The notes under the pieces: model-generated | The model's input: the letters and a program-made list of their open reading frames with translations, nothing else | Told to the model about the DNA's origin: nothing | Database searches by the model: none | Shown here: piece by piece, positions 1 to 64,000 of the stretch | Numbering within the stretch: the stretch's first letter is position 1 | Layout of the letters: each line of letters begins with the position of its first letter | From: Watersipora subatra | Lineage: Eukaryota | Direction: 5' to 3' | NCBI RefSeq assembly: GCF_963576615.1 | Contig: NC_088717.1 | Location: forward strand, 57,890,749-57,954,748 | DNA: 64,000 bases | Translations under genes and position numbers: made by a program

Positions 1-371
1 ACGATATACAGCCTCCCATAAGTCCCGCCTACATTATGTCCGTCACCTATCCTTGGGGCGGGGCTGTATATCATTGCCTACACCGTCTACGTACTAGTTT
101 CTTACTAGTAGTATTCTTACCGAATACTACCGAAGTGAAATAAGCAAGCCGTGTCTTTGAAAACAATATAGATAGGGATAGAGTTTGAAGAATGAGAAGT
201 CTGCTGCAAACTGGATTTGAACTCACATTCTCCAGTTCTGCGGACATCCATATACCATATGCAATTCACTACAATATTCTGCAAATCATGTTTTACATTA
301 TCTTCAACAATATTATTTTATTATATAATTTTTACAAGCAAAAATATTTTCATCTCGGCATAAAGCTTTTA

Positions 372-599
372 TTAAAAATATTCATCAAGTCGTGGCCACT
401 CACATAGTTTTAGCTGATACAATAAGACAAATTCATCTACTGCAGCAAACTCAAACAGAACATCATGGTTTATGCAGCACACATTCAAGTCTCTCTTTCC
501 CCCTTTATGGCAGTTTCCACACTGACAAAGCTTCTTCGGCTGGTGGGACGACATAAACATTCTGTAATCAATAAAACAAATGCAATAAATATATGTCAT
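372..599 (-). other. Small Cys-rich ORF (MFMSSHQPKKLCQCGNCHKGGKRDLNVCC...). It may be a short zinc-binding protein or just a first exon, and I do not recognise it.
   Basis: Six-frame ORF track shows a C-x-C-G-N-C-H/C-C pattern. No family could be assigned from memory. Confidence 0.15.
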
Positions 600-1439
600 T
601 CATAGGTATGTCATTCTAAAGCGTATCTATTGACAGCTTCCAAATTGGGAGTTAAATAGATTGCGAGTGTAATTTTAAAAATGAATAAACGTTTAACAAA
701 GGCACAAGTACGCCAAGCCAATGATTCGAAGCTTTGGTTCTGGAAATTAAAGATTTGCATTGATCAATCGATTTTCTTCACTTTCTACAAGTGAAAAGTG
801 AACATCTAATGTCAAATCATAAATCTAATTTACTAGATAAAGATGCCACAGAAAATTTGAAGCGAATGTACCTAGGTGAACCGATAAAAAAATATAAAAC
901 GATGATTAGTGATAGCAAAAAGTTACAATTTTATTAATTAGTACATGTATTAATGAGTACTAAAATATTACCTTTAGTATATTCATCAATCTAAGCCATT
1001 GTATAGCTAGATGCTAAAGATTAAAAAGAAGCCGTCAAGAACTTACTGTACATACGTATCTCGCACGCGCAGGAAATTACATTTTAGCCTCAAACAGGGA
1101 AATATAATCTGAATGTAAACTCAACAGGAAACTCTATAGGCGACTCAAAGTAAAAGATAAATTTACCTCCATTCTCCGAGCTTCCTCCGTAGAACTTTAA
1201 CTACCTGATGCCAAGAAAACTCGGAGTCACCTTCGCAGTAACTTTACAGCAATTTTACAATAACATTATTACATGTATGTTGTTCGCCAATAAAACGTGT
1301 CGATCGAGTAATTCATTGTTGATTAATTTAGTAAATATCGATGTCCATGTGATTTAATAATAGAGTAAAATCCCTAAATTTGAGATCACAGACAACACGT
1401 TTTACGAGTGATAACATTTATTACGGCCTATATAAAGAT

Positions 1440-1560
1440 TTCGCGCTGATGATTGGCTAAGGGAGCGACCTCATATTTATCGCTCGTGGTTTCTTTTCAG
1501 ACATATTGCTTGTGACGTCACGAAAGAAGCACCCGCTGGAACGTGAGCTTTTTAAAAGAG
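1440..1560. promoter_or_regulatory. Promoter-like block with an inverted CCAAT box (tgattggct) and a perfect palindromic CRE (gtgacgtcac).
   Basis: Both motifs were read directly at about 1450 and about 1512-1521. The surrounding sequence is CpG-containing, unlike the AT-rich flanks. I could not determine which gene it serves. Confidence 0.3.
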
Positions 1561-1875
1561 GGCCTCATTCAAACGCATATATCTCTAGACAGGGCTGGTC
1601 TACAAAGACAAAAATGGCATCAAATTGTAGCTGATGTTTTGGCCTTTTATGGGTCTTAATTTCATTAAATCGAATTTTTTGACGCAACCACATCTTTAAG
1701 GTTGTTCCATTTTTACTTTCTAGAGAAGCGATCTGAGTTTAGCTTCTCTGTGTAACCACTATGTTTTCGATGGTCATTAAATTCAAATTTATTTATTTAC
1801 CTCACCAGGTTTAGTCGTAACCGTTACTAAAAATGAAGCTATAAATCAGAAACAGTAAAAAAAGTACAAAAACTG

Positions 1876-2146
1876 CATTAAAGAGGCTTGGTGTGGGTAA
1901 CTGGCACACATAAAACAACTGTATTGAAGAGGCTTGATGTGAATAACTGGCACACATAAAACAACTGTATTAAAGAGGCTCGATGTGGGTAACTGGCACA
2001 CATAAAACAACTGTATTAAAGAGGCTCGATGTGGGTAACTGGCACACATAAAACAACTGTATTAAAGAGGCTCGATGTGGGTAACTGGCACACATAAAAC
2101 AACTGTATTAAAGAGGCTTGATGTGGGTAACTGGCACATATAAAAC
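1876..2146. repeat. Minisatellite with a 46-bp unit (aactggcacacataaaacaactgtattaaagaggctcgatgtgggt) in about 6 copies.
   Basis: Direct tandem copies are visible, with a few point differences (ttg/tcg, gaataa). Confidence 0.9.
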
Positions 2147-2845
2147 TATAAATTTATAGTTTCTATACGATAATAGAGATAAATCAATTTATCTCAAACT
2201 GCTACCCTCTCATGTCATAGAGTTTGGCTTGTAGAATCCAGAGGGCATGGCGAGCATACAAGAGGAGACAACTTAAGAAACTTCATTCTCTGACAGGTAG
2301 ATGGAATACTACTGATTTTACAAATGTATTTTCTGTTATCTTGTAGACTACTGCAAGTAGATAGTGAACAGGTGTAGAAAGTATAGTACAATCCCGTATG
2401 GTGCACTATTAAAGCATTCATATGCTTGGATGACACCTTTAACACGTATAATTATAATGAAAACATTAAGGATTAGCCCAAATGTTCTCCCTTATTACCA
2501 TTGTTAATTTAAATGATAGCTACCGCTCTCTCCATTAACAGGCCTTTCTAATTGACCAATCAGAAATAATTTGTTAATTTGATTCATTGGATGATTGTTC
2601 CTCGATAGACAGATTACTCCCATTGCATTGTAATTCTTTCAGTGTGAAATCAGCTTATTTTACAATTCGTTTTAAACGTCTCACAGATGTTATTAATAAA
2701 ATTACAAATGTCATCAAATTATCAGAAATGATAAAGTGCAGTATGGATGTCAAAGCATTTTATTGTTGTGTTACAGTAGCAATTGTTTTAAATCTGCCAA
2801 CCTTCATATAATCACACAATTCTGTACATGCAATTAATAAGATGA

Positions 2846-2925
2846 CTAAAGTGTTGACCAATATGGGGCTTGAACCCTGGACATTCAGCTTATTAGACTA
2901 ACTCTCTAACTAACTGAGCTAATCA
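2846..2925 (-). pseudogene. tRNA-like sequence, probably a tRNA-Ile(AAT)-derived pseudogene or SINE head.
   Basis: The reverse complement reads GATGATTAGCTCAGTTAGTTAGAGAGTTAGTCTAATAAGCTGAATGTCCAGGGTTCAAGCCCCATATTGG. It has an A-box (TAGCTCAGTTAGTTAGAG), an anticodon loop cTAATAAg and a B-box (GGTTCAAGCCC). The acceptor and T stems pair poorly, so it is probably not a functional tRNA. Confidence 0.35.
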
Positions 2926-3657
2926 TCAACCTTCTGAAGTCATAGAATCATTGTGCCAATCAGGAAATAGATTGCTTTGTGACAGAAAAAAACAGATGGA
3001 CACGTAACACCCAATAATAAAATACATGTATATAAATATATAGTAAATATAATGCTTGAGTAAAAGTATATGATATGCATCCATTACACCATTACACATG
3101 CTATAAGGAACCTTGCTAGTTCTGGTGAACTCGAAAGGCCAACTCCTGTAAGCCGTTGTGTATCGAGTGGGAATGTGTATACACGCATAAGTTTTATGTT
3201 AATTTAATTGTCTGTTTCTCTACCATGAATTCCAGTATGAGAAAGCCAACAAATGCTATGAAAATTAATACAGAGGAGTTGAATGTTCGTGACAGCCGCG
3301 ATATTTTTCCGGCCAGTATCATATTAGGAGTTGTCATCTTCATTTGGGTAGAAATACTCTGTTACCTTTAATATATTTGAGTGTAGTTTATAAGCTCACT
3401 TAGTTACTGTCTAAGTACAGTTTTTAGTCTTTTTCTCTGCTATTTATTGTACACAAGTTGTCGCCTCATTTTTGCTGCGATTTGCAGTTTTGTTATTAAC
3501 ATTATTTGTGCACTTACCATTATGTGGTTACTTACGCATGATATTTATTATGTTGATGATCGTAAAAAGACAGGGAACTCTCGATTCCTACTAATAAACG
3601 TGTACTGAGATCCCCGAGCTTTGAAATTTCCTTTATCGATCATCTGTAGCCAGCATT

Positions 3658-6600
3658 ATGTTTTTATTTCATTTTTATCGGTATCCTCATTGGCTGACCA
3701 GCATTTCACTATTACATGTAGACGCTAGCTGTGAGGAGGTGAACGAAGATGCAAGGGGTAAGGATGTGGAGGCAGACACAAGCTGTGAGGGGGTGAAGGT
3801 AGACGCAAGCGGTGAGGGTGTGGAGTCAGACACAAGCTGTGAGGGGGCAAAAGCGAACCCTGAATGCAGGAGAAAGAATCTTTTATTAAATAAAGCTCAG
3901 GAATTTGCCGATTTGAAGAGACAGTTTGATGATGTCTTGCCATTTAATGCCCACAAGGCGACGCCCCTTACAGACAGGTATTAACTATTAGGATGATCTG
4001 CTATCTGGCTTTTAGAGATTCTAATATTTCAGGTGTTTGTTAGCGCAGAAAGGTATCACTTTTTTCGATCTATAATCTGTAAATCTCATAGCAGAGATTG
4101 ATCAACTTGTAGCGACCTCCTGCAAATACACTACATGGCAGGTTAAGTGCTCAACGGCGTGTATATATGCATTGCTCATGCTACCATATTTGCATCATTT
4201 GGAAAGAAAGTTTCTACTTACTATCAAATGTAGATATTATTTATTGAGTGTATTTCTACCAGTTCTTAGGTTGTTGACTCTTTGGAGATGATTGGTTGAT
4301 AATGTTTCAACTTTTAAGTCAGCTCAAACAGATGACAACGGAATGTACACGCAGTGTGCATTTGTTACCGACGACGATTGAAATCACTCTAATTTAATAT
4401 CCCGCTTTTTAATCTATCCACTTACGCTCTTTAGGGAATGAGATAAGGAACTTGACTTCCTGATTTGCCCTCATAATTACCTTGAAAGCTCATACGCTGC
4501 CATATCGGAGAGACTCTGTGCTAATTGAATATTATCAACGGTGATCAATCGAGTTAGTGAAGGAATGGATACTCAGCGTGCTCTACTCAATATCGTCTGC
4601 GCTAGACTGCATCTCGTTAGCCACTCGCTGTTATCATTGCTGACTTTGTTCATATATCTTACAGTTCCTACGGCAGCAGTCTCTCCTCCAGCAGTGACAA
4701 CAGTCCAAGTGCAGAATCTCGTTCTATTACCAGCAATGTTAATGCATCTAATAAGGTAAGTTGGAAATATTGCTGCTGTACACTCAGTATTTTTGCCATA
4801 GAAGCTATTAGTTTCTGTCATAAAGCTTCAATTTAAAGTTTTCTCTTGAATCAGCAGAAAATTCTGCACTAGAATCAATACATTTGACAAACAACAGTCA
4901 TGTTTAAAATCTGTTTTTTGTTTAACGAAAAGCCGGCTGCGAAAGAAAAAATGGTATCCTTTTCACAGTTTGACCAAAATGCGGACCCACATTCTCTAAT
5001 ATAAAAATAGAGTTACCAGAAATACCTATCTGAGGCCAATATTAAAGAGTTTTATTTACAGAAATACATTTAGGTCGCTGTTTGCAATTTTTCTTTTCAT
5101 CCATCCCTCAGTGAAAATAAAAAAGATTTGGAAACCGCGATATTTTCCTATGAATTCTGAGTAAAAAGAAAACTAGAGGGTCTGTTGTTTTTGGCAAAAT
5201 GATAATGCAATATCCTAAATTTATTGGGGCAAAATAAAATTGTTGGTGGATATGTTTAACTCTGATCCATGATCAATGTTTTTGTATAGGTACCAAGGCG
5301 AGCCGTTGGAAAGGCTTTTCGTTGTGAAAGAGTTAGCTAAATTGATAGATGGAATGTAAAAGGTTATCAAACTCTGGTCTTCGGAAAATATTTTCATTTA
5401 TAACTCTTAGGAGTGTGGGGGAGGTCACTGTGCTGTACAAAATAATTCTTGATATCCCTGCTGCTTATCTCGCCGGCGTTAGTTTCAACAAAATAAGGAT
5501 TAACAGAACATATATTGTCGATTATATAAAACCAGTAAATAATCATAGTTTCTTTAGACATCAATAGGCTACTGATGTGCTTTATGTGCGTTTGTACTTT
5601 CCATGTTACAGAGTGCTCTATGTGAGTTCCTTTGCGTATATTATACCCACTCCAAACTAACAAATGTTTGTGTGACTCTCGAGTTTCAGTTGAAATTTGA
5701 ACTGATTTTCAAGATGTGTTACTGATGAACGTTTTAGTAAATGAACTCTCCCGGTAAACGGTTATATTATAGTCCAATGTGTGTTATTCACCTTACAGAG
5801 CTTGTAGTTTTCTGCTTCATGACTGCCCTGTGTTGTTAGCATTCGACAATGTGTCTGATTGTAGGAGTCTGAAATAACCTTACCGCAGCTTGAGTGGACT
5901 GAATTAGAGCGGAGCATTAATCACAGCCATTCTTCCTCTCTACGGTCATCTAGTAACTCCAAGGTAATCAATAGGTAATCAATAGGTGATCAATAATTCA
6001 ACTACTCAATCTAATTGTAGCTCTTTTCGATGTTCAACTTTAAGATTTAGCTGTTTGGTGTTGTTACTTGCAGCAACTAAAGTGTTGCTGATTGGTTGGA
6101 TAAACTAGAGTGTTGCTGATTGGTTGAATAAACTATAATAGGTTGCCTGGATGGATAAACTATATGAATGGCTTGCTTCTTTCAACGAAGAAACACGCTC
6201 AATAATTGGTCCATGGTTCTGTTTTTACTAGGTTATTCCTTATTTTCTTTATATAAAAAGGTTGCGTTGCTCAGGAACTAAGGCTTCCTTTTTACATGAT
6301 GACAGCCCAGCTACTCAATTTACTTGCAGCTCACTTCAATGTTCAACTTTTACCATTGAGCTGTTTGGTCTGACAAACTAGAAAGTGTTGCCGATTGGCC
6401 TGACACACTATAAAGTTTTGCTGATTGGTTGAATAAACTATTGAGTGTAGCTGATTGGTTGGATAAACTATCAAGTGTTGCTGACTGGTTGAATAAACTA
6501 TTGAGTGTAGCTGATTGGCTGGATAAACTATCAAGTGTTGCTGATTGGTTGGATAAACTATCAAGTGTTGCTGATTGGTTGGAAAAGTGTTAGTAGCGTG

Positions 6601-7333
6601 TCCGCTAAGTCTCAGTAGGGTCTCCGCTAGGTGTCAGTAAGGTGGTTGCTAGGTATTAGTAAGGTGGTTGCTAGGTGTTAGTAAGGTGGTTGCTAGGTGT
6701 TAGTAAGGTGGTTGCTAGGTGTTAGTAAGGTGGTTGCTAGGTGTTAGTAAGGTGGTTTCTTGGTGTCAGTAGGGCGGTTGCTAGGCATAAGCATTGTCTG
6801 CTAGGTGTGTATAGCAGATCAGGTAAGTCTTTATTAGTTTCACCTAAGACGCTGTTGAGATTTCTATTATTTGTTACTTCATCTTTATGGCCACCATGTG
6901 AGTCATTCTATTATTCTATCAACAAACATACAGAGTTGTCTTTTCCTGTATTTCTGAGACATGGTTGTTCATAGTAACTACATGTCTCAAAGGATATGAT
7001 CTAACAAATGCTTATAAGCGGTAATAGATGTGTTAATGACTTGAGTATGTGCATATGTTGCAGCCTGCTGTCCTTGGTGACACATAGTGCACATACCTGG
7101 TCAACATATGGTCGATAATCTTAGATTGGAAAATATGTTTCCCATTGTAACCAACGCTTGGCTGTATCCTGTAGTCTGTGAAGGATGCACACAGAGAAGA
7201 TGTGAGAAAGAGATTAGCAATGAACACACCAACTGAAGGATTATACGGAGACGCGTACACTAGGTCCCAATCTAAACCCTATCGAGCATACAATAACGCT
7301 ATGGAGCTTTATATGAATGACTGCAATGACGAG
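3658..7333 (+). CDS. Candidate CRTC (CREB-regulated transcription coactivator)-like gene, with only some exons identified: about 3870-3978, 4667-4756, 5889-5963 and 7171-7333.
   Basis: The exon ending at donor 3979 (gtatta) encodes NPECRRKNLLLNKAQEFADLKRQFDDVL, which resembles the CRTC N-terminal CREB-binding domain [27 protein letters not shown]. The exon at 4667-4756 encodes SSYGSSLSSSSDNSPSAESRSITSNVNASNK, which resembles the conserved CRTC YGGSLPNVNQIG motif with an insertion. All of these exons have GT donors and AG acceptors in compatible frames. The start codon and the 3' exons are not resolved. There is a 33-bp coding repeat (DTSCEGV) at 3720-3860. Confidence 0.35.
6355..6590. repeat. 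Minisatellite with a roughly 30-bp unit (ctatcaagtgttgctgattggttggataaa). A smaller block of the same unit lies at 6075-6150.
   Basis: Direct tandem repeats were read in the sequence. Confidence 0.85.
6598..6790. repeat. Minisatellite with a 21-bp unit (gttagtaaggtggttgctaggt) in about 8 copies.
   Basis: Direct tandem repeats are visible. The array leads into a dispersed roughly 200-bp repeat that is also present at 9845-10060. Confidence 0.85.
6776..6985 (+). repeat. Dispersed repeat (copy 1 of 2). The second copy is at 9845-10060 and is about 90% identical.
   Basis: aggcataagcattgtctgctaggt...ccaccatgtgag(t/c)cattctattattctatcaacaaacatacagagttgtct was aligned by eye. Both copies follow gtcagtagg-type minisatellite units. 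Confidence 0.8.
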
Positions 7334-7930
7334 GTCAGGCACTTATCATAGATGTGCATACGTGGATTAAGTCTTGTTTTTTTCTATTAATTAACCGAAC
7401 ATATATAGACCTTAGCCCTTTCAGTGCCATCCATGTACAAATTTAGCTATCGGCCTAGTGCCAGCCATTTTACCGAAAATTGCCGACAATGCTTCATGAT
7501 ATGTATACAATATTTTTTCAATTTCAAACTTTATCTAGATCATTTTTTGTAACATATTTTATTTTGCCAACGTTTTAACTATGCAAAAAATTCAATATAT
7601 TTATACTTTGTGCGATGACGAAGCTATGTGAAGCGATCACTACGAAGCTTAGACGATCCTCCACAATGTTCCTTACTTTTACAAAACTATTACGTTCACC
7701 ACTATCAGAGTCACTGCTGCTACTTTAATTATCTGTATAATCACAAAAATCTAAATCTGAATTGGCTATAATGTCATCAACATAAGTAATTACCTGTTTT
7801 CTGACTCGCGCGCGGCACTTAATGAACTCACACAAAAATTGTTCGTTTTTAGGTTAGTAGTTCTCAAACACAAGTTTAAAATTGCTTCGTTATTTTAGGC
7901 TAATTTTATAAAGATATCTTTGAACAAAGT

Positions 7931-8047
7931 TGTCAACATCTTGAAAGTCCTAAAGACCGTGGGTTATGTTGTCAACATCTTGAAAGTCCTAAAGACCGTG
8001 GGTTATGTTGTCAACATCTTGAAAGTCCTAATGACCGTGGGTTGTAT
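7931..8047. repeat. Three copies of a 39-bp tandem repeat (gttgtcaacatcttgaaagtcctaaagaccgtgggttat).
   Basis: Direct repeats are visible. Confidence 0.9.
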
Positions 8048-8586
8048 TGTTAACGAATAATAAAATGAACTTAATACGCAATTGCTGGGAAAGTCGCAAT
8101 TATGCATCTATGGCATCGAAATGGTTAATAAGATGGAATGGTTTTCAATGCTATACATTCATACCTCGACCTGCAAGCTTAACGCATTCAGGGACTGCGC
8201 TCGTATGTCAATTTTCCCTTATCTCAAATCAATTTTTCCTATACAAGTTGCAAATACAAATTTTACCTAGATTAATTTGTTTCCATCTTTGTAAAAATTT
8301 ACCTAAAACAGGATATTGCTATGGAAAACGTGTTTTAATTGTTATAAATTACCAGCTATGTTCACAAAGTAACAAATACCTATCTAGTGGTTATGATCTG
8401 CAACAACATGTAACATTGCTATGTACAGTACTGTATGGGGTTATTACCTTCGAAACAGACGGTAGTGGTTGCCGGCGATGTGAGATGGAGTTGACAAAAA
8501 CCCGTTCGGTACGCTACAATTTTGTGACACTACCTAACATAAACATTAAATTTAACTTAAATTAACTTATCATACTTATACACTTT

Positions 8587-8745
8587 AAAATAAGGTTTAA
8601 TCTTCCGGGACACCAATTCTAATTTTGCTTTTATTTTCAGTTTGCTTTTCTTCTTTTTCCAGCGTGACTCTTTTGGCCTCGTTTTCTGGCTCACTTTCAT
8701 CTTCATTTTTAGCCACTCTTTTTAAAGCATTTTCTAACTGGTCCT
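8587..8745 (-). CDS. Terminal coding exon of an unidentified minus-strand gene (...DQLENALKRVAKNEDESEPENEAKRVTLEKEEKQTENKSKIRIGVPED*).
   Basis: The minus-strand frame is open and is preceded by an acceptor-like tccgtag and followed by a stop. The acidic tail is low-complexity. Confidence 0.3.
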
Positions 8746-9844
8746 ACGGAAAGGATTGAGCGATGCTAATCTCATAATCAGCCTCCCGAATTCTTGATCA
8801 GCTAGTGGCTGCATCGTCACATCTCGTATGCTCATATCTCAAATTTGTCTTGTATCTCGCTTTCAGAGCCTCGGTTTATTATGAAATTTTTTAGCTGCAA
8901 TTCTATCATGCGCGACATGGAGGGAAAGGGCTGAGTCAACATAGATTTGACAGTTGTTCAAACTTTTATCAACTCAAGCTATTTGTATAGTTTTATATTG
9001 AGCCCTAAAGTGAGGAAACAAACAAAGCTGGACTCGCTTATTCTTTATCATTAGCCACGAGATCTCCTTGCATCAACTTCCGTTAAAAAGATGAACAAGC
9101 AACCTAGCCTAGACCATTGGTTTTAGGTAAAAAATACACGAATCAAATATTTGTAATATCTATATTAATAAATTGCACATTTTCCTTGTGTTTGTCAGTA
9201 GACAAGAACGTTATGCGTTTCTACGTTTTTTGGCTGATTTCATCTAGACTTGACCATGCCTCCATACCATCCACCAGGTCACTAAAATATTTGGTCTCAA
9301 AACTCCACCTGGTTCCGGAGAACCAGCCCCTTAGACATCCATCTGTCGACTATTTGATTGAAAATGAGAGAAATGCAGGGCAAACCCTGGCTTACCGCTA
9401 GTAACCGCTGTAACTGTTTTTAGACCGACTGCATCACAACATATTCTCTGCAGTTTATCTAATGCATCAAAAATGGGAAGGCTGATACTGATACTACTTC
9501 ATTGTTTTTCTCTTTTTTCCGGTCAGTTCTGGTCCTACCAGCTGCGATTAGTGAAGAATCACAGTATGTCACATCGCTTGAAGTTTGTGTTCCACATTAC
9601 ACTTAGTATCATGCTGTCTTGTAGGCTGCGAGTTGTGCTGCCGGGGGAGATAACTCTGAAACAGATTTGGCCACTAAGCAGCAAAGACTGCACGATCAGG
9701 CAACAATTGCTTACATACAGGTACCAAAAAGTGAGATGATGATGTCCTTGGCCATGTATTATAGTTACAGTAACTTCATCTAGCGTGTGATTGTCCTCTT
9801 CTGCTAGGTGTCAATAGTTTGTCTACTAGTATCTGTAGGATGAC

Positions 9845-10060
9845 TGTAGGTGTCAGTAGGATGCCTGCTAGGCATAAGCATTGTCTGCTAGGTTTCTATA
9901 GCAGATCTGGTAGATCTTTGTTAGTTTCACCTACAACGCTGTTAAGATTTCCATTATTTGTCACTTCATCTTTATGGCCACCATGTGAGCCATTCTATTA
10001 TTCTATCAACAAACATACAGAGTTGTCTGTTCCTGTATTTCTGCGACACTGTTGTTTGTA
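9845..10060 (+). repeat. Dispersed repeat, copy 2 (see 6776-6985).
   Basis: Aligned by eye to 6776-6985. Confidence 0.8.
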
Positions 10061-10521
10061 GTAATGACCAAAACAAAGGAATCTTTAATATTTCACCTTT
10101 ATGTCAGTTGCGCGTGTGATCAACCTATTGCAATGCTTGTTTGGCAGGCTGGACCTATCGCGAAGAAGCTCATCGAGGTAGAAAAGAAGTCGGAAGAACC
10201 GTCCCAAATTGCTAGAATGGTTAGGAGCATTCTTGCTTTCATTAAAAATGATTACCTAGGGAGCCATTGAGAAATGACCTACTAGCATGTAGGTTATTGA
10301 CTACATAAAATGTAATAGTTGTGTGTCAAAACAAAAAAAAGCTGTGTTTCACTTTTAGCAACATCAACAAATCGCACAAATGACATCACATGTCATTGAA
10401 CATGTTTCCATGTGTTGTCTACTCCTGCACTCCGAGAACACAACTCTCAGTTTTATTAAGATCTTGTCTTATTTATCTACATTAATAGCTCGGAATCTCA
10501 ACATTCAGAAGTCAGGGAGAG

Positions 10522-12663
10522 ATGACATTAAATAAAAAACGTCTGGAATCCTTGTCCTTGGCACAGCTTCAAGTCGTCTATAACGCCATGCAGAATGAAA
10601 TTGAACGTAAGTTGCTGACATTTTCCACCTGTGTGTCTCTAGTATATTCCAGTCAGCCATGTTACATATGGGAGTCATTCTCCTCTTGTCAGCTATCTTA
10701 ACCTACAGAGCCAACTAAATGGCTGTTAGTGATACCGACACAATGCTTGACTTTGGTTGGAGAGTATAATTGTTTCACTGATGTCATCATTTTGGCCATC
10801 TGTAGCCTGGTTCTGTCGGTAGATCTATTTTACGCTTGTCAACCTTGTAAAGATTTGTATGTAGTGTTGACCTTTGCTATGAAGATGCTTATGAAAACTG
10901 GCTTAGTGCTGAACATCTCTTTGGTACTTACAGGGTTAAATGAGGAGCTCATGGAAATAGCTGTAGCCAGGGATGAACTGCACATGCAGCAAGACTCCAT
11001 CTTAGTGAATATCGAGGATTTGGAAAAGTATGCGCCTGGAAATTATTAAGGCTTATTCACATATGGCAAATGAGGCATTGAGCATGTTTAGTGTTTTTGT
11101 TGGATCGGTTTTCTATGTCGCTGAATCCACCGCCACCTAGATCTTATTAGAATAGATAACAAGTACAGTAGATGCTCTTACAACATAAATTATCCGTTCC
11201 GAGCACATTTATATTAAAGGGATTTTACATTATATTTTTATTAAACTACGTGTAAACTGCCTAGTCTGTTCCAAGGTCTTTCCAAACTCACCCCTTTGGT
11301 CAATCAATAAAGAAAAAAGACTACTTTTTAATTTAGTGACCGTACAGTATTGTAGTATTGTTGGTTTGTATTGACAGCGTTTCTCTTCTTTCTTATCACT
11401 TGGCTTAGGACTCGTGATAACGATAATTTAACGTTAATTTGATAGGAGTGCGCCCCTTCAATGTCGATTGAAATCAATTTTGTTCACTTTTTTATAGACA
11501 GTAAGGTCTATAAAAGAAAAAAAGTGTATGTCTAAAAAACACGATAAAGAATATATTTTCTATATTCAGAGGGATGTCTGTCTGTTAATTGAAAGCCAGG
11601 GTTAAAGGTTAGGATAAAACATCGGTTTTAATGAGACTAAAACTCGTAACATTCAGATTGATAGACCGACACCCTAACATTTGCACTAATACGCTTTACA
11701 TTATATGGAAATTGTTACGCAATACGGAGCAAAAACTTTTATAAAACCGCTACGTTAACTGGAATTTATATTATAGGAGGTATATGTTATAGGAGTGTCT
11801 ACTGTCCACCAAACCATGGATTTGTACATGTTTCATAAGAAGGGGTGTAACATAGGTAACCATGAACTACGTCTGCGTTCATTTGGAGCTCGGAATACCG
11901 ATCCAAAATCTGCGCATCAAAAACAACATATTGCGGTTGTGAAAATACTTTTTTCGAGTTTTTAAATATTTCAGCAAATTCAGAGACTTCGTCGACTACT
12001 CCAGGAAGCCCATGAGTAACTTTGGTAAACAATTTGCTCTCAGGAATTTCGAGTGAGAAAACAAAAGATGGTAACGTAACCACTGCAATACAATCTACCT
12101 TTTTCTTGGAGACAAAAAATGGCTAAGCTCCGTCACATCAGCACTTGGCTTAAAGACAAAAGATAAGATGCTAGGTTTCCAGTAATCTTTAGGTCGAAAC
12201 CTTCGGGAGCTCTTCCGTAGCTATATGATATGATGAGAAATTTAAAGAGGCCTGGTTAGATCTAGCAACCAAATTATCTCACGTTTTATTGAGTGAAACG
12301 AAATTGTGTGGGATGTTTTCTATACCAACTGAGAGGAAGTGGTGCAGGAAGATTTGACATCGCTAATGTACCACCAGCTAGCAATCATCTGTATTAGACT
12401 TTGAGTAATGACAATTATCTAGTCATAGGATGACTGAAATTAAAATGCAACCATCAGGATTGATACCTTTTTGCTATTAAACATTCTGATCTTCATCTAA
12501 TATTTGATTTGTGCACTGTTACAGACGCATTGAACAGCTATCACACAAGCGCGAAAGGAAGGTGCAACAAAAAGCCTCCAAGAAAACAACAGCTGAAGAG
12601 CCAGCGACAAAGTCGACTTCTCGCATGAGCCGACTTTTCCGTCTGGGTAGAAATTCATAGCCT
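10522..12663 (+). CDS. Gene of the SCHIP1/FAM89 family (SCHIP-1 domain coiled-coil protein). 3' exons are at 10522-10606, 10930-11025 and 12537-12663.
   Basis: The spliced product MTLNKKRLESLSLAQLQVVYNAMQNEIE|RLNEELMEIAVARDELHMQQDSILVNIEDLEK|LSHKRERKVQQKAS...RLGRNS* matches the SCHIP1 C-terminal leucine-zipper pattern SLSLEQLQ.VYN.LE..I.ELSEELV..LA.RDEL. Donors gtaagt and gtatgc, and acceptors ttacag and aacag, keep the frames compatible. Upstream exons are not resolved. Confidence 0.45.
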
Positions 12664-13475
12664 GAGAAAACTACGTGGAGCCTCCGGCCAGTGTCCACCA
12701 TGCTCAACTTCGGGCATGTTTGAACATAATGACTGAACTCCTTCTCTGTTCATAGTTTGATATAAATTATTTTTATTGCTTTTATATTATATTTATGACA
12801 ATCGCTAAGTCTCTCTGTTGTCTCTATAATTGATCTGCCTTTATTTTTACATAGGTGCTCTTCTGACACAATTTGTCCTTCCCACATGTATTCCTTTTTG
12901 ACTCTAGGATAGAATCATAGCTAACATGAATACTTAATCGTCTGTGGATTGCTCCTAGTTTGCAAGATGATGTGTTTCTCACTAGCTTTTTGAGCAAGAA
13001 ATGTAGCATTATTGTACCTGCTCATGTTGTGATGCCTACAATTGTCTATTACCCTACACGTATGCTAGTATATTGTTGTATCATATACTCCACTCAGGTG
13101 AATCAATTGCTCTGCAAAACCAAAATCAACAAGCTGCATGAAAAGAGGGTTTGCAGGTAAGAATAGTGTCTTCAATTTGTATCATTATTTGCTATCAATT
13201 AATTGTATTTAACCATAATCATGATCCCAAGCAACTATTTATCACAATAATGCCAATAATGTCCATTTGTAAACTGATAATCACAGCAACGCAATTTTGA
13301 ATTGCACTGAAACATTGAATGAAAAATTACCAGATAATCCCAACTATACTGAACCAAATGATTTTTATATAATACTTAATCAAGTGAAGAATGCTTATCT
13401 TTATGAACGACAAAGGAATTGCATGAATTGAAGGAATATCTGTATGGTTGAAAGGTAGCGAAATAAATTGATAGC

Positions 13476-14210
13476 CTAAGCAGCTGTGAGATTCACCCTG
13501 TATGTGTAGAGTGAACCATCTTGAGGTGATACATAGCCGATAGATATAAGAATAACATCAACTATTGTCCAGACTCCTAGACCACCAAAGCTGAACAGTT
13601 TTCCAATTCCTTCCTTCCAATAGCCTAAATAAAACCTATCAATGCCGAACCCGCCTAATGTAACACTAAGCAAGAGTGTGATAGACCAACTATGACCCCT
13701 AGTCCAATGACATAGCCGGTTTTTATAGAAGTGCCGCTTACCAAAACACAAAGTAGTTGGCTTAACTGTACACCTAGATCGGTATACTCTACTGGAATAT
13801 GTTCCAACGGAATTGCAAGATGTATTAAATTCACAGTCATAGTCTTCCTGAGGAAGTTGGTAACAAAACACGCAGGTGAGAGTTCGGGAATGGTTTCTCT
13901 CTCCCTCACAAGGGACCGACTCCACTGGCTGTACATAAACGTCTGTTAGCTTCCCATAGTCACAAGTAGTATTACAACCAGGAATTTCCTTGAGACAATT
14001 GCCATCCAAGTGTTTACATTGAGCATTACTAGGACAGGGCGGATGGGGCGTCATGGTAGAAGTAACATTGCTGGCTCTTGTACTATTTTGAGGTATAGAT
14101 GATGTGCTTGAGCTGTACGGTTGTGATGATGTCCTAATATCTGTCATAGCCCAGGTAGAGTAGAAGGAAGTCATTGTAAACAAGGCTACTAGAGCTAGAT
14201 ATGAACCCAT
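13476..14210 (-). CDS. TM2D3: TM2 domain-containing protein 3 (TM2D3/almondex) ortholog. It is intronless and 244 aa long.
   Basis: There is one complete ORF with an N-terminal signal peptide (MGSYLALVALFTMTSFYSTWA), a Cys-rich ectodomain (TCVFCYQLPQEDYDCEFNTSC against human MTCRFCWQLPETDYECTNSTSC) and the TM2 domain signature WSITLLLSVTLGGFGIDRFYLGYWKEGIGKLFSFGGLGVWTIVDVILISIGYVSPQDGSLY. Human TM2D3 has ...LGGFGADRFYLGQWREGLGKLFSFGGLGIWTLIDVLLIGVGYVGPADGSLYI. Confidence 0.85.
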   Translation of the reverse strand: MGSYLALVALFTMTSFYSTWAMTDIRTSSQPYSSSTSSIPQNSTRASNVTSTMTPHPPCPSNAQCKHLDGNCLKEIPGCNTTCDYGKLTDVYVQPVESVPCEGERNHSRTLTCVFCYQLPQEDYDCEFNTSCNSVGTYSSRVYRSRCTVKPTTLCFGKRHFYKNRLCHWTRGHSWSITLLLSVTLGGFGIDRFYLGYWKEGIGKLFSFGGLGVWTIVDVILISIGYVSPQDGSLYTYRVNLTAA

Positions 14211-15287
14211 CTCACCTTTGGCCTGGCATCGTTCAAGTAGTTATCAATGACCATCATGCATTCTAAAAAATTAACACTTGACTTGGTATAGGTAGTTTCA
14301 ACGGAATACCATTTTGGGTGGGTATCAACAGGCAAAACTACATTTTAAAATTGACCAGTTTTTTATCTCACTTTATATATTGTTACAGATGCAAAATCTT
14401 GTATTGAAGTCATAATCAAATTTTCTGCTCACTGATACTGTCATCTGACAGTATATATGTCAGTGCTGAAATGTCTAAACGAGTGAAAAGATTTTGGGAA
14501 AATAATTTAACTTAACATGATGAAGACTCATATTTTCTAAAATGGGTTCAAGCCATACACAGTAAACTAATTTAATAAAGCAAGTCATTATTCAAGCTAT
14601 ATCATACTTCAAAAATTTTATAATTCTTTCTCAATCTTTCAATAACATTAATCTGCTTCAAACAACTTTCTGAAATGTTGCTGAAGTATTGAAAAATACT
14701 TCACAAAAGTGCCAATCTTTCAAGCTTATGTAAAGTTGTAAAACTTACTCGTGCAATTAGGTTAAATAAATGGTCAAGTTTTGATTCTGCTTAATAACCA
14801 GTGGGTGTGCCGAGACAGCCCTTATATTCCATACATGAGAAAAGCTTTGATAATGCAAGTCCGGGCAGGACGCTACGTACGTTATTGCTTAGTTTACAGC
14901 ATTGAATTGTAGTGATTGTTAATGAATAGGTAAACACTCACACGAAAGATGATGAGGTATTGGGCTAAGTGCTGTGAACTTCTATTACCGACATGTAGAA
15001 TAATGATCAAAAATTGGAGATCAAATTTAATGAACACGTCTATCAAGCTTTTCCAATATAGTAAAAAACCAACAAACATGTGAGGTTTAGTATGCAGCAT
15101 AGATACGGAAAGGTAATGTCTACTACGTAGGATGCACGTGAAAAGAGCTGATTCTGATTCTGATTAAAAAGAGTCTCGAGACCTCAAAAGGAGGAAGTGG
15201 AGACCGTTTGCATAGATTGTATAAGAATAAAAATTTATCTATTTGAACAAGTGAATTTAAAACATCAATTAATAAAACTTTCCTGTT

Positions 15288-15983
15288 CTAATGATCTCCC
15301 AATCTAATATCCCGAGAAGTTCGTGGAATGAAGCTGTTAAAATATGTGTTTGTGTTGCAGGCGATTGCCTTTGGAGCGTTAGACCGAGATGATCTGGTGT
15401 CATACTGGTGTGGTTGGGACATTAAAAAATTAAAACTTTCAATTAGCGCTGAGTGTGTGCTATTAGATAAAATGTTTATTAAAAGGTTGAGTCTTGCTCG
15501 TTTTCTTCTGATCTCTAAAACTTCCAACTGGATATTCTCTCGAGCTTCCGTTACGCTAGCAACTCCTTTCAAATTACATATAAATCTCACGGCTCTTCTT
15601 TGTATAAATTCAATTTGAGATATGTGTTTGACTAAAAAAGGGTCCCAGACCTCACAAGCGTACTCCAAGGCGGGTCTACATAAAGTCAAATATGCGATTT
15701 TCTTTACTTTATTAGGAGCATTAAAAAGAACCCGTTTTATCATTCCCAAGGTCTGTAATGCTTTGGTACAAATCGATGTTATATGGTGGTCCCAGCTCAA
15801 TGTATTTGTAATAATCACGCCCAAATATTTAAAGCTATCCACAACTTCCAGATTGGTATTATAAAGGTTGTACTCAGCTGGGACGCCAGAGTCTGACGTG
15901 AAATTAAAATTTACAATTTGACACTTTGTTACATTAAAAATCATTTTGGACTCAGAGGCCCAAAACTCAGAGCTATGGTACAT
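15288..15983 (-). mobile_element. Non-LTR (LINE, CR1/L2-like) reverse-transcriptase fragment covering the 3' part of ORF2 after the FADD motif. It is 5'-truncated.
   Basis: The 231-aa ORF is homologous to the C-terminal RT region of the LINE at 59339-60949. Compare KYLGVIITNTLSWDHHI...GMIKRVL...LCRPALEYACEVWDP with KYLGVILQSNLKFDKHI...GMIKRVL...LCRPHIEYASTVWDP, and the shared C-terminal NSF(I/L)P motif. Confidence 0.8.
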
Positions 15984-16834
15984 GTATTATGTTGTACGCA
16001 TATCCATACCTTGGTTGTGCTGCTCAATAAATGCCTGAATACAACTGCAAAAAACTTTGCTCATCCAGAATGTATAATCAACAAAAGTATGCACAATTAA
16101 CCACGATTCGCTTATTAAACAATTGATTACGTCGCTACACTCTTAATGTTGTATGATTAGAAAGCAGTTTGGAATTGAATTGCAGCGATAGAAACTGCTC
16201 GAAACTTGAACAACAACAATAGAATTATGTTGCAATATTCGACCGATGAGTATACTTTACACCAAAATACAATGGCTATAGGTTTGGATAAAATAAATTA
16301 TAACAGCTAATCAGCAAAACTACCAATTTATATTGACGGAAACGATGCCTTTCTCAAAAGCAAAGCATACTTTACTCGCTAAGATAACTTAGTTGTGGAC
16401 TTCAAATGTAGAGGTGCTAAAAAGGTGTTATACCGAGTCCACTCAGTTGCTCGAATAGGAATTGGGTACAAGCGTGCACGAAGATATAGTTCGCGGGCAG
16501 AACTTTCTATGTTGGAGTTTATACATAGAAATCTGTCACTTAACGCTGTTTACAGTTGAAAGCAACACTTCTAAGGAGTGAATAATATTAGTAAAATCAA
16601 GTTTCGTTTTACACTAGCGTCTGGCCACGTCCACATTCACAAATCATAAGTACCCTAGTAAAATATAAGTACGTATCGTTCAGCTTCAGTGTACGTGCAT
16701 GTTGTATGCAAAGTGTACAAAATATTTTTGTTTGCAATTCTAATTGCAATTAGCTATCTTGTGGGGCTCAGCTAGTGCAAACGCTTGATCCCATATTGTC
16801 ATAAACAGATAAGGAAAATAATGTTAACATTATT

Positions 16835-17050
16835 TTGCTGGATTTATCTTAGGCTTTTGATACTGTAAACCATCGTAAACTGATAGCTAAACTGAAAGAT
16901 TGGATTTCATGTTATTTTTTTTATTGAGGATTTTTCACATGAAAAGAAACAGTATGTTGTAGTAGATGGGTGCGACTCATCATTGAGATCTGTAAGGTTG
17001 AGCGTTCCTCAAGGATCTGTTCTTGGGCCACTGCTGTTCATTCTATATAT
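16835..17050 (+). mobile_element. Degenerate LINE reverse-transcriptase fragment covering the motifs upstream of FADD. It is frameshifted.
   Basis: Translation gives ILLDLSKAFDTVNHRKLIAKLKDW and, after a frameshift, [37 protein letters not shown]. Compare the LINE at 59.3 kb: VVLDFAKAFDKV...[37 protein letters not shown]. Confidence 0.7.
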
Positions 17051-17079
17051 AAACTAACTGCGCCTTCCGGCGTTGCCAG

Positions 17080-17262
17080 GGTATTAGAAATCAGCTTATA
17101 AACAATGAGAAGTGATGAGAGTTGCCTACCGCTTGCTATTAGCCTGGCACATTGATAATTGAAAATAGCATTAAAAATCAATTTATAAACAATGAGCAGT
17201 AATGAGTTGCCTGCCACTTGCTATTAGCCTGGCACATTGCCAATGGAAAATTCCAGTAAGTT
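17080..17262. repeat. Tandem duplication of about 85 bp (...cttataaacaatgag.agtgatgagagttgcct.ccgcttgctattagcctggcacattg...).
   Basis: Two adjacent near-identical copies are visible. Confidence 0.8.
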
Positions 17263-18043
17263 AGTTAATAAGTGCTAAACTTCTAATGATGGTACGTTAT
17301 GATGTTGCGTCAGCGTTGTTCAGCTACAGCTATTCTAATGATAGCTATAGCTGGAGGGACACGCATACTTTGAGAAATATATATATATAGGTGAGTTACC
17401 ATCACAAGTTTCTTTGCAGTGTCGTATCTTTTGTGGTCACTTTCCAGTAGGAAAAATCAGTATGAAGAAAGCTCAATGTTGGTTCTCTCAGTATATATAG
17501 TAAGGCCTAGCCCTTGTACCTCATGTGACGTCCTAATCCTGATCAGGGTTTTGGCGAGTCCCTCGTAGCCTCGGAACCTATAATGTGCATAGAGGCATAT
17601 ATAACATGCCCTTTTTTTATTGAGCCCTGAACCTAGACACTGTAGCCTAATTATTGGGATTCAAACGTAGGTTTTACTACCTCCAGGAATCATGTTCGGA
17701 AACCACAAGCGTTAGAGACCGTGTCTTACACACATGTATACTATCCTTTAGTACACTAATATGGCTTGCAGTCATCATGAGCTCGTTAAGGTGTTGGTCA
17801 CAATAGGAGCAGAAGTTAGCAAGCTTGTCCAAGGTGTTAAATGGGGGCATGGTAATCATACATGAGGATGAAGATAGCCTGTGAATCAGATGTTAACCTT
17901 GTACTAAAATCGAAATTGGCTTTACTTGTGTGGGTTGGATCAGCCTCTTCCCATACTTCCGGCTGTCATAGCTTTCGCTAGCCTAACCTGTTCTCTTCAG
18001 CTCTAACCTGCAAGTGCTGAGTACATACCTGTTCTTGTTTTAC

Positions 18044-18286
18044 CTGCTCTCCTGCCTTGACTAGGCATACTGGTGACTCTTTCCTCCTACCGACATCATC
18101 TGAGTCATATGGAGAGTGTATCCTAAACTCCCCAGAGCTTGGCTCCTCTACTATCATGGCCTCCTGCTGCATCTCTATCTCTTTAGCCCAAGAAGACTTC
18201 TCTTGGGCTACCATGCTACCTATTTTGGCTTGGCTAGCCTCACCGCTAGCACAGATTGTTGCCGAAACAGCATCCTCTGCACCTCC
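18044..18286 (-). CDS. Exon of an unidentified minus-strand gene (GGAEDAVSATICASGEASQAKIGSMVAQEKSSWAKEIEMQQEAMIVEEPSSGEFRIHSPYDSDDVGRRKESPVCLVKAGEQ).
   Basis: The open frame is bounded by a minus-strand acceptor aatcag at 18287-18288 and a donor gtaaaa at 18043-18042. It is phase-0 compatible with the upstream exon at 22734-22881. It is low-complexity and acidic, and I do not recognise the family. Confidence 0.4.
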
Positions 18287-18295
18287 CTGATTTAA

Positions 18296-21200
18296 AGAAT
18301 AGAGAAAACATAATATTTTTATGCTTTATTAGTTATCTTTAGGTGTTGACTGATGTTATAAAAAAGAATCAAGGAGATTGACCCACTAGAAGCTGAAATA
18401 TAGCCAGCCAAACACAGGTCTACCTAATAAAGAATCAGAGGAAAACCCTTCGAAAATCCCGAAAACTGTGACGTATAAAATCGACTTAATGGTCATGTGC
18501 CGGAGTTGCGCACCCTTACCGCCGTTATGTATAATGATTGTTTTGGCTACGAGATGTGAAACGCTTCTCGCGATAGTAAATAATTTACAGACTAGCTCTG
18601 GTTTCTCAGAAAAATCAAGCAAACATTGTGTGGTAAAGGCATTTGCCCACAACCCCTCGCCGTGATTTTTCAAAGCAGAAGAGCAGATTTTGACTATTGT
18701 GCTTCAAATTTTAACTCGATCTCCACGGATATGCTCCGAAGATCCTCTGTTCAACGAACAGCGCGTGTATAGTCTATATGCGATATCCGCGAGTTGCAGT
18801 TTGTTTAGAATAAGAAATAGGAATGAGACTTTTTGTTCCTTCATCATTTTTCTAATGTGTATCTACTGCAGCATTCTTCTACTGTGTATCTACTGCAGCA
18901 TTCAGTTGATTTTCATGATTATCGTCACTATTAACGGACTGGAAGTTCACTACAGCCATAAGCTTAACAAGACTAACTTGACCGTGCTGCTCTTGCTATA
19001 AGAAAAGAAAGCGATAACTTTTGCTTTGATTTTTCTATTGATCTATTATCTTATCTATGATTATTTTTTATGATTTATATAATATTCATAATGCATATTA
19101 TACAAAATAATAATATAACTGCGTATAGAATAAATGATGTAACTAATATAATTTGTAGAAAATTCCAAATGGTAACCGAGATTGATGATTGATTTAATTG
19201 ATTCCATTTATTAGCTATAGTTAAAAAAATCTGAACAACGCTAAAGATGAGTCTGAATAGGGAAGCTAAGTAGGAGAACAACAAAACTGAGCTGAACTAG
19301 CAAGATAGCGAAATGTTGCGAAATAATAGATGCGTGTAATTATTTTATGCTAAAACTAATCTACACGTCAGAGGGACTGGTTCGGAATTCTAGGAGCGAT
19401 GATTATTAGGCCCAATTTGATTGTTCTATACTTCCAGGGATTAAATCAATTAAAACCCTGTGGTGCCTGGTGTGCCATATTTGGCACACCAACTGTGAAC
19501 CAAAACTAAGCCCATCAGCAATGTGAATTGGGCCTTTGTTCCTTGTTGCATGGCTGGGTGGGTCTTTTATGTTATGGCCCTACATTTTATAATGAATGGT
19601 TACCATACTAAGGCTCCTTTCTTAGTTCTTGAAGTCGGCCATTTTCTCGAAAGATTTGTACCTGTGAACACCCTGATATTCTTCTCTCCCATTCACCAGT
19701 TTCAAGGTATGTATTAGAACAATTGTGGTTTATTACATTAGAATACGCCTTACTTTTTCAGTCTATCATAAATTTATCTCAGAAATAATATATTTAATAT
19801 GTTTAACAATTGAGGGAATGTAGATGGGTCAAAAATGGCACGTTGGGAATTACAAGTCACTCAATATTCCAGTATGAGGCTGCTTAGTGAATTACTAAAA
19901 CAGCCATTCGTTACTAGAGTATTACTGACAACTGAAAAATAGATATCATAAATCTTGAAAGGCTGTTGTGCAACCATTTACAAGACAGTGTAATATTAAT
20001 TTCCTTTTTTATCTAATGTTTAGATTATAATGACAGACAAACAAAAGCAACTCACTGTTCAGAATGTGCTGGAAATAATTGATGGGGATGAAAGTGACTT
20101 TGGAGAGTTTGAAGAAAGTGATGATGAAGATTTTTTACCCGCACAAGATCAACCAAACGTATCTGTAAGTTTCCGTTTGAAATGATGCTAATGAGATGTG
20201 CATACATGTATTACAAACCCACATGTAGGCTGCATGTACTCATAAAATGGCTTTCAATTGTACTGCAGATCAAAAGTTCGTTTCAATTATATTGCAGATC
20301 AAAATTTTAGTGTAAAAAAACTTTTTTCATATTTGCTAATGCAAACAATGCTGTCATCAATAAATTGTAGGATGACAACTCGAGTGGCGAGGAAGAAAGC
20401 AATCTCCTATTGAATGAATTGGCAGTACCTGAAGCATGCAAACGAGACAAAAGTGTTCAACAAAGCCGACCTGTTTACAGGTGGAGGAAAAAAGATTTTG
20501 TTGCGCCTGATGTAGAGTATGCAGGTCTACCCACAGCACCACCTATAGATATTGTCACTCCTCTACTTTATTTTCAAAAATTCATTGGTATTAGCATGAT
20601 AGCAACCATTGCTGAACAAACAAACTTGTACAGTGTGCAGAAAAATGGGAAGTCAATCGATACCAGTAGCAAAGAGATCGAGCAAGTGATTGGGATGTTT
20701 CTGCACATGGGACTGGTACGGATGAGCAGCATTCGTCAATACTGGGAAAGTGAGTCGTCGTATGGGCCAGTCAGTGACATAATGAGTCGAAATCGGTTTG
20801 AAGCTTTACTCTTTTCACTACACTTTGTTGATAACATGGCCATGTCAGAAGAAGTAAGGCAAAAGGATAAACTTTGGAAGATTCGGCCAATTCTGGACAA
20901 CTTGCAACAAAGATGTCTAGCTGTTTCACCAAGTCAACATTGCTCGATTGATGAGATGATAGTCCCATATAATGGAAAAAAGAGCCCGATACGACAGTAC
21001 ATCAAAAGGAAGCCACATCCTTGGGGATTTAAGATATGTGGCAGAGCGGGAATCGACGGCTTACTTCATGACTTTGATGTGTATCAAGGAGGCGATGGAC
21101 AACGAACTGAGCTTGGATTAGGAGCTGATGTAGTTCTTAAGCTCACTTCAACACTAGCACCTGGAAAGAATCACAAAGTTTTTGCAGATAACGTCTTTAC

Positions 21201-22665
21201 CAGTCTTCCATTAATTGCAAAACTGAAAGAAAGAGGAATTCTGTATACAGGTACGGTTAGACAGAATCGGCTGAAAGGATGCCCTCTAAGTGATGAGAAA
21301 ACTTTGAAGAAGAAAGGCAGAGGATCCTTTGACTACAGAGTTGAAGACATTCATAATGTGGCAGCAGTCAGATGGTACGATAATCGTGCAGTCACTCTTC
21401 TATCCACTGAGGCTGCTGTCGAACCTATTGGAGAGGCCAAGCGCTGGGATAAAAAGCAAAAGCAGCAAGTGACAATTCCTATGCCAGCTTTGATTCGCAA
21501 CTATAACAGTTACATGGGCGGGATAGACTTGCTGGACTCATACTTGGCCAAATATCGATTTTTAATGCGATCTAGAAGATGGTACACTTACCTATTTTGG
21601 CAATGTATCATGATTGGTGTAGTCAACGCTTGGCTGCTGTATCGTCGCGACTGCCAATCATTGGAACTGCCTGCAAAGGAGGTGCTAAATAGACGAAGGT
21701 TTCAGGCAATTTTTGCTAGCAGTATGACGTAAGTAAATGCCGTCAAAAGAGGTAGAAGGTCGGCATCTTCTCAAGCGAGGCAGTCAGCTCCAAAGCGTCC
21801 ACGAGTTGGGCCTTGCGATGATGTGCGAAGAGACAGTTTTGGGCACTGGCCAGAGTTAATTGACAAAAGAGGGAGGTGCAAGCATTGCACAGATGGCAAG
21901 AGCACTGTACAGTGCCAGAAGTGCAATGTCCTGCTCTGTCTAAACAAAGACAGAAACTGCTCGAGGGCATATCATCTTTAGTTGGTGTTTAATTATATTT
22001 TTCTTACACGTGCGTGTGTTACTTATCATTGTCATTAGATTATTACTTTGTAATGTACATGTATGTTTTTGTTCACAGTAGAGCTGGTTTTTTATTATTC
22101 GTTTACTGGGTATTTGGCTATTGAAAACTATTATTATTATTATTGTTGTAACTGCTATTATAGTAATATTATACTTTTAATTTTCTTCAGTAAGCATTTG
22201 CATTGAAAGTGTTCATAACATAAAATCTGGGTTTATTTGGCATATCTGATTAGTTGTATCTATTACCCAATGTGCCAAATTTGGCACATTAAAAAAAATG
22301 CACAAAAAACAACTCTGTTCTTATAATGACATGTAGTATGGTAAAAGGGTGTCTAAATAGTCTGAAAGGCAAGCAGAAAAATTTTTTTATAGCATTATTT
22401 CTAGGTCTGGGTACTACAGGGCTAAAACGCCGTGATTGTTATAGGAGAGCTCATTAGTTGGCTTAATTGACCAATGGCACACAAGTCGATTTCATACGTC
22501 ATATATTGATGATTACCAAAACACTTATGTTTTTTGGTAGACCTGTGTTTGGCTGGCTATATCTCAGCTTCTGGTTGGTCAATCTCCTTGATTCTTTTTT
22601 TAGAACATAAGTCAACACCTCAAGATGAATAATAAAGCATAATAATATTATTCTTTCTCTATTCT
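18296..22665 (+). mobile_element. piggyBac-superfamily DNA transposon, 4.37 kb, flanked by TTAA target-site duplications. It has long (about 230 bp) imperfect terminal inverted repeats.
   Basis: TTAA lies at 18292-18295 and at 22666-22669. The termini are AGAATAGAGAAA... and ...TTTCTCTATTCT. 18296 to about 18525 is the reverse complement of about 22435 to 22665 at roughly 85% identity, including GACGTAT(A/G)AAATCGACTT. Internally it encodes a piggyBac transposase. Palindromes GTGCCA(T/A)ATTTGGCAC sit near both ends of the internal region (19465 and 22272). Confidence 0.85.
20038..21981 (+). pseudogene. piggyBac transposase gene. Exon 1 is 20038-20163 and exon 2 is 20371-21981, the latter including the C-terminal Cys-rich domain. 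There is a single in-frame TAA at 21730-21732.
   Basis: Exon 1 (MTDKQKQLTVQNVLEIIDGDESDFGEFEESDDEDFLPAQDQPNVS) ends at donor gtaagt and exon 2 starts at acceptor ttgtag, both in phase 0. Exon 2 carries piggyBac hallmarks: YRWRKKDF...P...EQTNLYSVQ, MSRNRFEALLFSLHFVDN, a DDE core and KYRFLMRSRRWYTYLFW. After the TAA the same frame continues into the C-terminal zinc-finger domain (HWPELIDKRGRCKHCTDGKSTVQCQKCNVLLCLNKDRNCSRAYHL*). Confidence 0.8.
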
Positions 22666-22733
22666 TTAAGGTGTCGAGAGCTAAGTGAGCCTACCTGTCA
22701 ACAGACAGCTGGTTTGTCTGTAAGTCACTTTAC

Positions 22734-22881
22734 CTTAGCCTGGGTAGCAGGTAGCTTAGCATCCTTTAGAACTTTGTCCTCTAGGGTAGCCATGTTTGCA
22801 AAGGCATCCTCGAACTCCTGCTCGATCTCCAACTGAAGCTGGCACTCATCGACCTCTACAGCAGCAATAGCGTAGCAATAT
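22734..22881 (-). CDS. 5' exon of the same minus-strand gene as 18044-18286 (...EFEDAFANMATLEDKVLKDAKLPATQAK). The ATG at 22793-22791 may be the start codon.
   Basis: The frame is open, with a minus-strand acceptor cattag at 22882-22883 and a donor gtaaag at 22733-22732. Before the transposon arrived, the intron would have been about 72 bp, which matches other short introns in this window. Confidence 0.4.
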
Positions 22882-23768
22882 CTAATGAATTCTGATCATA
22901 TCAAATAGTTATATTTATATATTGAATTGAATATTAACTTTATTTCTGACCAGTGCACAAAGTCAATGAAGTCATAGAAATTATGGTAAAATTATAAAGG
23001 TGATTACTTTCAATAAAAGAAAGAATAAAATAGTGATTCGCTCATCAGAGTGGTGTGGCTGCGTGTATCAAAATGTGTCACTCAATCTTTTACAGTGTCG
23101 CCTGGAAGACTGACGAGTAGGGATATGACAGCTTAAACGATGTTGTCTAGTTTGTCTGGCCTTGAGCACATGATTTGCACACATCAACTCTAGATAGGTG
23201 CTTAGGTCTGTAATGTTTGCCATATACAACCACTCAGTATATGATTCTGTATGGGTAACCTTGCCGGTAAATTTAGTGAACAATGTTCGTTTTTATTTGG
23301 GGCATAATCAATTTTGTGCCATATTACTCATTTCAAATTATTGCGATTATTACTTCTAATTATAGTAATGCAGTGCAATACATCTATGACTAGCATTAAT
23401 AAATTAAATTCATAAATACTTTTCTTTCATATTAACAAACAAATCCCTAAATATTATATGTATCCCTGAATATGCGCAAAAGAAACTATCGGGCTGGCAA
23501 TATGAAAGCTCTTGATGGATTTAGTTTTTAGTAACGATCCGTATTGACTTGGCTATTGTCGGGTTTCTCAAATTGCTACCAGTATTTACTTGCTATCGCA
23601 CAACATTATTCTGGAGGATGTACTAGTATTTTTATACCGTAGTTGCTATAGCAACACTATTGTACATTTGGGATTTTGTTTCTTCTAGCTCTGGCGTTTG
23701 GACAGCTTCAATGAGTTTAGAAAGATCTGCTTTACAAAATTATATCTCCTATTATTATATAGTGAAAC

Positions 23769-26700
23769 ATGGAGCTCTCTGAGTCGACAGAATGTCCTAC
23801 TCAGGAAATGGTCACGGAAAGAGCTCAGTGTACAGGCGGTCTTACTCAGGAAATGGTTGCGGAGAGAGCTCAGTTTACAGACGGTCTTACTCAGGAAATG
23901 GTCAAGGAGAGAGCTCCCTTGACAAAAGAGCCCACTCAGGAAATGGTCATAGAAAAAACTCAGTTTACAGAAGGACCAACTCATGAAATGGTCACAGAGG
24001 GAGTTCAATTGACAGAAGGTATTACTCATGAAATGGATACAGAGAAAGTTCAGTTGACAGACACTCTTACTCTTGAAAGGGTCACAGATGGCGCTCAGTT
24101 GACAACAGATGCTTATCAGCAAGTAACCATTGACAGTTTATCAAACCGTGAAGAACTCTCGCTTCAACCTAACGAAAAGCTTGCTGGTAAATGCTAGTAC
24201 ATGTGTTTGGTGAAAGCTAATATTAAAGGTTGACTTGCAACAAAATTCACATTACAGTTATTTGATATCAAAAGATTAACCATGTCTTACTCTGTTGTGT
24301 TGTAGGTGCAAAATATGTGGGAATGTGATTACAAGCTCTTAAAAGCTAAAAAACGAACAGTTAATCGCAGCCACACGAGACCGCCGTAGTTTGGATTCTC
24401 TTTCCAAAACGGATCAAATGTGGCGTAGTTGTGAGAGATGGTTTCTGTTTACACTTTCATGCAATCTTATTCGTCGAAATATTTTCACAAATATACTTCA
24501 CGCATTCAATAAAACCTTGTCTATTGTTCTTACGCGTCTATTTTATCGTCATCATAATGCTGTCACTTTTAACACTGATATCTTATGACTTACCGTAAAA
24601 ATTCATTTAATTTTTTAAACTTACCTCGAAGGAGTACATATCATTGTCTGATAATCAAGAGGAGCCTGTTGGTCACCTGTGATAATCGAAAAGTGCTGCA
24701 AAAATTATTTGCAAAGTTTTGGGTCACATGATCAGATTACGACTTAACAATTAGATCAAGCCGAAACAAAACTGTAAAGTAGCGAGCATCTATATTCGAT
24801 ACGGGGTCTTTGGTGAAACCCGAAGTGTTTGTCATAAACTAGTGCTACGATAAGTTTTATATTGAGCTTTTTATTGGCCTTTCAACTCACGTGAGAACAT
24901 CACGTGACAAAACGATAACCCAACTGTAATGAATACGTCAGATAAATAAACAGATTCCAATCTACGGCTGCTTTTAGTTTTTGAGCTTTTAAGAGCTTGT
25001 AATCACATGTCCACATATTTGGCGCCTACAACACAACAGAGTAAGACATGGTGAATCTTTTGATACCAAATAACTGTAGTGTGAATTTTGTTGCAAGTCA
25101 ACCCTTAAGTGACAAGGATAGGTTAACAGAAAAACGTCATTGGACCTATCATTGTATGCACATGATCGGGGTTGGGAAATTCATCATCCATCAATCATTC
25201 ATTGTTGAATTCCACAGAATATGCAAAAACAGCCTTTAGATCACCACTGTGCTCTTCTTTTTGTTCACATTGTCAACATGTAATATTTAACAAAATGATG
25301 GTGGTAAACTTTGTCTAAAATGTTTAAATATACTTGCTCTAGCATCTTCGGATCTACAGCTCATTGTTTGTGATAGTTTGACGATTAGATGTATAACAGA
25401 ATGAATGAAGAGTGGCGATTGGCCTTCTGTGTGTATTCTAGGTGATGGTGATCTTGAAACTGTTGAGACACCTTCCTTCTCCATATATAACCTGAGTCGA
25501 GACACCCAGCCTTATCAACTCGCTTTTGCTAGAGTTGAGTTTGAAGGGCATTTCTTAAAAGGTGCAAAGTGGTAGGTAAGGTGAATGATACTGTAAGAGC
25601 TAGGAACTTCTACTAATGTGTCTACTAGGCATAAAATTAACTGTGCTGGCAGGTCGAGGGATGGAACTCAACTTCTTAGCTGCTCTGATGACAGGAAGAT
25701 GAGAATTTTCAACCTCCCTTCTCAGTTCTACACAGGAGACTTTTCAGAGGCCATACCTGAGATGGTAGTATTACTCTGTCTTGGTATACGCTTCTCTATA
25801 GTTTTATTTTGAGTAACCACTTTTCTATCGTGCTAATCCATGGCTATTATTCCTACATTACAGAGGTCAGTGGGAGCTGTGAAAGAGGGTGGTACTATAT
25901 ATGACTACTCATGGTACCCACTCATGGACAGTTCCATGCAAGATAGTTGCTGTTTTATCACAACCTCACAGCACGCACCCATACACCTCTGGGACTCAAT
26001 TTCCTCTCAGCTTGTTTCTACATATTCTATAATCAACCACCTTGTAAGTTGTGACTAGTGACAGCAATGGGTTGTCCATGGCATATCTTAAGTTGTATTG
26101 GTTACTTCCTTAGAGTTGCTGAAATTGATGCTTGAAAGCTGCAGTGTCTTAAGTTGTCATCTGATTCACTAGTTCACTTGATTGCTAGGTGATAACTATA
26201 AATAGAATTGAAAGGTGGGAGTAGTACTAAAATAGAATGGTCCACACAGTCTTTGATGCATTATAAGTGGCTAATATGATAGTTCTATTTATCTGTTACC
26301 CTTTTATTCACCTGCTACCGCTAAGTTCATAACTTGTCACGGCCAATTGTCTGTCAGCAGATGAGTAGGCTACAACAGCCTTCTCATCTAATTTAGATAT
26401 ATAGATACGGATATATATATATATATATATATATTTAGATATATAAATATGGATATATATATATTTGGATATATAGATACAGATATATATATATTTAGAT
26501 ATATAGATACGGATATAAAAAGCTGAATAGACAAATTCATTCAATCGTTTGTGGCCAAAGGTATCAACAACCCATAATTTTGTGTCAAGCATGCACCTTC
26601 ACATGCTAGGAATAGGTTACATATGCCTTGCTAAACAGACAGGACAGAACATCCGTTGCTTGTGTACAAACACGGCTCTTTTACCTTCTTCAGGGTATTT

Positions 26701-29023
26701 AGCCATTTTCAAAGTGAATACTTAGTGTAAAATCTCAAAATCTTTCTAATTATGAATTAATACCATGACTGGTTATGCTATGTCTTCCCCCTGTCTTAAA
26801 CATGAGTATCTGCCTATCTGGATTATTACGCATGAGTGTAAATAACTAGTAATGACTTCTTGTCTTCTTAACATAGTTGCGTAGAAACATTTTTAATTGT
26901 GTCATCAAAGATAGCAACTATTAAAATCATGCTTTCAATGTCGGTCCTGCAGTTTCATTAAAGCAGCCACACTACTCAATTTGCATAGCGTAATTATTTA
27001 GTTTGTATAGTAGCGTTTAACATGATACAAGTTATACAACTTAAAAGTATACAAATTATATAATGTACATATAATGTCCAACATACAGTAAAACTGTTTA
27101 ATAAATGATTTTTTCTTAATAACAAGATCTATGTTGTTACAGAGAATGGACTACTCATAGAGGTATTTCTAGGCTTCTTTTTTCATAGAGTTATTAAACA
27201 TGAATACTCACCTACATTGTATAAATCTATAAAGGATGAGATAGATGTCGCCTACAGCCTTTCTTTCTCACCGGATGGCTGCCTCATCTATGCTGGCTCA
27301 ACCAAACAAATCAGCGTATTTGATGTCAGCCAGCCTGGTCGGCAGATTGAGAATGTGAAGACGCATAAGCGTCGGAGCACAGGACAGATTGGCATCATTT
27401 CCTGTTTCGATTTTCTACCAGCTGAACAGCTGTTTGCCGCCGGGAGCTATTCCAAATCTGGTTGGTCACTTTTTTAGATTTGCTTCCAGAAAGTGGCATA
27501 GCCTAAAATTGCCATCTGATTTACTATTTGAATGATTTGTAACTTGCAATGTTTACCTTTGGAGTTGGCCAATAGAATTCAATGTGAAACAGTCGATGGT
27601 AATACAGTCAAACCTTAATTTATGATCATCTCTAAATGTGGACTTGTCAACATACAATGTAAAATTTGAGCAAATATCCGCCTTTACATGAGAAGTGATT
27701 TTTAACATACGACTGTTGAAGTTTTTCGAAACATAGTATTTTTATAAATCAGTACATTCTATTTCATAGAGTTTACTTTTACATTCGTAAATCAGTAGAT
27801 ACAATGTATATCGGCAGTTTCTTTCACATCCATACAGGTTGGTTCTTCGTCAAATAACATTGACATTTCCTTCATATCTTCATGTTATAGTTGTAAAGTG
27901 ATCCCGAGGGGACTAGTGAGCGAGGTAGTTAGTAGCATTAGGTAGTTAGTAGCATTAGGTAGTTAGTAGCATTAGGTAGTTAGTAGCATTAGGTAGTTAG
28001 TAGCATTAGGTAGTTAGTAGCATTAGGTAGTTAGTAGCATTAGGTAGTTAGTAGCATTAGGTAGTTAGTAGCATTAGGTAGTTAGTTGCAAATTGGTAGT
28101 TGGAAGCGAAACAACAAATAATAAAGTCACATGGGCATCTTTCTATAATTTCTCTAAAAATCACTAGTAATTCTTTTAAACAGTCTGTTAAATTTTGTGA
28201 TGCAGAAGGTGGCAGCATTGCCGAGAACAATCCTAAAATGAATAACATAGAACAGCTACCTGTGATACTTGAAGATAAAATGTAAAAATTGTTTGATTTA
28301 GTCCGAGTTGGACAATCTCTGTATTTCTACTAGTATCTTTACCTACGCACTATACTTCTACTGTATTACCACGGTTACACCTCAACAATATGGCCAAGTT
28401 TTCAATAATTATACAAAGTGAACATAAAAAGCTTATTTTTATTCACGGTTACTTTATTTCTTTAGTTTGTACTTACAAATGTAGTTATATAATTCTATTA
28501 TGAATCATCTATGTACTGTACCTATAATTACTGGAGGTAATTTTCATCAAGTTTTTGAGCTGTGAATGAAATGAAATTCAACGTATTATTGTATGAATAT
28601 TTTTCCAGCACATGAAATTTTAACATATGAAGCAAAATCAGCACTTACCAACCTTGTATGTCTGACTGTAAAAGATTGTTGATCAGATATTTTTTAGTTA
28701 GTTATCAATGAACATAGATATCTGCAATGGAAATAATAACTAAACAATTGGTATTTCATTATTGACCAGTTGTCTGCTACAAGTTACTTTGACTTACTAC
28801 TTGGATTACTGGTGGCTATCACGATTCATGAGTGCAGATGATGCAACTCTGTATATTGTTTAGGTATCAGACTTTTGTAGCAGGTGGTGAGAGTGCAAAA
28901 TTACTCACAAAGCTGCTCAATGTAGGCCTTCCTTTAGTAGTAGTGACTATTTTCTAGTTCACAAGCGGCTATCTCAGGGTATAATAACTTGGTTTTACAT
29001 GTTGTATATATGTGTGTAGATAT

Positions 29024-29054
<31 letters not shown>

Positions 29055-29411
29055 CATATATGTATACACATATATATATATGTTATTGGGCGCAATGACA
29101 CCGGCGCATAAAATATGGCTTGCCCAGATACCGACAGCAATCAACTCAGGTGAGTTGCAGAAAAGTGCGCTATTGGGAACAGCTTAGATCTTGAGGCGAG
29201 TGCTCAAACTACCAGGTCTCTGGTAGGAGACTCGAGTTAGACCAGAAATTACCACCCATATGGGTTAACCGGGATGAGGAAACAATATACGCAAACGGTA
29301 TATATATATATACATGTATCTGTATATGCTGCCTTGTTCTTACACTATATTAAGAATGTATATATATATGGCTCCATACTTTCACACATGGTTGTATATA
29401 TATGTGTGTGC

Positions 29412-29451
<40 letters not shown>

Positions 29452-30919
29452 CTCAAAGTCCATCTGAAAGTCCGTCTGTTGGAAGTCCGGCTATAGCTAT
29501 TATTAGAACAGCTGAGCTGGACAACAATACAGACTCAAAGTCATGGCTTACCGTCATTGGAAGCCTAACCTTATTAACTAGCTTAGTGGAGTTTTCCATT
29601 GGCTATATGCCAGGCTACTAGCTTGAAAGGTACAGTTGTTTGAGAAAGTTTTAAGACCTTTACAGTTGTTTTTATTTTTCTCTCAATTTATTTCAACTAC
29701 ACGACACACTTCTATCATGGTATGTACTTTGAAAGTTATAATGGCAAATGTTGTTATATGTTAAATACAAATCAATTTTCTGTCCTAAGACTGTTCTATT
29801 ACACGGGCAACGCCAGGTGGCACAGCTAGTATATATATATATATTGCAATTGCACATATTGCAATTGCAATTATAACGCGATTGCATGAAACTATTAGTA
29901 GTATGATTTTAACCTGTAGTTTTTAATAAACTTCATACACAGCTCTAATTGACTCGATTATTGAGCACTTTACTTTACAGTGTAAACCACATATACTATA
30001 TATATATATATATATGCATACTGCCTTGTTTTTATACTCCTGAATTTGTATCCTAGTAGTGTTATACTGACTATTACAGCGTAGTGAGTGTACACCTTTG
30101 TATAAAAGGATGTTGCAGGCTGCGTACAGCCTGCAACATGCGCATAGATGAAGATAAACTACCAAAATATCCCTTAGTATGTTCTTGTTTGAACTTTAAG
30201 GCCTTGCAAGGGTTTTGACATGTTACCCTCAGCACTGAAGTCTGTATTGCGCCACACCTTGATAAACTTGCCACTGCTTGTTATGCTGTTGCGTTGGCCG
30301 AGTCATACAATTATGTTCACCTCGTTTTTCCAAACATTTGCTAGTTGGTGTCTATGATCAGAGGAACAATGAAGCTAGCATGATACTAGAGGGCCACACC
30401 GGGGGTGTCACACAAATAAAGTTCTCTGCCGATGGTAACTGTCTCTACAGCGGAGCACGCAAGGTAGCTCTTTAAAACCTCCCGCTATAAAATCTTGCTT
30501 CTCATGAAAGCTGTTTTTATCATCTACAGTGAACAAACGCATAAGGGATTAGACATCGGTCTTGTTCTAGGACGGAGAGTTACTAGTGTGGGACATGCGC
30601 TCTCCTGGCCAGATATTGGCTATCTTAGAAAGGGATGTGCGGACTAACCAGAGAATCTACTTTGACCTTGACCCCTCCGCGAGGTATGAGTGATCTAAAG
30701 CTGGATGTTACAGTATAGCTACCAATTAGGCTTGCCTTAGTATTGTATTTGACCTTTATAGTGCTGCTGTTGTCACTATCCAGGTATATGTGCAGTGGTA
30801 ACCACAATGGAACAGTCAATATATGGGACTTGGCTGAGATTGACTGCAGCACCAGTGAGTCTGAACAACAGATTGAGTGCAAGTTAAACTTCACTGCCAG
30901 CTCTGATTGTGTCAACTCT
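23769..30919 (+). CDS. WRAP53: WRAP53/TCAB1 (telomerase Cajal-body protein 1, WD40) ortholog. Exons are at 23769-24186, 25442-25573, 25629-25758, 25864-26043, 27235-27460, 30345-30463, 30571-30683 and 30784-30919. The last exon or exons are unresolved.
   Basis: The spliced product aligns to human TCAB1. [43 protein letters not shown] matches [49 protein letters not shown]...APIHLWD matches GDTIYDYCWYSLMSS...[17 protein letters not shown]...[11 protein letters not shown]...[23 protein letters not shown] matches AHSLCFSPDG...VRVFSTARPGR...[62 protein letters not shown]...[12 protein letters not shown] matches [38 protein letters not shown]...[12 protein letters not shown]. All junctions have a GT donor and an AG acceptor with consistent phases. 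Exon 1 is acidic with a 33-bp (11-aa) tandem repeat, and assigning it to this gene rests only on phase and donor compatibility. Confidence 0.8.
23790..24090. repeat. Coding minisatellite with a 33-bp unit (about 9 copies), encoding LTQEMV.ERAQ.T.G repeats in WRAP53 exon 1.
   Basis: Tandem copies of ctcaggaaatggtcacggaaagagctcagtgtacaggcggtctta variants are visible. ORFs open on both strands because of the periodicity. Confidence 0.85.
24213..25103. mobile_element. Foldback/MITE-like element made of two inverted arms of about 170 bp (24213-24385 and 24925-25103) around a 540-bp core. It lies in WRAP53 intron 1.
   Basis: The reverse complement of the right arm is about 90% identical to the left arm (GGTTGACTTGCAACAAAATTCACA.TACAGTTATTTG.TATCAAAAGATT.ACCATG...GTGATTACAAGCTCTTAAAAGCT). 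The arm starts sit next to TTAA(A/G)GG. A third arm copy is at 62845-63010. Confidence 0.7.
26390..26520. repeat. Compound microsatellite ((TA)n and (ATATAGATACGG)-like units).
   Basis: Read directly in the sequence. Confidence 0.9.
27925..28084. repeat. Minisatellite with a 17-bp unit (gtagttagtagcattag) in about 10 copies, in a WRAP53 intron.
   Basis: Perfect tandem copies are visible. Confidence 0.95.
29086..29290 (+). mobile_element. SINE/MITE-like dispersed repeat, copy 1. It is flanked by TA/TATG microsatellites (28990-29085 and 29290-29460).
   Basis: It is about 88% identical over roughly 200 bp to 44880-45095 (GGCGCAATAACACC.GCGCATAAAAT.TGGCTTGCCCAGATACC...GGTCTCTGGTAGGAGAC.CGAGTTAGA.CAGAAATTACCACCCATAT). 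It contains the internal hairpin GGTCTC..GAGACC. Confidence 0.6.
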
Positions 30920-31139
30920 GTATGGTCAGTTGTTCCCATATTCTCCTAACTCGTTTTCCTGATATAGACTTACGTATCTTTTAAACTCTGAAATTGTAGT
31001 TTCATGGGATTGTTTCACCTTTTAACACGAGGAGGCAATTCCATGTTGCATTGCAAAGCAGCTTTTGATAATGAAATCTGCTATAGTCATGACTTACAAC
31101 CCCCTATTCTATGCATTTGAGCAAAACCTATTTTTTATT

Positions 31140-31309
31140 ATAGCTATCAGATAATTAGTTTTGTTACTAGGTTTATTATATAGGTGAACTGTGTTGTTAC
31201 TAGGTCTATTATATAGGTGAACTGTGTTTTTACTAGCTGTATTATATAGGTGAACTGTGTTGTTACTAGCTGTATTATATAGGTGAACTGTGTTGTTACT
31301 AGGTCTATT
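31140..31309. repeat. Minisatellite with a 34-35-bp unit (tattatataggtgaactgtgttgttactaggtc). This is the left half of an array that a transposon has split.
   Basis: Five tandem units are visible. The same unit resumes at 34231-34462 in the same orientation. Confidence 0.9.
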
Positions 31310-34230
31310 CTGCCCATGTCTGGCAAAACACTGTATCTCAAAAATTTTCAATTTTCACTTTTTTACATATTTCACATCTAAATAGTGTTCCCTGTCTTGT
31401 CCTAAAATATTTTGGCTCAAAAATCATTCATTAGCGTAGTTTCAACCCTGGTGAAACAATACATCACCGTTGCGTCAAGACGTTATGTCTGACAAAACAA
31501 TGCATCTTAACGCACTCACTATGATTGTGTTAACTGCTTTCAGTTAGAAGTATCATGTTAGGGACTGATAAGATTACCCATACTGGTTCGATACAAAATT
31601 CCAGACACCAATCCTGGTGATGAAGAGATTTTTAGGTGTCAATTTGAAGCTTGTTAGAAACACACAATACTAATATTTAATGTTTTTCTCTACTACGTCA
31701 GTTAGTAAATGTGACTCGAGTAGTCAACTACACAGCTTCATGAGCATGGCATATTCAAATATATCTGTAAACCACAAACGATCTTTGAGTGATACAGCCC
31801 AAAGTGGTGTCTCTTCCGCTGATGGTAAGTTTACTCAAATTACACTGCGAGGGTTTTTCTTACTATTATTTAAAGTCTACCATACGTACAATTAAGTTGA
31901 ATCTTTTTACTTCAGCTGATTATATGTTGGCTTGTGTTACAGCAGCCGAATCTCAAGATGCAAATTCAACTAAGAAAATCCGTTCCGAACAAGACAAATA
32001 TGAACGAAACATCCGAAAATACCCACTCCGACCTCCCTGTGCTTGTAAAGACAAATGCTGTGAAAAACTAAATCCGCGGGGCCGCATTGCAGTGTGGATG
32101 GAATTTAGGAAAAATGCTACAATGACCGAAAAGGAGTGTTGTGGAGCTTGCTAGATCGTCAACCTACAAAAGGTTCGGGTACCTCCAGATCTTGGTATGT
32201 GAAGTACAACCTAATAGCCGACGATGGAAGTAAAGTCCAAGTTTGGGAAGCTTTTTTCTTAGCTACTTTCGGTTACCCTACATCCAGCTCTGTCATACAA
32301 GAGCTCCTAAAATCAGATCCATACCTGTTGGCCCCAACACCCGACAAGCGAGGCAAGACCACTCCTCACCATGCTTTGACTGATAGCGATGTTGAGCGCA
32401 TAAAATCACATATACGGTCATACAATCCTTGCATATCGCACTACCGTCGATCACATGCACCAAATAGGTTGTATCTGCCTAATGAACTAACAGAGAAAGA
32501 AATGCATTCAAATTTCATTCAACGCTATCCACGCTACCAATGTTCGTACGAAACATATTGTCGACATATACGGAAGCTCAACATCTCATTTGTGAAATTA
32601 GGAGAGGAGCAATGTGAGTTGTGCCTGGAATTGGATGTTGGGATACATGACACCGACAAGAGCACCGGTATCTGTAGAACTGACTGTAGCTTGTGCGAGA
32701 GAAAAGCCAAACATAAGGCAGAATACACACTGGCCAGGAGTGAATACGAAAATGAGATTAGTAAATTAAAGGAAGGCAAAATCGTTCGAAGCATTGACTT
32801 ACAAAAGGTCATAATGCTGCCAAGATTGCCAGGTGTTAAAACGGTTTGCGTCACAAAACGCATCATTGCTTTCAATGAAACGTTTGCACCAGTGAAAGCA
32901 TATTTGTCCAGAGCCAAAAACATTTGTATTGTCTGGCATGAAGGTCTGGCTGAACGAAGATGTGAAGAGATAACATCTATGTACATGAAAGCACTGGAAG
33001 TCGATCGAGATTATGATGATATTGTTTATTTTATGGACAATTGTGCGGCGCAGAACAAAAATTGGAATTTAATAACTGCGATGGTAAGTCTTATGAATTC
33101 TGGAAAGATGCAAGCTGACACAGTCACCTTCAAGTACCTTGAGGCTGGGCACACCTTCATGTCAGCAGACACAGTGCATGCTGGTGTAGAAAGAGAAATG
33201 AAGGCAATGAAAAATTTATACGACTTTAATGACTTCATAGAGTGTGCGAGCAGGGTTTCGAAAACATCAGTGCTGGTTCCTGTCAATGAAGATTTTCGTC
33301 GCTTTGTCGGAGGACAAAGTCAAGCAAAGCTAAGTAAAGATTGTCCCCGCCTAGCTGAATGCAGAGTGATTCAGTTTCGAAAGAACAGCTCATCAGTTTG
33401 GCTCAAGAAATCGCACGATCAATCTCAGTTTCAAGAGTTGGATTTCTTGAAAAAAAAGCACAGTCTAACTGACGAACCACTAATGATGAGAGAGAGGCCA
33501 AGGGGCATTACTGATGAGAAGAAAACTGACATTGTTGCGAAACTCTGCCTACTGATGCCAATGAATAGACATAGATTTTGGTCCTACCTTAATGCTTCAG
33601 ATGTACCCGATCTTATCTCACAGGATGACTAATTGCTGACACACCGTGATCTACATGCATTAGATGATTGTTGAAAACATAGTTTAAAAAAGTGCACAAC
33701 GTGGCATGACAAGCTGTAGATTTTGTACCACATTGTACAACAAACTGCAGAACTAGAATTGCAAGTTATTTTTTGTGTTATATTATTATTTTTATTACAA
33801 GTTATTTCATGTTACATCGCAATTGCTGAAAAGAAACAGTTGTTCCTGAATTCGGTCTGTAGTAAGCTGTATCAAACCATTAAATGTAAATATAAAGTGT
33901 TGTGTCAGTTATGTTCATCATCTAATAAATAGCTAATTGTCTGGAGAAACACTGCATCAGAGTGATGCGTTGTTATGTCAGGCAATGGGGATAAAGTACA
34001 GCAATTAGTGATTGTCGGGCAAAACACTTTATCATTATTTTTTTGCAAAAAAAGAGTTTGAACAAAAATTTAAGAATGCTCAGTGAGTAGAGTGCACTTT
34101 TCTGGATAGAATGGTATATAACTTTACTAGGCTCGAGCAACCGTAGGCCGTGGCTGATGCTAAACACGTTTTGCTCATTTACCGAAAGTTTGCAATTTAT
34201 GAGATACAGTGTTTTGTCAGACATGGGCAG
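31310..34230 (+). mobile_element. Unclassified TIR DNA transposon, 2921 bp, with 30-bp terminal inverted repeats and an apparent 4-bp TATT target-site duplication. It inserted into a minisatellite.
   Basis: The left end is CTGCCCATGTCTGGCAAAACACTGTATCTCA. The reverse complement of the right end is CTGCCCATGTCTGACAAAACACTGTATCTCA, with one mismatch. The flanks ggtcTATT|...|TATTatatagg rebuild an uninterrupted minisatellite unit. It encodes one large transposase-like ORF. Confidence 0.8.
31740..33632 (+). CDS. Putative transposase of the 31310-34230 element, probably DDE-type. Exon 1 is about 31740-31824, followed by a GT-AG intron, and exon 2 is 31916 to about 32154. The main ORF at 32136-33632 is in a different frame, so there is one frameshift or an unrecognised splice.
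   Basis: Exon 1 (MSMAYSNISVNHKRSLSDTAQSGVSSAD) ends at donor gtaagt and exon 2 starts at acceptor ttacttcag. The N-terminal C-x-C-x3-C-C cluster is PPCACKDKCCEKL. The main ORF has a second cluster CELCLELDVGIHDTDKSTGICRTDCSLCERKAKH. The candidate catalytic residues are D (RSIDLQKV), then D about 80 aa later (YFMDNCAAQNKNWN), then E 34 residues after that (FKYLEAGHTF). The D-x5-NK spacing is reminiscent of the IS1595/Merlin DDNK signature, and the DD34E spacing is reminiscent of Tc1. Neither assignment is confirmed. Confidence 0.55.
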
Positions 34231-34462
34231 TATTATATAGGTGAACTATGTTGTTACTTGGTTTATTATATAGGTGAACTATGTTGTTACTAGGTTTATT
34301 ATATAGGTGAACTCTGCTGTTACTAGGTTTATTATATAGGTGAACTGTGTTGTTACTAGGTTTATTATATAGGTGAACTGTGTTGTTACTAGGTTTATTA
34401 TATAGGTGAACTCTGTTGTTACTAGGTTTAAGATATAGGTGAACTCTGCTGTTACTAGGTTT
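34231..34462. repeat. Minisatellite with a 34-35-bp unit. This is the right half of the array split by the transposon.
   Basis: About 7 units of tattatataggtgaact(g/c)tg(t/c)tgttactaggtt are visible. Confidence 0.9.
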
Positions 34463-34840
34463 TGCAGAAAGAACTTAAATACTAGATTTAAGTATAAACA
34501 GGTTACAAGTATAAATAGATTTACTATGAATACTAGATTTAACAAATCTATTTTAGTTTTCATCCCACCCTTGCCATGCTTGCATCGTGCTCGGGTCAAA
34601 GGTCACACCATTTAAATGAAGCCGAGTCGGATGAGTCTGAAGAAGATTCAGTTTCAATACCAGATAACTCTATAAGGCTTTGGTGGCTCGGGGCATAAGT
34701 TTCACCTTTTATGCTATGAGGTGAGGCCTAAGGCTACATTGAGTGAGGCCCAAGGCTGTATTGCGTGAGGCTCATCTATAAAGTCTACCAGCATTTAGAA
34801 AGGCTGGTATTGCACAAGTTTTACTAGCTATGCTTAGACA

Positions 34841-35207
34841 GTCGCCCTACTACCTTTTCTCATCCATGTTGTTTATAAACAGTCGCCCTACTACCTTTTC
34901 TCATCCATGTTGTTTATAAACAGTCGCCCTACTACCTTTTCTCATCCATGTTGTTTATAAACAGTCGCCCTACTACCTTTTCTCATCCATGTTGTTTATA
35001 AACAGTCGCCCTACTACCTTTTCTCATCCATGTTGTTTATAAACAGTCGCCCTACTACCTTTTCTCATCCATGTTGTTTATAAACAGTTGCCCTACTACC
35101 TTTTCTCATCCATGTTGTTTATAAACAGTCGCCCTACTACCTTTTCTCATCCATGTTGTTTATAAACAGTCGCCCTACTACCTTTTCTCATCCATGTTGT
35201 TTATAAA
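34841..35207. repeat. Minisatellite with a 44-bp unit (cagtcgccctactaccttttctcatccatgttgtttataaa) in about 8.5 copies.
   Basis: Near-perfect tandem copies are visible. Confidence 0.95.
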
Positions 35208-38195
35208 TGTTTTATATTGGCAATAGCTTGGTGTGCTAAAACGATTCTGTGGGACTAGTTTTGTTGGTTGGCAGACAAGGAAGCAACAGTCTGCAGCTCA
35301 GTCTAATATCTAATAATTGTCGGAACAGTTGGCATAACCTGAAAACATCGGTTTTTATTCCATAACACTAACTTACTACATCCAACATCGTATGTTTCAG
35401 TTTATAAACTTTGTGTTACTACAGCCTTCAATTCACTATCATGACTCCTTTGCAATACTATTAGATCACCAACTTTTAAAACACGTTTGTTCAACTCACT
35501 CAATAATTCCTGATTTATGCCTTTTTAATTTTTATTTTTGGCATGTAACGAAAAACATGATTTTTGTTGATAGTTTGTTAATGCCAATAAAAAGTTATAC
35601 ATGCATACATAAATACATGAGAAGTTTTAGCTGACACAAGCTATGTGTGCATCTAGCTTGTTTTATATGTAAAGTAACCTTTCAATTTTGTAGTATTGAG
35701 GAGTTGCAAGGGATGGACACGATGCGAATCCAGATTGGCCCGGCTGCTGATAGCAATTCACTGCCTTCACTACTCGCTGTAAGATCAGGCTGATTCAAAG
35801 GTGTCAGGTTTTTCGTGTGCGGACTGTGTTTGTTGCTCATTGCGATTTCACACTACGCATGCACTTTACATATTGTATATTTACTTGTAGATTTTCTACC
35901 TTGTAACAATGTAGTAATAGATTTAATGACATGCCTTCTTCCTTCCATGTAGAGGTTCTCAGAGGGCCTTAAAAATCATTCTCTTGGTTTCTCTTTGGAA
36001 TTTTGGTATGAAGCATTTAATAGAGGCACAGTGTTGTGGCCTTAATAAACGTTAAACAAATGTAAATATGTTACGTATTTGTTTCTTATAACATATGAGA
36101 GCACTCTTGATTATCATTAGCTTTTTGTTTTTGCTTTAAGGCCAATCACAGAAATGATGTAATGCCAGGGTGCACAGTTTTGCATGGACTTTCTCTGGCA
36201 TTTGTGCGCACATCCTAAATGTTGTGTATATTAAGCCTCCATCTCTTGTAATCTCTTAGGGAAAGCACAGAGTCTCTCAGCCTGCAAGGCTCACACCACT
36301 TGGTATTTGCAACAAATTAATGCTCTCAGTGTGTTTGTAGTATTTGTATATGCAAGATCTAAATGCTGACTAAACCAAAGTGGTTGCATCGCTCACTCCA
36401 ACGCAGACGTCACTCTTGTCGCAGCTTTTATTCTCTGCTCCACAGTTCCCACTCCCGCCGCGACAGTCCTCTGTCACTCCACCACACTCCTACACCACAC
36501 CGCTACATCAGTCCCCCACCCTCTGCACCAGTCCCCACCCGCTACACCAGTCCCCACCCGCGGCACTAGTGCTCACCCGCTGCACCAGTCTTTCCTAACG
36601 TACGGTAAACAATTATAGCTTTCAGAGTAGAAGTGTCACATTTCCTGTGTCCTTCTGCCTAAGCTGCGCATGCAATTTCCGTCTCTCTGTTATTTGTAAA
36701 TACTGGCATGGTTAGGATTCGTCATATGCTTCCCATAATCACCTTTACCGGTACGCATATAGTAACCTAATATACGTAGCAAATTGATTGTTGCTGCCAC
36801 TGCTTCACCATAGTCATCAGATTTGCTATTGATTTTTTTCTATTAGCCGTTTAAGATTATAAACGTGCATGTTTTATGAGAAGCTAACTACTGTATACCA
36901 GAATTTAGATAATTCTACAAGTAACATGCCTTTTAATACATGTGAACTCTATAAGCAAAGCTTATGTATGAAATTGAATATAATTCGCTATCGCAGTCGA
37001 TTTTAATTGAGGAACAAATTTTGAAGATTTTCAATTAAGGCATAAATTAAACTTCTTGTAATTTTTTTGTATTAACTTTGTGAGATGATATTGCTAAAAA
37101 CATTGAATTGGCTTTAAAATGTTTGACGAAAGGTATGCTAAGTTTTGAGTTGCTGCTCAGCACATAAGAGCATTTTATTGGGCATGTGTGGTAAAAGGTT
37201 GTGCCTTGTCTGGGAATGTGAGTTAAGATTGCTTAGGTTCAGTTGACAGTAACAGCCTGTTGCAATGAGGTGCATCGAGCTTGTGGCATATTGAGCAGGT
37301 GCTTCTCGCTGATTGATGGTAATGGTGGCTGCATATTGTCTCTCTACTTACAACAGAGCATCAGCTTCCCAACAGGTAAGTTTTCTTCTGTCAGAATACA
37401 GCCTATTTTCTGTGAGAAGTTGCAATCTCAGTTGCAAGATTTGCTGTATTATTTAATTCTATGCTAGGTATTAGTTACTTTTGCTACTACATGTATAAGA
37501 ATATGACTACTTTTGCTGAGACTTGATATCGCAGGTTTTCCAATCTAAAGTTCTAATGCTCTGAATATTGCCCTGTTGAGAACTTTTGTGTTGCATTGAA
37601 TATCAGGACATTAAATATTCATGCATCTGGAGTAGCCGAGTGCAGTTAGGTGTAGCCCACATGAAAAATGGGGTTATTCACATACTTGGGAGATTTGATT
37701 GCGAAAGTAGATGACCGCTCTGTCATTATATTTGCCAACGAAATTGTTCTTCTCTTGCTCGCTGATTAAACTTATCATGCTTGTCTATGGGGCGTGTTTG
37801 TAATAGAGCATCCATAATATATGTATTACCCAAAGTATGGAATCTACATGTATATACAAAAAAGTTAAACACAGACTACTGTGGCTGGTTGACATATTAG
37901 TTGTGTTATCATTTGTTATACTAATATCTTTAACAAATAACGTTTGCCTGATTTGTTCTAGTAAGAGACTACGTGCGTCTGCTTACATAATATAGCTGTT
38001 CTGAGAGCATAATGTAAATAATAACATTATTGGAACCGAATGAAACTGGCTTTGGCGTTCATCTCAAGTACTAGCATAGCACTGACATCCTCACTTACCT
38101 TGGCAAGTTATGGATTACTTTTCACATCAATTTCATTATATTAAAAGTATTCATAAACGGAGAAATGTTTATTAATATGTTTTGTATGTACCTAT

Positions 38196-38600
38196 AGCGA
38201 ATCATGTGTGTAAGGCATGAACACATTTTACTATCTAGCAAACCGTGTGTGTAAAGTATGAACACATTTTACTGTCTAGTAGAACATGCATGTAAGGTAT
38301 GAATGCATTTTACTATTTTATAAAGCATGCATGTGAAATCTGAACACATTTTATTATCTAGGAAAGCGTGTGTGTAAAGTATGAACACATTTTACTGTCT
38401 AGTAGAACAAGCATGTAAGGTATGAATGCATTTTACTATTTTATAAAGCATGCATGTGAAATCTGAACACATTTTATTATCTAGAAAAGCGTGCGTGTAA
38501 GGTATGAACACATTTTACTGTCGAGTTGAGCATGCATTTAAGATATGAACCCATTTTTCTATCTAGTTAAGTATTTGTGTGAGGTATGAACACATTCTAC
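38196..38600. repeat. Higher-order tandem repeat with a roughly 120-bp period, built from roughly 30-bp sub-units (gtatgaacacattttact.tctag...).
   Basis: Repeated blocks are visible. Confidence 0.85.
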
Positions 38601-39171
38601 GAGACTTTAAAACGTCTCATCTATGCTTAGAGAGAAAGAGTGCTAGTACGTCGTGTATATCTCTATGGTCAAACCTTTTATTGGGTTTCCCTGCAGTAGA
38701 ACATTCTCTGGCTTACATGTTATCTTAACATACACCCACATCTCTTCTTTATCTTCTTCATCTCTTTAACTTCTTCTCTATTAATAGGCAGCATGCTCTG
38801 GTGCATGGCTGTCGTTAAAGAAAAAGAGAACGGAACAGTTTGAGCGTGTCACACGTCACGCCACCGCTACTTTAATCAATATTTCTTTATTTAGCTAACA
38901 CCAGTGGTTAATTAATTTACTTTTGTAAACTTAAGTCTTCCTCAATAGAACTCTATGAGCGACTGTCATGTACCGCTGAAAATATTCAAATGCGTTGAAC
39001 ATTCTGCATCCTAAAGGTATTTAAATACATTGTACAAAGCGACGTCGTAGCAGCACAATCATTGGACATGAATACGCTACTGAGTGCTAACAGCACTCCT
39101 ATGCAGTGTCTGGGTTGACTGTTGGTTGATTCACCTTCATGCACTTAGAGGTGTTTGGACTATCATATTGA

Positions 39172-39740
39172 CTTAAGAGGTAGACTGTCATATGGATATG
39201 TCATATTGACTTGAGAGGTAGACTGTCATATGGATATGTCATATTGACTTGAGAGGTAGACTGTCATATGGATATGTCATATTGACTTGAGAGGTAGACT
39301 GTCATATGGATATGTCATATGGACTTGAGAGGTAGACTGTCATATGATATGTCATATGGACTTGAGAGGTAGACTGTCATATGATATGTCATATGGACTT
39401 GAGAAGTAGACTGTCATATGGATATGTCATATGGACTTGAGAGGTAGACTGTTATATAGTCTTGGGAAGTAGACTGATGTATGGATATGTCATATAGACT
39501 TGGGAGGTAAACTGTTGTATACACTTGAAAGGTAGACTGTCATATGATCTTGAGAGGTAGACTGTTATATGGACTTGGGAAGTAGACTGTCATATGGATA
39601 TGTCATATTGACTTGGGAGGTAAACTGTTATATGGACTTGAGAGGTAGACTGTTATTTTGACTTTAGAGGTAAACTGTCATATGGACTTGAGAGGTAGAC
39701 TGGCATATGGTCTTGGGAAGTAGGCTGTGATATAGACCCA
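39172..39740. repeat. Minisatellite with a roughly 37-bp unit (gacttgagaggtagactgtcatatggatatgtcatatt), about 15 copies with decay toward the 3' side.
   Basis: Tandem copies are visible. Confidence 0.9.
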
Positions 39741-42700
39741 GAGGTGACTGAGGTATGTGCATGGAGGTAGGCTGTGATATGGACTCAGAGACTGGCATGA
39801 ATCTGTACCCTATGTTGCTCTTTACAGACATTTGTCAGTTGAGCACAATATGAGTTGCTGTGTTGTAGTAGCCATGTTTACTAGGTCAACAATTGATAGC
39901 GATCAACTGTTTGTTGCTTAAAATTGTAGTTTATGCTTCAGCACACTTGGTTTTACAACAATTGTGTGTGACGATTAACACAAAGTTTTATTACAGCTGT
40001 GTGTGACAACTAACACGGCATGTTTTATAACAATTGTGTGTGACGATTAACACAAAGTTTTATTACAGCTGTGTTTGACGACTAACACGCCACGTTTCCA
40101 TCATTTAACCATTTAGCGCATTAGTTTACCTTATTTGTGTAATCCGACTAATGTGTCAGAACTGCATTTTCACTTACCGAGGTCGCAGTTTCACATGTAC
40201 GCAGTTCACTGACCCATGAGCATCTTCATTACCCTGAGTCAATCAGTTTTGTATAGCTAATGAGATTTGCCGAGAAGCTGTTTCCCAGACACCATCTGTC
40301 ACCTGTCATCGCTGGTCATTCACTCTCCTCGCTATTTCATTGGTTCCGTTATTTCTACCTTTTTGTACATTCGCGTGAGAAACGTCAGCATTCTGCGCTT
40401 GAACTGTACATGTGAAAGTTGAAGATGTTTCTATCACAATCACAAGTTTCTTGAACAAGGAAAAGACTACTAGTTATTTTTTTATTATTTTATTTACAAT
40501 AATTTTATTTCAATCATTGCAAACAGAAGGGTTTATTGAATTATGCCATACTAAAAACATAAAAAGATAAAAGTTAGTTGATGAAATCAATGGTTTCGCT
40601 TAAGGCATTAAAAATGCCTTTTATTATTAAGAAAACGGATATGAAGTGGGGCATTGTTAAAGGAGCAAGCGAGGATATTTTCAAAATAATTGTTAGAAGT
40701 TGTATGCAGTTTGTTCATATCACGTAAGTTGAAATGAGTTGAAAACCTGTAAATGTAGTTGTATAGTAGTCTGAATAATGTATCTTTATGTCTATAAGCA
40801 AGAGCTCTGTAGAATTAACCTTGAACTTTACCCTACATACTTGATACTGATTAGACATTCATCTGTCAGAAGACTATTAAAACATTAAATGAAGCTAGTC
40901 AAGGAATGACGCTAGTAATTTTGTGATCATGCCATCATTTCCTAGTCAATAAGAGATGACTGCGCTGCTTCAGTAGGTCATGAATATGTATAAAGTCTGG
41001 CGGCTAGGTGACAGCTGTGTGACTACCATTATATCTGTTTACACCATGACAATCAGATGCAAGATTGGTTAATATCAAGAAACGGCAGGGTGGTATAAAG
41101 CCTTCTATAGGTTTCAGTTTAATGTGCTTTTAAGATTGTCTCTGCATACAATAAAGGTATTCAAACAGCAAAATATCGAAAGCATTGTAGAATAGCGTAT
41201 ATGTGTCGACAAACTTAATATTTTTATGGATATGTGATCGAACATACTAACAGCTAGTAAAATATTTGTAGCGTACATCGTATGAATTTGTCATGAGACA
41301 AGCTTTCGGTTTTTTTAGCCTAAAAACATTAAAATATTTATAAAAATCTCGCGCCACGGTTTTCAACGAAACATGACTACACATGCTCTTAATGTCAATG
41401 AGGCCTCCCCAACTCAGTTATTGTGTGCCCTTGTGTACTCTAATAAAGGGAAAAGCTACCATAATTCTCTTAAAATTCTAAGGGGTACGTGATTGGAATC
41501 TGACCACCTCACATGCACCTCAACTACATCCACCCTATGTGTAGGGAATCCAATAGCATGCTTTGCGCAGCATCAAAAGAAACACTTGAACAGCTTGTAC
41601 TAAAGATAATGTCAATTTCACGCAACAAGTTGTTTTACGCAAATGCATTTGTCTCAAGCTATATATACATGGATTTACTAAGATGTTCATAACGCTTAAC
41701 ATGTATGCCATCTATTGTCCACCATTAATTCTCAATTGCTTGTGAAAGTGGTTGAACCTATAACGCATCCACTAGCATTTGTTGATTGCACAGGAAGTGG
41801 TAGTCTATTCATATTACGTAATTATGTAAAATTAGCCTAAATAACTTAAGTGCTAAGCAAGGTCCTTAAGCAGGGCTTTTAAACATAGTTCTTTAAAAGT
41901 GGTCTGCGCAGCTTCAAATCCTTCAGAGATTGTAATTTGATGAACTAGATTAGCTGGCAGCAATGAGCGGTGGGGGATAACCATTCTTGGGGTGAGGACA
42001 GCATCACTGATTCAGACAGCATTCTGCCTTTTATTACAAGACCTTAGATAAAATACCAGGAGTACACTGGCGCATATATTGTGAAGCAGTCGTTGAATTT
42101 TACAAGAGAAATTGGTCTAGAAGCTTCTTTTGTTCAAAAGCATGTTGAGAAGTTGTCTAATTTTCTAATTGACAGATTCGTTAATAATTTAAAAGTTATT
42201 CAAATGCTTACAATTCGTAGGTAATTTTTTATTGTATTTCCAAATTATTTTAGTAATGAGTCATGATTGAGAGATATTTATGGAAAAATCATGTTTATAT
42301 CATCTTTGATACAGACTATAATCATAAAGAGAGGAAGCTAACACGGAAGCTATGTTACCTCTATGTTACTTCGGCTGTAAGACCTCTAAGTACAAAGAAC
42401 TATGATCAACTTTAATCTGGTTGGGTCATTATTAGTAGTTATCATCTTCCGACACTGATGTTGGTAATAAAGCCAATAGCCTTAGCCCTAGGTCTCGCAC
42501 CACTCATAGCAATACTATTAGCTTATTCTAGCGAAGTGTTATACTGCGATAAGAGATTAGCATTACGCATGTACAACAGTTTACAATATTATCTGAACAC
42601 TGCATGGAGTTAGAACCCAATGTTCATTTGCTCTAATATCATATTATATGGAGTCCTCTTTGCGCTGTCTATATATGTACTTGCACCTTCATGTAGACAC

Positions 42701-44389
42701 TTGTCTAGCACTGTCACTGATATATCAGTTTGCAAAAGCTTCAGTCATTTGCAAAAGCCGGTATCTATAATAATGAACTGAGAATTTTGTCCGAATAATT
42801 TGTACAAACTGAGAACAAGATGTATGCTATGTATTCTTTGCTATTTGAGCGGAGTGTTGTGAGTATTGCTGACGTACTTGCCTCAAGGAAACATGTACAC
42901 TAGCCAAGTAGCAACCTTGCAATCCTCCATTAAGAGTACATTTAATTAATATTCAAGTCATGTTACGACTATAAAATGGTGTATTGATTTTAAAGTCATT
43001 CACATCATCTCCATTTTCTGCAACATTGCAGGCTAGATCCGGTGCTAATTGTACTCGAGTTTGAGTTACGATCATATTGTTCAGCTTTCAGTGCGTTCTA
43101 AAACCCTGTGTATAGCTAAACATCGCTCACACACCATAAAGTAGTACGTATATCTGCTTACAAATGAGATGTGTTCAGTGCAAGCGTTACGAATGCTTAG
43201 TATATGTATGTTGTGTGTTAATCATCTCAATGTGACCCAAAACAAACGGTTCATTGACAAGGCAGCGGCAGCAAGGGCAGTCTTCTTATTCTTCTAGACA
43301 CGCGGATGTGCTTAGCCCTCTACTCCTCTAAAATAGCTTTGAGAAAGACTCATTATTTTGTTGCCAATATAAATGTTGTATAAATATATGTTGCGTGTTA
43401 CATTTATATGTTGTACGTATATATAGTTGTTGTATATATATACATGTATAAAAGTTGTATATATATATAGTTGTTGTTGTATATATACATGTATAAAAAT
43501 CTTATTGCAGAAGTACTTAATTATCTAAAAGATCATTAGCTAAATAAAGCTAATAAAGAGTGCTCAACATCATATATGTAGCTAAACCTATAAATAGTTT
43601 AAAGAATGGTTTTGAGGTAGCGTTCAGCTGCTGACAGTTTTACGGATCCTTGAAAGGGACGGTAGCTCAAAGCTAAGTTCAAACCATTCCTTAGACTTCA
43701 CGTATAAGTACATACATATAGATTTACTTTACATCCTGTGTATCTGTACAAGTGTACTGCAGCTATGCAACAACATATTTTATACATATGTAGCACTTAA
43801 ATTACGGTATACAGTACAAGCATCCTTACATTTTCTGTAATTGATGCCGAGGTGTAAACTAAAGCGATATACTGTCTGGCACAGTTTGAGTTATAAAATA
43901 TCCAACATCAGCCACCGCTCTGTATTATCACCATTTTTACTTTTCCACTATTCATGCATATAGACCGAGTTCTCAACTATTTGTATTAATAATAATTAAA
44001 TAATAAAAATTAATACAGCGTTACATTCCTTTTAAAAGTTGGATGATGAATGCATTTGTTGTGTGTATACGAAAAATTATTGTTTATCGACTGCTTTGTA
44101 TTGCCAATCTTTCCCAATCAATTCAGCTGCGTATCCATATGGAGATCAACTCATATGGGTGCTCCTCCCTCAACTCTCTTACTCATCGTTGTACGCTATC
44201 TCCACCTACATATGAATATTTACAAGCGGGAGTCACTATTGCTGCTCTTAGTAAACAGTTATAAGTAAATCAGATACATATTATGTAAACCTTTTTTAGA
44301 TGTGCTAACAAAACAAATGTGTGACATGTTTGCTGTTTGAAACCAATACATTATAGATTTAGTGTATATTGAGTGAACCATAGACATAT

Positions 44390-44530
44390 TACACATAGAC
44401 TGTTACACTAAAACTATATATATTGAGTAACCATAGACATACTGTATTACACATAGACTGTTACGCTAAATTGGTATATATTGAGTAAACCATAGACATC
44501 TTACACATAGACTGTTACGCTAAAACTATG
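44390..44530. repeat. Three copies of a roughly 60-bp tandem repeat (ccatagacatattacacatagactgttacactaaaactatatatattgagtaa).
   Basis: Visible in the sequence. Confidence 0.8.
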
Positions 44531-44879
44531 TCTATTATTAGTATCGTCAGTCATATGACTAGAAACCAATACAATTTAGTTAATCTAGTTCTATTTTTAG
44601 ACACCATAAATATAGTTTGTTTGCTTGTAGACTTCATCATATATTCATCACATGTTAGATTAGTGGTCAGAAGACAAGTAGTTGTCGCCACCTGCAAGTA
44701 CAATCAGGCCTACAATTTGCTTATTTCACCCATATTTAAATATATGCGTATATATTCCTATATGCCCATATAGGTATATATATGTGTATATACCCATATA
44801 TATAGATATACGTATATATATATAGATATATATATATATGTGTTATTGCGCCCTTGGGAGACTGGGAGGTGTTATTGCG

Positions 44880-45095
44880 CCTTTGGGACAATGGGCGCAA
44901 TAACACCTGCGCATAAAATGTGGCTTGCCCAGATACCAGCAGCAATCAACTCAAGTGAGTGACAGAAAAGTGCGCTATTGGGTACAGCTAAGATCTTGAG
45001 GCGAGTGCACAAACTCCCAGGTCTCTGGTAGGAGACCCGAGTTAGAGCAGAAATTACCACCCATATAGATTTACCAGGGTGAGGAAACAATTTAT
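44880..45095 (+). mobile_element. SINE/MITE-like dispersed repeat, copy 2. It is flanked by TA-rich microsatellites (44750-44880 and 45080-45200).
   Basis: Homologous to 29086-29290. An inverted duplication gttattgcgcc...ggcgcaataac lies at its 5' edge (44848-44905). Confidence 0.6.
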
Positions 45096-46609
45096 GTATA
45101 TATATTTATATAAATATTTATATATATAGATAATATATATGTATATATATGTATGCATCTATACATTCATAAATGTTTATATATATATATTATGTACATG
45201 TATGTACTTTTATTGGACAGTTCATAGTCATTTTTATATTTAAAAAAATGTTTGCGTTTAGTGCCACACAAAAGAATCAATAAGTAAAACGATGTTAAAA
45301 TTTATACAAAGAAAGCCACTAAGTTTAGATATACATCTTACATATTTTGTCAAAAAATTAAAAAAACTAACAATGCAATTGTTGAGCGCATCTTTTGGTA
45401 AGTACAAAATTAAATCATTTAGTCGTGGATATCTGGAATTTGAGAATTAAAACTTCAGTGATGTATGAAGGAGTTGAACAATTTGGTATTTTAAATCCAA
45501 CGATGTTAGTAAAATAAGTTCACATATCAAGTCATAGAATGTTTTTTAGCAAATGACAAACTGCATTTTTCAGATATCGGACTATGCCCGTGTCTCATCA
45601 AGTGCATTAAGAAAATGAGATATGCTGTTAATTTGTTGAAGTAGTTACGCAAAAAAGGCGGCGATTAGAAGCGAAGAGAGAGAGACGCTAGCCGCTGCCC
45701 CTTGTAGATCAATAGGTAATAAGTGGCGGCCTATAATTACCTCTAGGTAGCTGCTAATTGCCCTGCTTCCTCACATGGCTGCCTAAGGTGCATAAATTGC
45801 TTGAAAATTGATTTTTCTTTCTTAGCAAGTAAATTACATGCTTATTAAAGAGCAGTTTACTCTATCCTCAGCTGCCATAAATCAAAACCCAAATGACGGA
45901 AAATGAAGTTAAAATCTTCCGATATTTTGTTCTTCAAATCGCCGGCTTGCGAATCCGTATGTGTGGTGAATGAACCGACAGTCTGCCTAGTATCGTGCAA
46001 GGTGAGTGAACTCACAGCTTGTCTTGATGAATACTCCTTGCAGCGTATCGCTTAAACGTATATAGGAAGTCGGTTGTATAGTTGGTTAGGTAAGTACGGT
46101 CATTCTAGCAAATAGTTTTTGTTTGCAGCTGTGCCGAAACTTGTGCACTTATAAACATATAAGACTAGTACGCTGCCAGTCTCATGCGCTGTGAGATATT
46201 GTCATCTGTAATAGCTATGTGCACAATTATTCTTACATGTGGAAAGGTGCAGATGACAGAGGGTTTTAAATCTGAATATCTAGGTGCAATTCATGTGCGA
46301 TGCATTATGTTTCCCTAAAGCTTTTAGTGGGATTTCAGACAGACGGCAGACACGGCTCTTATTATAGTAAATATTTGATCAACTGCATGCGGGTTAACAT
46401 TTTGTCACAGAATGGTTACTGACCGTTGCAACTGTGTAAATATTCTATAATTTAGCTTTTGAATTCTGTTTCAAGTTTTAAAGTTTTAATTACATTGTAA
46501 CATAATAATTTTAGATGAATATTATCTATTTAATATACTGTACATATAATGTATACATGTGCTTACTAATATGTATTATATGTGTAGCTATTTCTTTGCC
46601 CTTGCAGTC

Positions 46610-47189
46610 GTATGCCAATGAGAGTAAACAGCGAGCCATGTCAGACTATAGGACAAATGTGTCCAACGTACAAGTATACATGAACCAAAGCAATGGTCAC
46701 ATAAGCACAGCTTTAGTTCCACATGACAGTCCACTGCTTGGCCAGTACAGTTCTCACCCCGACCCCACGAGTTACTACAGCAATGGCTATATCAAGAATA
46801 ACAATGTATACACAAATGGAGGCACTACGGCGGTCCAGTTTGCAACAGCTGATATAGATAGAGGAGGGGGATACCAGCAATATCACCACATGCCAAATCA
46901 GCACTACAGTCTTCCACAGAGACACCATTCTCAAATTGTAGTACCTCCTTCACCCCAAATGTGGGGCAAAAAGCCAACTTTGCAAGCAGAACAGTCTGGA
47001 ATGCCTTCCCGCAATGGCAATACCTCTTTGTTTGACTTGTTGGCAAAGACTCAGTTGCAACGAACGTATTCCAATCGATGCACTAGAGGCAGCGGTATAC
47101 GCCGGTGCAGCAAAGCACCGCCAGCAATAGTAGACACATTGACAGCATTGAAGAAAACTGCGTCTTCCACCAACAATACAAACCCAAAG
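46610..47189 (+). CDS. Long internal coding exon of an unidentified gene, rich in S/N/Q/Y/H and low-complexity.
   Basis: A 580-nt open frame runs from acceptor ccttgcag at 46607-46609 to donor AAG|gtagac at 47190. I do not recognise the family. Confidence 0.3.
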
Positions 47190-50100
47190 GTAGACGTTAT
47201 TATTATTATTATTAGTCTACTACGAATAGCCATTAGTCCAAGCGCAATTCTCTTGAAACGTATGTATGGATGTGTCTCATTATACACCTTTATTAGACAG
47301 CTGTACTGAATAACTCTATGGCACAACTCTAACACACAACTATGATAAAGTTAAGATATATAAATCTTGTTAATAGGTCTCTATGAAAGACAAACCTTTT
47401 AGCTATCAGCAATTTTATAAAAGAATTATCTTCTGTTATCATTTCTAGTTAATGAAATTTTGACTTCAAACACCGTTACAGGTACCTTGATTAATGCTGT
47501 TAATTCAGTAGTATTTTTTGTAAAATTTGAGTTTTCACCATTTTATTCATTAAAAGATTCTACAATCTAAAAGATCAGACACACTCTGTATACAGCAACA
47601 AACAAATACTGTGCAAACCCGTTGAAACCCCTTTGAGTTACTTTAATAATTCAAATAGTAAAAACTGATTAATCTAACTATTGTAGTCTATAAGTTATTG
47701 CGCTCTTGCCAGTTTTTCAATTTTACCTAAAATGTCAAAAGTCAATATGGAAATGCGAATCACCTTAAATAGCATACAAAAACTCTCTATGGACAATTTC
47801 AGCCATTAATATTGTTGAGATTTGTGACGACCTTTAATGATTAACCTCTATCTTGGCGGCGAAATAACCTGTGACTGTTTGCTAGCTAGCATTGGCTTTG
47901 TCTAGACACGTGTATCACCTTAACTGACCACATGCTCACCAGCGGTGTAATTCTACATAGCCAGCGAGTCTAGAGGGACTGCTCAAGTCACGATTGACAT
48001 CAGAATTGTTTGATAATTTTATGTAGAACTTATTATGCATGCCATCAGGTGCCAGCGAGTGTCAGCGGGTACTTGCACAAAATAAGTCTGAATCCTTTGA
48101 GAGAAGTTGTGAAAAACATATCCGTCAATGTACAACTAGGTCGAAATAGAAACCAAAGACCAATCATGATCTAGAGCAAAAGTAATGAAAGCTCCTCTGT
48201 TTATTCTACAGCGGATGAACAGAAGAGCAGTAAAATGAACAACATTTCATTCTGTTCAGCAAGTTCTGTTACTTGCTCGACAGTACAGTACGGCATATAA
48301 AGTGTATAAACAGTGGACAGTACAGTACTACATATAAAGTGTATAAACAAGTGTGTTTATAAACGTTTCATAAAACCTTTTTTTGGTTAAAATTGACAGA
48401 ATGTTCCTTTTACCAGCCTTGAATTTTTTTATGGTCTTGTAATTATTATTCTTGTTGGTGTTAAATTACATACATTAAACAGCAAAATATGAACATAAAC
48501 TAGTTTGAAAACATACCATGAAAATATATTTATCATATTTAATATGAATTATACTTACTACGTACAATCTCAATATTGGTAGTAATACTTTTTTAAATAG
48601 TGATACTTATAATTTTGAACTTTTTGTAACTTTAGAATAAGTCTGATTTTTACAACAAAGACGCAAGTGCTAGTAAATCTACATTAAATCTCCGTCCTTT
48701 TAAGTCTATCAACCAACGCTCTATTTCTTATAAATACAATACAAATTCTTAGCTTTCTGTCTCCCGGTCTGAGAAGTACAGACATCTGAAAATGAGATGA
48801 TTTGCAAAGAGGTCTGCTGAAAAGATTCGTCATGTTGTAAACTGACAAATTAAAATTCCTGTAAAAATTCACAGTCAAGAATAGAACAATTTTGACAATG
48901 ACTGTATGTCTTATGTACAGTCAGGGTGCTGTTAGTATTCCTCGATGAATAATTGTTCTAAAATCTGACCTTTGCTTTTCTTGAAATTAAAAGTTGCTTT
49001 CAGATGACTGGCACAGCTAAGTATTGTATCAAGTACTGTCAAGTACTTGTCAGTTCTTGTCATGCTTGGGCCGTTTCTCTTGACATTTACTAATACAGTT
49101 GTTATAACCAAGCACTGGTTGGTCACAATGAGTACCTCTATGGAATCAAATGAGATACGACTTCAAACTGAGTTGAGTTGCAGAAATGGAGATATTAAAC
49201 GAGATGTGGTCTTTTATTAGTAAATTAATAATCAATATAAAGTGTCAATTTAAAAATTCAGTCTTTTACCTTTTAGAAGAAAAGCTTTCAATTTGTAAAG
49301 TGACCGCAGTAGTGACCTTCACTCCTGCATTTCAGCCCTGTTTTCTGCCAATCTGAGTTATCAGATGAGCTGATACTAAAACGGGCATCTAAACCAGAGT
49401 TATTCTATGACTATTGTCTATGACTATGACTATTACTCTATGGCTATAATAGCCTTAAAAGAAATAAGCCTTAGAAGAAACGGATAGTTGGATACAGGTT
49501 AGGGCTAGTAATAGTAGGTACGGCAGTTGTCTGCCCAGTTCTCTCTTTTGGTCAGTGTGTTTGAATGATGGCGCCATGCATTAGGCTTGCAGTACAAGAG
49601 TTTGAAAGTCGGAAACATTGCTTGTCATAGCCTTGCTGTCTTTTATTAATTCTACTTGGACAAGTGTAAAACCTTGTGTGTTTGCTGTAGCTGACATCAT
49701 CTGTATAAAAGGTTTTGTGAGACATTTTGTGAGTGTGAGGGAGGGTAAAGTAACATATGCATTGTACGCTATAGATGAGTACCGTTGGTGAGAGCCAGTG
49801 ATAGTAGCGGCTAGAGCAAGTGTGAGTGCTTGTTCAGTCACTCAATACCACTTACCGTGTCTTCTCTATCACCAAATATAATCAGACAATCTTGTTCTTT
49901 TTTGGAGTGTCCGATGCATTTATCAGAGCGCGCTGGAGTTACAAGCGAGTGACCTGAACAGTTAGGATATTAATTCACACGCTCTGCTAAGGTGGTTTGG
50001 CTTTATTTGTGACACTCGGTACAGGCGCTTGTTGATCCGCTACACAGAAGAGAACCTTTTGTTGCAATGCGAGAGGTCTGTCATTATTCATCGGTAAACT

Positions 50101-53100
50101 GTGTACCGCTGGTTTAAGCTCTTAAATAGACACAGGATTTTGTAAAAAATATTGCATTCATCTATTTTTAGCCTTAGAGTGTTAGTATTCTGAACCCTTC
50201 TTATATAAGCTCATGAAATTGCTTAAAGTTTGCATATCTATCCAGTTTGTTAAAAACAATCAGCACTAAAATTGGGTTAGTATACAATTCTATTGCAGAA
50301 CATCTCTTTTCTTCACAATTTTTACCAATCGTATTTAATAATAGTTTTCCGTGCTATTTTTACACATATCTTAACGGAGTTCCTTTTATCATGGCTTTCT
50401 GTGCTTCATATTCAATATCTCCTTTTACAAAAGGTCATACCGCTGCCTGTTACACCTACATGTATATTTTCTACCCTATTGTCAATTTACCTTTGAATCA
50501 ATGTTCATTCAAATATTTTGAGAGCTGGAACGACACGTTCTGCGGTTTCATGTTCATCAATATTTGTCTGTTTCGCTCGATATTCTATGATTACCAATTA
50601 ATTTTGCTCATCGGCCAAGCAAATAGAATCTATATTCGCACATCCTCATGCCTCTTGAAATTATCCTGAGTAAAGATGTGCTTTTGACGCTGAACTGCGG
50701 GACTCTAGAAGAAGTTGTAAAAGAATACGCATTGGAAATACAACGGCTAATACTCGATTATCTTATTTGTTTAGCTAAAACAAACAATAATATTCTTATT
50801 TAATTCTGAGTACTTTAGTATTTATCGGGTGGGGGAGGTTTGTTTAGTACTCAATCAATAGTCAAGGATGTGTAAGCTTACAGCTCTGCCTGTTTGTCAG
50901 TAGCCAACATTCTCCTTGGTTCTTCATGGTAGCTTCAGGCCCTTCGATAAGAGATGAAATGTAGAAGACGACATGTCTAAAAAAATAGCTAATGTCCAAT
51001 TTTTATTTTTAGTGTCATACTCTCATGCAATTTTGAGCCATTTGTATTACACCCATCATGGCTAAAAGTCATCTCTTCCAACTGTTTCATTGAAGAGGTG
51101 ACAAGTTCTGAAGGTGCCCTGTCTATGATTTCCTTTAGTAAATAATAGATACCGGTATAGCACACATAGTACTGAGATAGCCTGTTATTCCTTCACTCCA
51201 GGTGAGCCAACAAGTGAGTTGGAGGGTGTCCCTACCATATCATTGAAGCTATGCAATAGCATTTTCACACGCTAGTTGAAACTTCCCGGTTGTGCAATCA
51301 GCATTCAAGAGAAGATAACTTACAATATTGTTTTAGTGGATTTACTGTCAGCTGAGTTAAAATGAGTTCCTATGAAGATGTTGTGTAAACACTTCTAACT
51401 GCATTACACATTTACACGCAGGTGTTTCACAACTTGGTTGCAGTGAACACCGCAATCATTGAGGTTCCATAATTTATTTATTGCACACTATTAACATAAC
51501 AGAAACCAGTTTCAATGCTTGTTCCAAACTGTCATATGGTTATCAGTACAAGCGGTTTAAAGGTAAAGTTACTTAAGTTAACTTGTCACCTAATCACTTG
51601 GTAGTTATCCTCTCATGTGCTGTTGTTGTTATTTTGACTTGCCTTGCTTGTTCGAAACAAACCTAAAATCCCACCAATCTTGGTTGCTGAGACATATCAA
51701 GGTAATTACTATTTGAGTGTTTCTGCTAATGTTATTTATCGCAGCTAATATATCTGTTCCAGGTTGTAAAGGAAGACAAGACTAGTATATCTGGCAGTGA
51801 CGATGCCTCAGACTATTCCTCCGTATTTAGGCAAATCAGGGAGGTGAATCGTGAGTCGCAGACTAACACAGAATTTTTCGTCAAGTCATTTAGAATTCTT
51901 AAAAGTACAGGTAAGAGTTGTCTAAACAATGCTACCTCGCCACCACAATTCCTAATACTGGCTAAGGTGAAATACTCTTTATGTAATTTCAAATGCCTAT
52001 TGGGAAACACCAGCGGTTTCTGTACACCACTTGTTCTGGACTCGCACCATACATTTATTTGCTTGTAAAGTTGCTCACCAGAAACAAACTAAAAACTTGA
52101 ATGTTTTTCTTTATATTTAAGGTTCATCTTCTGAAGAGTTCCAGAAAGCCTGAGTTCTTTAAATATCACATATTAATACAATGGTATAATCTCTTCATAT
52201 TCAAAACTATTTACAAAAGAACTAAAAGCAGTGAACGTTTTATATAAACATGCTTACGGGAAGCTTATGTTAGATTCACTCAGGCTATAATTTTTATGTA
52301 TCTGAATTTCGTCAAACCATAACAGCGATAATGCATCATGTATTGTCAAATAAGTAATGCATGCCTTCTATATTTTCAGAAAACATTAGAATTTGTATCT
52401 AATAATAAGAAAAGGAATTTGCAGTAAATATGAGAACAGCTGAAATTGTCGACCGTCATGGTTTTTCTGTGTAGCCATCAAATTGCGTTGCAATTTTTTT
52501 AGCTTAAATTATCTGTATATCTTATTTTGCGCTTGTGCTTGTTACAAATTAGTAAGAGTTAATAATGCTACTGTCAGAATGTCTATCGCGTAGCATGAAG
52601 GTAAGAGAGGGCAACTCTGCTCCCGGACAGGTGCTTGAAAATCTGAATTTGAGTGCTCACATCGAACTTTGTCATTCTAGTCAAGGCAAAAGGAATGAAC
52701 AAAAGAGTATCTCATTTTTGCCTCAATTCATGAGCTACTTGGCATGCCTAATGAATGAACAAGATATTATTGTCTTATTGTTGCTATAATCTCCGTTAAT
52801 GAGCTACTGGTATTCATTGTGTATAATGTCTGACAATGTGTGCATCTCAGTTTAAGTTGTTATTTATAAACTTGGCAGTGTGCTAATTTTCATTTTCTGT
52901 TTATGCTTATTTATACCTATGTGGTTACAATTTAATTTTGTTCCTGAAAAAATCAAATATCACACCAAGTAACTATTTTTAGGTCAATTTTTTATTCTTT
53001 TTTAAATAATCCCTAGTAGCTGTTGTTTTTTATTTTGCACAGGTTGTTTATAAATGTTGAACTTTGTAGTTGTCTTCACATTGAATTTATTTTTCTTTCT

Positions 53101-53589
53101 ATTGATCATCCCTTTTTCCACTCTTCTCTCAGCCAGTTCACAGCATAGTGTATATTTTTTTTGCATATGTTTTAGCTGTTATGACAGTATTTCTTGGATT
53201 GGTGCTTCTCTTGCCATTTGGCATGGTTATTCTAGGTGAGTTTCCTTCTCTTGCCACTTGATGTAACTATTTAGATGAATTGCTTTCTCTTGTAAATGAG
53301 AGTACAATCTTTGCTAATTGACTTGACAATTTCACTGAGTCGATTATCTTACTAAGTGACATGTTGAAATATCAACTAGAAAGTTTATGAAAATTTTTAC
53401 TAATGTGTTGCTTTACTGATTAAACTGCTGTTAGTCTAGATTCTTAGCCTGAGGTTTTATGCAGCAGTCTTATTTGTTATATGAATATAGAAGAAAGATT
53501 GAAAAGAAACTTGTGTTGCCTTGCTTTGTCTATTCTGCTGTCAAATGTAAGATTGAGCATACAACTATCACCTAAATGGTGCAAAATCC

Positions 53590-53870
53590 GTCAGTTAATT
53601 AAATCCTCCCTCACCCTCTCTCTCCCTCCCTTGATTTTACCCTCTCTCACCCACTCTCTCATCCACTCTTTCACCCACTCTTTTATCAACTCTCTCATCC
53701 ACTCTTTCACCCACACTTTCACCCACTCTTTCACCCACTCTCTAATGTACTCTCTCGTCAACTCTCTCATCCACTCTCTCACCCACTTTCACACCCACAC
53801 TCTCACCTTCTCTCTCAGACACTCTCTTTCACCCTTTTTTTTACCTCTTTTTTATCCTCTCTCTCACAAA
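53590..53870. repeat. Imperfect microsatellite (CTCTCACCCA/CTCTTTCACCCA)n.
   Basis: Read directly. It lies just upstream of the 4-TM gene. Confidence 0.85.
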
Positions 53871-53875
53871 ATAAA

Positions 53876-56633
53876 ATGTTACTTGCAGGTGTAAAGTACT
53901 TGGATGAGTGTCCCAAGGAACCATTCCTACCCATATACTTGTTAGTTGGTGGGTGTTTTACTACTCTTAAAATGTTTACTATTCTCTGGAGACAGATGAG
54001 AGAGCGCAAGAACTCTGACTCATATGATGGGGCAGGTAGGTTGTCTCTTCTATTTTTCTTTTATTATTAGCATTCTATTAATGCTTTCATATACTTAATC
54101 ATGTTGTATTATTTACTTATACTAAAGGTGTCTTTGCACAAAGTTAAAATTCGAAGATAAGCACAGATTAGTTAATGTGGCAAAGCAGTTATGCTCTCAC
54201 ATGCAATTCAACATACAGCATGTGTAACACTGCACATAAACTGTATGTGTACTGTATGTGTACAGTATGTGTGCAGCAAGTATATTGTTTGTGTACATTG
54301 TGTCTGTAGCATGTAAATTGTATGTGTACATTATGTGTGCAGTATGTATATTGTACGTGAACAGTATGTCTACAGCATGTATATTGTATGTGTGCAGTAT
54401 GTGTATTGTATGTGTACATTATCTATAAACTTGACAAATAGCTCAGTCTGTTGTTTGCTTCTATAAGCATGAAATGCTCATTGCTCTTTGTAGACGGAGA
54501 GAGCAAAAGTGATTTTATCACTAACAGATCGACCCAGTTTACTGATGCGGTGCTTAGCCTTTTCCTCTTAGCTTGGTTTCTTTATGGCAACTACCTGACC
54601 TGGTCTATATTTATGCCAAACTTCTCAAGACAACTCCACTCTCCGTCTGATTGGTTAGTATTTTTACCTCTTTAACCTGATTGGCTAGCGTTTGGATTCC
54701 AACTACTTTGTTATGTTTTTCGTTTCATTAGATAGCAAGATAAGGTCTGAGTAAATCACTGGATTTAGCTTTTTCCATCTTTTCAATTTCCATCAACCTG
54801 TTTAATTCTTCCTTAGCAAGGTGAGGTTCTCATAGGTTTTTCTGTTGAAATGTTCTTTGTCATCAAGACATTTTATGCTAAGGTCAGTAAATATTTAATT
54901 GTAAACATAATTTATATATTTATAGCATAAATTATAAGTATATATCATCAACTCTTAACCTTATAAACAACATCAACTCATAAGCAATATACAACATCAA
55001 CTCATGAACTAATATAAACATCAACTCATAAACTAATATACAAATCAACTCATAAACTAATACAAACATCAACTCATAAACTAATATAAACATCAACTCA
55101 TAAACTAATATACAACATCAACTCATGAACTAATATAAACATCAACTCATAAACTAATATACAAATCAACTCATAAACTAATACAAACATCAACTCATAA
55201 ACTAATATAAACATCAACTCATAAACTAATATAAACATCAACTCATAAACTAATATAAACATCAACTCATAAACTAATATAAACATCATCTCATAAAATA
55301 ATGTAAACATCAATTAATAAACTTATATAAACATCAACTCATAAACTAATATAAACATCAACTCATAAACTAATATACAACATCAGCTCATAAACTAATA
55401 TAAACATCAACTCATAGACTAATATACAAATCAACTCATAAACTAATACAAACATCAACTCATAAACTAATATAAACATCAACTCATAAACTAATATAAA
55501 CATCATCTTATAAAATAATGTAAACATCAATTAATAAACTTATATAAACATCAACTCATAAACTAATATAAACATCAACTCATAAACTAATATACAACAT
55601 CAGCTCATAAACTAATATAAACATCAACTCATAAACTAATATAAACATCATCTCATAAAATAATGTAAACATCAATTAATAAACTAATATAAACATCAAC
55701 TCATAAACTAATATAAACATCAACTCATAAACTAATATAAACATCATCTCATAAAATAATGTAAACATCAATTAATAAACTAATATAAACATCAACTCAT
55801 AAACTAATATAAACATCATCTCATAAAATAATGTAAACATCAATTAATAAACTAACATAAACATCAACTCATAAACTAATATAAACATCATCTCATAAAA
55901 TAATGTAAACATCAATTAATAAACTAATATAAACATCAACTCATAAACTAATATACATCATCAACTCATAAGGTAATTTAAACATCAACTCATAAACTAA
56001 TATACAAATCAACTCATAAACTAATACAAACATCAACCCATAAACTAATATAAACATCAACTCATAAACTAATATACAACATCAACTCATAATTGTCTAG
56101 CACACATTGAGCCAATGGCTGTGTACTGATGCAGCATACTCTCTACCACCTTACATACATAACATGCACATGTAACATAAGGCATTTTGCTTGCAACAAA
56201 TGCATAAATACCTATAGTTTATTTTATCTTCATTTTATTGTACTATATACGATATACTCGCTTCTCTCTTCTCTGGTGCCTAAATTTATTTGCAGTAAAA
56301 ATCGACACTATAATATTATTTGTAACTAGAAGATACACCATGTAGTATCACAGTTTTTTGCTATCTAGTCAATATTGACTGTAGAGATGTCACACTATAA
56401 CTACAAATATCATTAGTATTGCTAGCTGCTAGAAGTAATACGTGATGTCATGGTTTATATATATATATCTTTTACAGGTGTGAGAAGTCCCTCTACATGT
56501 TTTGTGTCATACAGATCATCTGCTGTTACTCTGCTTTTATGATTTTCCTCTTGACTCTTGTCTGTCTTGGCTGTGTGCGCCATATCTGCTGCTTTCGAGA
56601 CCGGCATACAATAGAACAGATCAGCCGCTCATA
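53876..56633 (+). CDS. Small four-helix transmembrane protein gene with three exons (53876-54035, 54494-54653 and 56478-56633), about 160 aa.
   Basis: The product is MLLAGVKYLDECPKEPFLPIYLLVGGCFTTLKMFTILWRQMRERKNSDSYDGA | DGESKSDFITNRSTQFTDAVLSLFLLAWFLYGNYLTWSIFMPNFSRQLHSPSD | WCEKSLYMFCVIQIICCYSAFMIFLLTLVCLGCVRHICCFRDRHTIEQISRS*. Donors g|gtaggt and tg|gttagt and acceptors ttgtag and tttacag give consistent phases 1, 2 and 2. There are four hydrophobic helices. The family is not assigned. Confidence 0.5.
54190..54420. repeat. Minisatellite with a roughly 40-bp unit (gtatgtgtacagtatgtgtgcagca-like).
   Basis: Tandem units are visible in intron 1 of the 4-TM gene. Confidence 0.8.
54945..56090. 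repeat. Large minisatellite of about 1.15 kb with a 25-30-bp unit (aactaatataaacatcaactcataa), about 40 copies. It lies in intron 2 of the 4-TM gene.
   Basis: Visible in the sequence. Higher-order variants (..atcatctcataaaataatgtaaacatcaattaataa..) recur with a roughly 110-120 bp period. Confidence 0.95.
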
Positions 56634-58440
56634 GGATTGTTTTCTCATGTGATGGGATAGTTGTTACCAGTCTGAGGAGTGTCACTAGTTTTATGCTCAG
56701 TGCTGACTCTGCATAAGAAAGAGAGAGCAGTTCAGATTACATCATGATGTGAAGCGTTTGTTTCTTTTGTACGAGGTAAAATTATTTTCAAACACAAATG
56801 GTAATATTTTTAATTGCAATTTTGAAGTTTTTCTTTAACATTCTGTAATAGTAACGAAGAAGAACAGTTCAGTTTTAAGCAAATATCTTTTGAACATGTA
56901 TATGCAGCTGTGACATATTTTTATTTTGAAAAAAGTAAAAATCGAAAATTGGCCCTTGATTTTTAAAAAGCAAGAGGTATGAATTGTTTGAATGGCATCA
57001 TACAACCCGTACTTGTTAAAGACCACGGCTATGTTGGTTTGTCTTCTCTTAGTTTGCTCCAGTATATGCCTGTTAATTTTCTTCTAGTCCTTCCATAGAT
57101 TGGTTAATTGTTAACTTATGTAGTTGAAATTTGTTTCAACAAAATATATTTAAAACGGCCTGTTGGTTGCTTTAGCTTAGCATGACAGAAAATGTTTAAT
57201 ATTTTGCCAATTTGAGATGATATGACATATTGCGTCATAATTTTTGACAATATTCCTGTTGAATACGCATGTGAAGATGATGAATAAATACAAGTTATTT
57301 CTTTTATTGATCAGTCTTATTGTTCCGCTGAATACTGAGCTAAAAAAATAAGCAATCCTTATAGACATCTATTCAACTGGAGGATTGAAGAAAATCTATT
57401 ATACAATTTAGGAGTTGCTTCATCCTGTCGCTAGAAGGCATTTCAGATGTGCAGCTAGTTTTTAACAGCATTTGAAATTATTTTTTAGTTTTTCATTTTC
57501 TAATTTGTCTGGAATCATCATTTGCCATAGTCAGGCAAATAGTTCTACAGTAGAGAAGATGTCTTGAAAGTACCCACTTTCCTTCACAGGCAGCCGGATA
57601 GTTACGCCTAGGGAGTCAACATGACACCAATGTCTGCGGGGAAGTAAAAGTATGAATTTTACTAAAAGTGGAGTTTATTATATTGATAAAAAAATTGAAT
57701 AAACTCTTCAGCTTTCACAATGGTTCTTTTTGTACAAATAAACAAAAATATGCGCTAGTACACAAATACATCTAAACTGATATAAGGCGAGAGTTCTAGT
57801 GCTAGTTTTGTGCATTTATTGTACAAGAATAAGAACTATGTTCTATCTATATATTCTAGCAAATGTCTGTAGCGCTTCTTTTTAAATGCATGGCATTGCT
57901 GATTATACAAAACCTGTCATTCAGACTCTGACAACTACACATTAAAGGAAGCCAGAAATCGTCAATATATGTAAAAGATTTACATAGACATATGAGCATC
58001 ACTATTTATACTGTACTAAAGAGGATTGCAAACTTTAAAACTTGCTCTAAATTATTTTGGCATAAGTCGCTAAAAATATGAAATAAAGACAAGAAAGGAG
58101 ACAACTTAATAATAAAGCTTACTACTGTTTTGGCAATTGTATATTGTCATAATATAGTATAACCCAAAACATTCTAGAATATTACTCATGCTTACATTAT
58201 TGCATCATTTACTAGTCTTGTTAATATGTTATACTGCTATACACTTGTGTACATGACAAGAATTGCACAAATCATGTTTTCTATTATTCTGGCATATTCT
58301 AGAATGATCTTCTTTTCTACTATATAACCAAAGTTCCTGGTAATGGCAGTCCAGTTTAGTATTACACCTCTACATTACAGCTCCAAACATTATACATACA
58401 GTATACAGCTCTGCTCTTTTACTCTTCTATAATAAACCTA

Positions 58441-58450
58441 CACACACACA

Positions 58451-58520
<70 letters not shown>
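58441..58520. repeat. (CACG)n / (CA)n microsatellite.
   Basis: Read directly. Confidence 0.95.
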
Positions 58521-58526
<6 letters not shown>

Positions 58527-59338
58527 TACGTGGCTACAGAGCAAAACTTTCACAGTAATTATGATGAACAAAGTTGAGTAAAATTAGAAAATAATACAAG
58601 CTAATAAATGACAAATAAATAAAGAATGACTAATAAATAATGATAAATAATAAATGACTAGTAACTAGTAAGTTAGTGACTAGAACGTTTTGTGTAATTC
58701 ATTAATACATTTCATGTATACTTGGAAGTAAACAAAATTGTGGAGTTGCTTTTTCATTTCGCATAATAAACAATCCTTGACATTGCGTCTAGTATTTCAG
58801 GGATAACTAATGCGGGCTATTACTATGTCGATATTCAATACTACATACATCATACCGGTATTAATTTGGTGCAATGCATCCACACGAACTCAAAATGACT
58901 GGTTTTTCCCTTATATGACCCGCTTTTTCAAGTTCCGAGGCTACTAAAATTGATTTCGTAGCTATGTTGCACCCACTCAGCAACCTTGGTTATGAGGCGT
59001 AAAAAGCGGTGTAATAACGAAAAGCAAACATACGAAGCTATAGTTGGGTAGCTCAAAGCTTATCGCCATTAGTTTCGTGCGTATTGGTAAAGCACAGCGT
59101 TTTGAAAGTCATGTGTAAAAACTTATGTTCAAGGGTTACTAGAATATAAGGTAGGTTTGTAATAATTTCTGTAAACGAACAGGTATGTAATTCTAATAGG
59201 TACTCTGTAGATACATCTCTTACATCTTCTTCATAGAACGTACTAGAGCCGGTTGCGGCAAGCGGCACGCCTCATATGTTGAGCAGTTGTTAGCACTAGA
59301 TAACATTGTAATTTATTGCCATATTAGCAATTAATTGT

Positions 59339-61727
59339 TTATTGTTGATGTGATGTACAGTTTTTAAATTCACGAACAGCCTTTGGTAAAAAGCTGTTGT
59401 GATAAACAGACGTTCTTGCATATATAGTAGGAGGATCGCCTCTTCCAGCAGCTCGTGTGACAGTCGTACTAACTTGGTCCTGCATTAATTCATCATAGGT
59501 GGTAATTAATGAGTTGTGATTTTGGTCAGAGGAGAGGAGTCGCATTAGCGGATTTTGTCTACTGACCTTCCGTCTTTCACATAGTGTTTGCATATTTAAA
59601 GTATCTAAAGCTTTGGTGATGCTATCTCTTTCTTTCAGTTTACATATAAAACGTAGTGCGTTGTTTTGCACCATTTCAAGTTCATGTTGTAGTAGCTTAG
59701 TAGAAGGGTCCCACACAGTGGAGGCATACTCAATATGTGGCCTGCAAAGACTAGTATATGCTAAGAGTTTGGCCTTTTCAGGAGCTTTATATAGCACACG
59801 CTTAATCATGCCTAACTGCTGTCTCGCCCTTCTGGCTTTGGAGTCTATATGTTTGTCAAACTTCAGGTTAGATTGTAGGATAACACCTAGGTATTTGGTT
59901 TCTTCAACTATTTCTAATTGTTCAGTGTCTAGGAAGTATTCAGCTGAGGGAGAGTTATTTTTGTCATTAAAAACCATGACAGAGCACTTAGATACATTAA
60001 ATAGCATTTTCCATTTGTTAGCCCATGATTCCAGGGCATTAATGTTTACCTGAAATCGTTGTTTATCAGCATGGCAGTTTACGGGTTGGTATATCAAGGT
60101 GTCATCTGCAAATAAACTAATATTACAGTCAACTTGCTGGGGCAAGTCATTAATATAAACTAAAAACAGTGTGGGACCTAGCACTGATCCCTGTGGAACT
60201 CCAGATGTGACAGCTAGTTCATCGGATTTATGTCCATCAACTACCACCCTTTGTTTTCTGGCCATTAGGAAGTCATGTATCAACATAAGAATTTTATCAT
60301 CTATGTCAGATATACTGGATAACTTGTTCATCAAGAGTTGGTGAAGTACTTTGTCGAAGGCCTTTGCAAAGTCTAGTACTACGGCATGAGTGGTATCTCC
60401 CTGGTCGGTGCTGCGTGCAATATCATGATAAGTACTACACAGCTGAGTTTCACAAGAAAGGCCTTGCCTAAAACCATGTTGTCTACTGTGCAGTACTTTA
60501 TCAAGTTTATCATTGAGGTGATGTAGAATAATGTGCTCCATGAGCTTACAAGGGATGCTTGTCAGTGAAATTGGCCGGTAGTTGTTTATTTGGTTGTATG
60601 CCCCACGCTTGTGGAGTGGTGCTACATGAGCTAATTTCCATTTGGTTGGTAACTTGGATGTTTTATATGATTCGTTATATATATATGTGAGACATTTGGC
60701 AGTCATTATTGGATCAATTGTAAGGTCTTCCTTTCTCAGTCCATCTGGACCTGGTGATTTTCCATTTTTTAAGCTATATAATAATTTCAATACGCCCTCA
60801 TAAGTAATGGAGATGTTATCGTTATCACATTGTGTACGTTGATTAATCGGGGGTAAGTTGATCTTCAGTACAAAATTGTTTATGAAAGAAACTATTGAGC
60901 AGGTTTGCACATGTAACTGGCTCTTCAGTAATGGTGTCATCATTGTCAATAAGCTTCATAGCTGGTTTGGTGGAGCTTTGCATCCATTTCAAGTGACGAT
61001 AAAAAGGCTTACTATTTCCCGATTCCAGAGGTTTACATATTTTATTGTACAAGTAACTTCGTTTAATTTCTCGAAGTTTATTTTTACCAAGCCTCCGTTC
61101 TTCTTTCTAACGCTTGAGATAGAATGAGTTTGATGTTTTCTTAAACAGATTGTAAGTTTTTCTATGTTTGTTGACTAGTTTCCTAGCTTCTTTATTGAGC
61201 CATAAAGGCTCTTCCTCATTTGCCTTGTGTATTATTTTGACTGGGACTGTTTTATTGACTGCATTTATTAGTTGTTCAGTAAACAGCTCCCACATTTCTT
61301 TAACATTGTGCATTACACTTAGTTTAGCTTGTGTAGGAAACAGAAGTTCCTGAAAAAGGTCAATGTCTGCTTTTTGATAGAGCTTTTTTGGTTGCATATG
61401 CACACGCTTGTTCGATTGGCTAAGTTGTATGTCAGCGGTGATAATGTAGTGATCACTAATACCTGGAGTAATTATTTCCGCATTTATTTCTGATGGATTT
61501 GTAGTGCAGATAAGGTCTAGAGTGTTTCCTAGGACATGAGTAGAGTCATTGATAATTTGTAACAAGTTATTTTCATCTAGGGAAGACTGAAACTGCTGAT
61601 GTAGTAGCTTATATTGAGTATTTGGTTTAATAATACCTTGTTTCCAGTCAAACCCTGGAAAGTTCATGTCACCAACAATCAAAATATGGTCCTGTGGATA
61701 TTTGTTAAATACATAATTGTAATACAT
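59339..61727 (-). mobile_element. Non-LTR retrotransposon (LINE, CR1/L2-like) ORF2. The C-terminal half of the apurinic endonuclease domain is at 61107-61727 and the reverse transcriptase is at 59339-60949. It is 5'-truncated and has two frameshifts, so it is a dead copy.
   Basis: The endonuclease carries the motifs ILIVGDMNFPGFDW...SDH. The RT carries KSPGPDGL, RPISLTS, VLDFAKAFDKV, SGVPQGSVLGPTLF, FADDTLIY and a C-terminal YHNSFLP motif. The linker ORF at 60843-61052 is in a third frame. The N-terminal half of the endonuclease is absent at about 61740. Confidence 0.85.
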
Positions 61728-62099
61728 AGCACATCAATCCAATGTTTTTTGTATTGACAGTCCGTTGAGCCTTGTAATTTCAATCACTAATAATGCAACC
61801 ATTGAAACTGATGTGCCAATACATGTATTTGCTTTTAGAGTTCAACTTGTCATTTGGGTTTTAGATGTTTGATGCTAAGTAATTCTAATAATGATTGATT
61901 ACAAGCATAGGCCTAAACACTTCTGAAATTTGCATGCTAAATAAATAATACATGTTGTGAAAAGGCAACCGTCGTGTTCCCTTTACTGCTCTGCAAGAAT
62001 CAAAACCACTAAATGCAAGGCAATTGGAAATAAATATTTAATAATATATATAAGCATACAAACAACTCAATGTGTACGCATACACTGGACAGCGTGCAA

Positions 62100-63960
62100 G
62101 AGGCTGCTAGGGATCTCTGTCTTTCTTGGCTCATCTGGGCTCCCTATATACTGTTTCGTCCTTGACTGGCTTCGCCCCAGCGGTAGATTGGCAGCACGCT
62201 GGTCTCGGCAACCGACCTTTGGCCGACCAGCAGTCTTGCCGACGGCTGTGCTTTTTGGTGAGCCCGAGCTCAGTCATGCCGTCAGCCCTAAGGTTGGTTA
62301 GGCAGCTGGCCCTGGCTTCAACAATCTTCTACTACACTCTCTCTCCAGTGGAGGCCCTGGGGCTGTCTACTCAGCGTCAGGAGGAGATATCAGTTGAGAC
62401 CAGAGCCGGTGCCGTTACGCTCCAAACTCTAGGCGCAGTACTTTGGTCTCTGTAATTGCTCAGTCATCTGCAGAGAGCCTCTGGGCTCGTATCAGGCTTA
62501 CAGTTTGAAGGGCTATATCTTGTTAGCAGGGGCTGTCTTCAAGCAACTGGCAGGCTCGTTCCTTTTGCAGGCAAAAGAGGAGCTCGTTAGCTTTAGGCCC
62601 TCCCAGCAGGTGGGCTAGTCGCTTAGCATGTGACTCGGCCTGTGTCGAGCTATCTTCGGCTTGGTTCCTGAGTCGAGCAAGTAGGCTGCCGATCTGTTCC
62701 TCAAACCATTTCTTCTTTCTCGCAGGCGAGCTGTCAGCTCTTAGCTTGGGCGACCCAGGTTGTCTTGGTTGTAAGCAGGCAACCCACGATCGCTGAGTCA
62801 ACTTTGACTTCAGCGACTCAGCTCGTCACTTAAGTTGGCCTCCCTTAAAGGTTGACTTGCAACAAAGTTCTCATTACAGTTATTTGATATCAAAAGATTC
62901 ACCATGCTCTGTTGTGTTGTAGGTGCCAAATATGTGGAAATGTGATTACAAGCTCTTAAAAGATAAAAAATGAAAAGCCGTCGTAGATTAGAATCTGTTT
63001 GTTTCTCTTACGTCAACCTTTAAGCACGCGCCTGCCTACACTAACCAACTTGACTCCTGGCACCCTAGGGGCCGATCAGCCACAGTCAGTGTAGGGTACA
63101 TGGCTTCATCGAGAGGTCAGTCGACCATCCTCTTGCCTATAAGAATGCATGCCACTTGGCTTCATTCACCAGGTAGATGACAACACTACATTTGTTATCC
63201 TCGTGTGTCCTCCGATGTTACATTACTTGGTCACGGGAGTCGTGTTGCTAGCGGCACATGTAGATGGCGAAGTGCTGCAGTACATATTGTCTGTTCCTTT
63301 GGGCGCGGTAGTGACACTGCACAAGCTAGATGTGCCAGGCTTTCACATAGACTCGGTCACTTTAGTCCAGGCAGCACTACTGATGTATCGCTCTGTCGCT
63401 CAGGCAACTTCTGGATCTTCCACTCGTAGCCTTTGGGTCTGTGCTTGCATTGAGGGTGATCTCTCAGTTGACTCAGTCTCAGATAAGCGAAAGATTCAGG
63501 CCGGCCCGGAGAACTCGACTCTCTCTACTTTTACCCAATCGAGTTGTTCGTGTATCTTGAGAGGTTTTTTACTTGGTTCCTCACTCGGTCGGCTGCGCAA
63601 CATCTCCTTAATGCGAATGATCCGAGCAGGCTTTGGCTGGTAGCTTGGAGGAGGAGTGCCAACCAGGTGTTACTCGTCATGAGCATTTTTGTGTGGAACA
63701 GAGTCACCCAAGGAGTCAGCCTGACCAAAACATTCTCCTTTTGCTGTGCTGGGGAGTCTCACAGTCACGTTCGAATCTGATGTGTCCGTGTTTTTACACA
63801 CAAATGCGGACTCCTCGTTAGAGTCTAGGAAGCCCCTCTCTTCAATGGCTCCAGGCTCAACAGATTCCAACAACAAGCTCAACATATCTGCAAAAGAATT
63901 TACAGTTTCACCTGGTTGAGCCGTGTGGACAAGTTCATCAAATTATCTCACGAACAAGCG
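62100..63960. other. GC/CpG-rich island, compositionally distinct from the rest of the window. It has long ORFs on both strands and a MITE-arm insertion at 62845-63010.
   Basis: CpG dinucleotides are dense here (cgtc, ccgac, gccgacggc, cgcgcc) where the surrounding DNA is AT-rich. ORFs at 62126-62455 (+), 62523-62801 (-) and 63149-63643 (+) carry no motif I recognise. Confidence 0.4.
62845..63010 (+). mobile_element. Solo copy of the roughly 170-bp foldback/MITE arm seen at 24213-25103.
   Basis: ttaaaggttgacttgcaacaaagttctcattacagttatttgatatcaaaagattcaccatg...gtgattacaagctcttaaaagataaaaaatgaaaagccgtcgtagattagaatctgttt is about 88% identical to both arms. Confidence 0.7.
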
Positions 63961-64000
63961 AGTGGAGCGAATGTTTGAGTTTTTATGATAAATGCATGTG

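Follow-up and report, generated by a model that had tools for sequence, protein, structure and literature searches.

A probable two-layer transposon insertion with a piggyBac-like core in the genome of Watersipora subatra

Transposase gene of the piggyBac-like element

The window, i.e. the entire 64-kb stretch of Watersipora subatra DNA that was analysed, contains a 4.37-kb unit carrying a transposase gene on the forward strand. The encoded protein matches the Pfam profile DDE_Tnp_1_7 over its full length (profile positions 1–349 of 349, E=1.9e-77), which bears out the assignment to piggyBac made in an earlier reading of the letters alone (the sequence-only reading). It also matches the structure of the T. 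ni piggyBac transposase (6x67, E=3.8e-26), in an alignment that covers the DDD residues as well as the C-terminal Cys-rich domain; D239, D318, and D431 correspond to D268, D346, and D447 of the T. ni protein. A 100% match was found to the W. subatra RefSeq protein XP_067949966.1 ('PGBD3-like'), and the neighbouring TM2D gene corresponds exactly to XP_067948252.1.

The coding sequence starts at the native ATG at position 20030 and comprises an exon for the acidic N-terminal region (20030–20164), a GT-AG intron of 206 nt (20165–20370), and a second exon (20371–21983), together specifying 580 sense codons and one internal TAA. The main part of the second exon (20371–21729) encodes the DDE_Tnp_1_7 domain with the three aspartates of the DDD triad and is followed by the in-frame TAA (21730–21732, codon 499), at which the RefSeq model of 534 aa ends. 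Beyond it lies a still-open continuation of 82 codons plus TAG (21733–21983), which encodes the Cys-rich DNA-binding domain as well as a KRGR motif and stays untranslated behind the TAA. In the related sequences L008, P0093, and P0002, codon 499 aligns to Leu, Lys, and Ser, respectively, and differs by a single base from the Leu codon TTA present in L008. The homology goes on past this point, and the Cys-rich domain aligns to its counterparts in 6x67, P0002, and L008. The TAA is thus a nonsense point mutation, and, since the frame behind it is still open and homologous, probably a recent one. The sequence-only reading had described a frame intact except for this codon, which is correct, although the number of sense codons is 580 and not 577; the dependence on read-through that it considered is unsupported. 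With the TAA at 21730, the present copy lacks the intact transposase ORF that would mark an autonomous element. The mutation removes the Cys-rich DNA-binding domain together with the nuclear localisation-like KRGR motif, and, judged from the reading frame, active transposase is probably no longer made by this copy.

Domestication, in which the truncated protein would have acquired a host function, might be suggested by the RefSeq name ('piggyBac transposable element-derived protein 3-like'), by the modelling of the 534-aa product as a complete protein, and by the finding that no other annotated W. subatra protein is >62% identical to it. The name is an automatic similarity label, however, and the openness of the frame past the stop points to a recent nonsense mutation instead. 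Moreover, end repeats and target-site duplications are still present, contrary to the definition of domesticated PGBD genes (PMC5381638), and no ortholog of a putative domesticated gene was found. We therefore regard this explanation as very improbable.

Upstream of the coding sequence, the RefSeq model contains an exon at 19592–19706, which is probably a 5'UTR exon by homology, followed by an intron (19707–20036) with the RefSeq acceptor at 20036; an alternative acceptor at 20024 would keep ATG 20030 as the start codon. Taken together, the RefSeq exons 19592–19706, 20037–20164, and 20371–21732 reproduce XP_067949966.1 exactly. The 5'UTR intron is also found in the related elements L002, L007, and L009, and the upstream exon has its donor at a distance of 251 nt from the internal left end described below, compared with 249 nt from the left end in L002. 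The position of the second intron is common to L007, L008, and L009 and the intron is absent from L002. Because three relatives share this position, the N-terminal intron is, on these alignments, no oddity of the present copy. The sequence-only reading had rightly recognised a GT-AG intron, which agrees with RefSeq, but placed its start at 20164 instead of 20165 and considered it uncommon. The presence of two introns in the transposase gene is common to the nearest relatives and is not reported for the piggyBac-like elements described in the consulted text of PMC5381638.

Outer ends of the 4.37-kb unit

The unit is flanked by perfect TTAA duplications, as had been noticed from the letters, at 18292–18295 and 22666–22669; the corresponding tetranucleotides in two homologous empty sites are TCAA (L005) and TCAC (L006). 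The identity between the two inverted ends begins precisely at TTAA. The left inverted repeat (18296–18487, forward strand) starts with 5'-AGAATAGAGAAA and consists of a core (18296–18430) and a conserved block (18469–18487), and the right inverted repeat (22483–22665, reverse strand) ends with ...TTTCTCTATTCT-3' and contains the equivalent core (22530–22665) and block (22483–22501). Two overlapping arms of 74 nt (89% complementary) and 71 nt (93% complementary) merge into 139–140 nt at 90% in BLAST. By alignment count, 120/132 positions (91%) agree in the first ~135 nt past TTAA and 153/182 (84%, 11 gap columns) as far as the conserved block, TGACGTAT[A/G]AAATCGACTT, past which the identity falls to a random level (27/73). 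Long inverted repeats thus exist as first described, but with a length of ~193 nt at 84% rather than ~230 bp at ~85%. The terminal 16-mer of the unit occurs in the 64 kb solely at its two ends, with 0.09 matches expected by chance.

Between these ends and the internal modules described in the next section lie a left arm of 1154 nt (18296–19449) and a right arm of 238 nt (22428–22665), hereafter referred to as the shell. Neither coding nor RNA content was recognised in the left arm (zero matches of its ORFs to Pfam and of the arm to Rfam). The terminal inverted repeats of piggyBac-like elements have a mean length of 14±2 nt and a highly conserved first C, and their 3'-terminal G is reportedly essential for excision (PMC5381638). 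The outer ends deviate from this short-repeat pattern in that they begin with AG and not with C; their termini beside TTAA are 5'-AGAATAG...CTATTCT-3'. Kolobok elements generate TTAA duplications and have RR...YY termini, with AG ends in all full-length Xenopus Kolobok copies (PMC9587614; PMC6004289). The shell termini conform to 5'-RR...YY-3', although a symmetric AG...CT end arises by chance in ~1 of 16 cases, and the TTAA-flanked ends, together with the empty sites, agree with the TTAA duplication that PMC9587614 gives for Kolobok elements.

By analogy, the 5'-AG...CT-3' signature would therefore be that of a non-autonomous Kolobok-superfamily element (T2-MITE-like) and not the C...G signature of piggyBac. 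The shell resembles non-autonomous Kolobok elements of Xenopus (T2-MITEs, e.g. Xmix, and XKol) in its TTAA duplication, its AG...CT termini, its inverted ends, and its non-coding content. It differs from them in the terminal motif (AGAAT, compared with AGGRR in Xenopus Kolobok), in being known from a single copy, and in enclosing a whole piggyBac. No Kolobok transposase was identified in the 64-kb window, and no further copy of the shell or of the core was found either in the window or in a metagenome scan (n=1).

Internal ends of the piggyBac-like core

Homologues of canonical piggyBac-type ends are located 1.16 kb and 0.24 kb inward of the outer unit ends. The left-end module (19450–19491, forward strand) is composed of TTAA-AACCCTGTGGTGCC with the palindrome TGGTGTGCCATATTTGGCACACCA after it and is in register with L002, L008, and L007, in which the counterpart is TTAA-CCCCCTGAGGCCCC plus palindrome; its motifs are unique within the window. 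On the right side, a subterminal module (22266–22290, forward strand) contains CCCAATGT and the palindrome GTGCCAAATTTGGCAC, and the right-end module itself (22410–22427, reverse strand) reads GGTACTACAGGGCT-AAAA, the reverse complement of AGCCCTGTAGTACC. The distance from the subterminal module to the right end is 131 nt in the window (before 22421) and 130–136 nt in L002, L007, and L008. In the whole window, CCCTGTGGTGCC and CCCTGTAGTACC are restricted to 19456 and 22421, inverted relative to each other, and the palindrome GTGCCAWATTTGGCAC to 19472 and 22272. The arrangement of a terminal inverted repeat with a palindrome directly after it is common to the window and these three relatives.

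In the L002 family, identical short ends adjoin different flanks in four contigs and are therefore real transposition boundaries of that family. All three relatives with determinable ends have 13–15-nt CCCC ends located directly at TTAA or TTAG. The inner target-site pair of the present core is imperfect, i.e. TTAA on the left and AAAA or CTAA on the right. If read from CCC, the inner modules (CCCTGTGGTGCC / CCCTGTAGTACC) conform to the short-repeat pattern of piggyBac, but in register with the relatives they start with AA and AG, not with CC. Since the ORF looks young, such unclean inner ends are not predicted by simple recent nesting in place.

These features bear on the possibility that the unit is a single piggyBac-like element, in which the outer inverted repeats of ~190 nt are the functional ends and the inner CCCTG-plus-palindrome modules are internal transposase-binding sites or fossil ancestral ends. 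The perfect TTAA duplications belong to the outer ends, and the homologous empty sites precisely lack the whole unit; in addition, the combination of a near-intact ORF and degenerate-looking inner ends fits the use of the outer ends when the present copy was made. Elements of this general design exist: group SG2 of the piggyBac-like elements has terminal inverted repeats plus imperfect subterminal repeats of 11–400 nt (Bouallegue et al. 2017, PMC5381638), and the present unit shares with them long imperfect repeats near its ends. Unlike SG2 elements, it has outer ends that begin with AG and canonical-type ends that are internal. The outer terminus starts with A in place of the highly conserved C, to which the reported requirement for a 3'-terminal G can be added; the three relatives with determinable ends place their short ends at the target site; and the inner modules agree with those ends in both sequence and spacing. 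A single long-ended element is thus a rather unlikely explanation, though the most serious of the alternatives. Because of the AG start and the canonical-end homologues inside the unit, the long outer inverted repeats probably belong to a second transposon around the piggyBac and not, as originally proposed, to the piggyBac itself.

Flanking sequences

The sequence-only reading had placed the unit within the intron of a reverse-strand host gene, with exons at 22734–22881 and 18044–18286, 3 nt from the splice acceptor, where it may disturb splicing or be exonised. The underlying sequence features are as it described: on the reverse strand, an acceptor-like AG is present at 18288–18287, GAT (18289–18291) separates this AG from TTAA, and a donor-like GT is located at 22733. 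Removal of the unit leaves a short intron-like remnant, which measures 73 nt (64+4+5) and not 72 nt. Both the donor (AAG|GTAAAG) and the acceptor (TCAG|G) look plausible, the joined segments form an open frame of 130 codons, the local GC content is raised (0.46–0.50), and the GT and AG are likewise present in L005 and L006.

The sole relatives of the putative exons, however, are these two diverged copies in metagenome contigs. Both are contiguous across TTAA and precisely lack the 4.37-kb unit, which corroborates the TTAA-bounded sequence as the unit. The upstream flank (22670–22871, reverse strand, including the putative exon 22734–22881) is 78% identical to L005 and 75% identical to L006. 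The downstream flank (17772–18291, reverse strand), which includes the putative exon 18044–18286 and 270 nt past its donor, is 70% identical to L005 over 563 columns (BLAST) or 79–81% identical excluding gaps. For L005, which alone among the contigs covers all four compared segments, identity to the window is 82% in the first exon, 79% in the 'intron', 81% in the second exon, and 79% in the downstream sequence, so that intron and downstream sequence are as conserved as the exons; L006 is alike over the first exon and the intron. Substitutions between the window and L005 are distributed over the codon positions as 26/17/33, a slight third-position excess. The frame of L005 is also interrupted by a TAG and shifted by indels of 1, 1, 10, and 8 nt, and L006 has a TGA as the first codon past the putative splice.

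A word-indexed search with the 130-aa peptide gave zero matches among 5.8 billion protein clusters, which include the W. subatra RefSeq proteins, those of the window among them, and an exhaustive HMMER search returned only two short ORFs of metagenome contigs and one weak, repetitive match to a 2963-aa protein. The open frame at 18044–18286 is weak evidence because three out of six reading frames are open there, and the transposase runs antisense to the putative host gene. With exons no more conserved than the intron, homologues with stops and frameshifts, and no annotated product, a host-gene intron is improbable; the flanking segments may also belong to an unannotated, lineage-specific or non-coding transcript. 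From these comparisons, the flanks look like members of a diverged family of interspersed repeats or pseudogenes rather than a demonstrable host-gene intron.

Comparison with related piggyBac-like elements

The core resembles elements in the PGBD3/PGBD4-like clade (with T. ni piggyBac, PDB 6x67/6x68, as the solved reference, and RefSeq 'PGBD3-like' proteins of fishes, ticks, molluscs, and W. subatra) in its full-length DDE_Tnp_1_7 domain, DDD triad, and Cys-rich domain, as well as in its TTAA target, palindromic subterminal motifs, size (~3 kb), and, if read from CCC, short CCC...GGG-type ends. It differs from them in that its ends lack a clean TTAA pair and the nonsense codon removes the Cys-rich domain. 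A related family represented by contigs L001–L004 and by P0002 (55% identical protein) shares the terminal inverted repeat followed by a palindrome, a 5'UTR exon donor located ~250 nt in, and CCCAATGT with a palindrome at ~133 nt from the right end; several of its insertions have TTAA-CCCCC boundaries. Unlike the present copy, members of this family have no N-terminal intron, an intact 590-aa ORF, and no outer shell with long inverted repeats.

Human PGBD3 is located in intron 5 of ERCC6 (CSB-PGBD3 fusion) and has a splice acceptor just 5' of the transposase ORF. The acceptor of the 5'UTR intron, here and in the relatives, is a site of the type that allows such exon trapping. In contrast to human PGBD3, the present element runs antisense to its single candidate host transcript, which is itself unsupported.

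Structure and status of the insertion

Taking these data together, we interpret the 4.37-kb unit, with moderate confidence, as a two-layer transposon insertion consisting of a piggyBac core and an outer shell, and the comparison of end sequences makes two layers the most likely reading compared with one long-ended piggyBac. The core (~19454–22423, 2.97 kb) is a piggyBac-like element that falls into the PGBD3-like clade. It has short end repeats of the CCCTG...CAGGG type and palindromes in subterminal position, and its gene for a DDD cut-and-paste transposase contains a 5'UTR exon with its intron and an additional intron within the acidic N-terminal part, both introns being shared by related elements. 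The non-coding shell (18296–19449 plus 22428–22665; 1.39 kb) has inverted ends of ~190 nt and a perfect TTAA duplication and would be a separate, Kolobok-type element around the core. The 4.37-kb unit is located at a TTAA within what looks like an old, diverged family of interspersed repeats or pseudogenes.

The palindromic subterminal motifs are likely to be binding sites for the Cys-rich domain of the transposase. Overall, the element is an ordinary, recently disabled piggyBac-type transposon, and its annotation is routine.

Transposase gene and its nonsense codon

The TTAA-bounded 4.37-kb unit (18292-22669) contains a real, correctly located piggyBac-like element, which is already present in RefSeq by automatic annotation. 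The transposase reading frame runs from an ATG through 20030-20164, a GT-AG intron (20165-20370), and a long exon (20371-21983), and comprises 580 sense codons interrupted by one TAA; this single stop, reported by the sequence-only reading, was confirmed at 21730-21732 in the otherwise open frame. The piggyBac identity was also confirmed: the conceptual protein matches the full Pfam profile DDE_Tnp_1_7 (E=1.9e-77) and the Trichoplusia ni piggyBac transposase structure 6x67 (E=3.8e-26), with the catalytic residues D239, D318, and D431 and the C-terminal Cys-rich domain all aligned. The protein collection searched includes RefSeq proteins encoded in the window, and the best match, at 100% identity, is XP_067949966.1, a W. 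subatra 'piggyBac transposable element-derived protein 3-like' on the 61-Mb chromosome. This entry is reproduced exactly by translating 19592-19706, 20037-20164, and 20371-21732, i.e. the model contains the same intron, adds an upstream exon, and ends at the TAA. A neighbouring 244-aa ORF (13476-14210) is likewise identical to XP_067948252.1 of W. subatra. No other annotated W. subatra protein shares >62% identity with the transposase; thus, the family is represented once among the annotated genes.

At the position of the TAA, the relatives encode Leu (TTA in contig L008, SSLTLVNASRRKGRP), Lys (protein P0093), or Ser (protein P0002), and beyond it the frame continues through the Cys-rich domain and a conserved KRGR motif, indicating an ordinary nonsense substitution. 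Dependence on read-through, suggested earlier, was rejected in favour of this plain mutation, at which the RefSeq model also terminates. The TAA is embedded in GTAAGT; splicing around it was considered and discarded, because the in-frame acceptors give introns of just 21-51 nt that delete the conserved coding KRGR motif. Lacking the Cys-rich domain, the truncated product would be expected to have lost activity; in the work on structures 6x67 and 6x68, this domain of T. ni piggyBac reportedly binds subterminal palindromic repeats. The element was probably inactivated recently by this one nonsense codon.

Conserved introns

The separate N-terminal exon, previously regarded as uncommon for piggyBac, does exist, the intron being located at 20165-20370, but it is not peculiar to this copy. 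The closest relatives for which DNA was compared (contigs L007, L008, and L009; 57-59% amino acid identity by tblastn) all have a GT...AG intron at this position in the acidic N-terminal region, the junctions reading ...DFNPDNNNEK/gtatacc...tag/NSSDSEDS, ...WQQSFQ/gtatacc...cag/TIDEDNSDDSE, and ...LQRADQ/gtaacta...tag/DTPNQSDSDS. This intron is absent from the more distant family in contigs L001-L004 (P0002, 55% identity). All relatives examined also possess a 5'UTR exon and an intron ending just upstream of the ATG, the counterpart of which in the window has its donor at 19706/19707 and its acceptor at 20024 or 20036. The gene structure, described as two-exon but in fact comprising three exons, is thus a feature of the clade. 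At the DNA level, alignment between the window and the relatives is confined to the transposase coding region (64-67% identity).

Canonical-type ends inside the unit

The left ends of three related elements read TTAA-CCCCCTGAGGCCCC (L002), TTAA-CCCCCTTAGGCCCA (L008), and TTAG-CCCCAGAGAGCCC (L007), each followed directly by a palindrome; on the right side, the end is preceded at 130-136 nt by CCCAATGT and the same palindrome. The short ends of the L002 family adjoin different flanking DNA in four contigs and are therefore true transposition boundaries. Corresponding modules were identified within the unit, namely TTAA-AACCCTGTGGTGCC followed by TGGTGTGCCATATTTGGCACACCA on the left (19450-19491), CCCAATGTGCCAAATTTGGCACATT in the right subterminal region (22266-22290), and GGTACTACAGGGCT-AAAA at the right end (22410-22427), and within the 64 kb each motif is confined to these sites. 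Their spacing resembles that of the relatives: the distance between the inner left end and the 5' donor is 251 nt (249 nt in L002), that between the right palindrome and the inner right end is 131 nt (130-136 nt in L002, L007, and L008), and the core that they delimit (19454-22423) measures 2.97 kb, compared with 3.0-3.3 kb.

In the relatives' register, the first two bases of the inner ends are AA and AG, not CC, and the right 'duplication' is AAAA; when the ends are taken from CCC...GGG, the flanks form a 5/6 direct repeat (TTAAAA and CTAAAA). Of 12 positions in the inner ends and flanks, 3-6 are thus non-canonical, against one lesion in the 581 codons of the ORF, a disparity that makes neutral decay an unlikely source of the changes. 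They are too numerous for a young copy, hinting that this copy did not arise here through canonical use of its inner ends; alternatively, the ends of this family may be atypical.

The canonical element of L008 (TTAA at 2762 and 6085) is bracketed by an outer inverted repeat of ~75 nt (2598-2672 and 6321-6390), which lies 90-300 nt beyond the element ends, contains TTAAAGAAACCGAGAAAC, and may be another nested insertion. A relationship between this repeat and the outer TIR of the window was rejected, the local alignment score (19) being that expected by chance (shuffle mean, 18.9+/-2.5).

Outer inverted ends and the extent of the insertion

TTAA is present at both ends of the unit as described earlier (18292-18295 and 22666-22669); inverted-repeat identity starts exactly there, and the DNA just outside the two copies is unlike (TGAT and CACC). 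Two inverted-repeat arms, 74 and 71 nt long, overlap; merged, they span 139-140 nt and are 90% identical. By pairwise alignment, 120/132 positions (91%) are identical over the first ~135 nt and 153/182 (84%, 11 gap columns) as far as a conserved block, TGACGTAT[A/G]AAATCGACTT (18469-18487 and 22483-22501), which forms the inner limit of the repeats; past it, arm-to-arm identity is random (27/73). The long TIRs first put at about 230 nt and 85% identity are therefore present, but extend for about 193 nt at 84%. Within the 64-kb window, the terminal 16-mer occurs at the two ends of the unit only, and neither this search nor self-BLAST found further copies of the unit; an exact 26-mer from the outer TIR was absent from the JGI metagenome contigs scanned.

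Two metagenome contigs from one ENA assembly, L005 and L006, are homologous to the flanks and unbroken across the insertion point. L005 aligns to 22871-22665 and continues without a break into 18293-17772, the two alignments overlapping by 3 nt, and L006 aligns to 22871-22669 and 18293-18182; the TTAA of the window corresponds to TCAA and TCAC, respectively. These contigs are thus empty-site homologs, and demonstrate that the TTAA-bounded 4.37 kb is an insertion. L006 additionally shows a local duplication in tandem (~135 nt; 2234-2437) across the equivalent of the insertion site.

A probable two-layer structure

TTAA is used by both the piggyBac and Kolobok superfamilies. In a survey of 157 piggyBac-like elements, TIRs measured 14+/-2 nt, their first C was highly conserved and their 3' G essential, and imperfect subterminal repeats, up to 400 nt long, occurred in one structural group (PMC5381638). 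Kolobok elements are characterized by TTAA duplication and 5'-RR...YY-3' ends (PMC9587614), and in Xenopus AG or AGGRR forms the terminus of all full-length Kolobok copies as well as of T2-MITEs (PMC6004289). The outer ends of the unit (AGAATAGAGAAA) begin with AG, unlike the C-initial ends of piggyBac. Given the canonical-type inner modules and these AG outer ends, the simplest reading is a piggyBac core within a 1.39-kb non-autonomous Kolobok-type shell (18296-19449 and 22428-22665), and the long TIRs noted earlier can most likely be assigned to this surrounding Kolobok-like shell, as far as one copy indicates. The shell ORFs had no meaningful Pfam match, and 17000-24500 had no match in Rfam.

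The outer TTAA duplications are perfect, and together with the near-intact ORF and the altered inner ends they argue for the composite as the transposed unit. Nevertheless, we consider it rather unlikely that the 4.37-kb composite, and not the piggyBac core, transposed here via the outer ends. On this reading, a piggyBac transposase gene would be carried inside, or would have adopted, Kolobok-type AG-terminated long inverted ends. Such a composite might move as the passenger of a Kolobok transposase; a more surprising option would be a piggyBac transposase acting on ends without the conserved terminal C/G.

Flanking DNA and the proposed host gene

The element had been proposed to fill a minus-strand host intron between exons A (22734-22881) and B (18044-18286). 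The underlying features are present (AG at 18288-18287, GAT before the TTAA, and GT at 22733), except that the residual 'intron' measures 73 nt, not 72. Joining the two exons gives a frame open for 130 codons, but 18044-18286 is open in three of six frames. The 130-aa peptide had no match in a word-indexed protein search, and an exhaustive HMMER search returned only P0123 (133 aa) and P0125 (112 aa), which are ORFs on L005 and L006, and one repetitive, low-complexity hit to a 2963-aa protein; the ORFs of the two contigs had no meaningful Pfam match. Identity between the window and L005 is even (exon A, 82%; 'intron', 79%; exon B, 81%; the 270 nt past the second 'donor', 79%), and the homology ends after about 840 nt. 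In L005, exon A is interrupted by an in-frame TAG and exon B differs by indels of 1, 1, 10, and 8 nt, L006 has TGA immediately after the putative splice, and substitutions by codon position (26/17/33) show a weak third-position bias. The even identity and the stops and frameshifts in the homologs indicate that the flanks show the behaviour of a diverged family of interspersed repeats or pseudogenes. The host intron was therefore rejected, the flanks being probably repeat DNA, and the significance attached to an insertion 3 bp from a splice acceptor is unsupported. The transposase lies antisense to the proposed gene. An unannotated transcript may cross the flanks, but annotation of the 'exons' as a gene would call for RNA evidence.

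Other elements in the window

A second DNA transposon (31307-34233, 2.93 kb, within 31277-34263) carries inverted ends of 50 nt (86%) and a single 498-aa ORF (32136-33632, plus strand) with only a sub-threshold match to Pfam DUF7869. A direct repeat of ~29-31 nt (TATATAGGTGAACTGTGTTGTTACTAGGTCT and TATATAGGTGAACTATGTTGTTACTTGGTTT) lies directly against both inverted ends and far exceeds the length of the target duplications known for DDE transposons. This transposon was considered as a Kolobok source and dismissed as irrelevant to the shell, its ends being different (AT[T/A]CTGCCC) and lacking TTAA flanks.

A tandem repeat (23779-24109; period ~90 nt, copies 73-75% identical) has several open frames on both strands, one plus-strand frame encoding a 142-aa acidic TQEMV(T/A)ERAQ-type repeat with no Pfam match. 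Three copies of a ~138-nt sequence (24223-24360, 24971-25108, and 62845-62977) share 90-92% identity; two are inverted about 600 nt apart and are MITE-like. By eye, open segments at 25400-31000 (plus strand) resemble WD40-repeat exons (e.g. ...APIHLWDS) of a TCAB1/WRAP53-like gene, and minus-strand ORFs at 15288-15983 and 59339-61727 resemble non-LTR retrotransposon reverse transcriptase/endonuclease. With these retrotransposon-like ORFs and two DNA transposons, the window is rich in transposons.

Implications

The 'PGBD3-like' RefSeq entry bears an automatic name; it is best regarded as one copy of a transposon that carries a premature stop, and not as a gene of the host. Of modest interest to transposon biologists are the clade of PGBD3-like piggyBac elements in marine invertebrates, in which two introns are conserved, and this clear case of canonical-type ends enclosed by a long-TIR shell with AG termini and TTAA flanks. 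Mobility of the composite, if established, would exemplify hitch-hiking across superfamilies, between two transposon families that are both specific for TTAA.

Follow-up and report, generated by a model that had tools for sequence, protein, structure and literature searches.

A nearly intact DNA transposon occupies positions 31310-34230 of the window, the 64-kb stretch of Watersipora subatra DNA analysed here, and is very probably a cut-and-paste element of the Sola superfamily, Sola1 group, whose insertion has interrupted a 33-bp minisatellite. It is a new member of an already known, very widespread animal family. An earlier note on this DNA had rightly recognised a transposon with terminal inverted repeats (TIRs) and an RNase H-fold DDE/D transposase. 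Its suggestion that the element was unclassified, and a candidate new family, fails because the protein matches a transposase family already known, and the target-site duplication (TSD) is the one expected for that family, an outcome that the note itself had named as counting against the idea: the catalytic core is homologous to Repbase Sola1-1_AP and to a Sola1 protein of Acyrthosiphon pisum.

Element architecture and insertion site

The element is 2921 bp long and is bounded by 31-nt TIRs that differ at a single position (30/31 identical), the left at 31310-31340 on the forward strand (CTGCCCATGTCTGGCAAAACACTGTATCTCA, with its CTGCC terminus) and the right at 34200-34230 on the reverse strand. 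In inverted-repeat and shuffle analyses, these two places hold the window's only occurrences of the TIR sequence CTGCCCATGTCTG[G/A]CAAAACACTGTATCTCA, against an expectation of 0 (100 shuffles), and the inverted repeat extends beyond the TIR (86% over 50 nt). A direct repeat of exactly 4 bp, TATT, flanks the element at 31306-31309, where the left flank ends in ...GGTCTATT, and at 34231-34234, where the right flank starts with TATTATATAGG.

The surrounding minisatellite is split by the insertion into 4.5 units on the left (31161-31309, 93% matches) and 7 units on the right (34231-34462, 95% matches), both with a period of 33 according to TRF. Deletion of the element together with one TATT yields TTGTTACTAGGTCTATTATATAGGTGAACTATG, which differs by one mismatch from the satellite consensus, the expected empty site being ...GGTCTATTATATAGG.... 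The element length, nearly perfect TIRs, TATT duplication and restored repeat unit described in the earlier note are all borne out by these sequences, as is the interruption of the minisatellite, whose period it had put at 34-35 rather than 33 bp.

A 20-nt TIR core motif (GTCTGACAAAACAATGCATC) is present in five copies with at most three mismatches, all within the element and none in the rest of the 64 kb. These include subterminal copies on the forward strand at 31487-31506, on the left side, and at 33939-33958 and 34014-34033, near the right end, the last of which was recovered by inverted-repeat analysis as well as by the motif scan. A comparable motif occurs four times in the relative L002, and the subterminal copies are putative transposase binding sites. 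Comparison of the element with the remaining window by blastn and tblastn gave chance-level matches only. A true piggyBac ORF, unrelated to the Sola1 transposase, lies elsewhere in the window (20410-21732); the ends of this neighbouring piggyBac-like element were sought and could not be resolved. A further ORF of the window, with a TM2 domain, has its one identical copy in an ENA metagenome assembly, and its best named relatives, from molluscs, a brachiopod and insects, are ∼50% identical.

Transposase gene, catalytic core and proposed mechanism

Homologue alignments define an intronless Sola1 transposase gene at 31924-33632 on the forward strand, encoding ∼569 aa once a single frameshift is repaired. 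The long unbroken stretch of the ORF is 32136-33632 (498 aa), and the frameshift falls within a run of five A's (A5, 32109-32113, forward strand) that has one A fewer than the homologues' reading frame. Restoring one A in this run, with translation from the ATG at 31924, gives a 569-aa protein that aligns end to end with the 570-aa relative P0002 at 53% identity, unbroken across the repaired site (FRKKCYNDRK vs FWAMDYNSRK).

The one frame discontinuity had thus been noticed correctly in the earlier note and misplaced near 32140. The same note had proposed a protein of roughly 600 aa, a size now corrected, and an intron-containing gene (31740-31824 joined to 31916 onwards, with an intron at 31825-31915). 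We reject the intron model because the ATG at 31924, the first of the upstream ORF, opens a product collinear with P0002 from residue 2, and because relatives are called as single ORFs; the intronless ORF suffices. Unless the A was lost through a homopolymer error in the assembly, this 1-nt deletion early in the gene, close to its 5' end, prevents the copy from encoding transposase at full length, and its movement would depend on enzyme supplied in trans.

The transposase carries the motifs YFMDNCAAQNKNWN and KYLEAG, two Cys clusters and a D-x34-E spacing (D301 to E336), all as previously listed. Its RNase H-like catalytic core spans residues 215-357 of the 498-aa ORF (32778-33206, forward strand, as for all residues given here) and contains three candidate catalytic residues, D221 (32796-32798), D301 (33036-33038) and D345 (33168-33170), which are invariant across 23 aligned sequences; E336 (33141-33143) is likewise conserved. 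A confident AlphaFold model has the RNase H fold for which structure prediction had been proposed as a check, and its nearest structures are retroviral integrases and the Mos1 and Sleeping Beauty transposases. In this model E336 sits in the loop immediately after b5, and D345 lies two residues into the helix following the b5 loop, as does E152 in HIV integrase. Because of these positions and the invariance of D345, the third catalytic residue is likelier to be D345 than the E336 implied by the D-x34-E reading, which would give the DDD triad in an RNase H-like fold that is expected of the Sola superfamily.

Our account of DNA binding, catalysis and the staggered cut is inferred from how other RNase H-fold DDE/D transposases work. 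The ∼569-aa protein would recognise both the 31-nt TIRs and the 20-nt motif repeated subterminally, probably through its N-terminal region and Cys/His clusters, and would pair both element ends. D221, D301 and, most likely, D345 would make up the RNase H-like active site that cleaves the ends. The 3' ends would then be joined to target DNA whose strands are cut 4 nt apart, and repair of this stagger would produce the TATT duplication.

Relatives and assignment to the Sola1 group

The transposase is one of a very large family of animal proteins, with 15,560 cluster representatives matching at E<=1e-3; a homologue search returned 829 homologues. Elsewhere, the closest relatives reach at most 61% protein identity, and no other copy of the same exact family was found. 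The element of the 61% relative (L001) is cut by a contig end, the Logan contig L002 begins 1 nt inside the homologous terminus, and a search for TIRs in L003 and L004 gave no convincing ones. The CTGCC terminus is common to at least 13 related elements, whose termini read CTGCC[C/G], and perfect 4-bp TSDs flank 8 of the 12 independent insertions with both flanks, compared with ∼0.05 by chance.

Among the homologues in animal genomes, many carry the plain annotation 'uncharacterized protein', as might be expected if the ORF were a gene of the host, or had been domesticated from a transposase, and lay between chance inverted repeats. This reading is almost certainly wrong, given TIRs of a length unexpected by chance, an exact 4-bp TSD with a restored empty site, a frameshifted ORF, copies of the TIR motif inside the element, and termini and a TSD length that recur in relatives from other organisms.

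A Pfam search with the window protein returned DUF7869 only, below its cut-off, with no match to PF13843, PF00665, PF01359, PF13358, PF05699 or PF13359 or to any other Pfam transposase family, and nothing meaningful was matched by sequence in the PDB. A 4-bp target duplication is likewise made by piggyBac and Kolobok, which target TTAA, and by Ginger, which has an rve integrase domain. Both Pfam and the TSD uphold the earlier view that the element, with its 4-bp duplication other than TTAA, has neither the domain nor the target site of piggyBac (TTAA), Tc1/mariner (TA), hAT (8 bp) or PIF-Harbinger (3 bp). These results, together with motifs unlike those of the same four groups, would also suit a transposon superfamily that is new and has no relation to any known one; that reading is nonetheless highly improbable, being already refuted by specific, direct homology to Sola1 cores, and this enormous family, found across many annotated animal genomes, has a 4-bp TSD and conserved D, D, D residues that are the exact definition of Sola. 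'Poorly described', another phrase of the earlier note, is apt in that the Pfam label is just DUF7869, a name for which a literature search found nothing, and in that no solved structure is found by sequence, but the superfamily is a known one.

The Sola superfamily was reportedly described in 2009 by Bao, Jurka, Kapitonov and Jurka. Our descriptions of its features are drawn second-hand from the passages on Sola in PMC10741241, PMC3845634, PMC5751038 and PMC4455052; the first two define it by its DDD transposases and its 4-bp TSDs, and PMC10741241 puts the elements at 2-9 kb and their TIRs at 11-1124 bp. In Majorek et al. 2014 (PMC3985635) the Sola1 group is the RNase H-like clade E.10, and our references for Sola1-1_AP, Sola2-1_HM and Sola3-1_HM, all 125-aa core fragments, come from supplement file 5 of that paper. 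The element has the TIRs and the TSD so described, and its transposase is homologous to those of Sola.

Over its whole length, the Sola1-1_AP core aligns with window residues 217-340 (BLASTP E 4e-9; hhalign probability 97%, E 8e-11), though at only 27% identity across the core. With phmmer, this core matched 228 of the 248 family proteins (best E 4e-17) and the Acyrthosiphon pisum Sola1 core 233 of them (best E 6e-19), and both gave 0/120 matches among control proteins. In contrast, the Sola2-1_HM and Sola3-1_HM cores matched none of the 248. The Pfam matches of both Sola1 cores were to DUF7869 only, the same family as that of the window protein, and searches with the Sola2 and Sola3 cores gave no DUF7869 match. 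Since the Sola1 cores match the family strongly and the Sola2 and Sola3 cores match nothing, we place the clade inside the Sola1 sequence neighbourhood; by this core-fragment comparison the transposase is nearer to Sola1 than to Sola2 or Sola3.

Features in common with the Sola1 group include the core motifs DL-KV, KR, W-E, RG, EI, DNC-GQN-N and LE-GHT, the conserved D, D, D residues, a single transposase ORF of ∼570-630 aa, the TIRs, 4-bp TSD and 2-9 kb size, and a metazoan distribution. Sola2 and Sola3 share the 4-bp TSDs and belong to the same superfamily through published PSI-BLAST linkage; hhalign brings out a weak local similarity to Sola2 near the second Asp (D-C-GQ-KN, with E 0.0036 and a probability of 9%), and neither the Sola2-1_HM nor the Sola3-1_HM core matches the window protein significantly.

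Target choice departs from what is reported for Sola1. An AWWT consensus is presented as a Sola1 hallmark in the relevant passage of PMC3845634, citing Bao et al. 2009, whereas the window TSD is TATT and just one (AATT) of the eight clade TSDs (TATT, AACA, TATA, AATG, ATCT, TATA, AATT, AGTG) fits. Position 2 is A in 7/8 and position 3 is T in 6/8, with AT as the central dinucleotide in 5/8. The termini also differ, being CTGCC... here and GGACCG... (GGACCGTTTATTT) in the insect Sola1 family of PMC3845634. Taken with the modest identity to the Sola1-1_AP core (27%), these departures would fit a Sola lineage apart from canonical Sola1, a subgroup not yet described that has CTGCC termini and, in place of AWWT, a looser target preference for a central AT. 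We consider such a separate lineage unlikely: the two Sola1 cores match the same Pfam model and reach about E 1e-17 to 1e-19 on family members in single-sequence phmmer searches in which Sola2 and Sola3 yield nothing, great variability is reported among Sola TIRs (PMC10741241), and Repbase holds many Sola1 families, of which two core fragments were compared here. AWWT is, moreover, a statistical preference of some families and not the group-defining criterion, which is transposase similarity, and eight TSDs are a small sample.

Implications for annotation and transposase reconstruction

Under the Sola1 assignment, the locus is to be masked in genome annotation as DNA/Sola-1, not as a new transposon class or a host gene. 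Pfam DUF7869 corresponds to the catalytic core of Sola1 transposases, and labels thousands of 'uncharacterized' animal proteins. The element belongs to a widespread clade with a CTGCC terminus and 4-bp duplications, without the reported AWWT preference.

Young and almost intact, this copy is a reasonable starting point for reconstruction of a Sola transposase, an incremental gain whose value stems from the fact that we know of no Sola transposase with a solved structure, and that a literature search found no biochemical work on any. It is conceivable, if doubtful, that the CTGCC-terminated clade is an uncatalogued Sola1 sublineage with a relaxed N-A-T-N target preference, and that the present near-intact copy (one A short, TIRs matching at 30/31, TSD intact) comes from a recently active family; were that so, the repaired copy could become the first experimentally tractable Sola transposase.

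Element termini and minisatellite context

The window element spans 2921 bp (31310-34230), with CTGCCCATGTCTGGCAAAACACTGTATCTCA at one end and its reverse complement, differing by one G/A mismatch, at the other. A pattern search located this terminal sequence at exactly two sites in 64 kb, as against none in 100 dinucleotide-preserving shuffles, and the inverted repeat continues more weakly out to 50 nt. The earlier note had the element splitting a minisatellite of 34-35 bp period; the satellite does flank both ends (31161-31309 and 34231-34462), with a period of 33 bp according to Tandem Repeats Finder. The left flank terminates in ...GGTCTATT and the right flank opens with TATTATATAGG, giving a direct repeat of exactly four bases, TATT (31306-31309 and 34231-34234), as the target site duplication (TSD); deleting the element in silico together with one TATT yields a satellite unit one base off consensus. 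Because excision with a single TATT rebuilds the unit and the repeat is exactly four bases long, both termini and the 4-bp TSD are fixed to the base, bearing out the single-base resolution previously claimed and, with small corrections, confirming the original observation. Besides the two terminal inverted repeats (TIRs), the 20-nt TIR core recurs at 31487, 33939 and 34014 and nowhere else in the 64 kb; a relative on contig L002 carries four copies of a similar motif, and these repeats are probably transposase binding sites.

Minisatellites are unusually abundant in the window (28 Tandem Repeats Finder rows scoring at least 150; examples at 54946-56092, 34838-35207, 27923-28090, 38209-38600 and 39163-39785), including a 24-bp unit present in 47.5 copies and a 41-bp unit in 9 copies (99% identity) ∼400 bp downstream of the insertion. 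A 440-aa open reading frame (ORF) at 20410-21732 (+) with a full-length piggyBac-type transposase domain (PF13843, E 1e-77) represents a second, unrelated DNA transposon; inverted-repeat analysis around this ORF did not locate element ends or a TTAA duplication. A reverse transcriptase ORF at 59339-60949 (-) (PF00078, E 9e-37) and, upstream of it, an endonuclease-like ORF at 61107-61727 (-) (PF14529, E 6e-6, slightly below cut-off) make up a non-LTR retrotransposon copy. An intronless 244-aa TM2-domain ORF at 13476-14210 (-) is TM2D3/almondex-like: an identical protein is encoded on ENA metagenome contig ERZ6864376:c_000000005173, and the best named relatives (Lottia, Ostrea, other molluscs, Lingula, insects) are ∼50% identical.

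Affinity with Sola1

A Pfam search with the window protein returned DUF7869 (PF25273) alone, slightly below cut-off, at 33021-33206, and the same domain is matched by 23/23 aligned family members; a PDB sequence search with the protein gave no match. Relatives are numerous: a word-indexed search produced 829 matches, among them proteins annotated as ‘uncharacterized’ from fishes, beetles, a limpet, a wasp and a leafhopper. When 1.84 billion representatives were searched with a profile, 15,560 matched at E<=1e-3, of which 2,394 reached E<=1e-30.

As references, we used the RNase H-like cores in supplement file 5 of Majorek et al. 2014 (PMC3985635), comprising the Repbase elements Sola1-1_AP, Sola2-1_HM and Sola3-1_HM, and an Acyrthosiphon pisum Sola1 protein from the same supplement. 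The Sola1-1_AP core aligned over its full length with window residues 217-340 (BLASTP E 4e-9, 27% identity; unless stated otherwise, residues here and below are numbered in the 498-aa ORF), sharing the motifs DL-KV, KR, W-E, RG, EI, DNC-GQN-N and LE-GHT, and matched the family profile in hhalign with 97% probability (E 8e-11). Sola2-1_HM gave a weak local match near the second Asp (probability 9%), and the Sola3-1_HM core gave none. With local phmmer, the two Sola1 cores matched 228/248 and 233/248 proteins of the family, with best E values of 4e-17 and 6e-19 respectively, and 0/120 unrelated controls; Sola2 and Sola3 cores matched no family protein. In Pfam, both Sola1 cores match DUF7869 and no other entry, and the Sola2 and Sola3 cores lack a DUF7869 match. 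DUF7869 appears to be the RNase H-like catalytic core of Sola1 transposases, a domain for which our search of the searchable literature found no mention.

PMC10741241 characterizes the Sola superfamily by DDD transposases, 4-bp TSDs, lengths of 2-9 kb and TIRs of 11-1124 bp, and every feature listed there is also found in the window element; Repbase recognises the subgroups Sola1, Sola2 and Sola3 (PMC4455052). Core homology and these features place the element in the known Sola1 group, of which the window copy is a young-looking, frameshifted member; they do not support its reading in the earlier note as unclassified or a candidate new family.

The transposase, its reading frame and predicted fold

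The 498-aa ORF at 32136-33632 contains the motifs quoted previously, and a second frame upstream encodes ...RKYPLRPPCACKDKCCEKLNPRGRIAVWMEFRKN. In the homologue alignment the upstream frame matches through EFRK and the main frame from CYNDRKGVLWSLL onward, which locates the frame switch in the A5 run at 32109-32113; one discontinuity had indeed been noticed, although near 32140. Adding one A to this run, and starting at ATG 31924 (the first of the upstream ORF), produces a 569-aa protein, rather than one of ∼600 aa; its residues 2-569 are 53% identical to the full 570-residue sequence of the relative P0002, and the alignment runs ungapped across the repaired site. Because of this full alignment the intron previously proposed at 31825-31915 is unnecessary: the gene can be read as one intronless ORF, as in the relatives, which are likewise single ORFs. 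The sole lesion of the frame is a 1-nt homopolymer deletion, either a genuine mutation or possibly an artefact of the assembly; as assembled, the copy cannot encode a full-length transposase. Substitutions at family positions at least 90% conserved (W37, C to W in VCKxFF; V239, F to V in FTKRI; E273, G to E in AGR) suggest some decay besides the frameshift.

In an AlphaFold2 model (mean pLDDT 82.2), predicted strands (b) and helices (a) follow one another as in an RNase H fold: b1 (215-227), b2 (243-252), b3 (262-268), a1 (276-289), b4 (295-300), a2 (310-320), b5 (329-334) and a3 (343-357). Upstream of this core lie Cys/His clusters, PC-C-C close to the N-terminus and CxxC...CxxC...H at residues 160-193. 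Three invariant acidic residues, D221 on b1, D301 directly past b4 and D345 at the N-terminal end of the helix following b5, occupy the positions expected of catalytic residues and are candidates for that role. The D-x34-E spacing reported earlier is real, and is supplied by E336, ∼90% conserved and in the loop after b5; as third catalytic residue, E336 is a less likely candidate than D345, which is invariant, lies two residues into the post-b5 helix, as does HIV integrase E152, and is consistent with the DDD published for Sola.

End binding, excision and staggered integration are established for DDE/D cut-and-paste transposases. By analogy, the transposase would bind the TIRs and subterminal repeats and excise the element, which would integrate at a 4-nt staggered cut whose repair would generate the TSD.

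A CTGCC-ended clade

We scanned the termini in 80 related metagenome-contig loci, and in contigs carrying individual homologues. At least 13 independent elements, with proteins 32-55% identical to the window's, have CTGCC[C/G] at both ends, and a CAAAACAC-GTA block is also common to many of them. In three independent short-read contigs, L002 (1-30), L057 (1) and L009 (6914), one contig end coincides with the CTGCC terminus of a related element or falls 1 nt within it, the pattern expected where assemblies break at the borders of multi-copy repeats. Perfect 4-bp TSDs (TATT, AACA, TATA, AATG, ATCT, TATA, AATT and AGTG) accompany 8 of the 12 insertions with both flanks, versus ∼0.05 expected by chance; the relatives' termini and TSDs confirm the mobile unit. 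A related Sola1 element on contig L008 (3528-7867, encoding P0020) lies in a 12-bp palindromic target, TGCC-TATA-GGCA (TSD TATA), so that its inverted repeat seems to run 8 nt past the true CTGCC terminus.

Zhang et al. 2013, citing Bao et al. 2009, describe an AWWT target as a hallmark of Sola1, and the insect Sola1 family in that paper ends in GGACCG (PMC3845634). In contrast, the clade of the window element ends in CTGCC, and among its eight TSDs AATT alone fits AWWT. An A occupies position 2 in 7/8 and a T position 3 in 6/8, which in this small sample (n=8) resembles a preference for AT at the centre. The non-AWWT targets and the 27% core identity leave room for a distinct sublineage inside Sola1. 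Worth recording are the apparent link between DUF7869 and Sola1, an annotation gap, the conservation of CTGCC at the ends of these elements, and their targets outside AWWT.
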